Origin: Dissulfurispiraceae bacterium
GTDB lineage: Bacteria > Nitrospirota > Thermodesulfovibrionia > Thermodesulfovibrionales > Dissulfurispiraceae
Direction: 5' to 3'
Length of the DNA: 64,000 nucleotides
Assembly (NCBI GenBank): GCA_035319125.1
Contig: DATHDG010000011.1
Span: 18,820 to 82,819 of the forward strand
The notes below the pieces were generated by a model. The model made no database searches and was not told the DNA's origin. It worked only from the letters and a program-made list of their open reading frames with translations. This document shows positions 1-64,000 of the stretch, one piece after another. Each line of letters opens with the position of its first letter. The stretch's first letter is position 1. The position numbers were made by a program, and so were the translations under genes.

Positions 1-1182
1 CTCAGGAGTCGAAGAGGGCCCCATCAGCATGCCGTAGCCGCCCGATTCATTAACCGACTTGACCACCATATCCTCAAGATTGCCAAGCACATATTCGCGC
101 TGCTCAGGGTTTGTCATCTGGTAAGTTGTGACATTATCAAGAATGGGAACTTCATGCAGATAATAGCGTATGATATCCGGCACAAAAGGATATACCGCTT
201 TGTCATCAGCTATCCCATTGCCTGGTGCGTTGACAATGGCTACGTTGCCGGCCCGCCAGGCGTTTATGATGCCGGCGACGCCTAGCACTGAATTGGACCG
301 GAACATAAGTGGGTCGAGAAAATCGTCATCTACTCTGCGATAGACCACGTCGACCTGAGAGAGTCCTGTAGTAGTTTTTAGGTAAATTTTGTCATTCTTT
401 GCGACGAGATCGCGACCTTCAGCCAGCTCAACCCCCATCTCTTTCGCCAGGAAAGTGTGCTCGAAGTAAGCAGAATTATAAATGCCCGGCGTAAGCACGA
501 CTATGTTCGCTTGTTCCCTGCCGCGGGGCGATACGGACTGCAGGGCCTGCAGCAGCAACTCAGGATAGTGCTCAACCCTAGCCACCCTGTATTTAGTAAA
601 AAACTCCGGCAAAATTCTGCGTTCGATGACGCGATTTTCTATCATGTATGAAACACCGGAAGGCGTACGCAGATTGTCTTCAAGAACAAGAAACCGTCCG
701 TCTTCGTCCCTGATTATGTCGATGCCGCTGATGTGCGTGTAGATATCGTGAGGAGGGTCGATCCCCATCAGCTCGCGCCTGAAATCTTTGCCCTGGTAAA
801 TATGCTCAATAGGTATCACGCCGTCTTTCAGTATCTTCTGGTCATGGTAGATATCTTTCAGAAAGAGATTAAGCGCGCGCACCCGCTGTTTGAGACCGCG
901 CTCAAGAGTCGCCCATTCTGGAGCTGTTATTATGCGGGGAATCAGATCAAAGGGCCATATCCTTTCGATCCCTTCATCAGAATCACCGTAAACAGTAAAT
1001 GTTACACCTTCTGAATGCAGAGCAAGCTGTGACTCATGGACTTTGGCTTCCAGTGCGCGCTGACCGACCGACTGTATATGCTCCCACAATAGCCTGTAAT
1101 GCTCACGCGGTGTGAATCCGTCCGTGTAGAATTCGTGATAAGAAATCCTCTTCTTGTTCATCACATTATTAATGTCTGTCAT
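1..1182 (-). CDS. circularly permuted type-2 ATP-grasp family protein (N-terminal 394 codons; C-terminus runs off the left window edge)
   Basis: Absent from the ORF track because it is open to the window edge. Reverse-complement reading from ATG (1182-1180) gives MTDINNVMNKKRISYHEFYTDGFTPREHYRLLWEH...AGNVAIVNAPGNGIADDKAVYPFVPDIIRYYL...VKSVNESGGYGM with no stop down to nt 1. The GNGIADDKAVYP.VP..IRYYL block matches my memory of this conserved family. Plus-strand ORFs 457..651 and 733..1014 lie antisense inside it and are taken as spurious. Confidence 0.7.
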   Translation of the reverse strand, partial: MTDINNVMNKKRISYHEFYTDGFTPREHYRLLWEHIQSVGQRALEAKVHESQLALHSEGVTFTVYGDSDEGIERIWPFDLIPRIITAPEWATLERGLKQRVRALNLFLKDIYHDQKILKDGVIPIEHIYQGKDFRRELMGIDPPHDIYTHISGIDIIRDEDGRFLVLEDNLRTPSGVSYMIENRVIERRILPEFFTKYRVARVEHYPELLLQALQSVSPRGREQANIVVLTPGIYNSAYFEHTFLAKEMGVELAEGRDLVAKNDKIYLKTTTGLSQVDVVYRRVDDDFLDPLMFRSNSVLGVAGIINAWRAGNVAIVNAPGNGIADDKAVYPFVPDIIRYYLHEVPILDNVTTYQMTNPEQREYVLGNLEDMVVKSVNESGGYGMLMGPSSTPE

Positions 1183-1578
1183 AGCTCACCAAGATAAAAT
1201 GTTGCGACGGCTGTTTTCTAATGAACACATAAATGCACCCCATCTATTCGCGGTGTTAACATGAATAGTGTTTGCCGGCGCGCACGTCTCTTCTGTGTTT
1301 CTCCATAACCCTCGTCAGATACAGGAGACAGAGTTTTTAAGCCCCCCTCTGTCCCAAGCGCGAGAGGTGACAACTTCATTAGCTTCCCTTGCAAGTCCGA
1401 GTACTAGTGTAGTTTCGCAACTTTCGTACCACCAGCTATCTAATTGATATCTGGAGATAAGTAAATCTTAATGGAATGACAATATTGTATGAGATGACGA
1501 TAATGTAGCTAGCCGTATGACATAATCTATCATTGCAACTTATTACGGCCAGTTATGATTTTCAGATGCAGGCTCTTC

Positions 1579-2589
1579 CTATTGCGCAGTTTTCTTTATG
1601 CCGGATTCCATGAACATCAAGACGAACTGTTCAAATATTTCCCGATGAAAATGATTAAGCATCTCTTCTTTCATTATTCTCAACGCCTCAAATGCAGTCA
1701 GCCTGGCCTTATAGGATCGCTCGGCCGTCAACGCGTCGAATACATCTGCGATGCAGCAGATCCTTCCATACGTATGAATTTCATCACCCATCAGTCTTTT
1801 GGGGTATCCTTTGCCATCCTCTCTTTCATGATGCTGTAAAGCTATGATGCCGCATTCATCCGACAATTGATTGGCTTCTTTAAGCATTAAATAACTTTGG
1901 TAAGGGTGTATTCTGACTTTTTTCATCTCATCTTCCGTAAGCCGTCCCTGTTTATTAATAATAGCCGGATCGACGCGCACTTTTCCGAGGTCGTGCAGAA
2001 AGAACCCGGCTCCCAATTCATGCATATTGTGGCTCTGAGAATTCTTTAAAAGCCGTATTGATAGAAGTATGCCGAGAAATCCCACATTGACCGAATGGAC
2101 ATATGTATAAAAATCATGAGAAGTTATCCGCAGAAGATAAAGGGACGTGTCTTCCTGCAAAAGGACCATATCGACAATGTCGGTTATGGCATGTTTGGCT
2201 TCAGCAATATTCTCCGTCTTCGGGTCGTCTAATAGTCTTCCCATCAGCTCTACCGAGGACCGGTACACCACCTTAGCTTTTCTTTCCGGCGGAAGGGTCA
2301 TATCGTGAATTGCCTCTCTCAAGTCTGAAGGAACAAGACGTTCAGGTTCCCACACTTTTAGCGGAGCTATTTTATTGTCGCTGTGGCCTATTTCCTCAAA
2401 ATTAGCTATGGGAAAGCCTTTATCCGTATCTGTCGAAACTTCATCGAATCCGTGCTTAGAGATCTTTTGAATCTGATCGCGCGATGTAATGTTGAAACTG
2501 TTCCGAGCAAAAGGGTGATTTGACCAGGACTCAGGTATTATTACATGCATCCCGACTTTGAGATCGTTTGTTTTGATCTTAACTATCAT
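1579..2589 (-). CDS. HD-GYP domain protein (c-di-GMP phosphodiesterase family)
   Basis: 336 aa ORF. The C-terminal half carries FFLHDLGK (HD) and HHEREDGKGYP (GYP signature). The N-terminal ~100 aa look like the accessory module that often precedes HD-GYP domains. Confidence 0.85.
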   Translation of the reverse strand: MIVKIKTNDLKVGMHVIIPESWSNHPFARNSFNITSRDQIQKISKHGFDEVSTDTDKGFPIANFEEIGHSDNKIAPLKVWEPERLVPSDLREAIHDMTLPPERKAKVVYRSSVELMGRLLDDPKTENIAEAKHAITDIVDMVLLQEDTSLYLLRITSHDFYTYVHSVNVGFLGILLSIRLLKNSQSHNMHELGAGFFLHDLGKVRVDPAIINKQGRLTEDEMKKVRIHPYQSYLMLKEANQLSDECGIIALQHHEREDGKGYPKRLMGDEIHTYGRICCIADVFDALTAERSYKARLTAFEALRIMKEEMLNHFHREIFEQFVLMFMESGIKKTAQ

Positions 2590-2766
2590 TAATTCCTATT
2601 GTACTACGTTGTTTGGGATCATGAAAATGCCCGCGATATCAATTGCCTGACACAAGGATACAGAATAATATTTTCTCAAACGATATGGAGATAATAACAT
2701 AACCGATATGCTTGCATTCTGAAATGCATAAGATATGCAAGAGGTGATAGCGTCTCCCGTGATCAA

Positions 2767-3042
2767 TTACATTCCTACGGAGAACATGGCATCAAGATCA
2801 TGCCGTGAAAATGCCTTAAACGCCAGCATTGTCTCCGATCTGGTAATAGAATCAATCGTAATCATTTTCTTTGTAACAAGATTTGCAAGATCATCATTTG
2901 ATGGGACTCGCGCTATAGCGATCAAATCATACTTGCCGCTGACCGAATAAACCTCAGATATGCCATCCAATGATGCCAGCTGCTCAGCCACGACATTAAT
3001 CTTTGATCGTTCAACACTTATGAGAATAATCGAAGTAACCAT
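2767..3042 (-). CDS. stand-alone Lrp/AsnC ligand-binding (RAM) domain protein
   Basis: Track ORF is 2767..3066. The internal ATG at 3042 is preceded by a strong SD (AGGAGAGAGGA), giving MVTSIILISVERSKINVVAEQLASLDGISEVYSVSGKYDLIAIARV..., typical of small RAM-domain proteins. Confidence 0.7.
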   Translation of the reverse strand: MVTSIILISVERSKINVVAEQLASLDGISEVYSVSGKYDLIAIARVPSNDDLANLVTKKMITIDSITRSETMLAFKAFSRHDLDAMFSVGM

Positions 3043-3471
3043 GTCCTCTCTCCTGTCGTTAAGCAAGTTAGGCCGCTCTAAATAAATTAGATCGCCATTT
3101 CAGACGTTAACATATTACAAGTATAGCCTTCACATAATAACTGATGTTGCGGTTTCGTTCCATACATTAATCAATCCGGAGAGTGAATCTGATTCATATC
3201 GCAGCTATGTGCCAGCTGTGAGACACTTATTATTTCAAGGTAAGGAAAGTAACGGAGAGGCACTTGAATGCTGGTACGTATTTTATTATGGATTTGCAGT
3301 TGCATTAAGATACTATAAAAAGTTACCATAAACATACTGCATGAAGCTGTCTTGATCTAAAGTTTATCTTCGATTTCCCGAATTTAATAATTTAGAGAGA
3401 GTTGTTTAATTTAAGGCGCTTTTGAAAAAAGCATTTTATGCTTTGTAATGCTATAAGAGGAGGTCCGACTC

Positions 3472-3594
3472 ATGGAAGCTGTAGTACATGTCAACGGCAA
3501 ACCGGTGAAAATCAACGTTCAGAGGCCGGAAGATGCAGCGATTATTCAGAACATGCTTGAAAATCCTGTAATTCTCGGGGAATGCCCATGTTAG
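3472..3594 (+). CDS. small ORF, 40 aa, Cys-Pro-Cys C-terminus (MEAVVHVNGKPVKINVQRPEDAAIIQNMLENPVILGECPC)
   Basis: Below the 60-aa track cut-off. GAGGAGG sits 7 nt upstream of the ATG. A strong rho-independent terminator lies about 30 nt after the TAG stop. Confidence 0.5.
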   Translation: MEAVVHVNGKPVKINVQRPEDAAIIQNMLENPVILGECPC

Positions 3595-3625
3595 TTCGAC
3601 ACCGAACTGAACCGTTAAACTCTTG

Positions 3626-3658
3626 AAAGCCCTTTCAAATATTGAAAGGGCTTTTTTT
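3626..3658 (+). terminator. rho-independent terminator
   Basis: A 12-bp perfect stem AAAGCCCTTTCA / TGAAAGGGCTTT with a 5-nt loop, running into a T7 tract (3652-3658). Confidence 0.8.
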
Positions 3659-3998
3659 ATGGCCAGCATACATATCATTTATTCTGCCTGGAATTGGCAA
3701 ACTGCAAACATTAGATGACCAAAGCATACGGGAGAGCGCTGTCACAAGTAAATTACTTCAGAAAATGTTGAACAGCACGATAATAATATTTAGTCAGACC
3801 AAACATACTATAGACATTCGATCGTAGTAGAGTATTGCTATTTTGTATAATCATACCACCATTTTAAGATGCAAAAATATTAAAGTGCGTGATTGTTTGT
3901 AATTAGATTGATACTGGCCTGATGAATTATTCAGTTTGAATGAAGTCTCATGATGTATTATATAAAGATTGTAACAAATATAATTAAGTGGAGCTAGT

Positions 3999-4331
3999 GT
4001 GCTTATTGAAATAATCATTGACAAGTCTTCCGAGACAATACAAATTGACGAAGCTTTTAAGCTCGATCTGGAAGCCCTGGTCGCACGGTTTGAAAAGTTT
4101 GCAGAGATGCATAATGCTGACATTTCCAGCCTTAACTTTAGAGGGCTCGTGCCTAAAATGGTCAGGGGCATTATGGGCTGCGAGAGAGGGTGTCCAGCAG
4201 ATGCAAAAGATCTTATCTCTAAGGGATATCAAGGATTTAAGCTTCAATATATTGAAGGTGGAATATTAACAGCTAAGGCGGTCGCATCGGATAGCAGGCC
4301 GGTTTCTATTAAAATGTTTCCCGATTTCTAG
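3999..4331 (+). CDS. hypothetical protein, 110 aa (GTG start)
   Basis: ORF with AAGTGGAG upstream of the GTG. It contains GCERGCPAD. I recognise no family. Confidence 0.45.
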   Translation: MLIEIIIDKSSETIQIDEAFKLDLEALVARFEKFAEMHNADISSLNFRGLVPKMVRGIMGCERGCPADAKDLISKGYQGFKLQYIEGGILTAKAVASDSRPVSIKMFPDF

Positions 4332-4460
4332 GTGCATCATTCCTTCTGATTTAATCGACAAAATAAAAGCTGATCATCCAAACTTTCTGCTGCATAAGAA
4401 GTTATTGACGCCTGATATTGCAGACCGTGAGATGCGCTTCAAAGAGCAACTTGATTCAAT

Positions 4461-5312
4461 ATGTGCTATCTTAAAGAAGAACAATTTAATGTTCCTTATG
4501 AAAAAATGAGCCAGCTCAAAAACCCTTTAGAGATCTATAAACTCCTTCCAAAGACGAATTGTGGGCAATGCATGATTCGTACGTGCATGGCATTTGCGGC
4601 TGCTGTATTGATGGGTGAAAAACAAATCACCGATTGCCCATATGTGTCTGCCGATGACCCAAGGCTGATTTCCGCAAATATAATAGCCCATAAATCAATT
4701 GCTCGTAATAGAGAAGAAGTTGTCGCAAGCTTAAGAGAAAGAGTTTCTAAAATGGATTTACTGTCTTCGGCACAAAGCTTAGGAGCAGATATTAGCGGAA
4801 ATAGCCTGGCTATTAAGTGTTTAGGCAAAGATTTCTTAATAGATGCCAATGGCAACATTACCTCCGAGTATCACACTCACTCCTGGATGACATTCATTCT
4901 GCTTGACTACATTATTCATAGCAAAGGCGACAATTTGACAGGACAATGGATCCCCTTCAGAGAGTTAAAAAAAGGCGCAGGGATGAGCCCTCTTTTCGAG
5001 CAGCTTTGCGAAAAACCCCTCAAGCAGATGGCGGATAATTATACAGATCTGTTCAAAGACCTTATATATATCTTTAGCGCTGATAGAACGACTAATATGT
5101 TTTCATCTGATATATCGCTGATTCTATATCCGCTGCCTAGAGTTCCTATGTTGATATGCTACTGGCAACGTGATGGCGATATGGAATCATCCCTTCATGT
5201 CTTTTTTGACTCGAGTGTTGAGAGCCATTTGAGCTTAGATGCAATTCATGCCCTTGGCACCGGGTTGGCTGTTATGTTCGAAAAGGTTGTTTCGAAACAT
5301 AAGACTGCCTGA
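4461..5312 (+). CDS. DUF3786-type protein with N-terminal putative Fe-S cluster motif
   Basis: NPLEIYKLLPKTNCGQCMIRTCMAFAAAV matches the LPKTNCGxCGxxTCxAFA Fe-S motif seen at the N-terminus of DUF3786 and RnfC-like proteins. The true start may be ATG 4506 (MSQLKNPLEIYKLL). Confidence 0.7.
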   Translation: MCYLKEEQFNVPYEKMSQLKNPLEIYKLLPKTNCGQCMIRTCMAFAAAVLMGEKQITDCPYVSADDPRLISANIIAHKSIARNREEVVASLRERVSKMDLLSSAQSLGADISGNSLAIKCLGKDFLIDANGNITSEYHTHSWMTFILLDYIIHSKGDNLTGQWIPFRELKKGAGMSPLFEQLCEKPLKQMADNYTDLFKDLIYIFSADRTTNMFSSDISLILYPLPRVPMLICYWQRDGDMESSLHVFFDSSVESHLSLDAIHALGTGLAVMFEKVVSKHKTA

Positions 5313-5445
5313 AATATAGTGGCTATTTTACTGATAGGCTGTATATTCCGTCTCGCACGCTAATCCTTCAAGAAGCTCGCAATAATCTTTCGCGTATACT
5401 GAAGAATATTTATCTTATCCTCACCATAAATCCAGCGGTGCGATT

Positions 5446-6006
5446 TCAAATCCAGAATTCAGGATATCTTCTGGATTTTGGAATATTGTTGACCAAGAGA
5501 GCTACAAGCAACATAGTCACCACTCCGGCACCCACCGGAACAAGAGCATACAGGTATCCAAGATTATAGACGCTTTGTCCACCTATAACGGCAATTAGCG
5601 CTGTTGCTCCTCCAGGGGGATGTAATGTTTTCGTGGCATGCATGACAGCTAAGGCCGTTGCAACAGCTACCGGAGCTGCAATCCATAGAACCGAACTAAA
5701 TAATTGATATGCCGTAACGCCAATCAAAGCTGAAATAATATGCCCACCGACAAGATTGCGTGGTTGCGCCAGGGGACTCTTTATGGCTCCGTATATCAGT
5801 ACAGCTGAAGCTCCGAAAGATCCAAGCATCATAGTGAATCCGGTCCCTGCGAGCAGCTTGTAACTAATAAGAGATACTGCGCCTATGCCTAAGAACGCGC
5901 CAACCCAAGACCAGAGGATTTCAGTCATCCCAACTGCCGGCGGGCTCTTTGTCATACCAGTCATTTTATTTAGATATCTCACTATCATGCTATGCGTCCT
6001 TGCCAC
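5446..6006 (-). CDS. HPP family membrane protein
   Basis: 186 aa with multiple hydrophobic segments and the eponymous HPPGGATALIAV motif. Confidence 0.85.
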   Translation of the reverse strand: MARTHSMIVRYLNKMTGMTKSPPAVGMTEILWSWVGAFLGIGAVSLISYKLLAGTGFTMMLGSFGASAVLIYGAIKSPLAQPRNLVGGHIISALIGVTAYQLFSSVLWIAAPVAVATALAVMHATKTLHPPGGATALIAVIGGQSVYNLGYLYALVPVGAGVVTMLLVALLVNNIPKSRRYPEFWI

Positions 6007-6619
6007 TAATGTGAGTGAACATTATGTTGGCTGAACGCACAATGTCCGCCCTTGAAATAATGCCAAGAAGCTCACCTCTGTCGTCAACAACAGGAACTCT
6101 GTTTATTTTGTTTAAAGAAAGTATCGAAGAAATCTCACCAACAGTGACATGTGCTTTTACTGTTATAGCCGGCGATGTCATTATGTCCTCAGCCGTTTTT
6201 TTGCTAATTGGAGCTGAAACGCAACTGCCGCCCCTCAGACAGTGTGCAATGACTTCCATAAAGTTCATACTATCTTTTGCCCCCATAACGGCCAAAAAAT
6301 CTTTGCTGGAAATGACCCCGGCTATTCCCCCATTGTCATCCAGAACAGGCACTCCTGAAACTCCCTTCAGGGCCATCAATTCAGCGACTTCACTTAGTAC
6401 TGTATGTCGTCCGACTGTGACTACTTTTTTTGTCATGATATCTACGGCAGTCACTGAATTTACAATTCTTTCATATGCATGGCGAAATGCAAACTTATAT
6501 ATGTGCTTGATATCTTTTGGCGTGATATCAAGATAACCCTGCATATCCTTCATGGCATCATAAATATCATTGTCAGATATATCAATGAAATAATCCTTAT
6601 CCTCACCCATCTTATCCAC
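5990..6619 (-). CDS. CBS domain pair protein
   Basis: 209 aa with two CBS repeats (IMTKKVVTVGRHT...VSGVPVLDDNGGIAGVISSKD and IMTSPAITVKAH...INRVPVVDDRGELLGIISRAD). Its end overlaps the start of the HPP gene. Confidence 0.85.
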   Translation of the reverse strand: MDKMGEDKDYFIDISDNDIYDAMKDMQGYLDITPKDIKHIYKFAFRHAYERIVNSVTAVDIMTKKVVTVGRHTVLSEVAELMALKGVSGVPVLDDNGGIAGVISSKDFLAVMGAKDSMNFMEVIAHCLRGGSCVSAPISKKTAEDIMTSPAITVKAHVTVGEISSILSLNKINRVPVVDDRGELLGIISRADIVRSANIMFTHISGKDA

Positions 6620-6986
6620 TATGTACCTCCAAGGTGCAAGTCTGCATTATTGAAGCAAAGGTAACGTTGCCTTTTTAACCGAGCATATCTTTAATAGCTC
6701 AACGGATCTTTCAATATCCTCAGCGTATTTTCACGCTATCAGTCCTGACCGCATCAAATTGCAGTCTTCATCAAGCGCTTTAGATTAATTGTAACCTTAT
6801 ATTAATTGCCTGAATAGGTGGTCCGGTATGATTTGAGTCATACTCTATGAAATTGTTTTACTGCGGCGCTATAACTGTTTGATAGGCACAATTTTGCAGA
6901 CATGATCATTATGAGTAAATGAACCCATGCAGTGGATGAATTAGGGATATGGAGAAGGTTGCTTGTTTGTGCATAACTGCTTATAT

Positions 6987-7943
6987 TTAAATTCTATGCA
7001 GCGTAAGTGTTTCAAGTTGAGGCAAGATAGCGATAAACGCATCAACCACATTGGGATCAAAATGCTTACCAGCATTCTCCATGATGTGTGATCTCGCTTC
7101 CGCGGGGGAGACCCCTTTCCGGTATGGGCGGTCAGACATTAATGCATCATATACATCAGCAACAGTGATTATCCTTGCCCCTAATGGTATTTCTTCACCC
7201 GCCAATTTATGATATCCGGTTCCATCAAATTGTTCGTGATGATAGATTATGTACGGCAAAATTTGCTTTACTTTTCCACCAACCGGCTCAATCAGCTCGG
7301 CTCCACGCATGGTATGCGTTTGTATCTGCCTGCGCTCATCTTCAGTCAGTCCACCTATTTTCTGCAGAACTTCGTTACTGACTCCCAGCTTGCCGAGATC
7401 ATGAAGCAATGCGGCGGCTCGAATGTTTTCAATTTCAGCATTGTGGCGTTTCATTGCTCTCGCTATCATTACGGCTATTGTAGATACCCTGTTAGAATGG
7501 CTTTGAGTCTCATGATCTACTGAATCAATAATTAAAGACAACATCTCCATTATCCCACTGTAGGTTTTTTTTATTTCCTGGAGGGCCTGCTCTTTTCTGT
7601 CATACAGATGTCCTATGCAATAACCGGTTATTATAAGAAATCCGCCCCAAGTGCCTATGTCAAGCCATTTTAGCAACGGGTCTTTGGATACAATGAGAAA
7701 ATTATCCGGATATCCCAACGACACAAGCGAAATCAGGAGGACTGAAAATGTCGCGGCCAGAGTTGCATATCTCTTGCCAAAATAGAAGGCCCCTATGATT
7801 ACGGGTAGATAGAAGAAGTTTAGAAAAGCACGCTGGTCTGAGACAAAGAAAAAGATAAAACCTGTAATTGCAACCAGAAGAAAAACTATAACAAGCTCTT
7901 TATCAACTCTAAAGTAAGCAGCTATCTTCTTCTTTATTGCCAT
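6987..7943 (-). CDS. membrane-anchored HD-GYP domain protein
   Basis: 318 aa. The N-terminal ~130 aa are hydrophobic (about four TM-like segments). The C-terminal part carries LLHDLGK and HHEQFDGTGYH. Confidence 0.85.
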   Translation of the reverse strand: MAIKKKIAAYFRVDKELVIVFLLVAITGFIFFFVSDQRAFLNFFYLPVIIGAFYFGKRYATLAATFSVLLISLVSLGYPDNFLIVSKDPLLKWLDIGTWGGFLIITGYCIGHLYDRKEQALQEIKKTYSGIMEMLSLIIDSVDHETQSHSNRVSTIAVMIARAMKRHNAEIENIRAAALLHDLGKLGVSNEVLQKIGGLTEDERRQIQTHTMRGAELIEPVGGKVKQILPYIIYHHEQFDGTGYHKLAGEEIPLGARIITVADVYDALMSDRPYRKGVSPAEARSHIMENAGKHFDPNVVDAFIAILPQLETLTLHRI

Positions 7944-8101
7944 GACAAGGATTCCTATCTGGTAGCTTCGATGCTGTGACTATACATGTTTATATTATCG
8001 CCTGCGTTGCAAATTTCTTTACCTTATTGCTGCAATAAATGACTGTCGATTTGAAATTCAATATAACTTTTACGCATCACTTTGCGTGATCCATTTTACA
8101 A

Positions 8102-8446
8102 TTATGAGGCCTTTCGCGACGGAAGGTCATCATCGGCCATCGCACCCGATTCTGTTTGTATAAACTTGATGCCCATCAATTTCTTTTGGTCATCTCTCCA
8201 GACGATCTTGCCCGAAACTGCAGGATCTATGAAATGTATTATCGATCCTATGCCGAGTCTAATGTCACAGTTTATTTTCATTCCGGAAATCGATGCATCA
8301 ACAATCATGGCCCCGAACTTGCGATTACAAAAAATGAATTCCGTATGGGTGCCGGATATAATTCTGGCGTCTCTCCGCCTGCCTTTTTCCTCGTGTTCAC
8401 TGTCGTGGACGAAAAGATCTTTGACCAGACTAAATGGATTTTTCAT
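8102..8446 (-). CDS. PilZ domain protein (c-di-GMP receptor family)
   Basis: 114 aa. RRRDARI and DASISGM fit the RxxxR and (D/N)xSxxG PilZ motifs. Confidence 0.7.
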   Translation of the reverse strand: MKNPFSLVKDLFVHDSEHEEKGRRRDARIISGTHTEFIFCNRKFGAMIVDASISGMKINCDIRLGIGSIIHFIDPAVSGKIVWRDDQKKLMGIKFIQTESGAMADDDLPSRKAS

Positions 8447-9241
8447 ACATGTGCCTCCAGCAGTATTTGTTGAATATCATTATCCCAATCTCACATTAAA
8501 GTGATATTTTCAGTTGTTTTCTCGCCTTTAAAAGTGAACCCTTTATATATCTATTCTCAAATTATAAATTAAAGAAATGGCAGAAAATCACTTTTTATAA
8601 CGATTATGCAATCAATTTGCAAATAACGTGATACCTATCACAAAACTGCGGATCAAAGTAACAATGCCGCTGTACATAACAGCATCCCAATGTCCCACTT
8701 CGCTAAAACCATGCTGCATATTAACTACAAGCCTCCCCTATATCAGCCATGGCAAGTGTTGATGAAAAGCGGTGGGGAAGGTGACGCATTTTATACGATT
8801 GCGCCAATTATTTATCATGTCCGATATTTATTATCTATCGGATGTGAATGGGGGCGACGAGTGGTATTTGGCCACTAAAAGGTTTAACAACCTTTCCCTC
8901 GCACTTGAGGACGTCGCCATGTTTAATGCTACCTTAAACACCAAGTCATAACCATTACCCTTAACGGGTATTTTTGGGGTATATATATACAACTAAAAAC
9001 TGTGAGGCATTACGGCCACTTGAATGGATTATGTGCAAGACGCAAAATGATGATGCGCCCTTTGATAGATTAGTAGTTTTAATCTAAATATTGCAGCAGG
9101 AAATATTAAAATACGCATGAATTGTTATAATCACATTGAGTTTAGCAATGCTTGACCGCTTCACTAATATTGATTGGCGATGCTTACCCTCAATGACTTG
9201 AGGAATTATTAATGAATTGAGACGAAGGAAATAACGAGATC

Positions 9242-9697
9242 ATGAGCTATGTGGATAAGCACCTGTTGAGGGATGAAATGGTTCTGTATCGCACGCAGCT
9301 GCACTGGAAGGTTTATGCTATTCCCGTCATTTGCGCTGCTATAACCCTCGGGATACTTGTAATTGTAATAAATAAGGCTGGATATAGTTATTTTGAAGTG
9401 TTTTTTCTTATTCCGGCTACTGTCCTTTTTATTAGTGCCTATCTAACGCGGTCATCGTCGGAGTTTGCCGTAACTAATAGAAGGGTAATGATGAAGACCG
9501 GCGTCATCCGCACAGCTTCCCTCGAGATTTTATTGAACAAAGTCGAGGCAATATCAGTAAATCAAAATCTTCTTGGGAAAATATTGAATTATGGCGATAT
9601 TGTGATAACCGGAAGTGGTGGTACGAAAGAATTATATAGAGGGATCGAGGGACCACTGGGACTTAGAAACGCTGTACAAGAAGCAACACCGGCATAG
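9242..9697 (+). CDS. bacterial PH (YdbS/YdbT-like) domain membrane protein
   Basis: 151 aa. Two TM segments are followed by SEFAVTNRRVMMKTGVIRTASLEILLNKVEAISVNQNLLGKILNYGDIVI, typical of bPH_2 domains. Confidence 0.7.
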   Translation: MSYVDKHLLRDEMVLYRTQLHWKVYAIPVICAAITLGILVIVINKAGYSYFEVFFLIPATVLFISAYLTRSSSEFAVTNRRVMMKTGVIRTASLEILLNKVEAISVNQNLLGKILNYGDIVITGSGGTKELYRGIEGPLGLRNAVQEATPA

Positions 9698-18328: not shown

Positions 18329-18601
18329 TTAATGTGCTCCTTATTATTCAGATATATCAGATGATACTGATAATGTAGATCTATTAGCAAATCGTTTATT
18401 CATAATTACTATTTGCCGGTTTGGCAGCGTATTATTTCGACTACGAGCCATTAACGTTTGGCAGACATGTACGGTTTTGCAAATAGTGAATACATTGAAT
18501 GCATGTCTGATTGCATAGCTATGACGGTATCTAAATATACAGGCTTGGGCTATAATGCAGCAGGTGAGGCAGGCGCTGCAGAGGAGCACAAATGACTGAT
18601 G

Positions 18602-19861
18602 TTAACCGAACTGTCTACCCCTGATATATACTTTTACCGGCGACGATTTCAGCGACTTAAGCAGCTGAGATGGACCGCCTTGCAACGCGATGAATGTTGC
18701 CGGCCCGCCCACCCTTAGTTCACCAAATTCATGTCCAATGCCTAATAAGTTTGCAGCACTGACCGTAGCAAGACGCACAACTTCCGGCAATGTGAAACCT
18801 GCCTCAATAAAGAGCTGAAGTTCTTCCGAAAAGGAATTACCATGTTCCACGCCAAGACTGCCGCAGTCTGTGCCTATAGCGACAGGGACTCCTATCCTGC
18901 GTGCGAGTCTTATCTGTTCCAGTTGATAGTCGAGGTTTTGCGCTGCAATATCGGCTTCCCGTGATCCTTTTCTTGCCTGCTCAGCATACGCTTTCATGGG
19001 GTATGCAGTAGGTATCCAATAAATCCCGCTGTCTGCAAGCAGCTTCAGATTATCTTCGCCCATGAAATATCCGTGTTCTATGGAGCTGCATCCTGCGCTG
19101 GCGGCTATATGAACAGGAATACGGCCGTTTGCGTGAACCATCGTCTTCAGGCCGAGTTGCCCGGCTATCTTTACAGCCTGCGTAAGCTCCTCGATGGTGA
19201 ATTGGGGGCGAGTCTCCTTCCCGAATTCTGTGAGACTGTTGATGCCGGAATTAACTATCTTTATGTGGTCAGGGTGATCTGTATCTGCTGCAATAGCTTG
19301 TGCCAGCGAAAGATTATTATCTGGAGCCCTACCTATAAGGCTTCCATAGCGTCCATGTGCACGCCATGCCCTTCCTGCACAATTAATACTGGTATGAATG
19401 CTTGATTTTGATAACACTTCGCGTTTGAACCGAAGGGCATATCCTCCATAATCGCCTCCATCGCGTAACGCTATAATGCCATGAAAAGCTTGTGCCGATA
19501 GATGCCGGGTGATTATTGGTATGGCCTCTTCGAAGGAGTAATTCAGCTGACTTCGTCTTAGAACTGAATCGGATGAACCAGTCATCAGGAGATGTACATG
19601 GCAATCAATAAGGCCAGGCAATACCGTAAAATCACTCAAGTCAACAGTCTCAGACGGCAGCTGCTCCCTGCTTGCTATTTCATCCAGTGAATCAATAACA
19701 CCGCGTTCAATTCGGATCAAGATGCGGTTTTGTACTGGGCCACCGCTTCCATCGATAAGATTGCCACAAAATATGTGTGTTAATTGTTTGTGTCCTTCCC
19801 CAATCATGTCTGTCCTAAATCGATGATAACATGAAGACTGGAGCAGGTCAAAACCTGGCAT
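18602..19861 (-). CDS. amidohydrolase family metallohydrolase
   Basis: 419 aa. LPGLIDCHVHL (HxH metal site), VHANG, IEHG and AIGTDCG blocks are typical of the imidazolonepropionase / Xaa-Pro dipeptidase-like amidohydrolase superfamily. Confidence 0.8.
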   Translation of the reverse strand: MPGFDLLQSSCYHRFRTDMIGEGHKQLTHIFCGNLIDGSGGPVQNRILIRIERGVIDSLDEIASREQLPSETVDLSDFTVLPGLIDCHVHLLMTGSSDSVLRRSQLNYSFEEAIPIITRHLSAQAFHGIIALRDGGDYGGYALRFKREVLSKSSIHTSINCAGRAWRAHGRYGSLIGRAPDNNLSLAQAIAADTDHPDHIKIVNSGINSLTEFGKETRPQFTIEELTQAVKIAGQLGLKTMVHANGRIPVHIAASAGCSSIEHGYFMGEDNLKLLADSGIYWIPTAYPMKAYAEQARKGSREADIAAQNLDYQLEQIRLARRIGVPVAIGTDCGSLGVEHGNSFSEELQLFIEAGFTLPEVVRLATVSAANLLGIGHEFGELRVGGPATFIALQGGPSQLLKSLKSSPVKVYIRGRQFG

Positions 19862-19900
19862 GTTGTATCTGAGATTGTTATTTGCTACAAATATAATGAA

Positions 19901-20722
19901 ATGAAAATTATCGTGAAGGCCTCGAAGAATATTTTTCTGACTGCTATGCTGCTTATCCTTTTATTCCTGCGTGCTGCCTTCGGGCATGAACTTTCGACTT
20001 CTGACAAGCTTGGAATTGTTGAGAGAACGGGCGTAATCATTCCCAAGGATATAACACTGCATGACGAACATGGCGTCGCGTTAAAAATCGGCGACATTAT
20101 TAATAAGCCGACAATACTATCGCTTGTTTATTTGACATGTGATCATGTATGTCCGCAGTTGCTGGGAGGTCTTGCAGTTGCTCTTCCAGGGCTGAAGCTT
20201 TCGCCGGGAAAGGACTATCAGCTTGTCACCGTAAGTTTTGATGAACACGATGATTCACTCGCTGCCGCCAGTAAAAAGGCAAATTATACCAATGCAGCTG
20301 GAATGGACTTTCCCGTTGAAGCCTGGAAATTCTTGACGGGCGACAGGGAGAATATTGCTCGTATCACCGAAGCAGTCGGTTTCCATTTCAAGCATGATAC
20401 GCACGGATTCATACATCCGGTTGTTCTAGTTTTTATATCATCAAAAGGCGTAATCACCGGGTATCACTACGTATCGAGATATCAGTATGGGGCAGCGACT
20501 CCGGTCTCTTTTTCTGCAGCAGAGCTTATGGCCGGACTCAGCGATGCTATACACGAAACTCCCAGACTTGGAGTCACAAGGTCTGTGTTATATTGCTTTA
20601 CGCATCAGCCGGAGAGATATGATCGCTTTTTCAATTTGCTGGCTATTACGGGAATAGTAACTCTTCTGTCGGCTGTCGCTTTTTTCTTTTATCTGAGGCT
20701 TACTACAAGGAGGCGAGGTTAG
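19901..20722 (+). CDS. SCO1/SenC family copper chaperone with C-terminal TM extension
   Basis: 273 aa with a signal/anchor, the thioredoxin-fold CxxxC motif LVYLTCDHVCPQ, a downstream His (FIHPVV) and a C-terminal hydrophobic helix. Confidence 0.75.
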   Translation: MKIIVKASKNIFLTAMLLILLFLRAAFGHELSTSDKLGIVERTGVIIPKDITLHDEHGVALKIGDIINKPTILSLVYLTCDHVCPQLLGGLAVALPGLKLSPGKDYQLVTVSFDEHDDSLAAASKKANYTNAAGMDFPVEAWKFLTGDRENIARITEAVGFHFKHDTHGFIHPVVLVFISSKGVITGYHYVSRYQYGAATPVSFSAAELMAGLSDAIHETPRLGVTRSVLYCFTHQPERYDRFFNLLAITGIVTLLSAVAFFFYLRLTTRRRG

Positions 20723-22338
20723 TGGCAGGCCTTGAACCTTACAAGGCTGCTCAGCAAGGATTGAGCTTCTTACATGAAAGTGGGAAGTACAAAGGCATCC
20801 TGGGCTGGTTGATGTCTACCGATCATAAGAGGATAGGACTTATGTATCTTGGTGCGCTTCTCAGTTTCTTTTCTGTCGGCGTCACGCTTGGTGTTCTGAT
20901 CAGGTTGAGCCTGATTGCTCCGGGCTCAATCCTAAATGCCCAGCAATACAACGAAGTCTTTACGGTCCACGGCATTATTCAAATATTTCTTTTTATTATT
21001 CCTGGTATTCCTGTCGCCTTCGGAAACTTCTTCCTGCCCATCATGATAGGCGCCCGGGATGTAGCATTCCCGAGGCTTAACAGGCTCACGCTCTGGCTTT
21101 ACCTGGCGGGCGCTGCAATCGTTCTGTTGTCGTTGTTCATAAAGGGCGAGCCGCCTGATACCGGCTGGACGTTCTACGCTCCGTACAGTATACAGACGAA
21201 AGCCAATGTGTCGCTGGCGGTGCTGGGAGTTTTTGTGCTTGGTTTTTCATCCATTTTCACAGGGCTGAACTTTGTCACAACCATACACCGCATGAGGGCG
21301 CCCGGCATGGGATGGTTTCGCCTTCCGCTTTTCGTATGGACACTGTATGCAACCGGCTGGGTGCAGATACTGGCCACGCCTGTTCTTGCTATCACGTTGG
21401 TGTTCATAGTCCTTGGGCGCGTATTCGGCGTCGGTTTTTTCGATCCGTCGAGGGGTGGCGACCCGATACTTTATGAGCACCTGTTCTGGGCTTACTCGCA
21501 CCCTGCAGTGTACATAATGGTGCTGCCCGCCATGGGAATTATCAGCGAAGTCATGCCTACGTTTGCGCGGCACAAGATATTCGGATACAAGGCGATTGTA
21601 TACTCTGCGCTGGGTATAGCTACAGTAGGATATTTCGTGTGGGGGCATCACATGTTTACAAGCGGCATGAGCGACACTGCACGGATAATTTTTTCATTTA
21701 TCACCTTCCTGGTTGCAGTGCCCAGCGGGGTCAAGGTCTTCAACTGGGTGGCCACTCTTTACAAGGGCTCCATTCAGGTCGATTCGCCGCTTCTTTTCGC
21801 TTTATCTTTTATTTTTCTTTTTTCGATAGGAGGGCTTACGGGGCTGATCATAGGCTCACTTGCTCCGAACCTGCATGTGCATGGAACATATTTTATCGTG
21901 GCGCATTTCCATTACGTTATGTTCGGAGGCGTCGGGTTCGCCATATTCGCGGGGCTGCATTATTGGTTCCCAAAGATGTTCGGCAGGATGTTCAGCGAGA
22001 GGATCGCCAAAACAGGTTGGGCCTTTCTGTTTGTCGGCTTCAATGTCCTTTACTTCAGCATGTTTATTTTGGGGTATCAGGGAATGCCGCGGAGATATTT
22101 CGAGCCGCCACCTCAGTATCACGGATGGTCGGTTGTCTCTACCATCGGATCGTGGCTGCTTGCTGCTGGCATCATTATCATCTTCAGCAACCTCATACGC
22201 TCGCTTTTCAAGGGACCGAAGGCGCCCTCAAACCCATGGGGGGGCAGGACGCTTGAATGGAGTATTTCATCGCCGCCGCCTGCCGAGAATTTTGCTGAGA
22301 TACCGGTTATTGGAGAAGGCTTTTATGGAAAGAAATAG
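20722..22338 (+). CDS. ctaD: haem-copper oxidase subunit I
   Basis: 538 aa (GTG start), about 12 TM segments. Motifs are WAYSHPAVY (GHPEVY-type with cross-link Tyr), GHHMFTSGM (CuB His pair) and VAHFHYVMFGG (haem ligands). Confidence 0.95.
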   Translation: MAGLEPYKAAQQGLSFLHESGKYKGILGWLMSTDHKRIGLMYLGALLSFFSVGVTLGVLIRLSLIAPGSILNAQQYNEVFTVHGIIQIFLFIIPGIPVAFGNFFLPIMIGARDVAFPRLNRLTLWLYLAGAAIVLLSLFIKGEPPDTGWTFYAPYSIQTKANVSLAVLGVFVLGFSSIFTGLNFVTTIHRMRAPGMGWFRLPLFVWTLYATGWVQILATPVLAITLVFIVLGRVFGVGFFDPSRGGDPILYEHLFWAYSHPAVYIMVLPAMGIISEVMPTFARHKIFGYKAIVYSALGIATVGYFVWGHHMFTSGMSDTARIIFSFITFLVAVPSGVKVFNWVATLYKGSIQVDSPLLFALSFIFLFSIGGLTGLIIGSLAPNLHVHGTYFIVAHFHYVMFGGVGFAIFAGLHYWFPKMFGRMFSERIAKTGWAFLFVGFNVLYFSMFILGYQGMPRRYFEPPPQYHGWSVVSTIGSWLLAAGIIIIFSNLIRSLFKGPKAPSNPWGGRTLEWSISSPPPAENFAEIPVIGEGFYGKK

Positions 22339-22963
22339 CGATACCGAATCTATCGTCCACGCGGGTGCGGAAAGCGGCATCGATTATACCGGAAAGAAAA
22401 TCGGCATGTGGCTCTTCCTGTTTACCGAGCTGCTTTTTTTCGGCGGGATGTTTTTGCTTTATTCTGTATATCGCGCTCAATATCCGGCAGAATTTCATGC
22501 AGGGGCACAGGAGGAGAATCTGCTTCTCGGTTCGATCAATACGACGGTACTTTTGACGAGCAGCTTTACTATAGCCCTGGCAATCGCTGCAATAAGAAGG
22601 GGAAGCAGGACGCTCTCTATGTATATGCAGTTAATGACCATACTGTTTGGAATTTGTTTTCTGATTATCAAGTACTTCGAGTGGTCCGCCAAGATATCGA
22701 ATGGAATCTATCCGGATTCGCAACTCTTACTGGATATGGGGAAGGGTGATATCCTTTTCTTCAGTCTGTATTTCGTGATGACAGGCATTCATGGCATCCA
22801 CGTGCTGATCGGAGTGGTGGCGATTTCGATTATGTTGGTTTATACCTGGCGCGGCGCAGTCAGCAAGAATAGCTTTATCAGGCTCGAAAATACCGGGCTC
22901 TACTGGCATTTTGTGGACATTGTATGGATATATCTATTTCCGCTTTTCTATCTGGTTACCTGA
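22325..22963 (+). CDS. ctaE: cytochrome c oxidase subunit III
   Basis: Track ORF 21860..22963 is an over-extension into ctaD. ATG 22325 gives MERNSDT...MWLFLFTELLFFGGMF...HGIHVLIGV...YWHFVDIVWIYLFPLFY, typical subunit III blocks. Confidence 0.9.
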   Translation: MERNSDTESIVHAGAESGIDYTGKKIGMWLFLFTELLFFGGMFLLYSVYRAQYPAEFHAGAQEENLLLGSINTTVLLTSSFTIALAIAAIRRGSRTLSMYMQLMTILFGICFLIIKYFEWSAKISNGIYPDSQLLLDMGKGDILFFSLYFVMTGIHGIHVLIGVVAISIMLVYTWRGAVSKNSFIRLENTGLYWHFVDIVWIYLFPLFYLVT

Positions 22964-22973
22964 GGACCGCTGA

Positions 22974-23267
22974 ATGAATGCAGAAAGGGCTTCCAGGCCT
23001 GAGACAGCATATGTCCGCTATGTGTTCACGTGGGCGCTTCTTCTGGCGCTGCTGATCTTGACAATAGCCATTGCAAAATTGTCTCTGCTGGCTTCCTATA
23101 GTGTGATCGGAAGTCTTTTTATTGCTACAGTCAAGGCCGGCCTGGTTTTGATGTATTTCATGCATCTGGGGCATGAAGGCCGGATTGTCAAGGGAATGCT
23201 ACTGCTGGCGGTGGCAGCGCTGTTCTTTATCATAGCCCTGACCTTCTCCGATGTATGGTTCAGGTGA
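22974..23267 (+). CDS. ctaF: prokaryotic cytochrome c oxidase subunit IV family protein
   Basis: 97 aa, three TM segments, with the KAGLVLMYFMHL block characteristic of CyoD/CtaF-type small subunits. Confidence 0.7.
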   Translation: MNAERASRPETAYVRYVFTWALLLALLILTIAIAKLSLLASYSVIGSLFIATVKAGLVLMYFMHLGHEGRIVKGMLLLAVAALFFIIALTFSDVWFR

Positions 23268-24178
23268 GGACTGACATGTTTATGGGATCGGCTCTTTCTA
23301 CAGGCAAGGTTGACGAATCATTCTTCTATATCGTGGCAATAGCGGTTGTCCTGCTGGTCGTGGTGACCATAACGATGATAGCGTTTGTTGTAAAGTATAA
23401 CCGCGGAAAGCACCCACAGCCTCAGGAGGTCAAAGAATCGCTCTGGCTTGAAGTAGTCTGGACTGTTGTTCCCACTATTCTTGCTCTTTCGATGTTCTAT
23501 TACGGCTGGGTCAATTTCGACTTTATCCGGACACCTCCTAAGGATGCAATGACCGTTAACGTACTTGGGCGAGAATGGTCGTGGCTTTTCACCTATGACA
23601 ACGGCAAACAGAGCGATGTGTTGAGGGTTCCGCTCAAAAAGCCTGTTAAGCTGATTCTCACTTCGTCGGATGTCATCCACAGCTTATATATTCCGGCCTT
23701 CAGGATCAAGGAGGACTGTGTTCCGGGAATGAAAACCTATTTATGGTTCAACGCCGACGTAGCAGGCACCTATGATATTTTCTGCACGGAGTATTGCGGC
23801 GTTGGCCACTCCCATATGCTTTCGAAGGTGATAGTGATGCCTGTGGGCGAATATGAAAAATGGTATTTAGCAACCGAGTCGGGGGGGCTGGCAGCTCAGG
23901 GGAAGAAGATAGCTCAGGAAAAGGGATGCCTGGGCTGCCATAGCACCGACGGATCGAGGATGGTCGGACCTTCATTCAAAGGATTGCATGGTCGTGCCGA
24001 AACTGTGGTTACGGATGGAAAAGAGCGCCAGGTCACGGTTGATGAGGAATTCATCGGTAATTATATCAAGCATCCAAACGTCGACATCATCAAGGGATAT
24101 CCTCCGATAATGCCGACTATCACGTTTGAAGAAGCTGAAATAAAGGCTCTTGTCGAATATATCAAGACGGTGAAATAG
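23255..24178 (+). CDS. ctaC: cytochrome c oxidase subunit II with fused C-terminal cytochrome c domain (caa3-type)
   Basis: 307 aa with two N-terminal TM helices, the CuA site DVIHS...CTEYCGVGHSHM, and a C-terminal CLGCHS haem c motif with a downstream Met (PIMP). Confidence 0.9.
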   Translation: MVQVRTDMFMGSALSTGKVDESFFYIVAIAVVLLVVVTITMIAFVVKYNRGKHPQPQEVKESLWLEVVWTVVPTILALSMFYYGWVNFDFIRTPPKDAMTVNVLGREWSWLFTYDNGKQSDVLRVPLKKPVKLILTSSDVIHSLYIPAFRIKEDCVPGMKTYLWFNADVAGTYDIFCTEYCGVGHSHMLSKVIVMPVGEYEKWYLATESGGLAAQGKKIAQEKGCLGCHSTDGSRMVGPSFKGLHGRAETVVTDGKERQVTVDEEFIGNYIKHPNVDIIKGYPPIMPTITFEEAEIKALVEYIKTVK

Positions 24179-24180
24179 CG

Positions 24181-25026
24181 TTGAAAGATATTATTTGTTT
24201 GTGCAAGCTGAAGGTCTCTTTCTTTGCAGCATTGTCTGCTGCCGCAGGATTCATTCTTGCGTCCGGAAAGATAAATGTGATGACGCTGCTCATCTTTTTT
24301 AGTGTCTTTACCCTTGCCTGCGGTGCTTCAGCCCTCAATCAGTATCAGGAGCGTGCAACTGACGCGTTAATGGAGAGGACAAGGAACAGGCCGGTGCCAT
24401 CCGGGCGAATGGTACCGGGCAAGGCGCTCGTGATCGTAGCGCCTCTTATCCTCAGCGGTCTTATGTCACTCTATGTTGCATTCGGCTTAACCACCCTTCT
24501 TCTGGGGCTTTGCGCACTTTTGTTATACAACGGCATTTATACCGGCATGAAGGCGAAGAGTGCTTTCGCTGCTGCTCCGGGAGCCCTTATAGGTGCCATT
24601 CCACCGGCTATAGGATGGGCTGCCGCCGGAGGCCCTCTGTCCGATCCAAGATTACTGTCTGTTTCCCTATTTTTCGTCATCTGGCAAATACCCCACTTCT
24701 GGCTGTTTCTTCTGAGGTATGGCGTCGAATACGAAAATGCGGGGCTTCCTTCGATTACGCTCTTAATGGGCCGTAAGCAGATTGAGCGAGTTGTGTTCCA
24801 TTGGCTTTCGGTAACTGCTTTGTGCGGACCCCTTCTATGCCTTTTCGGCCTCGGCCGGTCTGCTGTGGTGCAATATTCACTGATCGCGGCGTCCGCCTGG
24901 TTGGTGATTAGGGGGATAGGATTTGTGCGCAACGGCGCGGCAGCGAGCCCTGTCTTTCGGAGTCTGGATAAGTATGTCCTGCTGGTTGTAGCCCTGCTGG
25001 TATCAGACCGTATTTTGATGCCCTGA
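24181..25026 (+). CDS. ctaB: protohaem IX farnesyltransferase (haem O synthase)
   Basis: 281 aa (TTG start). It is a UbiA-family polytopic protein with the block ALNQYQERATDALMERTRNRPVPSG and sits directly after the oxidase genes. Confidence 0.8.
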   Translation: MKDIICLCKLKVSFFAALSAAAGFILASGKINVMTLLIFFSVFTLACGASALNQYQERATDALMERTRNRPVPSGRMVPGKALVIVAPLILSGLMSLYVAFGLTTLLLGLCALLLYNGIYTGMKAKSAFAAAPGALIGAIPPAIGWAAAGGPLSDPRLLSVSLFFVIWQIPHFWLFLLRYGVEYENAGLPSITLLMGRKQIERVVFHWLSVTALCGPLLCLFGLGRSAVVQYSLIAASAWLVIRGIGFVRNGAAASPVFRSLDKYVLLVVALLVSDRILMP

Positions 25027-25066
25027 ATTTTGATCAGACAACTTTTCCCCTTATACTTAAACCAGC

Positions 25067-26287
25067 TTGTTTAGTGGAGGATTTATGATGGAGAATTACA
25101 AGCTTTCGAGACGCACGCTGTTGAAGGGTGCGGCTGCCATGGCCGCTATGTCTGCTGTCCAGGGCTTTCCGGCCGATATATTTGCAGGCGAGCGAATGGC
25201 GCGGTTTCCGGAGAAGACAGATCTGCTGCTCCTGACCGCCAGACCTCCTCAGCTTGAAACTCCTGTGAGCTATTTCAAAGAAATGATAACGCCGAATGAG
25301 GCCCTTTTTGTCAGGTGGCATATTTCTCAGATTCCTACGTCTGTTGACCTTAACACCTGGAGGCTGAAGATCGGCGGCAATACTGAAAGGGAGCTGTCTC
25401 TGTCCATGGACGATCTCGGGAAATTTGAGAAAGTCGTCTATACGGCAGTTATTCAGTGTTCTGGAAACAGCAGGAGTTTTTTTGCGCCGAGGGTATTCGG
25501 CGGCCAGTGGAAAAACGGGGCCATGGGCAATGTTACGTGGGCGGGAGCCAGGCTAAAGGATGTTCTCGACAGGGCAGGAATAAAGGCCGGTTCAGTTGAT
25601 ATAGCCTTCAACGGCCTCGATTATCCGCCGTTGGCTTCGGTGCCCGATTTGGTCAAAAGTCTTCCTGTCGACAAGGCCCTTGCAAGTGACGTCATCATAG
25701 CATACGAAATGAACGGCAAACCGCTCCCGATGCTTAACGGGTTTCCGGCGAGACTGGTTGTGCCGGGTTGGTATGCTACTTACTGGGTGAAGTCATTGAG
25801 CGATATCACGGTGCTGTCCAAGCCTTTCGACGGGTTTTGGGTCAAGACTGCTTACCGCATTCCCGATACCCCATGCGGTTGCATAGAGCCGGGTTCAGCA
25901 CCAGCTAAAACCATTCCCATAAATCGCATGACCACACGCTCACTGATTGTTACGCCTGAAAGCGGAGCGACTGTAAAGGCAGGTGCGCCGGTCAACATAA
26001 CGGGGATCGCTTTTTCAGGAGGTTACAGCATCAGCGAGGTTATCGTATCGACAGACGGTGGAAGGAACTGGGGCCAGGCTGCCCTTGGCAAAGACATGGG
26101 CAAATATTCGTGGATTCAGTGGTCATATCCGTGGCGGCCTGAAAAGCCCGGCAAATATGTCCTAATGGCTAAAGCGACGAACAGCATAGGAGAGTCGCAG
26201 CCTTCTGGCGGACTCTGGAACCCGGCAGGTTATTTATGGAACAAAGTTGAGAAGAACGAAGTTGTAGTCGAACGGGAGGGCGCATGA
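25067..26287 (+). CDS. sorA: sulfite oxidase family molybdopterin subunit (SorA-like sulfite dehydrogenase)
   Basis: 406 aa with a twin-arginine leader (SRRTLLKGAAAMAAM), the Mo-ligand Cys block VIQCSGNSRSFF, LVVPGWYATYWVKSL, and a C-terminal Ig-like dimerisation domain. The start may be the ATG at 25085. Confidence 0.85.
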   Translation: MFSGGFMMENYKLSRRTLLKGAAAMAAMSAVQGFPADIFAGERMARFPEKTDLLLLTARPPQLETPVSYFKEMITPNEALFVRWHISQIPTSVDLNTWRLKIGGNTERELSLSMDDLGKFEKVVYTAVIQCSGNSRSFFAPRVFGGQWKNGAMGNVTWAGARLKDVLDRAGIKAGSVDIAFNGLDYPPLASVPDLVKSLPVDKALASDVIIAYEMNGKPLPMLNGFPARLVVPGWYATYWVKSLSDITVLSKPFDGFWVKTAYRIPDTPCGCIEPGSAPAKTIPINRMTTRSLIVTPESGATVKAGAPVNITGIAFSGGYSISEVIVSTDGGRNWGQAALGKDMGKYSWIQWSYPWRPEKPGKYVLMAKATNSIGESQPSGGLWNPAGYLWNKVEKNEVVVEREGA

Positions 26288-26598
26288 AGAGGATCCTCTC
26301 GATTAGCATATTTTTTCTGATTGTAACCGCCGCAGCATATTCAATTGGTGACGAGAGGCGCATTACGTTGCCAAACGTCCAGACCGACCTTGCTCCGGGA
26401 GCAGGGAAGGAGAAGGTTTCGACCCTCTGCAACATATGCCACAGTGTCGATTATATAACGATGCAACCATTGGGAACACGCGCACAGTGGGCAGCTACGG
26501 TCTCGAAGATGATCAAGGTTTTCGGCGCTCCGATTAATGAATCCGATGAGAAAATAATTATAAGCTATCTGTTCGAACACTATGGTGCGGGCAAGTAA
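26284..26598 (+). CDS. sorB: small mono-haem cytochrome c (SorB-like partner)
   Basis: 104 aa with a signal peptide and a single CNICHS motif. It has an ATGA overlap with the sorA-like stop. Confidence 0.7.
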   Translation: MKRILSISIFFLIVTAAAYSIGDERRITLPNVQTDLAPGAGKEKVSTLCNICHSVDYITMQPLGTRAQWAATVSKMIKVFGAPINESDEKIIISYLFEHYGAGK

Positions 26599-26601
26599 CA
26601 T

Positions 26602-27678
26602 TTGTTGTATAACCGAGGAGATTTTAAAATGAATATTCGTGTGCTGAGATATGCAGTCAGTATTGTGCTGGCGATTTTTGTTGCGGCGTTATCTTTTGGG
26701 CCGGCTACCGGCGCGGATGCCGATAAAGAGCTGCTTCAGCGGGCCTGTGGGATTTTCAAAGCATTGCCCAAAGCGATGGAATCAGACCAGAATCCTGTCA
26801 CACCCGCCAAGGTCAAACTAGGGAAGATGCTTTTTTATGAATCCCGCATATCCATCGATGGAACAGTCAGCTGTGCGAAATGCCACCCGATGAGCCTGTA
26901 TGCGGCTGACGGTTTGAGGAAGTCGATAGGGAACAATTGCAAGGTCAATCCGAGGAATGCCCCTACGTTGTTGAACGCGGCAGACCAGATCTCCGAACAC
27001 TGGATAGGCAATAGAACGAGCGTGGAAGATCAGGCTAAACAATCTGTGATAGGTCCGCCGGCCTTCGGTATGGTGAAATATGAAGATGTGGAAAAAAGGC
27101 TGAAGGAATATGCGGAATATGTATCAATGTTTAAGGAAGCATTCCCTGCCGACAAACAGTCTGTGACGGTCGACAATTTCGCGAAGGCGATAGGGGCCTT
27201 TGAACGCACGCTTGTCACGCCGGCAGCATTCGATGAGTATCTAAGAGGAGATGGAAAGGCCATCGATCAGGACCAGAAAACAGGCCTGAAGACCTTTATG
27301 GATATGGGCTGCGCGGGCTGCCACTCTGGAGCTTTTGTAGGCGGCCAGATGTATCAGAAGTTCGGCATTGTTGAGCCTTACTGGAAATACACAAAGAGCG
27401 GGCAGATTGATGAAGGAAGGTTTGCCGTATCGAAGGTCGAGGCGGACAAGTACGTTTTCAAGGTCCCTATACTAAGAAACGTTGAAAAGACCCCGCCGTA
27501 TTTTCATGACGGATCCGTAGACAAGCTGGAAGATGCCGTCATAATAATGGGGAAGGTTCAGCTCGGCAGGGACATCACCGGTCAGCAGACCTCGGCTATT
27601 GTCGCATTCTTAAAGTCTTTGACAGGGAAAATACCGGATGATGCGTTGATAATACCGGTGCTGCCTTCTATTGAATAA
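26602..27678 (+). CDS. di-haem cytochrome c peroxidase (CCP/MauG family)
   Basis: 358 aa with a signal peptide, CAKCHP and CAGCHSG haem motifs and the PILRNVEKTPPYFHDGS block. The probable start is ATG 26629. Confidence 0.9.
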   Translation: MLYNRGDFKMNIRVLRYAVSIVLAIFVAALSFGPATGADADKELLQRACGIFKALPKAMESDQNPVTPAKVKLGKMLFYESRISIDGTVSCAKCHPMSLYAADGLRKSIGNNCKVNPRNAPTLLNAADQISEHWIGNRTSVEDQAKQSVIGPPAFGMVKYEDVEKRLKEYAEYVSMFKEAFPADKQSVTVDNFAKAIGAFERTLVTPAAFDEYLRGDGKAIDQDQKTGLKTFMDMGCAGCHSGAFVGGQMYQKFGIVEPYWKYTKSGQIDEGRFAVSKVEADKYVFKVPILRNVEKTPPYFHDGSVDKLEDAVIIMGKVQLGRDITGQQTSAIVAFLKSLTGKIPDDALIIPVLPSIE

Positions 27679-27714
27679 GACAAATAGCAAGAATCAATAA
27701 AGGAGGAATGTAAA

Positions 27715-28050
27715 ATGAAGAAATTTTTTGCAGTATCGTCGGCGACTGTTGCTATATGCATTATGATTGCGGGAGGATCGATAGCGGCCGATAAGAAGCA
27801 CACAAAGATGTCAGGCGAGGTTGAATTCAAGAATCATTGCTCGGAGTGCCATCCGGATGGTGGTAATATCATAAATCCGGCCAAGACCTTACACGCAAAA
27901 GACCTCAAGGCTAATGGTGTTAATAAGGCGTCTGATATTGTGGCAAAGATGAGGAACCCGGGACCCGGCATGACGAAATTCGACAGAAAGACAATGCCTG
28001 ACGCTGAAGCCAAAGCAATTGCGGATTATGTAATGAAGACCTTCAAATAG
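27715..28050 (+). CDS. small soluble class I c-type cytochrome
   Basis: 111 aa with a signal peptide, CSECHP and a downstream GPGMTKF Met ligand region. AGGAGG lies upstream. Confidence 0.8.
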   Translation: MKKFFAVSSATVAICIMIAGGSIAADKKHTKMSGEVEFKNHCSECHPDGGNIINPAKTLHAKDLKANGVNKASDIVAKMRNPGPGMTKFDRKTMPDAEAKAIADYVMKTFK

Positions 28051-28067
28051 AGTATTGGTCGGACAAG

Positions 28068-28097
28068 ATACAGGGCATGTTATTGCATGCCCTGTAT
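28068..28097. terminator. hairpin between convergent genes (probable terminator)
   Basis: A 12-bp stem ATACAGGGCATG / CATGCCCTGTAT with a 6-nt loop, lying between the cytochrome c stop (28050) and the lipoprotein stop (28121). The U tract is weak. Confidence 0.5.
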
Positions 28098-28120
28098 TAA
28101 ATACGTGCTAAGAAGAAGCG

Positions 28121-28507
28121 CTACCACATGCTCTGCTTTGGTGACGTTTTCCAGAAGCCGCTGCTATTATTGTCACTGTTCAGTTTACATCCTTTACCTT
28201 CTGATTGAGCATCAACGATGATGTCCCGCTGATTGATACGCCAATGAATGAAGCAGTTTTCGCTTACCGGCTCGACAAAAGCATAATATCCGTTGGCAAG
28301 GGGGTATGTCTTTTCCTGCCATCCTATTTTTGATGCGTAGGAATTCGGATTTTTCATCTGCTGTTTAAGCTCGTCCAATGGCCTCGAAATCCATTCATTG
28401 GATATTTCCTCAATGGATGTTTGGTGAGCGCAGCCTGTCAACACAACCGTCAAAAACAGCAGACGCCACAACATGCCTGATAAAATGGTGCTAACATTCA
28501 TTTTCAT
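28121..28507 (-). CDS. hypothetical lipoprotein
   Basis: 128 aa with a signal peptide ending in the lipobox LTGC. Confidence 0.6.
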   Translation of the reverse strand: MKMNVSTILSGMLWRLLFLTVVLTGCAHQTSIEEISNEWISRPLDELKQQMKNPNSYASKIGWQEKTYPLANGYYAFVEPVSENCFIHWRINQRDIIVDAQSEGKGCKLNSDNNSSGFWKTSPKQSMW

Positions 28508-28647
28508 TACCTCATCTCAAAAGGAAATTTAGAGTTATTCTAACAAATGAACTAAGCATATTTATAGATTTCAGAATTTATTGCCGGTCTTTACTTTTGA
28601 GCGCGAGTAGTGCTAAACAGTATTAATTTCGCTAACGAGAGGGTGCA

Positions 28648-29046
28648 ATGGACATACTATACAAAAACACAAAAAACTTTTCCGCAGGACAGCTGCAGGA
28701 ACTATTTCTTTCGGTTAAGTGGGAGTCGGCAAAATATCCTCGTAAATTGCTATCGTCCATAAGGCAATCAGACATAGTTTACTCCGCCTGGGACGGACAG
28801 AGGCTTGTTGGGCTGATAAACTCCCTGTCGGACGGCGTTCTGAATGTCTATTTCCCTTATCTGCTGGTAAGACCAGAATATCAGGGTGCCGGCATTGGTA
28901 AAAGGCTTGTCGAACTCATGCTACATCAATACAGGGGCTGCGTCAGACTTAGCGTTGTAGCTTTTGACGAGCAGGTAAGCTTCTATGAAAAATGCGGCTT
29001 CAGATTGGGAAGCGGTACGAGTCCGATGTTTATAATAAAAAAATAA
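28648..29046 (+). CDS. GNAT family N-acetyltransferase
   Basis: 132 aa with the acetyl-CoA binding block RPEYQGAGIGKRLVE. Confidence 0.8.
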   Translation: MDILYKNTKNFSAGQLQELFLSVKWESAKYPRKLLSSIRQSDIVYSAWDGQRLVGLINSLSDGVLNVYFPYLLVRPEYQGAGIGKRLVELMLHQYRGCVRLSVVAFDEQVSFYEKCGFRLGSGTSPMFIIKK

Positions 29047-29053
29047 TTTAGTG

Positions 29054-30412
29054 TTAATCTAAAATCTTACCCGGATTCATGAGGTTATTGGGGTCGATCA
29101 ATTGCTTTATATCCTGCATTAGACGCATCTCACGCTCCTTGATCTCCATATTTATATAGGGCAATTTTGCCAGCCCTATGCCATGTTCACCCGATATCGA
29201 TCCGCCCGCTGCAAGGGTATTCTCAAATATTTTTTTCACAAGGGCATGACCCTTCGAATACTCATCAGCATTATTCTTGTCGGCCATGATATTAACATGA
29301 ATATTACCGTCACCGGCATGCCCAAAGCTGACTATTTTAATGCTACTCTCTTCAGAATATTGTCTGAGCTTTCCAAGGATAAAAGATATTTTGTCTCTCG
29401 GCACTACAATGTCTTCATTGATCTTGTTCGGCTTCAGATGGTACAAGGCTGGAGATATGGATCTTCGTGCTTCCCAGAGTTTTTCGCGTGCGATGCTATC
29501 TGCCGCCACAGAGGACTCGCCGCCGAGATCGCGACAGATCGATACGACCTTGTCAGCCTCTTTTTGAATGGCAGCGGGATGCCCATCTATTTCTATTAAA
29601 AGCAGCGCTTCAACATCCGTTGGAATGCCTGTCGGCTTGTATTGCTCGATCACCTGTATGGCGGATCTGTCCAGAAATTCAATAGTCCTCGGTATAACTC
29701 TGGATGCAATTATTCTCGGCACAGCACTTCCGGCTGCTTCGATATCGTTGAACTTTACAAGCAGGGTCACAATATCCTCAGGTCGAGGCAATATTCTCAG
29801 CCGGATCTTTGTTACTACTGCGAGCGTGCCTTCCGCTCCTATTAGAAGTTGTTTAAGGTCATACCCGACAACGCGTTTGAAAGTCCTGCCGCCCAGACTG
29901 ACTACGCTGCCATCAGGAAGTACGGCTTCAAGCTCCAGTACATAATCCCTCGTGACGCCGTATTTGACAGCACTGGGCCCGCCTGCATTTGTGGCAACAT
30001 TGCCGCCTATAGTGCAGATGTTTAGGCTGGCCGGGTCGGGAGGATAAAAAAGGCCATGGTGCTCAAGCTCTCGCTGCAGCCGCCCGTTGACAGTACCTGG
30101 TTCGACTAGTACCGTCATATTGTCTGCATCAATTTCCAATATTTTGCGCATCTTTTCGAAGCTCATGATAATTGAGTCGGCCCGATTTGGTATTGCCGCT
30201 CCTGCCATGCCTGTGCCTGCACCGCGAGGCACTATCTTCAGGTTTTGATCCGCAGCATATTTGACCAGTTTGACGACATCCCCAGTGTCTTTTGGCCAGG
30301 CAACTGCAAGTGGAAGGCCTTCATCAACGATAGAGGAGTCGAAGCCGTAACAAATAAGGTCTTCGTGCTCACTGGATATTTCAATGCCTGATATTTGCGA
30401 AAGATTTACCAT
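29054..30412 (-). CDS. FAD-binding oxidase (GlcD / D-lactate dehydrogenase family)
   Basis: 452 aa with the FAD_binding_4 block IVPRGAGTGMAGAA and the C-terminal GGSISGEHGIGLAK block. Confidence 0.85.
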   Translation of the reverse strand: MVNLSQISGIEISSEHEDLICYGFDSSIVDEGLPLAVAWPKDTGDVVKLVKYAADQNLKIVPRGAGTGMAGAAIPNRADSIIMSFEKMRKILEIDADNMTVLVEPGTVNGRLQRELEHHGLFYPPDPASLNICTIGGNVATNAGGPSAVKYGVTRDYVLELEAVLPDGSVVSLGGRTFKRVVGYDLKQLLIGAEGTLAVVTKIRLRILPRPEDIVTLLVKFNDIEAAGSAVPRIIASRVIPRTIEFLDRSAIQVIEQYKPTGIPTDVEALLLIEIDGHPAAIQKEADKVVSICRDLGGESSVAADSIAREKLWEARRSISPALYHLKPNKINEDIVVPRDKISFILGKLRQYSEESSIKIVSFGHAGDGNIHVNIMADKNNADEYSKGHALVKKIFENTLAAGGSISGEHGIGLAKLPYINMEIKEREMRLMQDIKQLIDPNNLMNPGKILD

Positions 30413-30499
30413 ATGAATAAATTATAATTGCTACCGAGAAGTTCTGTAAATTGATTTATCGCAGGCAGGCTAAAATTGAGTCTGTTGCGCCATCTTTTG

Positions 30500-33400
30500 C
30501 TACGCCACGGCGATATTTTCTGCTTCGCTGAACTTGAGTGAGAGCGCTTTTGAGTTGCCTGGTTCTTCCATCGTTATGCCATAAAGATAATCGGCAGCCT
30601 CCATAGTCGCACGATTATGCGTTATAACAAGGAACTGAGTTTCGTTCGCGAGACTTCTGATCATATTAGCAAACCTCACAGTATTTGCTTCGTCGAGCGG
30701 GGCATCTGCCTCGTCAAGTATGCACAGCGGAGAAGGCTTGATCAGGAACCCGGCAAACAGCAAGGACAGAGATGTCAGAGCCTTTTCTCCACCTGACAGC
30801 AGATTGATGTTCTGCAACTTCTTGCCCGGCGGCTGCGCTATAATGTCAAGCCCGGATTCCAGAATATTCTCTTCATCAGTCAGAATAATATCAGCTCGGC
30901 CTCCACCGAACAATGTAGTGAACACATCGTGAAATTTCTCTCTAAGAGCATCGAAAGCTTCTTTCAATTTTCTTCGCGTAGTGGCATTTATGCGTGTGAT
31001 CGCCTCTTCTAGCTCCGCTATGGAAAGCGTAAGGTCTTGCTGCTGTTTAGACAGAAAATCATGGCGGTTTTTCAGTTCTTCATATTCTTCTATAGCCGCG
31101 ACATTGACCGGCCCCATCGACTGAAGGGTTTCGTTCAACTCGGCGATCTTTTGGCTATCTTCATCGGGATCGAACCCATCAACTATTATCTCTTCCTTGT
31201 GTATTTCAATAATGTATTTTTGCAATATTGATGTTTCAACATTCTCCAGCCTGACCCTATTTTCAGCAAAAGTGGTATTGTTATCGGCAAGCTGCTGAGA
31301 AAGATCATCGATTTGCGTGCGGAGTTCTTTTAGTGCTTCATCTTTTGAAACAAGTTCGAGATTTTCGCTATTAATGATCTCTTTGCGTTCTGAACGTTCC
31401 CGGTCTATTGCTGCAGCTTCAGCAACAAGCGTTTTGACTTTCTCTTCAATTCGTTCTATCTCGGCATTTGACGATGCTATTTTTTCTTCAGCTGCTACTA
31501 TATCATCGCGGTCTGAAATCTTCTTCAGCTCAAGCTCTTCAATGGTTGCCGAAATCGTGACGCGTTCTCTTTTTAGGGCCTCCAGTTTCTCATGACAGGC
31601 CACCAGAGACGATTTCATTTCGGCGAGCTGAACACGTTCAGCTTCATACTCTCCCCTGACTGCAGCAAGAGATTCCTGCAAGGCAGATATTTCATTATTT
31701 ATAGAATCCCTCTCTTCATCCAACACAGTTATTTCACTTGTTTTGGCTGCAATTACGGATTGAAGAGAAGACTTTTCGCCTGCAAGGGTTTCAATTTCAC
31801 TTTCAAGAAATGAGAGGCGTCTTTTCATCCTTTCGATTTCCTCGTTTTTGCCCTGCAGTGAGTGGTTAGAAACGGATATCTCCTTTTCGATTTCAATGAG
31901 CATGTTTTCGATGGCTTTTAGCTCTTCCTTTGCTAAGGCCAGTTTTTCGGATGCTGTGCTAATACCTTCTTCCAAGACAGCAATATGGCCTTGACGTGCC
32001 CCGATCTCCTTTTGCAACTCTTTAATCTCTCTCTTTCGCTTCAGTACCTCTTTGCCTTTGCCTGCGATGATAAAACCTTCTGCGGTAATTAATTCTCCAG
32101 CTAAAGTAACAAAAGACAATTCGCAGTGTGCAGAGTTTTTTCGAAGTTCTAAACCGGATACAAGGTCATTTACAACATAAACGTCTTTGAGCATAGAGCG
32201 TGCTATGGCCTGTGCTTCTCCGCTTTCGAAGGTGATAAAGTCGGCAGCCCTTCCGATTACTCCAGCTCCAGTCGGCGCAACAACATTATCGGAAGGCCCA
32301 TTTGCTGTACGGCACAGGTCTGTGTAGAGAATAGATGTTTTGCCTAAATTCTTGTCTCTTATCATGGATACTGCCGCCAGGACGTCCTCTATTTTATCGA
32401 TTATGAGCGAATTTATTTTTTCCGACAAAGCTGCCTCAACGGCTGCTTCATAGTCCTTGCCGGCGCTTATTATATTGGATAGAATGGCCGGCGACAGATG
32501 CTTACTCTCTTCTGACTCTGCGAGGAATTCATATAAAGACTTATCTACTATAAGCTCTTTCAAAGAAGTGAGGCGCGACAGATTGCCGGCAAGCTCTTCC
32601 TTTTCTCTCAATAGCAACGATTTCTTATCCTCTATCTCATCTCGTAATGCAGATATGCCGGCATTGATTTTATCTTGCTGAGTGTAAAGGCGCGACATCT
32701 CGCCTTTTCTACCCTCTATTTCGCCACTTATTTCAGCTATCAGCCTTTCACTATCCAAAAGATTCTTTGTGATAGTCTCTTTGTCACGCTGCGATGATGA
32801 CTCCCTATAGTCGAGCGTCTCAAGCGATGACTGTAATTTATGCAGATCGTTTCTCTTGCCGCTGAGGATGTCGGAATGCTTAAAAAGATCTCTCCTCTTT
32901 TGTTCAAGGCTCGCTTCTTTGTCCCCGATCGCATGTTCTATATTAGCCGCCCAGTCCTTCTTGTCCTTGAGAGCCTCGCCAATCTCATTTGATTGCGCAA
33001 GAAGCTTACTTTCGGTTTCATCGGCTTCGGTCATCTTGGCGATCAGTGATTCCTTCCTGGCGTCCAGTTCTTCGATATGATTATGCAAGCGCATTATATC
33101 TTCTTTTTTATTTTCGGCCATATTGCGCAGAACAGCCGCTTCCTTCTCAAGCTCAGAAATATTTTTCGCTTTATCGTTCAGGCGGCTCTCGAGATCAGCT
33201 AATAGTCTTTCTTTTTCCAGAATTTCTATCCGTTTGGAGGCGATGCCGGCCTCGATGGTAGAAAATTCAGACTTTTTGACTGACAAGGCTTCTTTGAATT
33301 TCTCAATTTCAGCGCTTAGCGATTCAAGAGCACTTCGGAAGCGTAAATAGTCTCTTCTTGCGATCCTAAGATCTATAGCTCTAAATTCATCCATTAGTCT

Positions 33401-34078
33401 CTTATATTTCTCGGCTTTCTTGGCGAGCCTGTCGAGACTGTTGATCTGTCGCTTAACTTCGACAATTATATCATTGATTCTTTGGAGATTTTCCTTTGAT
33501 GAGGCAAGCTTTGATAGCGCCTCTGCTCTTCTGACCTTGTATTTCATGACTCCTGCGACTTCTTCTATAAGGAATCGTCTTTCAAGCGGCTTTGAGTTGA
33601 GAATTTCGGCAATCCTTCCCTGATCCAGTATTGAATAGCTCTTAACATCTAAGCCCGTATCAAGAAATATATCTTTTATGTCTTTAAGTCGGCATGAGCG
33701 CTTATTAAGCATGTAATCACTCTCGCCGGAACGGTATAGGCGCCTGGAAACCTCAATCTTATCTTCCGGAGCGTCATCAGCAGTTTCGCCGTTGCCCTCC
33801 GATTTCTTGCCTTTAAGGGCTGTCGAGAGCACTAACCGCACCTCAGCCATGCCCTTTGACTTCTTGGTTGCAGAGCCCTGGAATATAACTTCCTCCATTT
33901 TCTCTCCGCGGAGGCTCTTGGCGCTTTGCTCACCCAAGACCCACCTGAAGGCATCAACAACATTACTTTTACCACAACCATTAGGCCCGACAATACAGGT
34001 AATTCCATCATGTAGCTGGAGGGTGATCTTATCGCCGAAGGATTTAAAACCTATTAGATCGATCTCTTTTACTTTCAT
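30500..34078 (-). CDS. smc: chromosome segregation protein SMC
   Basis: 1192 aa. N-terminal Walker A GPNGCGKSN, long coiled coils, a hinge, a C-terminal LSGGEKALTSL signature and the Walker B block CILDEADAPLD. Confidence 0.95.
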   Translation of the reverse strand: MKVKEIDLIGFKSFGDKITLQLHDGITCIVGPNGCGKSNVVDAFRWVLGEQSAKSLRGEKMEEVIFQGSATKKSKGMAEVRLVLSTALKGKKSEGNGETADDAPEDKIEVSRRLYRSGESDYMLNKRSCRLKDIKDIFLDTGLDVKSYSILDQGRIAEILNSKPLERRFLIEEVAGVMKYKVRRAEALSKLASSKENLQRINDIIVEVKRQINSLDRLAKKAEKYKRLMDEFRAIDLRIARRDYLRFRSALESLSAEIEKFKEALSVKKSEFSTIEAGIASKRIEILEKERLLADLESRLNDKAKNISELEKEAAVLRNMAENKKEDIMRLHNHIEELDARKESLIAKMTEADETESKLLAQSNEIGEALKDKKDWAANIEHAIGDKEASLEQKRRDLFKHSDILSGKRNDLHKLQSSLETLDYRESSSQRDKETITKNLLDSERLIAEISGEIEGRKGEMSRLYTQQDKINAGISALRDEIEDKKSLLLREKEELAGNLSRLTSLKELIVDKSLYEFLAESEESKHLSPAILSNIISAGKDYEAAVEAALSEKINSLIIDKIEDVLAAVSMIRDKNLGKTSILYTDLCRTANGPSDNVVAPTGAGVIGRAADFITFESGEAQAIARSMLKDVYVVNDLVSGLELRKNSAHCELSFVTLAGELITAEGFIIAGKGKEVLKRKREIKELQKEIGARQGHIAVLEEGISTASEKLALAKEELKAIENMLIEIEKEISVSNHSLQGKNEEIERMKRRLSFLESEIETLAGEKSSLQSVIAAKTSEITVLDEERDSINNEISALQESLAAVRGEYEAERVQLAEMKSSLVACHEKLEALKRERVTISATIEELELKKISDRDDIVAAEEKIASSNAEIERIEEKVKTLVAEAAAIDRERSERKEIINSENLELVSKDEALKELRTQIDDLSQQLADNNTTFAENRVRLENVETSILQKYIIEIHKEEIIVDGFDPDEDSQKIAELNETLQSMGPVNVAAIEEYEELKNRHDFLSKQQQDLTLSIAELEEAITRINATTRRKLKEAFDALREKFHDVFTTLFGGGRADIILTDEENILESGLDIIAQPPGKKLQNINLLSGGEKALTSLSLLFAGFLIKPSPLCILDEADAPLDEANTVRFANMIRSLANETQFLVITHNRATMEAADYLYGITMEEPGNSKALSLKFSEAENIAVA

Positions 34079-34273
34079 ACGACATTAATTGTACTTTCTG
34101 GGGTTAATAAGGGTCAAGCTCAGTTCCGGCATTAATAAATGATAATGAAGCGATAAGTTTTTTTAATTTGACGGTAAACTTTTCCCTATATTAACCTGTA
34201 GTGCAATTTCTGGAGGCACCTGTGTCTCTAATCGTGTAAAAGGTAGTAAAAACAAAATAAAGAGGAGGAATTT

Positions 34274-35458
34274 ATGCCCAAGAAGTACGAAACTCCATTG
34301 CTGGACGAGCTGGAGAAAGGCGCATTCCCGAGCTTTGTCACCGAGATGAAGAAAGCGGCGGCGAAGTCCGACATGGCTGCAGATGAAGTTGGCGTGCTCG
34401 AGAAGTGCTACCGTGAGAAGAAGACTCACTGGAAACATGGCGGTATCGTTGGTGTTAGAGGGTACGGAGGAGGCGTTATCGGAAGGTATTCCGATGTGCC
34501 GGAAGAATTCCCTAATGTTGCTCACTTCCATACTGTTCGTATCAATTCAGTATCGGGTCTTTTTTATACTTCAGCAGCACTTAGAACCGTTTGTGACATC
34601 TGGGACAAATATGGCAGCGGTTTGACGAATATGCACGGGTCAACCGGCGATATGGTTCTTCTCGGAACTACAACTGACAAGCTTGAGCCTGTTTTTGCTG
34701 AATTTTCATCCCGTGGATGGGACCTTGGCGGATCAGGTTCGGCCCTCAGAACGCCTAGCTGTTGTGTAGGTGCGGCAAGATGCGAATGGTCCAATATCGA
34801 CACCATGGGCATAACTTACGCCATTACTCAGGAATTCCAGGATGAGATGCACAGGCCGGCATTCCCGTATAAGTTTAAATTCAAAACCGCAGGATGCGCT
34901 TGCGACTGTATCGCCTCGATAGCTCGCGCAGACTGTTCGATCATCGGAACCTGGAAAGGCAAAATAGCCGTTGATCAGGCCCAGGTAAAGGCTTATGAGA
35001 GCAAGGGCATGAATATACAGACGGAGATCGTTGATATGTGTCCTACCGAGTGTATGAGCTATGACGGCAAAACTCTCAAGATCGACGACGCCAACTGCTC
35101 GCGCTGCATGAACTGCATTGCCAAGATGGGCAAGGCCTTAAAGGCAACTGGCGAGAAGGGTGCAACCATCCTTATAGGCAGCAAGGCCCCGTTTGTCGTC
35201 GGCGCAACTCTTTCATGGGTTATCGTTCCGTTCATTAAGATGGAGCCGCCTTACACCGATTTCTTCGATATGATCAGGAAGATGTGGGAGTGGTGGGATG
35301 AGCACGGAAAGAACAGAGAAAGAATCGGTGAGCTCATTATCCGCCGCGGCATGAGAGAGTTCCTGGAGTATGTCGGACTTGATCCGATTCCGCAGCAGGT
35401 TAAAGAGCCCAGAAGAGATCCGTTCTGGTTCTGGACCGAAGAAGATCTTGTGAAATAA
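34274..35458 (+). CDS. dsrA: dissimilatory sulfite reductase alpha subunit
   Basis: 394 aa. TPLLDELEKGAFPSFV N-terminus, sirohaem/Fe-S Cys blocks (PSCCVGAARCEW, KTAGCACDC) and a ferredoxin insert (CPTECM...CSRCMNC). GAGGAGG SD upstream. Confidence 0.95.
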   Translation: MPKKYETPLLDELEKGAFPSFVTEMKKAAAKSDMAADEVGVLEKCYREKKTHWKHGGIVGVRGYGGGVIGRYSDVPEEFPNVAHFHTVRINSVSGLFYTSAALRTVCDIWDKYGSGLTNMHGSTGDMVLLGTTTDKLEPVFAEFSSRGWDLGGSGSALRTPSCCVGAARCEWSNIDTMGITYAITQEFQDEMHRPAFPYKFKFKTAGCACDCIASIARADCSIIGTWKGKIAVDQAQVKAYESKGMNIQTEIVDMCPTECMSYDGKTLKIDDANCSRCMNCIAKMGKALKATGEKGATILIGSKAPFVVGATLSWVIVPFIKMEPPYTDFFDMIRKMWEWWDEHGKNRERIGELIIRRGMREFLEYVGLDPIPQQVKEPRRDPFWFWTEEDLVK

Positions 35459-35491
35459 TTTTTGAAAAAATAATTATACAGGAGGACTAAT

Positions 35492-36580
35492 ATGGCAGCA
35501 CCACAAAGAAGAACCGACATAGGACCACCTCATTTTAAAGACTTTCTCCCCCCAGTCATTCAGAAGAACTATGGCGATTGGGCGAATCATGAGATATTGA
35601 GCGGCGGCGTGATGGTCCATACCGCCAACAGCGGCGACAAGATTTGGACCGTCAGGTGTGCTTCACCAAGGCTGCTTAGCACTGATACGATAAGATTAGT
35701 TGCCGATATTGCAGAGAAATATTGCGGTGGCCATATGCGTTTTACCACCAGGAACAATATTGAATTTTTGGTCTCCGAGGAGAAAAACCTCAAGCCCCTG
35801 CTTGACGAATTAAAGAAAGACAAATTTTTCTTTGTCGGCGGCATGGGCGACAGCGTCCACGGCTATCACATCACCAATATCGTCCATACCCAGGGATGGA
35901 TCCATTGCCACAGCGCTTGTACTGATGCATCCGGTTTGGTAAAGGTCATCATGGACGATTTGGCCGACTACTTTAACGAGAAGACCACCCCGGGCAAGGT
36001 GAGACTGGCTGTTGCATGCTGCACCAATATGTGCGGCGCTGTCCACTGCTCTGATATTGCGATAGTTGCAATCCACAGGAAGGTCCCGAGGATCGACCAC
36101 GACAACGTGAAGAACATGTGCGAAGTTCCTTCGACCATTGCATGCTGCCCGACCGGCGCCATCAGCCCCGATCCGGCAAAGAAGAGCATCAAGATCAACA
36201 ACGACAAGTGTATGTACTGCGGAAACTGCTATTCCGTATGCCCGGCCCTCCCGATCTCGGATCCGGAGAACGACGGCGTCGCGATCGTTGCAGGCGGCAA
36301 GGTAGGCAGTCTTAGATGCGATCCGAAGTTCTCGAAGCTTGTTATTCCTTACATCCCGAACAACCCGCCGAGATGGCCTGAGGTCACAAGCGCGGTCAGG
36401 AAGATCCTCGAGGCTTATATTGCCGGCGCCAGGAAGCATGAAAGAGTCGGCGAGTGGATCGAAAGGATCGGCTGGGAGAAGTTCTTCGAAATCACTGGAT
36501 TCCCGTTCACTTTCCAGCATATCGATGACTTCACAATCGCCAGGGAGACATTCAGGACATCGGCAGCCTTTAAGTGGTAA
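35492..36580 (+). CDS. dsrB: dissimilatory sulfite reductase beta subunit
   Basis: 362 aa. [32 protein letters not shown] and a ferredoxin insert (CPTGAI...[12 protein letters not shown]). AGGAGG SD upstream. Confidence 0.95.
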
Positions 36581-36593
36581 TATGACGGCAGAA

Positions 36594-36622
36594 GGAAGGG
36601 AGCCTGCAAGGCTCCCCTTTCC
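36594..36622 (+). other. GC-rich stem-loop in the dsrB-dsrD spacer
   Basis: GGAAGGGAGCC / GGCTCCCCTTTCC pair with one bulge and a ~5-nt loop. No U tract follows. Confidence 0.4.
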
Positions 36623-36654
36623 TGTCAATTGCTGAAAGAAAGGGGTATGACATA

Positions 36655-36870
36655 ATGGAAAAAGAAGAGCTGAAAAAGAAAATATATGAGCTTGTTGAGA
36701 AGTCTATGGGCAAGAAAAAGCTCAAAGGCGGAGATATCAAGAAGACCTTCAAGGCCGAGGGAATCCCCGAGGATGAAATCAAGGATGCTCTTAAAGACCT
36801 TGTTGACGAAGGTAAGCTGATTTACACCTATTTCGGCGGCAGCTACGTGGAAATCCCCCCGAAAGAATAA
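36655..36870 (+). CDS. dsrD: DsrD
   Basis: 71 aa, Lys-rich, directly after dsrB. Its pattern aligns with my memory of Desulfovibrio DsrD: the KKIxxxV N-terminus and a C-terminal LxYxxxGGS block (here LIYTYFGGSYVEI versus LEYWSSGSTTMYGL). Confidence 0.8.
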   Translation: MEKEELKKKIYELVEKSMGKKKLKGGDIKKTFKAEGIPEDEIKDALKDLVDEGKLIYTYFGGSYVEIPPKE

Positions 36871-36894
36871 TTCTGGCTGGGATCAAATAGGAAA

Positions 36895-36938
36895 ACAAAG
36901 CGGATGGCTCTTGGTGCGCCATCCGCTTTGTTTTTTTT
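36895..36938. terminator. bidirectional rho-independent terminator (dsrD / rubredoxin)
   Basis: CAAAGCGGATGG...CCATCCGCTTTG 12-bp stem, with an A-rich tract on the left and T8 on the right. Confidence 0.8.
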
Positions 36939-36953
36939 GGTCAATATATATGG

Positions 36954-37118
36954 CTATTCTTCAACCTTTTTAAAGAACTTTTTCCCGGAGCCGCATACCG
37001 GGCATTTCCAATCTTCCGGAAGGTCTTCGAATTTTGTATCGGGCGGGATTTTACCCTTCCGATCGCCTTTCTTTTCGTTGTAAGTATAGCCGCAATTATT
37101 GCCCTGACATTGCCACAT
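36954..37118 (-). CDS. rubredoxin with C-x4-C first cysteine pair
   Basis: 54 aa, below the track cut-off. Hand translation gives [65 protein letters not shown] lies upstream. Track ORF 36941..37255 is in a different frame and is rejected. Confidence 0.85.
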
Positions 37119-37253
37119 TCTTTTCCCCCCAATTTGACTGTCTGAAAGTTATATAAAACTATATATTCATTATACTTGTTTTGCCTAACCCAAATCATGC
37201 ATGGTGAAAACGTTTTGAGCGGACGTCCGGCCGATGCGTTATAATATAAACTC

Positions 37254-38660
37254 ATGAACTATCCGAGAATAATCATTGCCGGGGTGCGAGGAGGCAGCGG
37301 TAAGACGACCGTTTCACTATCATTGACGGCATCATTAAGGTCCCATTGCAACCTGAAGGTGGTCCCTTACAAAAAAGGGCCCGACTATATCGACGCCGGA
37401 TGGCTCTCTCTCGCTGCTAAGCGGCCCTGCTACAACCTTGATCCGTTTCTTGTTGCAAAGGATGAAGTTGCCCGGTCCTTCGTTGCCCACTTTGAAGGCG
37501 ATATGGCCGTCATCGAAGGGAACAGGGGGCTTTTTGACGGAATGGATGTTGAAGGATCATTCAGCACGGCCGAGCTTGCAAAGCTGCTTAATGCTCCAGT
37601 GATACTTGTTGTGGATTGCACAAAGATGACCAGAACCTCTGCCGCGGTAATTCAGGGATTGATGAGTTTTGACAAGGGACTGGGTATCAAGGGAGTAGTG
37701 TTGAACCAATTGGCTGGAGCTCGCCATGAGTCCATAATACGGCAGTCGGTGGAGAAGTATTGCAGCGTTGCAGTTGTCGGCGCCATCCCTCGGCTCAAGG
37801 CTGGAGAAATGCCTGAACGGCACATGGGTCTTACCCCTTATCAGGAGCACGAAAACACAACTGGAGTTATATCATTTGCTAAAGGGCTGGGAGAAAAATA
37901 TCTCGACCTGACCGCAATAGTGGCTATCGCTGAATCGGCAGGCCCTCTGACCCTGATTGCAACAACCATTGATCGGGATAAAAGCGCGGCTTCGGCATCT
38001 GTAGTCCGTATAGGCGTTTTCAGGGATGCGGCGTTTCAGTTTTACTATCCGGAGAATTTTGAAGAGCTTCGACGTTTAGGTGCAGAGATAGTTGAAATAG
38101 ATGCAATTGATGGTGGCAGTCTGCCAGAGGTTGATGCTTTGTATATTGGCGGCGGTTTTCCGGAAACCAATGCGCTGAAGCTTGCAGAGAATACATCCTT
38201 CCGGGAACATGTAAAGTCTGCAGCCGAAAAAGGCCTGCCTATCTATGCCGAATGCGGAGGCCTGATGTTTTTGGGCGATGCTATCATTATGAATGGACAG
38301 AGATATCCGATGGCCGGCGTATTCCCTCTCGTCTTTGATATGAAACCGAAGCCCCAGGCTCACGGATACACTATTGTTGATGTGGTAGGCGAGAATCCTT
38401 TTTATCCTGAAGGTACCGTTCTTCACGGGCATGAGTTCCATTATTCCTCTGTGGTCGAGATCCGTGACCCGGAAGGTTATCGGCTTGCGTTCAGCATGAA
38501 ACGTGGAAAGGGAATCGGCGAGCAAGCTGACGGCATCTGCTATAAGAACGTACTTGCAACTTATACGCATGTTCATGCCCTCGGAACGCCTGGATGGGCG
38601 CGGGGGTTGATAGATAAAGCAAAGGAGTACAAAGAAAAGAATGACAAAATACACGCCTGA
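37254..38660 (+). CDS. dsrN: cobyrinic acid a,c-diamide synthase homologue (sirohaem amidase DsrN)
   Basis: 468 aa. P-loop GVRGGSGKTTVS and a C-terminal glutamine amidotransferase domain (YAECGGLMFL, HEFHYS). Position is inside the dsr locus. Confidence 0.85.
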   Translation: MNYPRIIIAGVRGGSGKTTVSLSLTASLRSHCNLKVVPYKKGPDYIDAGWLSLAAKRPCYNLDPFLVAKDEVARSFVAHFEGDMAVIEGNRGLFDGMDVEGSFSTAELAKLLNAPVILVVDCTKMTRTSAAVIQGLMSFDKGLGIKGVVLNQLAGARHESIIRQSVEKYCSVAVVGAIPRLKAGEMPERHMGLTPYQEHENTTGVISFAKGLGEKYLDLTAIVAIAESAGPLTLIATTIDRDKSAASASVVRIGVFRDAAFQFYYPENFEELRRLGAEIVEIDAIDGGSLPEVDALYIGGGFPETNALKLAENTSFREHVKSAAEKGLPIYAECGGLMFLGDAIIMNGQRYPMAGVFPLVFDMKPKPQAHGYTIVDVVGENPFYPEGTVLHGHEFHYSSVVEIRDPEGYRLAFSMKRGKGIGEQADGICYKNVLATYTHVHALGTPGWARGLIDKAKEYKEKNDKIHA

Positions 38661-39654
38661 ATGCCCTTTTTGCAGCAGACCAATAGCAAGACCGAAGCCG
38701 ACACGGACTGAATTTGTCGAGATCATCAGCGGCAAGTGTGATTGCGGAGCAGTGTATGTCTGCGATCCGACGGGCCACAATGTTGGAGAGGCTTATAGCG
38801 ACGCTATAGCTGTGGCAACCGGAGAGTGGAGTATAAGCGACATGGATACCGAGAGTTATGATCTAAAAGAGATGGACTATGATCTCAAGAGTCACAGCAT
38901 GATATATGCCAAAGGTCTAAAGGTCCAGGCCGGCAAACTCATATTTATTAAACTGGGCAAGAAGGACGAGAAGGTGTCCGAGGCCGTAGGCGCCGCATCC
39001 GATGCAGGACTGCCGGACGACCCTGCTGTTGCCGGGATGAAGCTCAAGGATCAGATCCGATATTTTCTCGAAATGAAGCGTCCTGATGCGATTGGTAAAA
39101 TCGCTGTCAAGGACAAGAATGTCATAAAGTGGCTTATTTCGTTCTCGTACGACAAAGAGGGCGTAATGACGTGGCGAGCTATAGAGGCTATGGGATATGT
39201 CGCCAAGGAGCTTGGCGCGGCCCGTCAGGACATCCTTAGGGATGCTGTGCGCAAGCTGCTTTGGTCTATGGGCGACGAGTCGGGAGGCATCGGCTGGAGC
39301 GCACCGGAATTTCTTGGTGAAATCGTCCGGAGAGTGCCGGATTCATTCAGCGATCTGGTTCCAATTCTCTGGTCCAACCGGGAAGAGGCAAGCTTCAGGC
39401 CAGGTGTTGTATGGGCTATGATACGTATTGCTGAAGTAAGACCCAACCTGCCTGATATTGCTGCTGGCGAGTTATCAGAGCTAGCTGAAGATCCAAGCCC
39501 GACAGTTCGAGGCTATACTGCCGTATTGGCAAAATTAATCCACTCGGACTGCAAAAACGAGATTTTGCTTAAATTGTCAGAAGATTTAGACACTTTGTTC
39601 TATTTCCGAAATGGCGAACTCAATTCGGTCACTGTGGCAGAGCTAGCTGGTTAG
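38641..39654 (+). CDS. hypothetical protein: N-terminal Cys4 zinc-ribbon-like module + C-terminal helical-repeat (HEAT-like) region
   Basis: 337 aa. CPFC...CDC near the N-terminus and a helical C-terminal half. The start overlaps the dsrN end by 20 nt. Confidence 0.6.
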   Translation: MTKYTPECPFCSRPIARPKPTRTEFVEIISGKCDCGAVYVCDPTGHNVGEAYSDAIAVATGEWSISDMDTESYDLKEMDYDLKSHSMIYAKGLKVQAGKLIFIKLGKKDEKVSEAVGAASDAGLPDDPAVAGMKLKDQIRYFLEMKRPDAIGKIAVKDKNVIKWLISFSYDKEGVMTWRAIEAMGYVAKELGAARQDILRDAVRKLLWSMGDESGGIGWSAPEFLGEIVRRVPDSFSDLVPILWSNREEASFRPGVVWAMIRIAEVRPNLPDIAAGELSELAEDPSPTVRGYTAVLAKLIHSDCKNEILLKLSEDLDTLFYFRNGELNSVTVAELAG

Positions 39655-39813
39655 GAAAATGGATAAGCACTGTAAATGTATTTATAATTTTATTTAATTT
39701 GACCCCGAAGTTGACTCTATATTATTTTTTAACACTCGTAAAATCGCGCATACCGAAATACTGAGTATATATGATTATGCGAAAAACTATAATGACGAAA
39801 GGAGGTAGCACAA

Positions 39814-40149
39814 ATGGCCTTACTTGAGTTCGGTGGAAAATCTGTTGAAGTTGATGAGGATGGTTATCTCGTCAATCTTGACGATTGGACAAAAGAGCTT
39901 GGTGAGCACATGGCGTCTCAAGACGGTCTTGCGCTTACAGAAGCTCATTGGGAAGTCATCAATTTCCTTCGGGATTACTATGCCAAGTATCAGATTGCTC
40001 CTATGATCAAGATTCTCGTTAAGGAGATTGGAAAGGTAATGGGCCCTGAAAAGGGAAACACAAAATACCTGTACGAGCTTTTCCCGGATGGGCCGGCAAA
40101 GCAGGCCTGCAGATATGCGGGACTTCCTAAGCCGACCGGTTGCGTCTAA
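39814..40149 (+). CDS. dsrC: DsrC (TusE/DsrC/DsvC family) with both conserved C-terminal cysteines
   Basis: 111 aa. DEDGYL, WTKEL and HWEVINFLRDYY blocks, with C-terminus CRYAGLPKPTGCV (Cys at -3 and at -13 from the end). AGGAGG SD upstream. Confidence 0.95.
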   Translation: MALLEFGGKSVEVDEDGYLVNLDDWTKELGEHMASQDGLALTEAHWEVINFLRDYYAKYQIAPMIKILVKEIGKVMGPEKGNTKYLYELFPDGPAKQACRYAGLPKPTGCV

Positions 40150-40170
40150 TCTTTTCAAAGGAATCAGATT

Positions 40171-40208
40171 CAGGGGGATAATCCACCGTAAGGAGGGTTA
40201 TCCCCCTG
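40171..40208 (+). terminator. strong hairpin 22 nt after dsrC stop (terminator or mRNA-stabilising element)
   Basis: An 11-bp perfect stem CAGGGGGATAA / TTATCCCCCTG with a 16-nt loop. No clear U tract follows. Confidence 0.5.
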
Positions 40209-40359
40209 TTCAAGAGAGTTATACCATTATGAAAAAGTATTGTGAAAGGGTTAGGGGGACTGTCTTGTCTGTGCGTCATATGTCTATCTTGTTGAATCCA
40301 CTTTCTATTTTGTCCTTATCTCCCTCTGTACCGCGCCTGTTTTCAGTGGGAGGCCCAAA

Positions 40360-40938
40360 TTGAAGCTTGACGAGCTTCTTAAGAAGCAGCGATCTTCAAT
40401 CATCGACAAGTGGTTTAACCGTATTATTTCTTCGTATCCTGACGACACAGCTGAATTCCTGAGAAAGAAAAGCGGATTTGCTAACCCGGTAGGGCAGACA
40501 ACATTCCAGGGAATTCAGGATATCTTTGACGGACTTCTCCTTGACGCAGAACCTACCGAGATAGAACCCTTTCTCGATTCCATTATCAGGGTGAGGGCAG
40601 TTCAGAATTTCAGCCCGTCCGAGGCAGTGGATTTTATCTATCAGCTTAAGAAGATCATACGCGAAGAGATATCGGCCTCTTTTAAGGATGCCGAGATTAG
40701 GGGCGAGTTGGAGTCGCTGGATTCACGAATAGATTCTCTTGCCCTGCTCAGTTTCGATATCTTCATGAAATGTAGGGAAAAATTGTACGATATAAAGGCC
40801 AATGAGTTGCGAGACAGGACGCTCTGGCTGCTAAAGAAGTCGAACCTACTGACTGAAACACCGGATGAAACTGAAAAACAGGGTGGTGTCGACATGGGTA
40901 AAAATATTAACACTAATGAGACGAAAGAGGTAAGGTAA
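40360..40938 (+). CDS. hypothetical protein in the DsrT position (abuts dsrM)
   Basis: 192 aa (TTG start). The stop TAA is immediately followed by the dsrM ATG. The assignment as DsrT-like is positional plus a vague resemblance to RsbRD-N-type helical proteins. Confidence 0.5.
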   Translation: MKLDELLKKQRSSIIDKWFNRIISSYPDDTAEFLRKKSGFANPVGQTTFQGIQDIFDGLLLDAEPTEIEPFLDSIIRVRAVQNFSPSEAVDFIYQLKKIIREEISASFKDAEIRGELESLDSRIDSLALLSFDIFMKCREKLYDIKANELRDRTLWLLKKSNLLTETPDETEKQGGVDMGKNINTNETKEVR

Positions 40939-41931
40939 ATGGGTATCGCATTTTCTTTTGCGGCGGTCATTGCATTGATAGTGCTGGCCTTTTTCGGGGT
41001 TGCGGTATTGAACCTGCAGATTCTTTTCGGGGTGGTCTTTCCATATGCGGCCTTCCTGGCGTTTATCGTCGGGTTTGTATTAAAGGTCGTTAAATGGGGG
41101 CGCTCACCGGTTCCGTTTCGCATCCCTACCACAGGCGGGCAAGGTTATTCCTTCTCCTGGATTGAGCAGAACAAGCTGGACAGTCCTCCAAATGGATTGT
41201 GGGTGATCGGCAGAATGCTTCTGGAAGTTCTGGTATTTCGTTCCCTCTTCAGGAACACCAAGTCAGAACTCAACAGCGGCAAGCTGGTTCACGGCTCCGA
41301 GAAATTCTTATGGTTATTTGGCCTGATTTTTCACTGGTCTTTTTTGATAGTGCTGGTAAGGCATTTCAGGTTTTTTATGGTAAACGTTCCATTGCCGATC
41401 AAGATAATGGAAGCCTTGGATTCATTCTTCCAGGTGGGCGTGCCGTTGGTTTATATTACGGACTTAACATTGCTGCTTGGTGTCACTTACCTTTTCATCA
41501 GAAGGGTGCTCATGCCGCAGATCAGATTCATATCGCTGCCTGCAGACTACTTCCCGCTGTTACTTATTTTTGCAGTTGCGACTACGGGAATACTTATGAG
41601 ATATTTCATAAGGGTGGATATAGTAGGTGTAAAGCAGGTGACAATGGGGCTTGTGAGCTTGCACCCGGTAGCGCCTAATTCAATAGGCTCTATCTTCTAC
41701 ATACATCTCTTCCTTGTGAGCGTGCTTTTCGCCTATTTCCCCTTCAGCAAACTCATGCATATGGGAGGAGTGTTCATGAGTCCGACGAGGAACCTGGCTA
41801 ACAATAGCCGCATGGTCAGGCACGTAAACCCGTGGAACTACCCTGTCCATGTACATACTTATGCTGAGTATGAAGACGAGTTTAGAGAAAAAATGATAAA
41901 GGCTGGCTTGCCAGTGGAAAAGGAGCAATAA
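40939..41931 (+). CDS. dsrM: DsrM (NarI-like haem b membrane subunit)
   Basis: 330 aa, polytopic, with His residues in TM helices. It is first of a tightly coupled MKJOP series (TAATG overlap with dsrK). Confidence 0.9.
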   Translation: MGIAFSFAAVIALIVLAFFGVAVLNLQILFGVVFPYAAFLAFIVGFVLKVVKWGRSPVPFRIPTTGGQGYSFSWIEQNKLDSPPNGLWVIGRMLLEVLVFRSLFRNTKSELNSGKLVHGSEKFLWLFGLIFHWSFLIVLVRHFRFFMVNVPLPIKIMEALDSFFQVGVPLVYITDLTLLLGVTYLFIRRVLMPQIRFISLPADYFPLLLIFAVATTGILMRYFIRVDIVGVKQVTMGLVSLHPVAPNSIGSIFYIHLFLVSVLFAYFPFSKLMHMGGVFMSPTRNLANNSRMVRHVNPWNYPVHVHTYAEYEDEFREKMIKAGLPVEKEQ

Positions 41932-43535
41932 TGGCAAAGATCCCTAAACCCGAACAACTTTCAAAAATAGATCTTAAGCCGAAGAGGCATTGGTCGCAGT
42001 TCCCCATTGATATCCGGCCCGGCATGTATTGCCACGGTGCAAAGGGTAAGGACCTTAAGACCCTTGAACTGCCTAATGCACGGGACTGGTCTCCAGCCGA
42101 AGCAGACTGGAAACTCCCTGAGGATTGGAAACAGACGGTTTTAGACGGAATCAAGCAGAGGCTTGAGAGGTATCGCTCATTTCATATTTTTATGGATGTA
42201 TGCGTAAGATGCGGCGCGTGCGCTGACAAATGCCACTTTTTCCTCGGCTCTGGCGATTCCAGAAATATGCCGGTGGTCAGGGCTGAAATACTCAGGTCTG
42301 TTTACCGTCATTATTTCACCCCGGCAGGCAAACTCTTTGGCAAATATGCCGGTGCGCGCGAACTGACCTTGGATGTGCTCAAGGAATGGTGGTACTATTT
42401 CTACCAGTGCACGGAATGCCGCCGCTGTTCGCTTTTCTGCCCGTACGGCATCGACCAGGCCGAAATAACTATCATAGGCCGCGAGCTGATGAACCTTCTG
42501 GGTCTCAACATTGGCTGGATCACCGGGCCGGCAGCAAACTGTTACATGAAAGGCAACCATCTTGGGCTGGAGCCACACACGATCAAGAGCAGTATAGAGT
42601 TTTTCCTGAGCGACATCGAAGATATCACTGGGATTAAAATCGAGCCGACATTCAACAGAAAAGGCGCGGAGATACTATTCGTCACACCTTCAGGAGACCT
42701 GTTCGCTGATCCCGGTACATATACTGCTATGGGATATCTGATGCTCTTCCATGAACTCGGACTCGACTACACCTGGAGCACATACGCCTCGGAAGGCGGC
42801 AACTTCGGCTTCTTCACATCAATGGAGATGGCGAAGCGGCTTAACTCCAAGATATACGCCGAAGCGAAGAGGCTTGGTGTGAAATGGATACTTGGCGGCG
42901 AGTGCGGTCATATGTGGAGGGTCCTGCATCAATATATGGATACCTTCAACGGTCCAGCAGATTTTCTCGAGGAGCCGGTATCGCCGATCACGGGCACCAA
43001 GTTCGACAATGCCAAGGCGACCAAGATGGTTCATATCGTCGAGTTTACGGCCGACCTTATCAAAAACGGAAAACTCAAGCTTGATCCAAGCAGGAACGAT
43101 GACCTTATAGTGACCTATCACGACTCCTGCAATCCGGCCAGAGGAATGGGCTTCTTTGAAGAACCCAGATATGTGATAAAGAGCGTATGCAACCACTTCC
43201 ATGAGATGCCGGAAGATACGATCCGCGAGCAGACATTCTGCTGTGGCAGCGGGTCGGGCCTCAATGCAAGCGAGGACATGGAACTCAGGATGAGAGGCGG
43301 CTTCCCAAGGGCAAATGCAGTCAAACATGTACGCGACAAGCACGGCGTCAATATGCTGGCCAATATATGCGCTATCGACAGGGCTACGCTACCTCCGCTC
43401 ATGGATTACTGGGTGCCTGGTGTAAGAGTGACAGGAACTCACGAACTCGTTGCAAACGCGCTGGTTATGAAGGGCGAGAAAGAGAGAGAGACCAACCTTC
43501 GGGCCGAACCTCTTCCCGGAAAGGGGGGTGAATAA
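41931..43535 (+). CDS. dsrK: DsrK (HdrD-like Fe-S subunit)
   Basis: 534 aa. CVRCGACADKCHFF and CTECRRCSLFCPYG cluster motifs, plus CCG-type regions (YHDSCNPARG, TFCCGSGSG). Confidence 0.9.
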   Translation: MAKIPKPEQLSKIDLKPKRHWSQFPIDIRPGMYCHGAKGKDLKTLELPNARDWSPAEADWKLPEDWKQTVLDGIKQRLERYRSFHIFMDVCVRCGACADKCHFFLGSGDSRNMPVVRAEILRSVYRHYFTPAGKLFGKYAGARELTLDVLKEWWYYFYQCTECRRCSLFCPYGIDQAEITIIGRELMNLLGLNIGWITGPAANCYMKGNHLGLEPHTIKSSIEFFLSDIEDITGIKIEPTFNRKGAEILFVTPSGDLFADPGTYTAMGYLMLFHELGLDYTWSTYASEGGNFGFFTSMEMAKRLNSKIYAEAKRLGVKWILGGECGHMWRVLHQYMDTFNGPADFLEEPVSPITGTKFDNAKATKMVHIVEFTADLIKNGKLKLDPSRNDDLIVTYHDSCNPARGMGFFEEPRYVIKSVCNHFHEMPEDTIREQTFCCGSGSGLNASEDMELRMRGGFPRANAVKHVRDKHGVNMLANICAIDRATLPPLMDYWVPGVRVTGTHELVANALVMKGEKERETNLRAEPLPGKGGE

Positions 43536-43537
43536 TC

Positions 43538-44302
43538 ATGTACGACAGCGGAAAGATTATAGCCGGACTGATTATTTTCATCGTTATAGCATCACTTCCC
43601 TTCACGATGAATCTGGGTAAGGCTTCAATAAAACCTGAACCGAGCATTAATACCTTTGCCATCAATCAGATGGCGAAGAAACAGTGTATCGAGAGCAAGG
43701 CCTATATGAAAACCACCCATATGCAGATGCTGAACAACTGGAGGGATGAGGTGGTGCGTGACGGCAACAGGCTGTATGTTGCTTCAGACGGCAAAGAATA
43801 CAACATGAGCTTGCAGAATACCTGCATGCATTGCCATACGAATAAGGATAAGTTCTGCGATGAATGCCATAACTATGTTGCGGTCAAGCCCTATTGCTGG
43901 GATTGTCATATTGTTCCGAAGGAAGGCGCATTCGTACCGGTCGCGGCAAAAGCAGCTCCGGCACCGGCAGCTGTTCCAGGCCCTATCAATGTGCACTTTG
44001 CGGTCGGCAAGTATGATATTCCGGATGAGGCTCAGCACGGACTGACAGCATTGGCCGCGTATCTTCAGAAAAATGAGTCTGCCAGTGTTGTCATTTCCGG
44101 CTATACGGATAAAACCGGAGACCCGGCAAAGAACGAAGAACTGGCCAAGAATAGAGCCAAAGCCGTACGCGAGGTCTTCCGTGCGGCGGGCATTTCCGAT
44201 GAGCGCATTGTTATGAAGAAACCTGAGGTCATAACGGGCAGCGCGGACAATGCTGAAGCACGCCGTGTCGACGTCAGCATTGCAGAAGGGAAGGGGGTTT
44301 AG
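43538..44302 (+). CDS. dsrJ: DsrJ tri-haem cytochrome c fused to a C-terminal OmpA-like domain
   Basis: 254 aa. N-terminal anchor, conserved QCIES...HMQMLNNWRD block, and three CxxCH motifs (CMHCH 43823-43837, CDECH, CWDCH). An Ala/Pro linker follows, then SGYTDKTGDPAKNEELAKNRAKAV...ARRVDVSI (OmpA_C-type). Confidence 0.85.
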   Translation: MYDSGKIIAGLIIFIVIASLPFTMNLGKASIKPEPSINTFAINQMAKKQCIESKAYMKTTHMQMLNNWRDEVVRDGNRLYVASDGKEYNMSLQNTCMHCHTNKDKFCDECHNYVAVKPYCWDCHIVPKEGAFVPVAAKAAPAPAAVPGPINVHFAVGKYDIPDEAQHGLTALAAYLQKNESASVVISGYTDKTGDPAKNEELAKNRAKAVREVFRAAGISDERIVMKKPEVITGSADNAEARRVDVSIAEGKGV

Positions 44303-44304
44303 CG

Positions 44305-45114
44305 ATGGGTGTGAACAGACGCGAATTTCTGAAATTTGTAAGCATGTCGACCCTGCTTGGTCTAGGCGGCACTACTGTTGCAGCTTCGGTCAAGAAGGAA
44401 CTGGAGGCCTCCGGGCCATATATCCCTGATCCGAAGGGAATCAATGCTAAAAGATGGGCTATGGCAGTAGATATGAGAAAGTTCAAATCTGATGAAGATA
44501 TTCAAAAGTGCATTGACGCCTGTCATCAGGTTCATAATGTGCCTGAAGCTGATCCAGCTCATCCGACGCAGGAGATAAAATGGATATGGACTGAATCTTA
44601 CGAACGTGCTTTCCCCGGCAACGAGGATGAATATCTTGCTGCTCATTATAAGCACATGCCGTTTCTTATACTTTGCAACCATTGCGAAAACCCTCCGTGT
44701 GTCAGAGTCTGTCCGACAAAGGCAACGTTCAAGCGTCACACAGACGGCATTGTCATGATGGACATGCACCGATGCATCGGCTGCCGTTTTTGCATGGCGG
44801 CTTGTCCATATGGAGCCAGAAGCTTTAACTTCAGAGACCCTCGTCCTTTTATCAAGAGGGATCTGAATCAGGAGTTTCCAACGAGGACAAAGGGTGTCGT
44901 GGAGAAATGCACCTTCTGCTATGAGAGGTTGGCAAAGGGCCTGCAGCCTGCCTGCGCTGAGATTTCAAACGGAGCTATAGCCTTTGGAGATTTAGATGAT
45001 CCGGAATCCCCAGTCAGGAAGGTAATCGACAATAACTTCACCATTAGACGCAAGCCCGAGCTTGGCACCCATCCAAGTGTCTATTATGTTATAGGAGGAC
45101 AGGAACATGCTTGA
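44305..45114 (+). CDS. dsrO: DsrO (periplasmic 4Fe-4S ferredoxin subunit, Tat leader)
   Basis: 269 aa. NRREFLKF twin-arginine leader, then [26 protein letters not shown] and CTFCYERL. Confidence 0.9.
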
Positions 45115-46276
45115 GAAAGCCCTCAAAGGAGGCAGAACATACTGGACATGGGTGGCAGCTCTGCTGGCTGTTATAGGCGTCGGAGTTGCTTGTTATATTT
45201 ATCAATTCTTTATGGGATTGGGTATCACCGGCATGAGCAGGGACGTGTCCTGGGGGTTTTACATCGCTCAGTTCACCTTTCTGGTCGGGGTCGCTGCTTC
45301 GGGCGTCATGGTGGTCCTGCCCTTTTACCTGCATGACTACAAGGCGTTCGGAAAGATAACTATCCTTGGCGAGTTCTTAGCAATACCTGCGGTACTAATG
45401 TGCATGCTTTTCATATTTGTGGATATGGGGCAGCCCCTTAGGGTACTTAACGTGTTGCTTCATCCGACACTCAATTCGGTCATGTTTTACGACATGTGTG
45501 TTTTGGCCGGCTATCTTGTGCTCAATATTCTGGTCGGATGGACATCTCTGGGCGCAGAACGCAAGGGAGTTGCACCTCCAAAATGGGTCAAACCCTTTGT
45601 GATCCTTTCGATAGCATGGGCGCCGTCCATTCATACTGTTACGGCGTTTCTATACGCAGGTCTTCCTGGCAGGCACTTCTGGCTTTCGGCTATAATGGCT
45701 GCCCGATTCCTCGCATCGGCCTTCGCAGGAGGTCCTGCGCTGCTCATAATACTTGCCCTGATCGTCAGGAAGTACTCAAAGTTCGATCCCGGCAAAGAGG
45801 CTATCCAGACGCTTGGTAAGATAGTAACCTATTTCATGATCACGAGCACCTTCTTCCTCGGTCTCGAATTCTTTACGGCGTTCTACAGCGGCATACCGGG
45901 GCACATGCAGTCGTTTATTTATCTTTATAAAGGGCTGGAAGGACATCACCAGCTGGTTCCGCTTATGTGGATATCCACGATATTTGCGGTTATCGCATTG
46001 TGCATACTGGTATTCCCGTTCCTCAGGAGAAACGAGACAATCCTGGCCATCGCCGCGGGTTTGGTATTCATTTCGCTCTGGATCGACAAGGGATTCGGTC
46101 TTATAGTTGGAGGCTTCGTCCCCAATCCTTTCGAGGGCATTACCGAATATTGGCCTACAACTCCCGAGTTTCTAATTGCTGCTGGAGTATGGGCAATCGG
46201 ATTCCTGGTTCTTACTATTCTGTACAAGATTGCTGTTTCAATAAAGGAAGAGAGCGGAGGAGAGGCAATTCACTGA
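45107..46276 (+). CDS. dsrP: DsrP (NrfD/PsrC-like membrane subunit)
   Basis: 389 aa with about ten TM segments. It overlaps the dsrO end by 8 nt. Confidence 0.9.
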
Positions 46277-46287
46277 TTTAGGTTGAA

Positions 46288-46320
46288 GGAAGCCCGTTTT
46301 ATAGGGCTTCCTGTTTGATT
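46288..46320 (+). terminator. hairpin after dsrP (possible partial terminator)
   Basis: GGAAGCCC / GGGCTTCC 8-bp stem with an 8-nt loop, followed by TGTTTGATT. Confidence 0.4.
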
Positions 46321-46411
46321 GACAACGAAGTAAGTTCATCTGTTATATTAAATTAAGCAAGCGCTCTGATACGAATTTCGTATGAGCTCATATATCAAGG
46401 AGGTGACGTTA

Positions 46412-46597
46412 ATGTATTTGGTTACAGTTGATACTGGAAAGTGCGACGGTTGTGAGGAGTGCGTCAATGCCTGTCCTCAGATGGTATTCAAGATAACGGA
46501 TGGCAAGAGCGATCCTTACCAATCCGGCGAATGCGTTTTCTGTGAGACTTGTCTCAGCATGTGCCCGACCGGCGCAATTACGATCACTGAAATGTAG
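46412..46597 (+). CDS. small 2x[4Fe-4S] ferredoxin
   Basis: 61 aa from ATG 46412 (AAGGAGGTG SD upstream). CDGCEECVNACP and CVFCETCLSMCP motifs. The track start at 46382 is less likely. Confidence 0.8.
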   Translation: MYLVTVDTGKCDGCEECVNACPQMVFKITDGKSDPYQSGECVFCETCLSMCPTGAITITEM

Positions 46598-46618
46598 CAG
46601 ATATCTGCTTCCGGAAAT

Positions 46619-46655
46619 AAAAAAAAGGAGCATCCGACCGATGCTCCTTTTTTTT
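46619..46655. terminator. bidirectional rho-independent terminator (ferredoxin / tusA)
   Basis: A-run, then GGAGCATC stem, 5-nt loop, GATGCTCC stem, then T-run. It is shared by convergent transcription units. Confidence 0.8.
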
Positions 46656-46674
46656 ATTTTGATATTTCAGGCGG

Positions 46675-46920
46675 TTACTTCTTTTGGATATAGATTTCCC
46701 AGTGGTCGCCAGTCTTTTCGACCTCTATGGGATAGCCTTGCTTCTCGGCGTACCGCGGAATTGAGTCTTCGGCCGAAGCAGGGGCATCGCAGAGGACCTT
46801 GAGAAGCGAGCCGGAGGCCATCTTCTCGATCTGCTTTTTGGTCAATACTAGCGGGTAGGGGCATACCCTTCCGAGTACGTCCAGTACTTCAGTAGGTGTC
46901 TGAGCTTTTAAATCTCCCAT
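46675..46920 (-). CDS. tusA: TusA/SirA family sulfurtransferase
   Basis: 81 aa with the LDVLGRVCPYPLVLTKK active-site Cys-Pro motif. Confidence 0.85.
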   Translation of the reverse strand: MGDLKAQTPTEVLDVLGRVCPYPLVLTKKQIEKMASGSLLKVLCDAPASAEDSIPRYAEKQGYPIEVEKTGDHWEIYIQKK

Positions 46921-46937
46921 TGTCTTCCTCCTTTAGT

Positions 46938-47351
46938 TTAAAAAAACTGCACATGGTTGACCGATTCCATTGCCTTCTGTATCTCGCTGTATGGCACGAT
47001 CTGGGCCCTGGTTTCGCCTCCGAGATCTTCGGCATCCATTATCAGGCTATCCTCCGTGATGCCGAAACGGTCGAGATCCTCCTTGCAGATCAATACATTA
47101 AGGTCAAGCAGCAAAGAGTTTTTAATATGCTGTTCAAGGCTTGTAACGTCATAATGCTTTCCAGCCGCCTGATTCTTGAGACAGTTGAGGACTCCGTCTC
47201 CGATGAAGCAGACTACCGGTTCCACCATGTCGCCGTCTTCGAGATAGATTTCGACAGTCTGGCTGGCAATGGCATGGGTCATGGCAAGGCGCGAAGCCTC
47301 TGTTTTGTACGGAAGTGATCTGACTACGAATGCAAGTTTTGTAGTAGCCAT
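46938..47351 (-). CDS. DsrF/TusC-like protein
   Basis: 137 aa. VCFIGDGVLNCL and ICKEDLDRFGI blocks align with my memory of DsrF/TusC (FxxDGV ... DLxxRGl). The C-terminus ends with F. Confidence 0.65.
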   Translation of the reverse strand: MATTKLAFVVRSLPYKTEASRLAMTHAIASQTVEIYLEDGDMVEPVVCFIGDGVLNCLKNQAAGKHYDVTSLEQHIKNSLLLDLNVLICKEDLDRFGITEDSLIMDAEDLGGETRAQIVPYSEIQKAMESVNHVQFF

Positions 47352-47352
47352 C

Positions 47353-47715
47353 TTATTCGCCTCCTATCATCAGTACTCTGTCAGCATCGAAACTGCTAGC
47401 CAGGTACCAGTCCATGCTCTTGCGGATCCAGCCTTCCATCAGATCTTCTTTATGAAATCCCCTGGCTTCTGCACACGCCTCGCAGGCGCAAGCCTTGAAG
47501 TTGCCGGTAGCAAAAAGTTCATCGAGTGTTTTATAAAGGGTAGAATAGTCTTTGAAGGCGCGCTGTCCCTTCTTTGAGAGCATAGTTGCATTTGAAGATA
47601 CCCAGAAATCGACTTTGTGGCCTTTTTTCACCGCTGCTTCTGAGAGTTTGACCGCGAAGTCGAGAGAGAGTGATCCTACGAGACCCGGAAATACGCCCAT
47701 AGTCAGTTTTCCCAT
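47353..47715 (-). CDS. DsrE/TusD-like protein retaining the active-site-position Cys
   Basis: 120 aa. FKACACEACAEARGF aligns with the DsrE block VVCVAAAQRRGI, with the Cys conserved. Confidence 0.65.
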   Translation of the reverse strand: MGKLTMGVFPGLVGSLSLDFAVKLSEAAVKKGHKVDFWVSSNATMLSKKGQRAFKDYSTLYKTLDELFATGNFKACACEACAEARGFHKEDLMEGWIRKSMDWYLASSFDADRVLMIGGE

Positions 47716-47724
47716 TATATCCTC

Positions 47725-48021
47725 CTATACCCAAATAATCTTTTCGTAGTCGTTGAAGATGAGATCAACTACATCGCCGTAAGTAACGGCTTTGACATTG
47801 CCGGGGAGATTCGCTGCAGTGAATCCCCTGCTTTCCAGGTCTTCCGTCAGAACATAAAAGGTTGCGGATTTCTTGAGGATCGGGTCTGCGCTGCCACCGT
47901 CTTTGACTGTTGCGCGGTAGATACCATTTCCGACGAAGATAATGCCGAGCTTGTCAGCGCTCAACCTGTCTACAACATCTGCGCCGGTGCGGTAATCGCT
48001 CATAAATACACCAAGTTTCAT
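47725..48021 (-). CDS. DsrH/TusB-like protein
   Basis: Track ORF trimmed to ATG 48021 (AGGAGGTG SD upstream), giving 98 aa: IIFVGNGIY...FYVLTEDLESRGF...VTYGDVVDLI...IIWV, which fits the DsrH/TusB pattern. Confidence 0.65.
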   Translation of the reverse strand: MKLGVFMSDYRTGADVVDRLSADKLGIIFVGNGIYRATVKDGGSADPILKKSATFYVLTEDLESRGFTAANLPGNVKAVTYGDVVDLIFNDYEKIIWV

Positions 48022-48255
48022 CCTAACACCTCCTGTATATTTTTGCGCCTTTGAAGATGCCGATGCCCTGTATATAGTGTCATAAGTTATCCGTTTATAA
48101 CAATACTCACTGCCACCTGTCAATTAAAATAAAGTTAACAGTTTATAATATATACTAATGTTCTGATTAGATCAACGTACGTTCAGGGCAATGATTGCCC
48201 CAGACAGCACGTCTCAAAAATGCTCTCTTACCTGAAAGCTTGCTGCGGAGATTGA

Positions 48256-49137
48256 GTGAAGAACGAAATATTTTTTATAAATGATGACACCTCAAAACAT
48301 CTAATTATTTTTATTCATGGCATGGGGATGGATGCAAAGATATGGGCAAAGCCTGACGAGTCACGCGTGCTGGGAGGAAAATACCCTTTGAGCATTTTGC
48401 TTGATGGGAAAGAGCCAATTAGTTCTTTCCATGACCTTGGCGATAAAGGGTATCCGGTACTTGCGTGGAGCCAGAAGCGGCCTGCTGGCCCTATATCTAT
48501 TGCCGTTGATGAATTAATGGAAATTATAGATAAATACAGATTGCGAAAGTATTCCGGCATGATCCTGATAGGCCATAGCAGGGGCGGTCTTGTTGCAAAG
48601 CTATTTATTCAGAGAGAAATAGCGCCGGTTCAGGGGGTTATTACGTTGGGCACTCCTCATAAAGGCTCTACAATAGCCAAGTGGGCGGCTTTCATTTCAC
48701 CGGCTGCTATGGCAATTAAGCGGATGATGGATATGAAGGACAGAGAAGTGCAGACAGCTATTCATCGGGTAATGGCTTTTTTAAGCAGCGATGGACTCCA
48801 GGAGATGCTGCCGGACTCAGACTTGATAAAAAGCCTTCTGGTAGCTCCCAAGAGGGCTCAGAGAGCAATCTCAATCGGAGGCACCGATGCGTCGATCGTG
48901 AAAATTGGCAAAAGGTCTCTTTCATCCATTCTTTGTGAAGTAACGTCGCCAAGGCTGCTTCCTGACGAGCTCATAGACGGTCTCGGTGACGGATTCGTGT
49001 CGGCAGAAAGCGCAGTCTATCCCGGCGGTGACAAGCATCTCAATTTCCGTGTTAATCATGCAGGCCTGATTTTTGATCCTGCTGTAAGAAAATTAATACT
49101 GAAAGAAATCATATCTCTAGATTATGCTACAATGTAG
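48256..49137 (+). CDS. alpha/beta hydrolase (lipase/esterase-like)
   Basis: 293 aa (GTG start). LIIFIHGMGMD and the nucleophile elbow GHSRGG. Confidence 0.65.
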   Translation: MKNEIFFINDDTSKHLIIFIHGMGMDAKIWAKPDESRVLGGKYPLSILLDGKEPISSFHDLGDKGYPVLAWSQKRPAGPISIAVDELMEIIDKYRLRKYSGMILIGHSRGGLVAKLFIQREIAPVQGVITLGTPHKGSTIAKWAAFISPAAMAIKRMMDMKDREVQTAIHRVMAFLSSDGLQEMLPDSDLIKSLLVAPKRAQRAISIGGTDASIVKIGKRSLSSILCEVTSPRLLPDELIDGLGDGFVSAESAVYPGGDKHLNFRVNHAGLIFDPAVRKLILKEIISLDYATM

Positions 49138-49164
49138 CAATATATCGTATATCATAATAAACGT

Positions 49165-50154
49165 ATGGCCATAAACGATTGCACGAATAATGACTCGCTT
49201 AGCGTAGCTAAGCGAGTGTTGAGAATCGAAGCAGACGCTGTTTCAGGCCTCATAGACAAAATCAATGGTGATTTTGACAGGGCCGTTGATATCATTTACC
49301 AGGCTAAAGGCCGTGTTGTCGTTACCGGCATGGGAAAGTCCGGCATTATAGGCAAGAAAATCGCGGCCACTCTTGCTTCTACCGGCACGCCTGCTTTTTT
49401 TCTTCATCCAGCTGAAGCAAGCCACGGCGACCTCGGGATGGTGACTGCAAGAGACGTTATAATAGCTATCTCAAACAGTGGCGAAACTGATGAAATAATA
49501 CAGCTTATTCCTTTTCTGAAACGCTTTGACGTTGCTGTTGTGTCTTTGACCGGCAACGCCAGTTCAACGCTTGCGCGATCCGCAGACGTCAGCCTTGACA
49601 TTTCAGTAACGGAAGAGGCCTGCCCGCTTGGTATTACTCCTACAGCATCTACTACTGCTGCTCTTGCCATGGGTGATGCTATTGCAGTTGCGCTGTTGGT
49701 AAAAAGGGGATTCAAACAGGAAGACTTTGCCTCTTTTCATCCCGCGGGGAGCCTTGGGAAAAAATTGTTTGTAAGGGTCAAAGACTTAATGCATGCTGGA
49801 GAATCTCTGCCTCTGATCGCCTCAGCCATGCCTGTCATGGAAGCAGTAATGGAAATATCATCGAAAAGACTGGGAATTGCTATAGTCGCTGCTTCAGACG
49901 GAAAGATACTTGGCGTAATTACAGACGGTGATGTCCGCCGTGGCATCCAAAAGTGGGGTAAGGAATTTTTCGATATGAAATCTGATGAGGTCATGTCAAG
50001 AAACCCTCGCCTGATCTCAGGGGAAGATCTTGCCGCCAAAGCTTTATCAATGATGCAGACATATTCTATTACTTCTCTTATTGTGCCGGATTCAGAAGGC
50101 AGGGCTGTCGGGATTATTCATTTGCACGACATCTTAAAGAAGGGGATTGTTTAA
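49165..50154 (+). CDS. kdsD: arabinose-5-phosphate isomerase (KpsF/GutQ/KdsD family)
   Basis: 329 aa with a SIS domain (VVVTGMGKSG, ISNSGET) plus tandem CBS domains. Confidence 0.9.
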   Translation: MAINDCTNNDSLSVAKRVLRIEADAVSGLIDKINGDFDRAVDIIYQAKGRVVVTGMGKSGIIGKKIAATLASTGTPAFFLHPAEASHGDLGMVTARDVIIAISNSGETDEIIQLIPFLKRFDVAVVSLTGNASSTLARSADVSLDISVTEEACPLGITPTASTTAALAMGDAIAVALLVKRGFKQEDFASFHPAGSLGKKLFVRVKDLMHAGESLPLIASAMPVMEAVMEISSKRLGIAIVAASDGKILGVITDGDVRRGIQKWGKEFFDMKSDEVMSRNPRLISGEDLAAKALSMMQTYSITSLIVPDSEGRAVGIIHLHDILKKGIV

Positions 50155-50734
50155 TAGTAACGTGGAAAAAAGAGCTCATAATAAGATTAGCAGGTCTGGG
50201 ACTCGCAGCGCGAAAATCATTGCTGCTGCGGCAAAAATAAGGTTGTTGATTCTGGATGTCGATGGAGTTCTTACAGATGGCAGCATTATTCTCGATAACA
50301 ATGGCACTGAAATAAAAAGTTTTCATGTCCGGGATGGCCATGGTATAAAGATGCTTCGCAAGATTGGAATGAGGGTAGCGATCATAACCGGGCGCTACTC
50401 TGAAGTTGTGACACGCCGGTCTATTGAGCTTGGAATTGAAGATGTCTTCCAACGGTGCCATGTAAAAACGGAAGCTTATGAGAAACTTCTGGATAAGTAT
50501 CGCCTGTCCGACTATGAAACTGCTTATATCGGCGATGACGTTGTGGATATTTCTCTTCTTAAGAGGGTTGGCCTGCCGGTAGTTGTAGCCGATGCTCATG
50601 ATGAGGCGAAGAAATACGCTCTCATGATAACAGAAAAGCCAGGAGGCCGTGGAGCTGTCCGGGAGATAACGGATTTGCTCATTAAAGCATACGGCAAGTG
50701 GGACGAGATTATAGATGAGTACGATAAGGCTTAA
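50147..50734 (+). CDS. kdsC: 3-deoxy-D-manno-octulosonate 8-phosphate phosphatase
   Basis: HAD motifs LLILDVDGVLTDG and IGDDVVD. The start is ambiguous (TTG 50147 or GTG 50162). Confidence 0.85.
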   Translation: MFNSNVEKRAHNKISRSGTRSAKIIAAAAKIRLLILDVDGVLTDGSIILDNNGTEIKSFHVRDGHGIKMLRKIGMRVAIITGRYSEVVTRRSIELGIEDVFQRCHVKTEAYEKLLDKYRLSDYETAYIGDDVVDISLLKRVGLPVVVADAHDEAKKYALMITEKPGGRGAVREITDLLIKAYGKWDEIIDEYDKA

Positions 50735-51251
50735 CGTCCCGACTTTACTGACGTTCAGCCGGATTATTCTAATTCCTTTTTTCGTGCTGATAACGCCCGC
50801 AAGTCCTGTTCTTGGAGTGACAATTTTTTTGATCGCTTCGCTCACGGATTTTCTCGACGGTTTTCTTGCTCGACGCTCTGGTCAGATCACTAAATTCGGC
50901 ATAATCCTCGACCCGATAGCCGACAAATTTCTCGTGATATCAGCCCTCATATTGCTCGTTGATATGAGCCGCATTGCGGCTTGGATAGCCATTGCTATAA
51001 TAGTCAGGGAATTTCTGGTTACAGCCATTAGGGTAGTTGCTCTTTCTATGAATATTGTCATCCCGGCCGAGACTGGTGGCAAGTGGAAGACGGCACTCCA
51101 AATGACGTCAATTGTACTGCTTCTATTGCCGTATAGTTTGGGTTTTGTGGATTTCTACGACATAGGATTGGTCCTGATGTACATAGCCCTGATTCTGGCC
51201 ATAACGTCGGGGATCAAATATACAATATCTTTTTGGAGACATTTCCAATGA
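50715..51251 (+). CDS. pgsA: CDP-diacylglycerol-glycerol-3-phosphate 3-phosphatidyltransferase
   Basis: 178 aa with the CDP-alcohol phosphatidyltransferase motif DFLDGFLARRSGQITKFGIILDPIADK. Confidence 0.85.
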   Translation: MSTIRLNVPTLLTFSRIILIPFFVLITPASPVLGVTIFLIASLTDFLDGFLARRSGQITKFGIILDPIADKFLVISALILLVDMSRIAAWIAIAIIVREFLVTAIRVVALSMNIVIPAETGGKWKTALQMTSIVLLLLPYSLGFVDFYDIGLVLMYIALILAITSGIKYTISFWRHFQ

Positions 51252-51895
51252 TAGCTGTACTGCTTGTTGCTGCCTTTCTGTTCGGATCTATACCAACAGG
51301 TCTGCTGATTGCGACTTTCAAGGGAGTTGATCTGAGGAAGATCGGCAGTGGAAATATAGGCGCTACAAACGTTTTGCGCGCACTGGGAAGGGGGGCAGCG
51401 CTTGCCACTCTGATTGGCGACATGCTTAAGGGCTTGCTTCCTGTTCTGGCTGTCAGACACCTCTTGCCCGATATGGGTATTCAGTTTTCAGATCAATATT
51501 TGTCTCTTCCATTTACGATAACAAACGCTCACACGGCTCTGGAGGGGGCTGTTGGAATCGCGGCCATACTTGGACACAACTTCTCGATATTTCTGAAATT
51601 CAAAGGTGGAAAGGGAGTTGCAACGAGTCTTGGAGTCGCATTGGCGCTATCACCGCATGCTGCACTAATGGCTGCAACGGTATGGCTGCTCGCATTCAAA
51701 TTTTCCGGCTATTCATCGCTCGGCGGGATTCTGGCATTTGCATCATTTCCCTTTTGCATATACGTGATTGACTATTCTCCTGATAAGATCGGCATAGCTG
51801 CTATTATGGCTGCACTTATATTCATTACTCATCGCGGAAATATCAAAAGGCTGCTTACAGGCACCGAGAACAAGGTCCTGAGGAACAATAAATGA
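51248..51895 (+). CDS. plsY: glycerol-3-phosphate acyltransferase PlsY
   Basis: FLFGSIPTG and GSGNIGATN blocks. I chose ATG 51248 (ATGA overlap with the pgsA stop). The track start is 51233. Confidence 0.9.
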
Positions 51896-52608
51896 GACGC
51901 GCTGTTGTTCTTCTCAGCGGAGGTGTTGATTCTTCGACCACGTTGGCGATAGCAAAGGCCGAGGGTTATGAATTGTATGCCATTACTTTCGATTATGGAC
52001 AGCGTCACAAGATTGAGCTTGAATCGGCTGCTAAGGTCGCCTCTAGCCTAGGGGTGAAAAAACATCTGGTGACTCGGTTTGATATGAGGGCTATCGGAGG
52101 ATCAGCGCTAACGGATGATATCGACGTGCCGAAATATCAGAAGTCAGGAGTCAGAAGTCGGAAGTCAGAAGAAAAACAGGAAATTATCCCTGTGACGTAT
52201 GTGCCTGCCCGCAATACAGTATTTCTTTCATTTGCTTTGGCCTGGTCTGAGGTGCTGCATGCGCAGGATATTTTTATTGGGGCCAATGCAGTGGATTACA
52301 GCGGTTATCCCGACTGCAGGCCGGAATATCTGAAGGCATTTGAGAATATGGCAAATCTGGCTACTAAAGTAGCAGTCGAGGGCATGATCAGGTTTTCCAT
52401 TCGTGCGCCCTTGCTCTTGTTGTCAAAGTTAGAGATAATTAAGAAGGGCATGGCTTTGGGACTCGACTATTCATTAACCTGGAGCTGTTATGACCCGCAA
52501 CCTTTAGGCATGGATGTTCACGGCTATAAAGCCTGCGGCAGGTGTGACAGCTGTCTGTTCAGAAAGAAAGGCTTTGACGAGGCCGGCATAGCAGATCCTG
52601 CATTCTGA
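51892..52608 (+). CDS. queC: 7-cyano-7-deazaguanine synthase
   Basis: 238 aa with the PP-loop [10 protein letters not shown] and a C-terminal zinc Cys cluster ([10 protein letters not shown]). ATGA overlap with plsY. Confidence 0.9.
52141..52171 (+). repeat. heptanucleotide tandem repeat (RAGTCRG, about 4.4 copies) inside queC
   Basis: Read directly: AAGTCAG GAGTCAG AAGTCGG AAGTCAG AAG. It encodes part of [11 protein letters not shown]. Confidence 0.85.
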
Positions 52609-52636
52609 AGTCCGGCTGAAAGCTGGATATTATGTC

Positions 52637-53692
52637 ATGAAAACAATTTTTCTATCTTCGAATTCCGATTCAGTCGGAAAGACTATGATAACTATTGGAC
52701 TTACCCTTAAACTCAAGGAGCTTGGGTTTAAGGTTGGTTATATGAAGCCGTTAGGAAGAAAACCGGTACGCACAGATTATGGAACTCACGATGAGGATGC
52801 TCTCTTTATCAACGAAGTTTTGGAGTTAAAAGAACCATTGGACATTGTGTCTCCTTTCGTTGTCGACTGCCATTCATTTGATGGGGGTGTCAGCAGCACT
52901 ACAACTTGTGCATGCGGGCGGGTGCTGGATGCATATCCGTCATTCAGTAACAAAGACTTTTTGCTGATCAGCGGCGGTGTGGATGTCTTTGATGGGGCCG
53001 CATTTGATATCGGCATATTGAAACTCCTGAAAGACTTGGATGCCAGAGCCATTATTATCGATAAATGGAATGGCTTTGCGACTGCTGACACGATTTTAGG
53101 CGCTGCAAGACTGTATGAAGGCCGGTGCGTTGGCTGTGTCATAAATAAAGTCCCAAAAAACATGGTATCGCATGTAAGGAAATCTATCAAGCCGTTTATA
53201 GAAAAAAACGGAGTCAATGTCCTCGGTATAATTCCGGTGGACAAGCTTCTGCAGGCATTGACTGTGCGCGAGCTGGCTGAAACGCTGGACGGTACGGTAG
53301 TCTGCTGCGAAAGGAACATTGACCAGTATGTACATAATTATCTGATCGGAGCGATGGATCCTGAGAGCGCGCATAAGTATTTCAGACGCGTCGAAGATAA
53401 GGTTGTTATAACGGGGGCACATAACTCGGAGATGCAGATTGCGGCACTTGAGGCATCTGCGAAATGCATAGTCATAACCGGTAGTGTGCGGATAAGTGAC
53501 AGGATCATAGGTCAGGCCATCTCCAGAGGAGTGCCGATAATATCTGTATCAGACGATACTTTTACTGCAGTGCAAAAAATTGAATCGTCTCTTGGCAGCT
53601 TAACAATACGGGCAAAAGATAAAGTTGCCCGTGCAAGAGACATTGTCGACAGAGACTTTAACATTGGCACTTTGTTAGAGGCATTTGCATGA
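52637..53692 (+). CDS. phosphotransacetylase-N-terminal-like protein (BioD-like P-loop + DRTGG domain)
   Basis: 351 aa. FLSSNSDSVGKTMITIGL P-loop-like N-terminus. The C-terminal region (VITGAHNSEMQIAALEASAKCIVITG...PIISVSDDTF) resembles a DRTGG domain. Confidence 0.6.
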   Translation: MKTIFLSSNSDSVGKTMITIGLTLKLKELGFKVGYMKPLGRKPVRTDYGTHDEDALFINEVLELKEPLDIVSPFVVDCHSFDGGVSSTTTCACGRVLDAYPSFSNKDFLLISGGVDVFDGAAFDIGILKLLKDLDARAIIIDKWNGFATADTILGAARLYEGRCVGCVINKVPKNMVSHVRKSIKPFIEKNGVNVLGIIPVDKLLQALTVRELAETLDGTVVCCERNIDQYVHNYLIGAMDPESAHKYFRRVEDKVVITGAHNSEMQIAALEASAKCIVITGSVRISDRIIGQAISRGVPIISVSDDTFTAVQKIESSLGSLTIRAKDKVARARDIVDRDFNIGTLLEAFA

Positions 53693-53843
53693 TCAGCCTG
53701 TCGTAATAAATCTTATTCATGCAAATCATAGGAGTAAAATAGTGCTATTATCAAACAATTGCAGGTTGGTTTAAATACAACTGAATAATGCGATATACTC
53801 AATCATCTGCTTAAATGAATACTGCCGATTCTGAAACAAAAGT

Positions 53844-54473
53844 ATGATAAGAGTCCTTATCGCCGATGACCATAAAATCGTCAGAGAGGGCATTAAACAA
53901 ATTCTTTCTCGCGTCCCCGATATCGAAGTCGCCGGCGAAGCTGGAACCGGCCAGGAAGCTCTCGAAAAGATTTGGGCTAATCATTATGATGTCGTAATAC
54001 TTGACATATCTCTGCCTGGACGCAACGGGCTGGAAATACTTAAGCAGATTAGGACACAGATGCCAAAACTTCCTGTGCTGATTCTCAGCATGTTTCCTGA
54101 AGAGCAATACGCAATCCGCGTATTCAGGGCCGGCGCGTCAGGATATCTGACAAAGGAAAGTGACAGAGACGAAATCGTTCAGGCCGTTCGGTGGATAGCT
54201 GAAGGTAAGAAATATGTCACTCCATCACTGGCTGAAAAGCTTGCGGCTGAATTTGAACCGTCTTCAACCAAGGCATTGCATGAACAGCTTTCTGACCGCG
54301 AATATCACATTCTCTGCCTTATTGCACAAGGTAAAAGCAGCAATGATATCGCGGAAGAGCTTGCTCTTAGCGTAAAGACTATCAGCACTCATCGCTCGCG
54401 CGTTCTCGAGAAGATGTCCATGAAGTCTAATGCCGAGCTGACTCACTACGCGGTTCAGAACAAACTTGTCTGA
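53844..54473 (+). CDS. NarL/FixJ (LuxR-type) response regulator
   Basis: 209 aa. Receiver (IRVLIADDH...VVILDISLPG...K) plus a LuxR HTH (LSDREYHILCLIAQGKSSNDIAEELALSVKTISTHRSRVLEKM). No adjacent histidine kinase. Confidence 0.9.
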   Translation: MIRVLIADDHKIVREGIKQILSRVPDIEVAGEAGTGQEALEKIWANHYDVVILDISLPGRNGLEILKQIRTQMPKLPVLILSMFPEEQYAIRVFRAGASGYLTKESDRDEIVQAVRWIAEGKKYVTPSLAEKLAAEFEPSSTKALHEQLSDREYHILCLIAQGKSSNDIAEELALSVKTISTHRSRVLEKMSMKSNAELTHYAVQNKLV

Positions 54474-54573
54474 GGATCATCTGAGCAATCCTGCATATGT
54501 TTCTGTGAAGCAAATAGGCCTCAAGGATTTATTCGGCTATACTGTTAAAATCAGATGAAAAGGAGAACGCGTT

Positions 54574-55458
54574 ATGGCAACTAATATTCATACAATAACC
54601 TGCGCCGTTGTAACGTTATTTTTAGTGGGCCTTGTTGCAAATGTACCCTGTCCTGCACATGATATGAATGATATGCAGGCATTGGAGAACAGCCAGTCAG
54701 AAGAGCCGGCAGTGGTGTTGCGTAATGAGCCGACCGTCATCAAGGCTGGAGAAAACCAGACTCTTACTATTTCACTCACCGATTCTTCAGGAAATCCGTT
54801 GCATGGACTTACAGTTACGCACGATCGCATAATGCATGTAATTATTGTGAGCCGGGACTTTACAGTTTTTTCTCACATCCATCCGGAAGATTTCGGTCCT
54901 ATTACAGACGCTATGAAAGAATCAGCAAAATATCCGGTGCATTATATCTTTCCAAAAGCTGGCAGCTATATTATAGGTGTGGATTTTGCTTATAAGGATC
55001 GGGCATACTCGAGGCATTTTGTTATTGACGCCCTTGGTGAAAAGCCGGTTGGGTCTGCGAGCATTGATCTAACACGAAAGAAGAAATTTGGAACATATGA
55101 TGTCACACTGACTTCATCGCCTGAAGCTGTTTCTGCAGGGAAAGAGGTTATGCTTACTTATAGTTTTGCAAAAAACGGGGAGCCGGTTACGGATCTGGAG
55201 CCTTATCTTTCCGCCTATATGCATGCCGCTATAATATCTTCAGATTTCCAATATTTCATGCATGAACACGGAATGGCGCCGGGCATGGCCGAGCATGTGC
55301 ACCATATGATGATGCATAACATGTCTATCCCGGAAAAGTTTGGGCCTGTTTTAGAACTCCGCGTAACCTTCCCATCATCTGGAGTCTACGAAATTTTTGG
55401 AGAAGTTAAGCATGAGGGAAAAGTGATATTGACGAGTTTCATGGTCGAAGTTAAATAG
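54574..55458 (+). CDS. secreted protein with two internally repeated beta-rich domains and a His/Met-rich insert
   Basis: 294 aa with an N-terminal hydrophobic leader. The two halves share AG...LT...MH..I.S.DF..F.H.H...FP..G.Y.I. The second carries MAPGMAEHVHHMMMHNM. Confidence 0.5.
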   Translation: MATNIHTITCAVVTLFLVGLVANVPCPAHDMNDMQALENSQSEEPAVVLRNEPTVIKAGENQTLTISLTDSSGNPLHGLTVTHDRIMHVIIVSRDFTVFSHIHPEDFGPITDAMKESAKYPVHYIFPKAGSYIIGVDFAYKDRAYSRHFVIDALGEKPVGSASIDLTRKKKFGTYDVTLTSSPEAVSAGKEVMLTYSFAKNGEPVTDLEPYLSAYMHAAIISSDFQYFMHEHGMAPGMAEHVHHMMMHNMSIPEKFGPVLELRVTFPSSGVYEIFGEVKHEGKVILTSFMVEVK

Positions 55459-55465
55459 GTCAAGT

Positions 55466-55726
55466 ATGCATACAGATGAATATCAGATCTCATTGAATCG
55501 TGAGATTGGTGTTTGCAGGGATAAGATAGCTTTGGCCAGGCAGATACTTGTACAGCTTGAAATCTCGCATGGCATTAAGACGGAGCAGTTTGTCGGAGCG
55601 GAGTTGGGCCATGCAACTATATCGGAGAAAGACAAAAAGATTTGGAAGGAGGCTGTTGCAACTCTTTCCGTCTGGAGCGAAAGACTGAGAGAGTATGAAG
55701 TTATTTATGACGGCATGAAAAAATAG
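55466..55726 (+). CDS. hypothetical protein, 86 aa
   Basis: ORF 8 nt after the preceding gene. I recognise no motif. Confidence 0.4.
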   Translation: MHTDEYQISLNREIGVCRDKIALARQILVQLEISHGIKTEQFVGAELGHATISEKDKKIWKEAVATLSVWSERLREYEVIYDGMKK

Positions 55727-55747
55727 GGGCGTTGCATACAACGCCCC
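55726..55747 (-). terminator. rho-independent terminator for the minus-strand transporter operon
   Basis: GGGGCGTTG / CAACGCCCC 9-bp stem with a 4-nt loop. The A-run on the plus strand reads as a U tract on the minus strand. Confidence 0.6.
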
Positions 55748-55772
55748 TATGGTAATCAAGTGATCTCGCCTG

Positions 55773-55940
55773 CTAATGTCCGGCCGGAAAGAATGTATAA
55801 CTAATCCAGACCAGCAAGGCCAATCCGCCGACGCCCAGTATAAGGCTCCAGGCTATGAGCTTCTTTTCAACCGGAAGTAATGGTTCATATTCTGCATCCA
55901 TCTTTTTAAGTTCATCAGTAAGTTTTGGTGCTTCGGCCAT
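55773..55940 (-). CDS. small single-TM membrane protein, 55 aa
   Basis: Below the track cut-off. MAEAPKLTDELKKMDAEYEPLLPVEKKLIAWSLILGVGGLALLVWISYTFFPAGH. A GGAGGA SD lies upstream. It begins 13 nt after the transporter stop. Confidence 0.5.
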   Translation of the reverse strand: MAEAPKLTDELKKMDAEYEPLLPVEKKLIAWSLILGVGGLALLVWISYTFFPAGH

Positions 55941-55953
55941 ATATCCTCCTTTT

Positions 55954-57696
55954 CTATCCCGTGATGACCGGTGGCTTTACTCCATGGAAGAATATCCATG
56001 AAATTACAAGCCCGATCCAGATGATGAATCCGAAAAGAGCTATGCAATAAATTGCAGCCAGTTTTCCGATCCCTTCTTCCCAGAGTCTTTTGAAGTTGGA
56101 GACGACTCCAATTGTAAAGAACGTCAATAAAAAGAAAAGAGCCCTAAAAGAATTCGCTTCATTATTGGCAAGCGTAGCATTGGCTATAAACTTCTTTGGG
56201 GCTTTGATTGAATCATTAACAGTCTTGATCTTGTCTTTGTCTTCCTTGAGTTTTGCATCCAACGCGGCCTTTTGGTCAGCATCAGTTATAGTCGGCAGTT
56301 GTTTTTCCAGACTTGCCACCTCTTTTTCAAGGGGCTTGGTAATTTTTTCAGCATCGACTATTTGGCCGGCGGGACCGATACAAAGCAAGAGGAAAAGAAT
56401 GAAAGTGCCCGCATATCCGAGTACAAATTTAGGGAATCTGTTCCAGACTTCTCCGAGACCTACAGACTGCCCTTCTTTGCATTCAATGTATTTGCACCAG
56501 ATAACGGCGAGTACAAAGGCCCAGACTCCAATAAAAATGTCGATGAATACTTTGACAGTAGTTGCTGTCATAGTGATCCACCCGTCGGCATAGTTAACAC
56601 CAGTCTCAGCCAGGACCTTGCCTCTGATCAATGCGTCGGTTACTGCGCCGCTGGTGACTGCCGCTCCATCGGTCTTTACTGCCAGCCCCATCCATGCACC
56701 TGCAACCATGGGTTCCTGCCATAGAAACTCACGTGCCATAAAAGGCAGGATTATCAGTTCAACAACCGCAAAGATAACAACAAGCGAAGAAACCATAATA
56801 GGTATGATCGGCCTCGCGCGGATGGCTCCGCCTGTTGCGATTGAAGCTGATACACCGCAGATGGATATTCCTGATGCCAGTGGCGCCGCCCACTCACGGC
56901 TGAACTTAAAGTATTTACGCGCCATAAAATAGACCAGCGCCCAATATATCAGATACGCCTCAACGATTGCACACAAGCCTCGGAATATGACTGCCGATGC
57001 AAGATTGAGTTGCTGAGCTGCTTTAACACCTAGCGCTCCGCCCATAATAACAATGGCCGTTTTAACATAAAGTTCCGGCTTTACTGCTTCCTTTAACGTC
57101 TGGGCGAATTTCGGAAAGAAGTTTCCGACTGCCAAACCGGCGAGAAGCGCAAAGATAAATCCGGCTTCGCCAGAGAGCCTTAACGACCAGTCTATTTTTG
57201 CAGCTTTAGGATCAAGGGCCGCAATATAAGCAAAATGGCCCAGTACCCAACAGGCGTACGACAGCCAGAACGTGATAGTAAAGCCCAGCACAAACTTAAC
57301 CAGGTTCAGACGCATTAGTCCCGCACCAATTCCCATTAGCAGCATCATGAACAGGTAAGTATAAATTACAGAAACTATGGGAGCTGTTCCGGTTTTTTCA
57401 TATTTTTGACCTACGGCAAGGGCGGCTGTATCGGCAATGGTTATAACCTCTTCTTTGCCGTCCGCTTTCTTGAGAGTGACTTTATTTCCATCGATTTTTG
57501 TTATCTCGCCCTTGACTCCCTGGTATCCCTTGGAAACCGGCTCGACCGACTTGGACAGTTCGGTCCAGACCTTATTATTCGCCCCCCAGCCCAGGATGTC
57601 CATATTGGTAAATACCCCAAGCGACAACAGGAAGATGATCATTCCAAGGACAAATGAGAGCCAATCTTCACTAATGCCTCGTTTAGCTTCCTCCAT
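55954..57696 (-). CDS. large polytopic membrane protein, YeiH/UPF0324-like (family often annotated putative sulfate exporter)
   Basis: The blocks GISICGVSASIATGGAI and AGAWMGLAVKTDGAAVTSG resemble UPF0324 signatures. I chose start ATG 57696 (AGGGAGGTG SD upstream); the track start is 57738. It contains a soluble Lys-rich insert. Confidence 0.6.
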   Translation of the reverse strand: MEEAKRGISEDWLSFVLGMIIFLLSLGVFTNMDILGWGANNKVWTELSKSVEPVSKGYQGVKGEITKIDGNKVTLKKADGKEEVITIADTAALAVGQKYEKTGTAPIVSVIYTYLFMMLLMGIGAGLMRLNLVKFVLGFTITFWLSYACWVLGHFAYIAALDPKAAKIDWSLRLSGEAGFIFALLAGLAVGNFFPKFAQTLKEAVKPELYVKTAIVIMGGALGVKAAQQLNLASAVIFRGLCAIVEAYLIYWALVYFMARKYFKFSREWAAPLASGISICGVSASIATGGAIRARPIIPIMVSSLVVIFAVVELIILPFMAREFLWQEPMVAGAWMGLAVKTDGAAVTSGAVTDALIRGKVLAETGVNYADGWITMTATTVKVFIDIFIGVWAFVLAVIWCKYIECKEGQSVGLGEVWNRFPKFVLGYAGTFILFLLLCIGPAGQIVDAEKITKPLEKEVASLEKQLPTITDADQKAALDAKLKEDKDKIKTVNDSIKAPKKFIANATLANNEANSFRALFFLLTFFTIGVVSNFKRLWEEGIGKLAAIYCIALFGFIIWIGLVISWIFFHGVKPPVITG

Positions 57697-57938
57697 GCAC
57701 ACCTCCCTAACAAGTTGGTTTGCTGCCGATTGATACACCCTCCCTCAGATCTTTATATAATCACCTCCTTTGCAGAAAACAGCAAAATAGTCGTTACTAA
57801 ATTTATCGCTTAACAGCATTCAAAAGTCAAGATGTTTTAGCAGGATTACACAGAAATTGCCGGTCTGATGCAATATTATGCAATTAGTCTATTCTTTTAT
57901 ATAATGGGATCAAAGACGCTTTACCCGAAGAGGACAGC

Positions 57939-60900
57939 ATGGCTCCGTCAGAACGGATCACAGATGTCCGGACGCATGTCCCGTCGAGATACTCGATCTT
58001 GCAGGAAGTTGTGAATGAGTATCCCGGCATTTTGGGCAGCAGCATCCCTTTCTTTGAGGAGCTTCGGCGCGAACACAGAAACTGGTCTGCGCTGGTGCAA
58101 GAGGCGCGCTCTTATGCCTTGAAGAATTTCTCCCTTCACGATCATCATCCCGAAGGAATATCTGCTATGACTTCAGTGGCCGGCATATTTATAGAAGCGC
58201 TGTCGGCGCCGGAGTTGGAAGACCGCAGCTATGCGGTAGACTGTCTGCTTTTCTATCTTGAGAAGATAATACTGGACGGACGTCAGAAGCTGTCGGTTTA
58301 TGCCCCGATATTGCAGCATTGTGCAGATTCATTGTTACAGTTGCCGGCTGAACTGTTTTACTTTGTTATTTCGAATGCTCATCAGCTGAAGAAAACTGGA
58401 CGACTTATTATTTCCAGACAAAGAGAGACTTGCTGTCCGGTTGTTTTCAATCAACTGTATTCAAGATATCTTTTTGAAGCGTACAATTATTGGTTGCTGC
58501 AGAAAGATCCTGCCTCCGGCATATTCGAGGTTCACGTCAAGCAGCCCGGCAGAGACATAACCAACGAGCTTAATGAAATCCTGTATCCGGTTTCTCATGC
58601 AAATATTACCGGATTGTCGAAAAAACTGAATGAGCTATCCGGGGGCGAAAAAGGTGAGCTTGCAGCACTTCAGGGCATGCTGGATTTGCCCTCTTTTTCA
58701 GAGATAGCTGCATATTACGAAGAGATTTCAGGCAGACTGCCGACAACAGGAGATGCAACAAGAGACTTCCAGATTAAAACCGGCTTTCTCGATCATATAT
58801 TGCATTCTGACGGCCTGTCAGATATACATGAGGCTGTAATTCGGGAGTTAGGCCGTACACTTGCGGTCTTTACAGTGACTGCGGAGCGAAACAAGCTGCG
58901 GGAAATTTTCGCAAAGCCGCTTGATGGTCTTCGAACAGTATTTAATCCATATCCGGATGCGACACTGTATAGCGTGCATATGATAGGCAGTGCAGTGTAC
59001 AGGCTTGAGGATAGTGGCTTGGTTGAGTGGTTTGATAGAGCCATTATCTCATTCGGCTTTCAATACCCGAACGTTACCGGTATAACCGACGAATGGCAGC
59101 TTGTGGCGAACAAGGCTCACCTGAAGAACATTCGAACCTGGCTGGATCTCATCGGCATCTGTCCTAAATGGTCGAAAACACTTATTTCCGCTCTTATGAT
59201 TAACCTGTCGCTGGCCGGTGCTCAGATCAACGATACGGATATATTTCAGAAGGACATTACAAAGCTGCTGAATAGTGAAATAGGGCCTGTCTATAGTTTT
59301 ATCAAACAGCTTGCAAGAATCTTTCCGGCTTACTTCAATGTTATAAATGCTGAAGGCGAGCTGCGTGAAGTGTCTACTGCTCTGGACGATGCAACGCGCA
59401 CGGCAGATCCACTGGTGCATTTCCTCAGGAAGCACAGCCATGTGGAAAGCAGCTCGGCAATAGTTGATTTAGCAGCGGAAATCTTTCACTTCTGGGTTTC
59501 AAAGGACAAAGGAGGGCTGAGAAGGTTCCTTCCGGAGGATGTCTTCGATCAGGTAAAGGAGTCAGGTTCTTTTGTTGACGAAATGCATGATATTTTTAAG
59601 GCAGTTTTCCGGGACAAATTTCACGTTGCAGATGATCTGATGGGAATAAGCGAACCGGATTTCATGGCCGAGATAACGGAAGTGAAATCCGGATCAAGTG
59701 AGAAAAGACGTGCATGGCTGGCAGTAAGATTTTACCAGATACTTGTCGAAAAATACCGGCTCAGTATCAGCAATATCGAAGCTCATTTGAAGCGGGCGAT
59801 GGGATGGGGACTTCCGTCTGCCGAAAATGTCGTAGCAGCGCTCAGCGACAGAGACCCTAGAGTGAAGCTTGAAGCTGTTCTGGACTATCTAGCGATACTC
59901 AGGGACATTATATTGTCAACTGAGAAATTCGAAGCAATCGAGGATATAGCCAGAAAACGGCATATAGCCGCGGGTGTTCCATCTATGTACGGCAGATATG
60001 TCGAAAAGAAATTTGATGCTCTGTCAATGTCATATCGACTTGAAAATCTTGCCGGAGTCTTGTTCGGCGAACTCATTGACTCAATTAATCTGAGTTACAT
60101 CACCAGGGCGACACTTGTCGAGATAGAGAAGTTTATGCACATTTTTTTCAAGGCGCTTCGCCTCAGCGGCATATCATCCAACAGGTTGGAAACTGCGCTG
60201 GAGCTTCTTTCCGGCTCCCTGGAGGTAAAAAGGTTTTCTTTTTCACAATATATAGACATCTTTAGAGGTTTCTCCGATGCAGTCCAGGACATGGTCAATA
60301 CATATTGTACCGGCATACATAAAGGCAATCTGAAGGTTATCATACAGCAGATCGGACCCAAAAAAATTCTGCCTAAATATGCCGGTGCATGGCAAGGACA
60401 CAATGAGTTTGAATTTGTTAACAAGGCTGCTGAACAGTTCCTGCGTGAGGTTGTATCGGCTTCTTTCTGTTTTCAGCAACTTGACGTTTTCATTAGCAGG
60501 ATACTGAAGACTCTGATTGAACAGGCCGGCGGACTCGACATGAGCAGTCTTGACTTGCTAATGAGCTACGATCAAAAGAAAGCGCTGGCTGATATTCACG
60601 AGCCCGAGAGGGGTGTTAGCGATAGAATACACCTGGGCAGCAAAGGATACAACCTGGTGAGACTGGCCTCGCTCGACGTTTCAGTTCCTTCGGGCTTCAT
60701 CATTACCACAGAGGTTTTCCGCTGCCGTGAGGCTATTGACCGGTTCAGATACGCAGGCGAGCATCTCAAAGAGCGTATAGCGGATGCGCTTAAGAATCTG
60801 GAGAAACGAACAGGCCGGTTTTTTGGAAACCCCGATAATCCCTTGCTGGTTTCTGTTAGAAGCGGCGCTGCGATTTCAATGCCGGGCATGATGGACTCTC

Positions 60901-62105
60901 TTCTTAACGTGGGTATCAACGAGGAGATCGTGAGAGGGTTGATCAGACAGAAGAAAAAAGGATGGTTTGCATGGGACTGCTACCGTCGTTTTTTACAGAG
61001 CTGGGGCATGTCTTTCGGTATGGAAAGAGACGTTTTTGATGCAATAATGGAAACCTATAAGAAAAAATATCGGGTCGGTCTGAAGATTGAGTTCAGTCCG
61101 GAACAAATGACGGAAGTTGCACGCTCATATCATAAGGCAGTGGCAGAGGCAAAAATAGATATTCCTGAAGATCCGATGATGCAGCTTTACGGAGCAATAG
61201 TGCGGGTTTTTGAATCCTGGTTGTCGGCCAAGGCCCGGAACTACCGGCAGATACTTAGCCTTTCTGAAAACTGGGGTACTGCTGTCATTGTACAGGAGAT
61301 GATTTTCGGCAACCTGGACACTGGAGCAGGCACTGGCGTTCTGTTTACCCGAAATCCTCGTGATGCCGGCGACAGAGTGATGCTGTGGGGCGATTTTACC
61401 ATGGGCGCCCAGGGTGAGGATATCGTTTCCGGATTGGTCAGGACATTGCCCCTTTCTAATGAACAAAAGCTTATTGAAGAGCGTTCAGGAGATACATCGT
61501 TAGAAGACATATTCCCGCTCATCTATCATCATCTTCTAAAAATTATGAAGGAATTAATTTACAACAAGGGATGGAGTGCTCAGGAGATAGAATTCACGTT
61601 TGAGGGGAGTGACCCGGCAAATCTCTTCATTCTGCAGGCCCGCGATATGGCAGTTGCGCGCAAGGAAATATTTATGGCATTTGTGCCTACGCCCGACCTT
61701 GTGGCTTCTTATTTATCAAGTGGCATAGGAGTCGGAGGTGGAGCTCTGAGCGGCAGGGCTGCATTTGATCTCGAAGATATCAATCGTCTGAAAAAAGAGG
61801 ACTCTTCAGCATCAGTTGTCCTTTTGAGGTCAGATACTGTACCTGACGATATACGGCAAATAGCCGCGGCTGACGGCTTGCTCACCGCACGTGGCGGCTC
61901 GACATCTCATGCCGCCATTATAGCAGGCAGACTCGGGAAAACATGTGTTGTCGGTTGCAATGAATTGCTTGTCCTCGAACACGAGAAAAGATGCAGACTA
62001 AGAAGAAAGGTCATTAGAGCCGGAGATTTCATTAGTATTGATGGGAAAAAAGGCGCAGTCTATTCCGGAGCGCATAAGGCAAAAGAAGTAACGCCGCTGG
62101 CATAA
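57939..62105 (+). CDS. PPDK/PEP-synthase-like phosphotransferase: ~890-aa unknown N-terminal region + nucleotide-binding (ATP-grasp) domain + phosphohistidine swivel domain, no PEP/pyruvate TIM-barrel domain
   Basis: 1388 aa. PLLVSVRSGAAISMPGMMDSLLNVGIN, GTAVIVQEMIFGN...GTGVLFTRNP and GAQGEDIVSG match the PPDK N-terminal domain. TARGGSTSHAAIIAGRLGKTCVVGC (His1324, nt 61908-61910) is the swivel domain. The ORF ends about 60 aa later. Confidence 0.8.
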   Translation: MAPSERITDVRTHVPSRYSILQEVVNEYPGILGSSIPFFEELRREHRNWSALVQEARSYALKNFSLHDHHPEGISAMTSVAGIFIEALSAPELEDRSYAVDCLLFYLEKIILDGRQKLSVYAPILQHCADSLLQLPAELFYFVISNAHQLKKTGRLIISRQRETCCPVVFNQLYSRYLFEAYNYWLLQKDPASGIFEVHVKQPGRDITNELNEILYPVSHANITGLSKKLNELSGGEKGELAALQGMLDLPSFSEIAAYYEEISGRLPTTGDATRDFQIKTGFLDHILHSDGLSDIHEAVIRELGRTLAVFTVTAERNKLREIFAKPLDGLRTVFNPYPDATLYSVHMIGSAVYRLEDSGLVEWFDRAIISFGFQYPNVTGITDEWQLVANKAHLKNIRTWLDLIGICPKWSKTLISALMINLSLAGAQINDTDIFQKDITKLLNSEIGPVYSFIKQLARIFPAYFNVINAEGELREVSTALDDATRTADPLVHFLRKHSHVESSSAIVDLAAEIFHFWVSKDKGGLRRFLPEDVFDQVKESGSFVDEMHDIFKAVFRDKFHVADDLMGISEPDFMAEITEVKSGSSEKRRAWLAVRFYQILVEKYRLSISNIEAHLKRAMGWGLPSAENVVAALSDRDPRVKLEAVLDYLAILRDIILSTEKFEAIEDIARKRHIAAGVPSMYGRYVEKKFDALSMSYRLENLAGVLFGELIDSINLSYITRATLVEIEKFMHIFFKALRLSGISSNRLETALELLSGSLEVKRFSFSQYIDIFRGFSDAVQDMVNTYCTGIHKGNLKVIIQQIGPKKILPKYAGAWQGHNEFEFVNKAAEQFLREVVSASFCFQQLDVFISRILKTLIEQAGGLDMSSLDLLMSYDQKKALADIHEPERGVSDRIHLGSKGYNLVRLASLDVSVPSGFIITTEVFRCREAIDRFRYAGEHLKERIADALKNLEKRTGRFFGNPDNPLLVSVRSGAAISMPGMMDSLLNVGINEEIVRGLIRQKKKGWFAWDCYRRFLQSWGMSFGMERDVFDAIMETYKKKYRVGLKIEFSPEQMTEVARSYHKAVAEAKIDIPEDPMMQLYGAIVRVFESWLSAKARNYRQILSLSENWGTAVIVQEMIFGNLDTGAGTGVLFTRNPRDAGDRVMLWGDFTMGAQGEDIVSGLVRTLPLSNEQKLIEERSGDTSLEDIFPLIYHHLLKIMKELIYNKGWSAQEIEFTFEGSDPANLFILQARDMAVARKEIFMAFVPTPDLVASYLSSGIGVGGGALSGRAAFDLEDINRLKKEDSSASVVLLRSDTVPDDIRQIAAADGLLTARGGSTSHAAIIAGRLGKTCVVGCNELLVLEHEKRCRLRRKVIRAGDFISIDGKKGAVYSGAHKAKEVTPLA

Positions 62106-62128
62106 GCATTTACAGGGAGGAATAGGGG

Positions 62129-63397
62129 ATGATTGAGAAAGTAGTGACTAATCTCTCAGATAAAAAGCCTGTTTTAGGCATAAATGGGCTTGGAAGGATC
62201 GGAAAGCTTACCCTCTGGCATCATATCGGCAGAAAAGAGTTTTCAGAAATAGTGGTGAATATTGGCCGTAAAGTCGGCACGAAGTTGCAGGATGTCGCGC
62301 TGTATATTGAAAAAGACTCGACCTATAGATCGATGCAGTCCTATCTATACGGATATAAGGCTAAAAGACTTATAACGGACATAAACGAAGAAAAAGGCTC
62401 TATGCTGATTGATGGCGTGCCGGTTTTCATACTCAGGGAAGCCAGAAACCCTAGAGATATTCCATGGAAGAAGTTGGGGGTCAAGCTGGTCGTAGATGCA
62501 ACCGGCAAGTACACAGACCCTACGCTGTCATCGGATGCAAAAAACGGTGCATGCCGCGGACATCTTGAGGCGGGTGCTGAAAAGGTAATTGTTTCGGCTC
62601 CGTTTAAGATAAAGGAAAAAGGACGGCCAATGCCGGATGATGCAAAGACAATTATTTCGGGAATCAATGACGATGAATACGACCATGCGCGTCATAACAT
62701 TGTATCCGCGGCATCATGCACTACTACATGCCTTGCATACATGGTCAAACCGCTTCTGGATTATTTTGGCCCGGGCAAGATGCTAAGCCTTTCGATGGCG
62801 ACAGTGCATGCTGCCACCGGCTCTCAGGAGGTGCTGGACCGTCTTCCCAAGGAAGGGGCGACTGACCTCAGGAAAAACAGAAGTATAATGAACAATATTA
62901 TCCTTACCAGCACCGGTGCAGCAAGAACACTTGCTCTTGTGCTACCTGAGATGAACAAGATCGGATTTATTGCGCAATCTGTGCGAGTGCCTATTGCCAC
63001 CGGTTCGCTGATAATTCTGGTCATCGCAATGTATGACGAAGAGGAAAACCCGCTGATCAACCGTGCCTTGATCAATAAAATATATTTCGATGCGGCTGAA
63101 CGGGAAACAAAGGGATATATAAAATATACAGACGAGCAGAACGTGTCATCAGATATCATTGCGAATTATGGACCTGCCGTAATCATTGAAGGCAATGAGA
63201 CACATACCAGGACGGCTGTGGTAACTCTTGACGCTTCAAGGTTTTATGCGAAAGGAGCAATACCTGAGGGCATGGAACGCAATATTAACGTTCCGATAAC
63301 GCAGGCAGTGATTTACGGCTGGTATGACAATGAACTTGGCAGCTATACGAATATGCTGGGTGATCTGACAGCCAAGATGTGTTCCAACGTATATTAG
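62129..63397 (+). CDS. atypically long glyceraldehyde-3-phosphate dehydrogenase family protein
   Basis: 422 aa. GINGLGRIGKL (NAD fold), SAASCTTTCLAYMVKPL (catalytic Cys block), TVHAATGSQ and STGAARTLALVLPE blocks, with several insertions relative to ~335-aa GapA. Confidence 0.85.
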   Translation: MIEKVVTNLSDKKPVLGINGLGRIGKLTLWHHIGRKEFSEIVVNIGRKVGTKLQDVALYIEKDSTYRSMQSYLYGYKAKRLITDINEEKGSMLIDGVPVFILREARNPRDIPWKKLGVKLVVDATGKYTDPTLSSDAKNGACRGHLEAGAEKVIVSAPFKIKEKGRPMPDDAKTIISGINDDEYDHARHNIVSAASCTTTCLAYMVKPLLDYFGPGKMLSLSMATVHAATGSQEVLDRLPKEGATDLRKNRSIMNNIILTSTGAARTLALVLPEMNKIGFIAQSVRVPIATGSLIILVIAMYDEEENPLINRALINKIYFDAAERETKGYIKYTDEQNVSSDIIANYGPAVIIEGNETHTRTAVVTLDASRFYAKGAIPEGMERNINVPITQAVIYGWYDNELGSYTNMLGDLTAKMCSNVY

Positions 63398-63561
63398 CAG
63401 CCGGATCTTTTCTTGCGGGTAAAAAACAGCAGCCCCAAGAACGAAGTTGCTACAAGGCCAATGGACAAATAGGCTATGGTTATGCTGCTTCTGAAAGAAA
63501 ACAGGGTAATCCCGGCCAGAATGCTTAGAATAAGAATTGCTGAAACAAAATTTTTATTCAT
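63394..63561 (-). CDS. small two-TM membrane protein, 55 aa
   Basis: Below the track cut-off. MNKNFVSAILILSILAGITLFSFRSSITIAYLSIGLVATSFLGLLFFTRKKRSGC. An AAAGGGGTG SD-like sequence lies upstream. Its stop overlaps the GAPDH-like stop on the opposite strand. Confidence 0.4.
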   Translation of the reverse strand: MNKNFVSAILILSILAGITLFSFRSSITIAYLSIGLVATSFLGLLFFTRKKRSGC

Positions 63562-63677
63562 TTCTTAAACACCCCTTTAACATATCTAGCTATGTTGTCA
63601 TCTTGAATCTTGCTATTCATAACAGCAACAAAAATTACTTGGTTGCGCACAATGGAACCATAAAAAAATCAAGCGGC

Positions 63678-63884
63678 CTACAGCAATGTCAAGTCCATCT
63701 CATAATACTTCAGTGAATCTTCCCAAATAACAATCTTCTGACCGCGCTCACGGATTGAGATAAGCTTTATCAGTTTGCCCTGCTGATTGCTTAAAACATA
63801 AGCGTTGAGCAATCGCTCGGTATATCCCTTGTCAATTGCATATCTTTCGAACTTAGCCCACGCTTCACTCAACATGACAAACAT
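63678..63884 (-). CDS. hypothetical protein, 68 aa
   Basis: ORF only. I recognise no motif. Confidence 0.35.
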   Translation of the reverse strand: MFVMLSEAWAKFERYAIDKGYTERLLNAYVLSNQQGKLIKLISIRERGQKIVIWEDSLKYYEMDLTLL

Positions 63885-64000
63885 TTCTTATCCTTTCCAT
63901 GTGAATCAGGTTATTGAATTTTAAATGCTTAATGTCTTCAGTAACGCAATCCATGCCTTGTCGTCAGTTGCGCAGCCCCTCTGTTTCTACTTTACAACCA

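Follow-up and report, generated by a model that had tools for sequence, protein, structure and literature searches.

The locus lies in a 64,000-nucleotide stretch of DNA (the window) from an uncultured soil or peat bacterium of the Dissulfurispiraceae (Nitrospirota, Thermodesulfovibrionia); its DsrK finds its best match, at 99%, in the Dissulfurispiraceae MAG SMAG_U12386. Between positions 34274 and 48021, a complete Dsr system of the reductive bacterial type (dsrA, dsrB, a divergent probable dsrD, dsrN, two-Cys dsrC, dsrT-dsrMKJOP and a ferredoxin) is joined to a four-gene operon, dsrH-dsrE-dsrF-tusA, which is tightly packed and convergent to the dsrAB...dsrMKJOP-ferredoxin genes (Table 1). 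Profile matches (Pfam/NCBIfam) recover every gene listed in an earlier note on this DNA, including the DsrH-, DsrE- and DsrF-like genes and tusA that it had placed downstream and convergent. As that note had also stated, the window holds no DsrL homologue; sat, aprAB, qmo and sqr were likewise not found within it.

Table 1. Features of the dsr locus and the neighbouring module (window positions).
Feature	Position	Strand	Evidence
caa3-type cytochrome c oxidase cluster, SCO1-COX1-COX3-COX4-COX2(cyt c)-CtaB (haem O synthase)	19901..25026	+	Pfam gene calls
SorA-like and SorB-like, MauG/CCP-like di-haem protein, small cytochrome c	25088..28050	+	Pfam gene calls, NCBIfam
dsrA, dissimilatory sulfite reductase alpha, reductive bacterial type	34274..35458	+	TIGR02064, 514 bits
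dsrB, beta subunit, reductive bacterial type	35492..36580	+	TIGR02066, 480 bits
Divergent dsrD (probable), 71 aa	36655..36870	+	Pfam DsrD, 20.2 bits (cutoff 24.2)
Rubredoxin gene, between dsrD and dsrN	36954..37118	-	Gene call with PF00301 in L001
dsrN, sirohaem amidase (CobB-like a,c-diamide synthase)	37254..38660	+	Pfam CbiA and GATase_3; NCBIfam CobB, 430 bits
DVU0298-family (HEAT-repeat) protein	38641..39654	+	NF045662, 147 bits
dsrC, full length	39814..40149	+	Pfam DsrC, 156 bits; C-terminus PTGCV
dsrT (RsbRD_N domain protein)	40360..40938	+	PF14361, 74 bits
dsrMKJOP, membrane complex	40939..46276	+	NCBIfam DsrM 527, DsrK 737, DsrJ 185, DsrO 306, DsrP 472 bits
2x[4Fe-4S] ferredoxin (fdx), 71 aa	46382..46597	+	Pfam Fer4 families
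Palindromic hairpin, A/T runs on flanks	46615..46659		20-pair stem from scan
tusA, sulfur carrier, last gene of operon	46675..46920	-	Pfam TusA, 77 bits
Non-canonical dsrF-like	46938..47351	-	Pfam DsrE family, 40.6 bits; TusC/DsrF TIGR03010, 32 bits (cutoff 94)
Non-canonical dsrE-like (CEACAEARG)	47353..47715	-	Pfam DsrE, 27.4 bits; TIGR03012, 18 bits (cutoff 89)
Non-canonical dsrH-like, first gene of operon	47725..48021	-	Pfam DsrH, 37.4 bits; TIGR03011, 39.7 bits (cutoff 49.2)

DsrA matches A. fulgidus DsrA (PDB) with 494 bits. An NJ tree groups DsrA and DsrB with MAGs of Ca. Sulfobium and Thermodesulfovibrio, next to sulfate-reducing Firmicutes and far from the phage Lau218 rDsrA and from the oxidative DsrB of L043, where dsrL follows dsrB. 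DsrA is 42.5% identical to the Lau218 protein, the same value as for Firmicutes sulfate reducers, and DsrB is 47% identical to that of L043; the identity of DsrAB to oxidative references equals that of the Firmicutes reducers. DsrAB belongs to the reductive bacterial type and is no nearer the oxidative references than are Firmicutes sulfate reducers, in agreement with the type assigned in the earlier note; the tree places it on the reductive Nitrospirota/Firmicutes side.

Directly 3' of dsrB, a position kept in all related loci, lies a 71-aa gene that is probably dsrD, judging from a weak sequence match, gene position and fold. Nine of its 14 orthologues match Pfam DsrD (best E 6.6e-6), and its AF2 model (pLDDT 91.6) is a winged helix that aligns with Z-alpha and DsrD structures (1wq2/1ucr) at TM ~0.7, with weak E-values. 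The earlier note had called this gene dsrD without qualification; its sequence match is below the Pfam cutoff. DsrD is an activator of reductive DsrAB. Farther along the cluster, the DVU0298-family gene between dsrN and dsrC is kept in relatives, and both redox-active C-terminal cysteines of DsrC (C99 and C110) are conserved in 69/69 sequences. The dsrT stop abuts the dsrM start, and start and stop codons abut or overlap throughout dsrMKJOP, each product of which exceeds its NCBIfam equivalog cutoff; DsrJ (43538-44302) has an extra C-terminal OmpA-like domain (residues 154-226).

In the convergent operon, the H/E, E/F and F/tusA gaps are 9, 1 and 17 bp. Cys20 of TusA, within a CPYP motif, is conserved in 27/27 sequences, and Cys78 and Cys81 of the E-like subunit are invariant (157/157 sequences). 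As modelled by AF2 (pLDDT 92), the E-like subunit has the DsrE fold, with A. vinosum DsrE (2hy5_A) found by Foldseek at TM 0.83 and 18% identity. Comparisons with hhalign relate the F-like protein to E. coli TusC (86% probability, 25% identity) and the H-like protein, which has no cysteine, to TusB (94% probability, 21% identity); the latter also aligns with PDB DsrH 2hy5_C (E 0.11, ~26% identity by hand count on the alignment).

Linkage of these genes to dsr is conserved among relatives. Of the 54 informative related loci, 36 have H-E-F ≤10 kb from dsrK. Three distinct arrangements occur, in one of which the genes sit within the operon, flanked by dsrC and dsrT. The 71-aa ferredoxin accompanies the H-E-F genes in related loci, and the far-side neighbours of the cluster vary. 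The nearest outside relatives are Dsr-linked as well, as H-E-F-dsrM-dsrK in archaea and as H-E-F-tusA-dsrK-dsrM-dsrC-dsrA-dsrB. No yeeE/yedE sulfur importer occurs near the cluster in the loci examined.

The canonical DsrEFH of A. vinosum (type I, PDB 2HY5) resembles the triad in its E fold, its three-subunit logic, a cysteine at the position equivalent to Cys78 and a neighbourhood of dsrC and dsrMK. It differs in sequence (18% identity for E, ~26% for H) and gene order; the H protein here lacks the conserved cysteine, and the genes here accompany reductive DsrAB and DsrD, without DsrL. With phmmer, neither the E-like nor the F-like protein had a significant match. We rejected the canonical "oxidative" DsrEFH reading, given scores below the NCBIfam equivalog cutoffs and 18-26% identity to A. 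vinosum DsrE/DsrH or E. coli TusBCD. The three small genes, labelled oxidative-type in the earlier note, instead belong to a separate non-canonical DsrEFH lineage (18, 32 and ~40 bits for E, F and H versus cutoffs of 89, 94 and 49).

Going by its published description, the triad fits DsrEFH type II (Plum-Jensen et al., ISME J 2026, PMC13293266), a type that includes the earlier "YTD" cluster; on the same basis it is probably of the Nitrospirota-rich subtype 1 (57% Nitrospirota; PMC13293266). Common to both are three syntenic small genes with DsrE, DsrF and DsrH folds and <30% identity to type I, a conserved E active-site Cys followed by RG, tusA in the same operon, and co-occurrence with reductive-type dsrAB in Nitrospirota, the family member Dissulfurispira thermophila being a listed carrier. 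Unlike type II, the order here is H-E-F-tusA rather than yeeE-tusA-E-F-H, with no yeeE/yedE in the loci examined, and here the cluster adjoins the dsr operon. The active Cys is 78, not 67, and pairs with the invariant Cys81; Pfam models still detect F and H here, in contrast to the cable-bacterial proteins, which had gone unannotated. Because type II typically accompanies reductive DsrAB (together in 73.9% of type II-bearing genomes; PMC13293266), the locus does not combine parts of two systems, contrary to the earlier note.

The combination of a dsrD-containing reductive dsr set with a sulfur-relay operon has already been described in papers from 2018 to 2026. Nitrospirota genomes with dsrD and dsrEFH are reported in Anantharaman 2018 (as cited), in Klier et al. 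2024 (PMC11406059) and in Mosley et al. 2024 (PMC11033732), and they share the phylum and the mixed marker genotype of this locus. In Mosley et al., Thermodesulfovibrionia with reductive dsrAB are positive for dsrF and dsrH and negative for dsrE and dsrD (PMC11033732), in line with the low scores of E and D at this locus. The mixed genomes of Klier et al. fall between the reductive and oxidative DsrAB clades, often with dsrL (PMC11406059), unlike the present locus with its Firmicutes-like distance from oxidative DsrAB and no dsrL.

The SorAB-like and caa3 module mentioned in the earlier note is present 8-14 kb upstream of the dsr genes. NCBIfam scores are 181 bits for CoxB and 665 bits for CtaD in the oxidase cluster, and the SorA-like and SorB-like products (25088-26598) reach 515 bits versus a cutoff of 600 (NF052245) and 90.7 versus 93 (NF052246), respectively.

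The best explanation, which we hold to be reasonably probable, is that a reductive-type Dsr works with a non-canonical DsrEFH of the type II kind and the sulfur donor TusA, giving the pathway an oxidative entry point. The transfer of sulfur, the direction it takes and the physiology are here inferences from homology. TusA Cys20 would carry sulfane sulfur as a persulfide and pass it to DsrE Cys78 of the DsrEFH complex, which would persulfidate DsrC; DsrMKJOP would convert the persulfide into DsrC trisulfide, with electrons going to quinone, and reverse-running DsrAB would release sulfite. Oxidation of that sulfite could fall to the SorAB-like enzyme, or to APS reductase and Sat whose genes lie elsewhere. 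A reducer-type Dsr would thereby gain the entry point that S0/thiosulfate disproportionation needs, and the same entry point would be of use if sulfur oxidation were coupled to the caa3 oxidase nearby. For genotypes of this kind, the current literature proposes disproportionation or an oxidative role for a reductive Dsr, which is plausible here; by analogy, disproportionation agrees with the cultured relative D. thermophila, an S0 and thiosulfate disproportionator and type II carrier, and the only cultured family member named in the tables of Plum-Jensen et al. (PMC13293266).

It is possible, though distinctly less likely, that the bacterium reduces sulfate or sulfite in the ordinary way, without oxidative or disproportionating capacity, and that the DsrEFH-like proteins and TusA work for the reductive pathway or in handling DsrC generally, for example by loading or unloading sulfur on DsrC or by resolving DsrC trisulfide. 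Among cultured type II carriers, 35 of 46 are described as sulfate or sulfite reducers (PMC13293266), and the triad therefore need not signal oxidation. Such a role would suit the reductive-type DsrAB and dsrD-like gene, the lack of both dsrL and yeeE, and the triad's position beside dsrMK and dsrC in lineages that carry no oxidative marker; the CxxC pair of E (C78, C81) could support thiol-disulfide chemistry rather than a simple persulfide relay. It sits less well with the in vitro TusA to DsrE to DsrC transfer shown for cable-bacterial DsrEFH type II, which runs in the oxidative loading direction (PMC13293266), with the listing of D. thermophila as a disproportionator, and with sulfite dehydrogenase and oxygen reductase genes beside the locus. 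For the oxidative entry point itself, the probable DsrD, the many reducers among cultured type II carriers, the absence of sat, aprAB, qmo and sqr from the window, the cysteine-free H, the extra invariant Cys81 of E and the lack of yeeE/yedE near the cluster, unlike bacterial type II (YTD) clusters, are contrary observations.

That the three small proteins are generic TusBCD, acting with TusA in tRNA 2-thiouridine synthesis and adjoining dsr by coincidence, is very improbable. In IMG, the name "tRNA 2-thiouridine synthesizing protein D" is given to many homologues of the E-like protein, the best NCBIfam matches are the shared TusB/DsrH, TusC/DsrF and TusD/DsrE models, and the E. coli relay (TusBCD/TusA/TusE, PDB 2D1P) is alike in its homologous folds, in having TusA as a partner and in using an acceptor of the DsrC/TusE family. 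However, scores are far under all the equivalog cutoffs, the proteins share only 21-26% identity with E. coli TusBCD, and the gene order is H-E-F versus D-C-B in E. coli. The neighbours are dsr genes and not ribosomal ones, the acceptor has both cysteines of a bona fide DsrC, and more distant relatives also adjoin dsrMK, dsrC and dsrAB. The generic TusBCD identity, which the earlier note had set against its own reading, is thus contradicted by sub-cutoff scores and by dsr linkage in three conserved arrangements.

Several short-read assemblies stop at the hairpin between fdx and tusA, three of them breaking within 46391-46930, and contig k141_1511323 has 238 nt of unrelated sequence to its left; yet a misassembly joining dsrP-fdx to tusA-F-E-H at a repeated hairpin is scarcely credible, since two short-read contigs traverse it, one from each side: k141_1202496 extends from dsr across the hairpin and through tusA (to about window position 46930 by coordinate arithmetic), and a JGI contig that starts on the H-E-F side crosses it to reach fdx at 100% identity. 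The same layout also recurs in L011, a contig of 1.93 Mb, and in no fewer than 17 other genomes. The hairpin is itself likely to act as a bidirectional terminator between the two convergent operons.

The gene content of the dsr locus, read from the ORF listing and from Pfam and NCBIfam scans, agrees with that described in the earlier note and is summarised in the table. The genes for the DsrH-, DsrE- and DsrF-like proteins (hereafter H, E and F; together, the triad) and tusA are convergent to the dsr series; with gaps of only 9, 1 and 17 bp, H-E-F-tusA constitutes one operon. The SorAB-like and caa3-type oxidase module reported in the earlier note is present upstream, and the SorA/SorB-like genes are followed by those for a MauG/CCP-like di-haem protein and a small cytochrome c. 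Likewise as reported, dsrL is missing; a DsrL homologue is absent from the window and from 79 of the 80 related loci. Gene calls for sat, apr, qmo, sqr, sox and yeeE are absent from the whole window.

Features of the dsr locus, its junction with the H-E-F-tusA operon and the upstream modules
Feature	Position	Strand	Remarks
caa3-type oxidase cluster	19901-25026		upstream; COX2 with cytochrome c domain
SorA/SorB-like sulfite dehydrogenase	25088-26598		upstream; 515 bits (cutoff 600) and 90.7 bits (cutoff 93)
dsrA	34274-35458	+	TIGR02064, 514 bits
dsrB	35492-36580	+	TIGR02066, 480 bits
dsrD-like gene (71 aa)	36655-36870	+	Pfam DsrD 20.2 bits (threshold 24.2)
rubredoxin gene	36954-37118	-	between dsrD and dsrN, antisense
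dsrN	37254-38660	+	
DVU0298-family HEAT-repeat protein	38641-39654	+	between dsrN and dsrC; kept across relatives
dsrC	39814-40149	+	
dsrT	40360-40938	+	RsbRD_N protein
dsrM, K, J, O, P	40939-46276	+	all above NCBIfam equivalog cutoffs; start and stop codons abut or overlap
dsrJ (of the preceding row)	43538-44302		254 aa
fdx, di-cluster (2x[4Fe-4S]) ferredoxin (71 aa)	46382-46597	+	
palindrome	46615-46659		
tusA	46675-46920	-	
F-like gene	46938-47351	-	
E-like gene	47353-47715	-	
H-like gene	47725-48021	-	

The DsrJ of the window is a three-haem cytochrome (NCBIfam match, residues 1-124) to which an OmpA-like peptidoglycan-binding domain (residues 154-226) is fused in frame at the C-terminus. 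This fusion is seen only in the window and in two of the compared loci (L010 and L017), all from Dissulfurispiraceae; DsrJ has 126-146 amino acids in the remaining 77 dsrJ-bearing loci, except for one copy truncated by a contig end (L087). Elsewhere in the window (16227-18428 and 12806-14440) there are genes for a CdhD-like protein, a ferredoxin and a MazE-like protein (minus strand) and for a SagB-type nitroreductase-fold dehydrogenase, which are unrelated to the dsr finding.

For classification of DsrAB, one oxidative reference was used per subunit: the rdsrA product of SUP05 phage Lau218 and the DsrB of the Nitrospirota MAG Hainich-H51-bin250-1, which was typed as oxidative by Mosley et al. 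2024 (PMC11033732) and whose gene is followed directly by dsrL. A search of a plasmid collection for an oxidative DsrA yielded no match; the Lau218 sequence came from a phage collection. In neighbour-joining (NJ) trees, both DsrA and DsrB of the window are recovered with Ca. Sulfobium and Thermodesulfovibrio MAGs inside a clade of Nitrospirota, and this clade adjoins the Firmicutes sulfate reducers Desulfosporosinus and Acididesulfobacillus. The oxidative references occupy a long separate branch (NJ/distance trees only, with one reference per subunit). Identity to the oxidative reference is 42.5% for the window DsrA vs. 42-44% for the Firmicutes reducers, and 47.3% for DsrB vs. 48-52%. Given this tree placement and identities the same as those of the Firmicutes reducers, the window DsrAB is of the reductive type and not intermediate, so the phylogenetic check proposed in the earlier note comes out on the reductive side (NJ, one oxidative reference per subunit).

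All three triad proteins fall short of the NCBIfam equivalog models shared by TusBCD (the E. coli tRNA 2-thiouridine sulfur relay) and DsrEFH, with H at 39.7 (cutoff 49.2), E at 18.3 (89.25) and F at 32.2 bits (94.15), and are matched by the Pfam DsrH and DsrE families. Searches of PDB sequences with phmmer gave DsrH (2hy5_C, E 0.11) for H, only spurious PPR-repeat matches and a weak YchN match for E, and no match for F. Since these sequence searches were uninformative, structure and profile comparisons were used. In profile alignments (hhalign), the partner of H is E. coli TusB (94% probability, 21% identity) and that of F is TusC (86% probability, 25% identity); the alignment of E with TusD is weak (E 0.015, 26% identity), placing residues 20-91 on TusD 19-91 and Cys78 on Cys78. 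The predicted structure of E (pLDDT 92.1) shows a DsrE fold, matching YchN (TM 0.80), the DsrE of Allochromatium vinosum (2hy5_A; TMq 0.83, 18% identity) and TusD (0.76; 19% identity to 2d1p_A).

Cys78 and Cys81 of E (motif CEACAEARG) are invariant in 157 of 157 sequences, with Cys78 followed by x6-RG as in TusD/DsrE; F Cys89 is kept in 38/38 sequences, TusA Cys20 (CPYP) in 27/27 and both DsrC cysteines in 69/69, and H lacks any cysteine in 38 sequences. The E family is compact, with 116 representatives (50% clustering) at E <1e-3 and six at E <1e-30, and all 64 distant members that were scanned stay below the canonical TusD/DsrE cutoff.

Linkage of the triad to dsr was surveyed in 80 genomes fetched around DsrK, 54 of which gave informative loci, and was scored when H, E and F all lay within 10 kb of dsrK. 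This was so for 36 of the 54; four of the negative loci are from Firmicutes. Three arrangements were found: that of the window, in which dsrP-fdx faces tusA-F-E-H; a single-strand series dsrP-fdx-H-E-F-tusA (e.g., a Ca. Sulfobium MAG); and an in-operon form without tusA, dsrABD-N-C-(fdx)-H-E-F-dsrT-MKJOP (e.g., GWC2_57_13). Neighbours on the far side of the H-E-F cluster are variable and unrelated (SpoIIE, OEP, ThiC, TonB, MreB and GyrA by Pfam). A BLAST search with E. coli YeeE, an insensitive probe backed by the Pfam content of the neighbours, found no homologue in the window or the 80 loci.

Placement of H-E-F between dsrC and dsrT, with no tusA there, recurs in a group of Nitrospirota MAGs (L032-L038, L046, L061, L062, L069, L075, L080, L085) that keep the dsrD-like gene and whose DsrAB form their own clade, sister to that of the window. 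A small 2x[4Fe-4S] ferredoxin adjoins H-E-F in all three Nitrospirota arrangements (fdx in the window; near position 6900 in L032, L061, L069, L075 and L080), and in an archaeal relative a NIL-Fer4 protein is encoded directly upstream of H (L096, 5193-5600). This suggests that ferredoxin and triad are functionally tied.

The nearest relatives outside the group keep both the H-E-F order and the Dsr linkage. Archaeal contigs carry H-E-F-dsrM-dsrK-thioredoxin. In contig CAZSHE010000038.1 of GCA_964606475.1 (L097), H-E-F-tusA-dsrK-dsrM-dsrC-dsrA-dsrB form a compact operon on one strand, which amounts to a minimal Dsr system headed by the sulfur relay. E-like proteins of greater distance are also encoded in E-F-H triads (L101, 3973-6461; L100, 4227-6062), in an sHdr-like cluster (HdrA, HdrC and HdrB-like proteins, TusA, two DsrE-family proteins and a GcvH-like protein) and beside cytochrome bd oxidase genes.

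Two types of DsrEFH provide the comparison: type I, the canonical proteins of sulfur oxidisers, and type II, the non-canonical proteins of Plum-Jensen et al. 2026 (PMC13293266), which have <30% identity to type I and a conserved cysteine in E. The "oxidative-type" label given to the triad in the earlier note does not hold: the genes beside the window dsrAB score below the canonical dsrEFH cutoffs, and whereas type I genes are ordered dsrE-F-H beside oxidative dsrAB and encode a DsrH with a conserved cysteine, the window has the order H-E-F, a cysteine-free H and reductive DsrAB. That note's wider interpretation, a reductive-type dsr locus combined with oxidative-type dsrEFH-like genes, is thereby supported in part, with its oxidative-type elements falling away.

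According to the same study (PMC13293266), type II proteins transfer sulfur in vitro from TusA via DsrE to DsrC and occur in 985 genomes, 73.9% of which carry reductive dsrAB. Subtype 1, the closest to type I, is 57% Nitrospirota; D. thermophila, from the family of the window organism, is a listed carrier that disproportionates S0 and thiosulfate. Bacterial type II clusters are syntenic with tusA and yeeE/yedE and archaeal ones with dsrMK, and the sulfur-binding cysteine is Cys67 in E. aureum, equivalent to A. vinosum Cys78 (PMC13293266). The window resembles this type in having DsrE-, DsrF- and DsrH-fold genes in one cluster (H-E gap 9 bp, E-F gap 1 bp), in Cys78 of E, and in its divergence from type I (E 18% to 2hy5_A; F 25% to TusC; H vs. 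2hy5_C, E 0.11). With the E profile, the archaeal H-E-F-dsrMK clusters, type II according to PMC13293266, reach 99-107 bits, which lends a type II assignment indirect support. The window operon differs from the bacterial yeeE-tusA-dsrEFH-type (YTD) clusters of type II in having tusA but no yeeE/yedE, and in its unrelated neighbours; it is therefore not a YTD cluster, and may be type II in a wider sense. We class the triad, set against type II by its published description, with the type II kind of non-canonical DsrEFH. Three distant E-profile matches were considered as a route to the DsrE of YTD clusters (such as those of cable bacteria) and rejected: P0142 belongs to a Thermoplasmata family, P0148 adjoins cytochrome bd oxidase and P0175 lies inside an sHdr-like cluster, none of the three being a yeeE-tusA cluster.

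The genotype itself is already known from the literature. Klier et al. 2024 (PMC11406059) recorded dsrD together with dsrEFH in Nitrospirota, and Mosley et al. 2024 (PMC11033732) obtained hits to dsrF and dsrH but not to dsrE or dsrD in Thermodesulfovibrionia whose dsrAB is reductive, which is exactly the pattern that the weak E and D scores of the window predict. Diao et al. 2023, with stricter DsrEFH detection, did not flag lineages of this kind. New here are the location of the triad within the dsr locus itself in this lineage, in three arrangements and without yeeE, together with the H-E-F gene order, the invariant CxxC in E and the cysteine-free H.

Building on the gene identities, E fold, conserved residues and dsr linkage observed here, and borrowing the transfer steps and their direction from homologues, we consider a sulfur relay feeding a reverse-running Dsr system to be the probable mechanism of the locus, with some reserve. 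TusA Cys20 would give sulfane sulfur to DsrE Cys78, DsrEFH would load DsrC, and DsrMKJOP with reverse-running DsrAB would convert the sulfur to sulfite, which would then be oxidised by the SorAB-like enzyme or by an APS route encoded elsewhere. The cysteines that such transfers require are conserved. With a relay of this kind, the organism could disproportionate S0/thiosulfate or oxidise sulfur. The main alternative, rather unlikely in our estimate, is that the organism is an ordinary reducer in which the triad helps to handle DsrC; this reading is favoured by the probable DsrD, by DsrAB being of the reductive type and by the predominance of reducers among cultured carriers. Considerably more doubtful is the idea that the triad represents a third DsrEFH lineage, distinct from type I and from YTD clusters, which would have belonged to Dsr systems from the start, evolving together with DsrMK and DsrC, and might act as a redox-active handler of DsrC persulfide/trisulfide rather than as a one-way sulfur donor; it draws on the invariant CxxC in E, the cysteine-free H and the constant neighbourhood of dsrMK, dsrC or the small ferredoxin (three Nitrospirota arrangements, archaeal H-E-F-dsrMK and H-E-F-tusA-dsrKMCAB). 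Generic TusBCD genes placed by chance are ruled out by the dsr-linked triad in three arrangements and by the Dsr-linked outside relatives, and H, E and F are not recognised as a TusBCD tRNA-thiolation complex, all three being below the TusB/TusC/TusD equivalog cutoffs.

Marker surveys separate sulfate reducers from sulfur oxidisers by dsrD vs. dsrEFH, and the locus shows that this fails for soil and aquifer Nitrospirota: by standard HMM cutoffs, dsrD and dsrE of the window fall below and dsrF and dsrH pass. If the proposed relay lets a reducer-type Dsr run oxidatively, the abundant Dissulfurispiraceae of peat and soil would recycle reduced sulfur and not only produce it.

The 71-aa gene is probably a divergent dsrD. 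Its position after dsrB is constant among related loci, Pfam DsrD is matched by 9 of its 14 orthologues (best E 6.6e-6), and a profile search reaches D. vulgaris DsvD (1UCR) at a weak E of 0.25. In the AlphaFold model (pLDDT 91.6) the protein folds as a winged helix, and its matches, all with weak E-values, include a Z-alpha domain and DsrD; the fit to DsrD (1wq2/1ucr) has a TM of about 0.7 at 22-23% identity, with many other winged helices equally good. Databases name the homologues "hypothetical" almost everywhere, which explains reports that Thermodesulfovibrionia "lack dsrD".

Between the converging dsr/fdx and tusA-F-E-H units lies a palindrome with a 20-bp stem and runs of A and T on either side, which looks like a bidirectional terminator. 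Identical DNA was found in ENA assembly ERZ27251270 and in two JGI metagenomes (3300017944, 3300017947); the best genome match to DsrK is the Dissulfurispiraceae MAG SMAG_U12386 (99%), followed by a 1.93-Mb contig of MAG MFD04752.bin.2.24 (97%). Several short-read assemblies end between fdx and tusA, making the palindromic terminator a recurrent break point, and the simplest explanation of these breaks is the palindrome itself. The hairpin is spanned by one contig coming from the dsr side and, at 100% identity, by a JGI contig from the H-E-F side, and the window layout is repeated at this junction in the 1.93-Mb contig and many other genomes. The dsrP-fdx/tusA adjacency is therefore genuine, and an assembly chimera is rejected on the same grounds.

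In contig k141_1511323 (L004), the 238 nt left of the hairpin (positions 1-238) are unlike the window sequence. This head has no match in the window or the 80 related loci and, when tested, did not prove to be the hairpin folded back on itself; its probable cause is a mis-join of the assembly graph at the terminator. A 620-bp contig from the same ENA sample (L009, equivalent to window 46411-47034) is 88% identical over fdx-tusA-F and has the same junction, so a second, related strain coexists in that sample.
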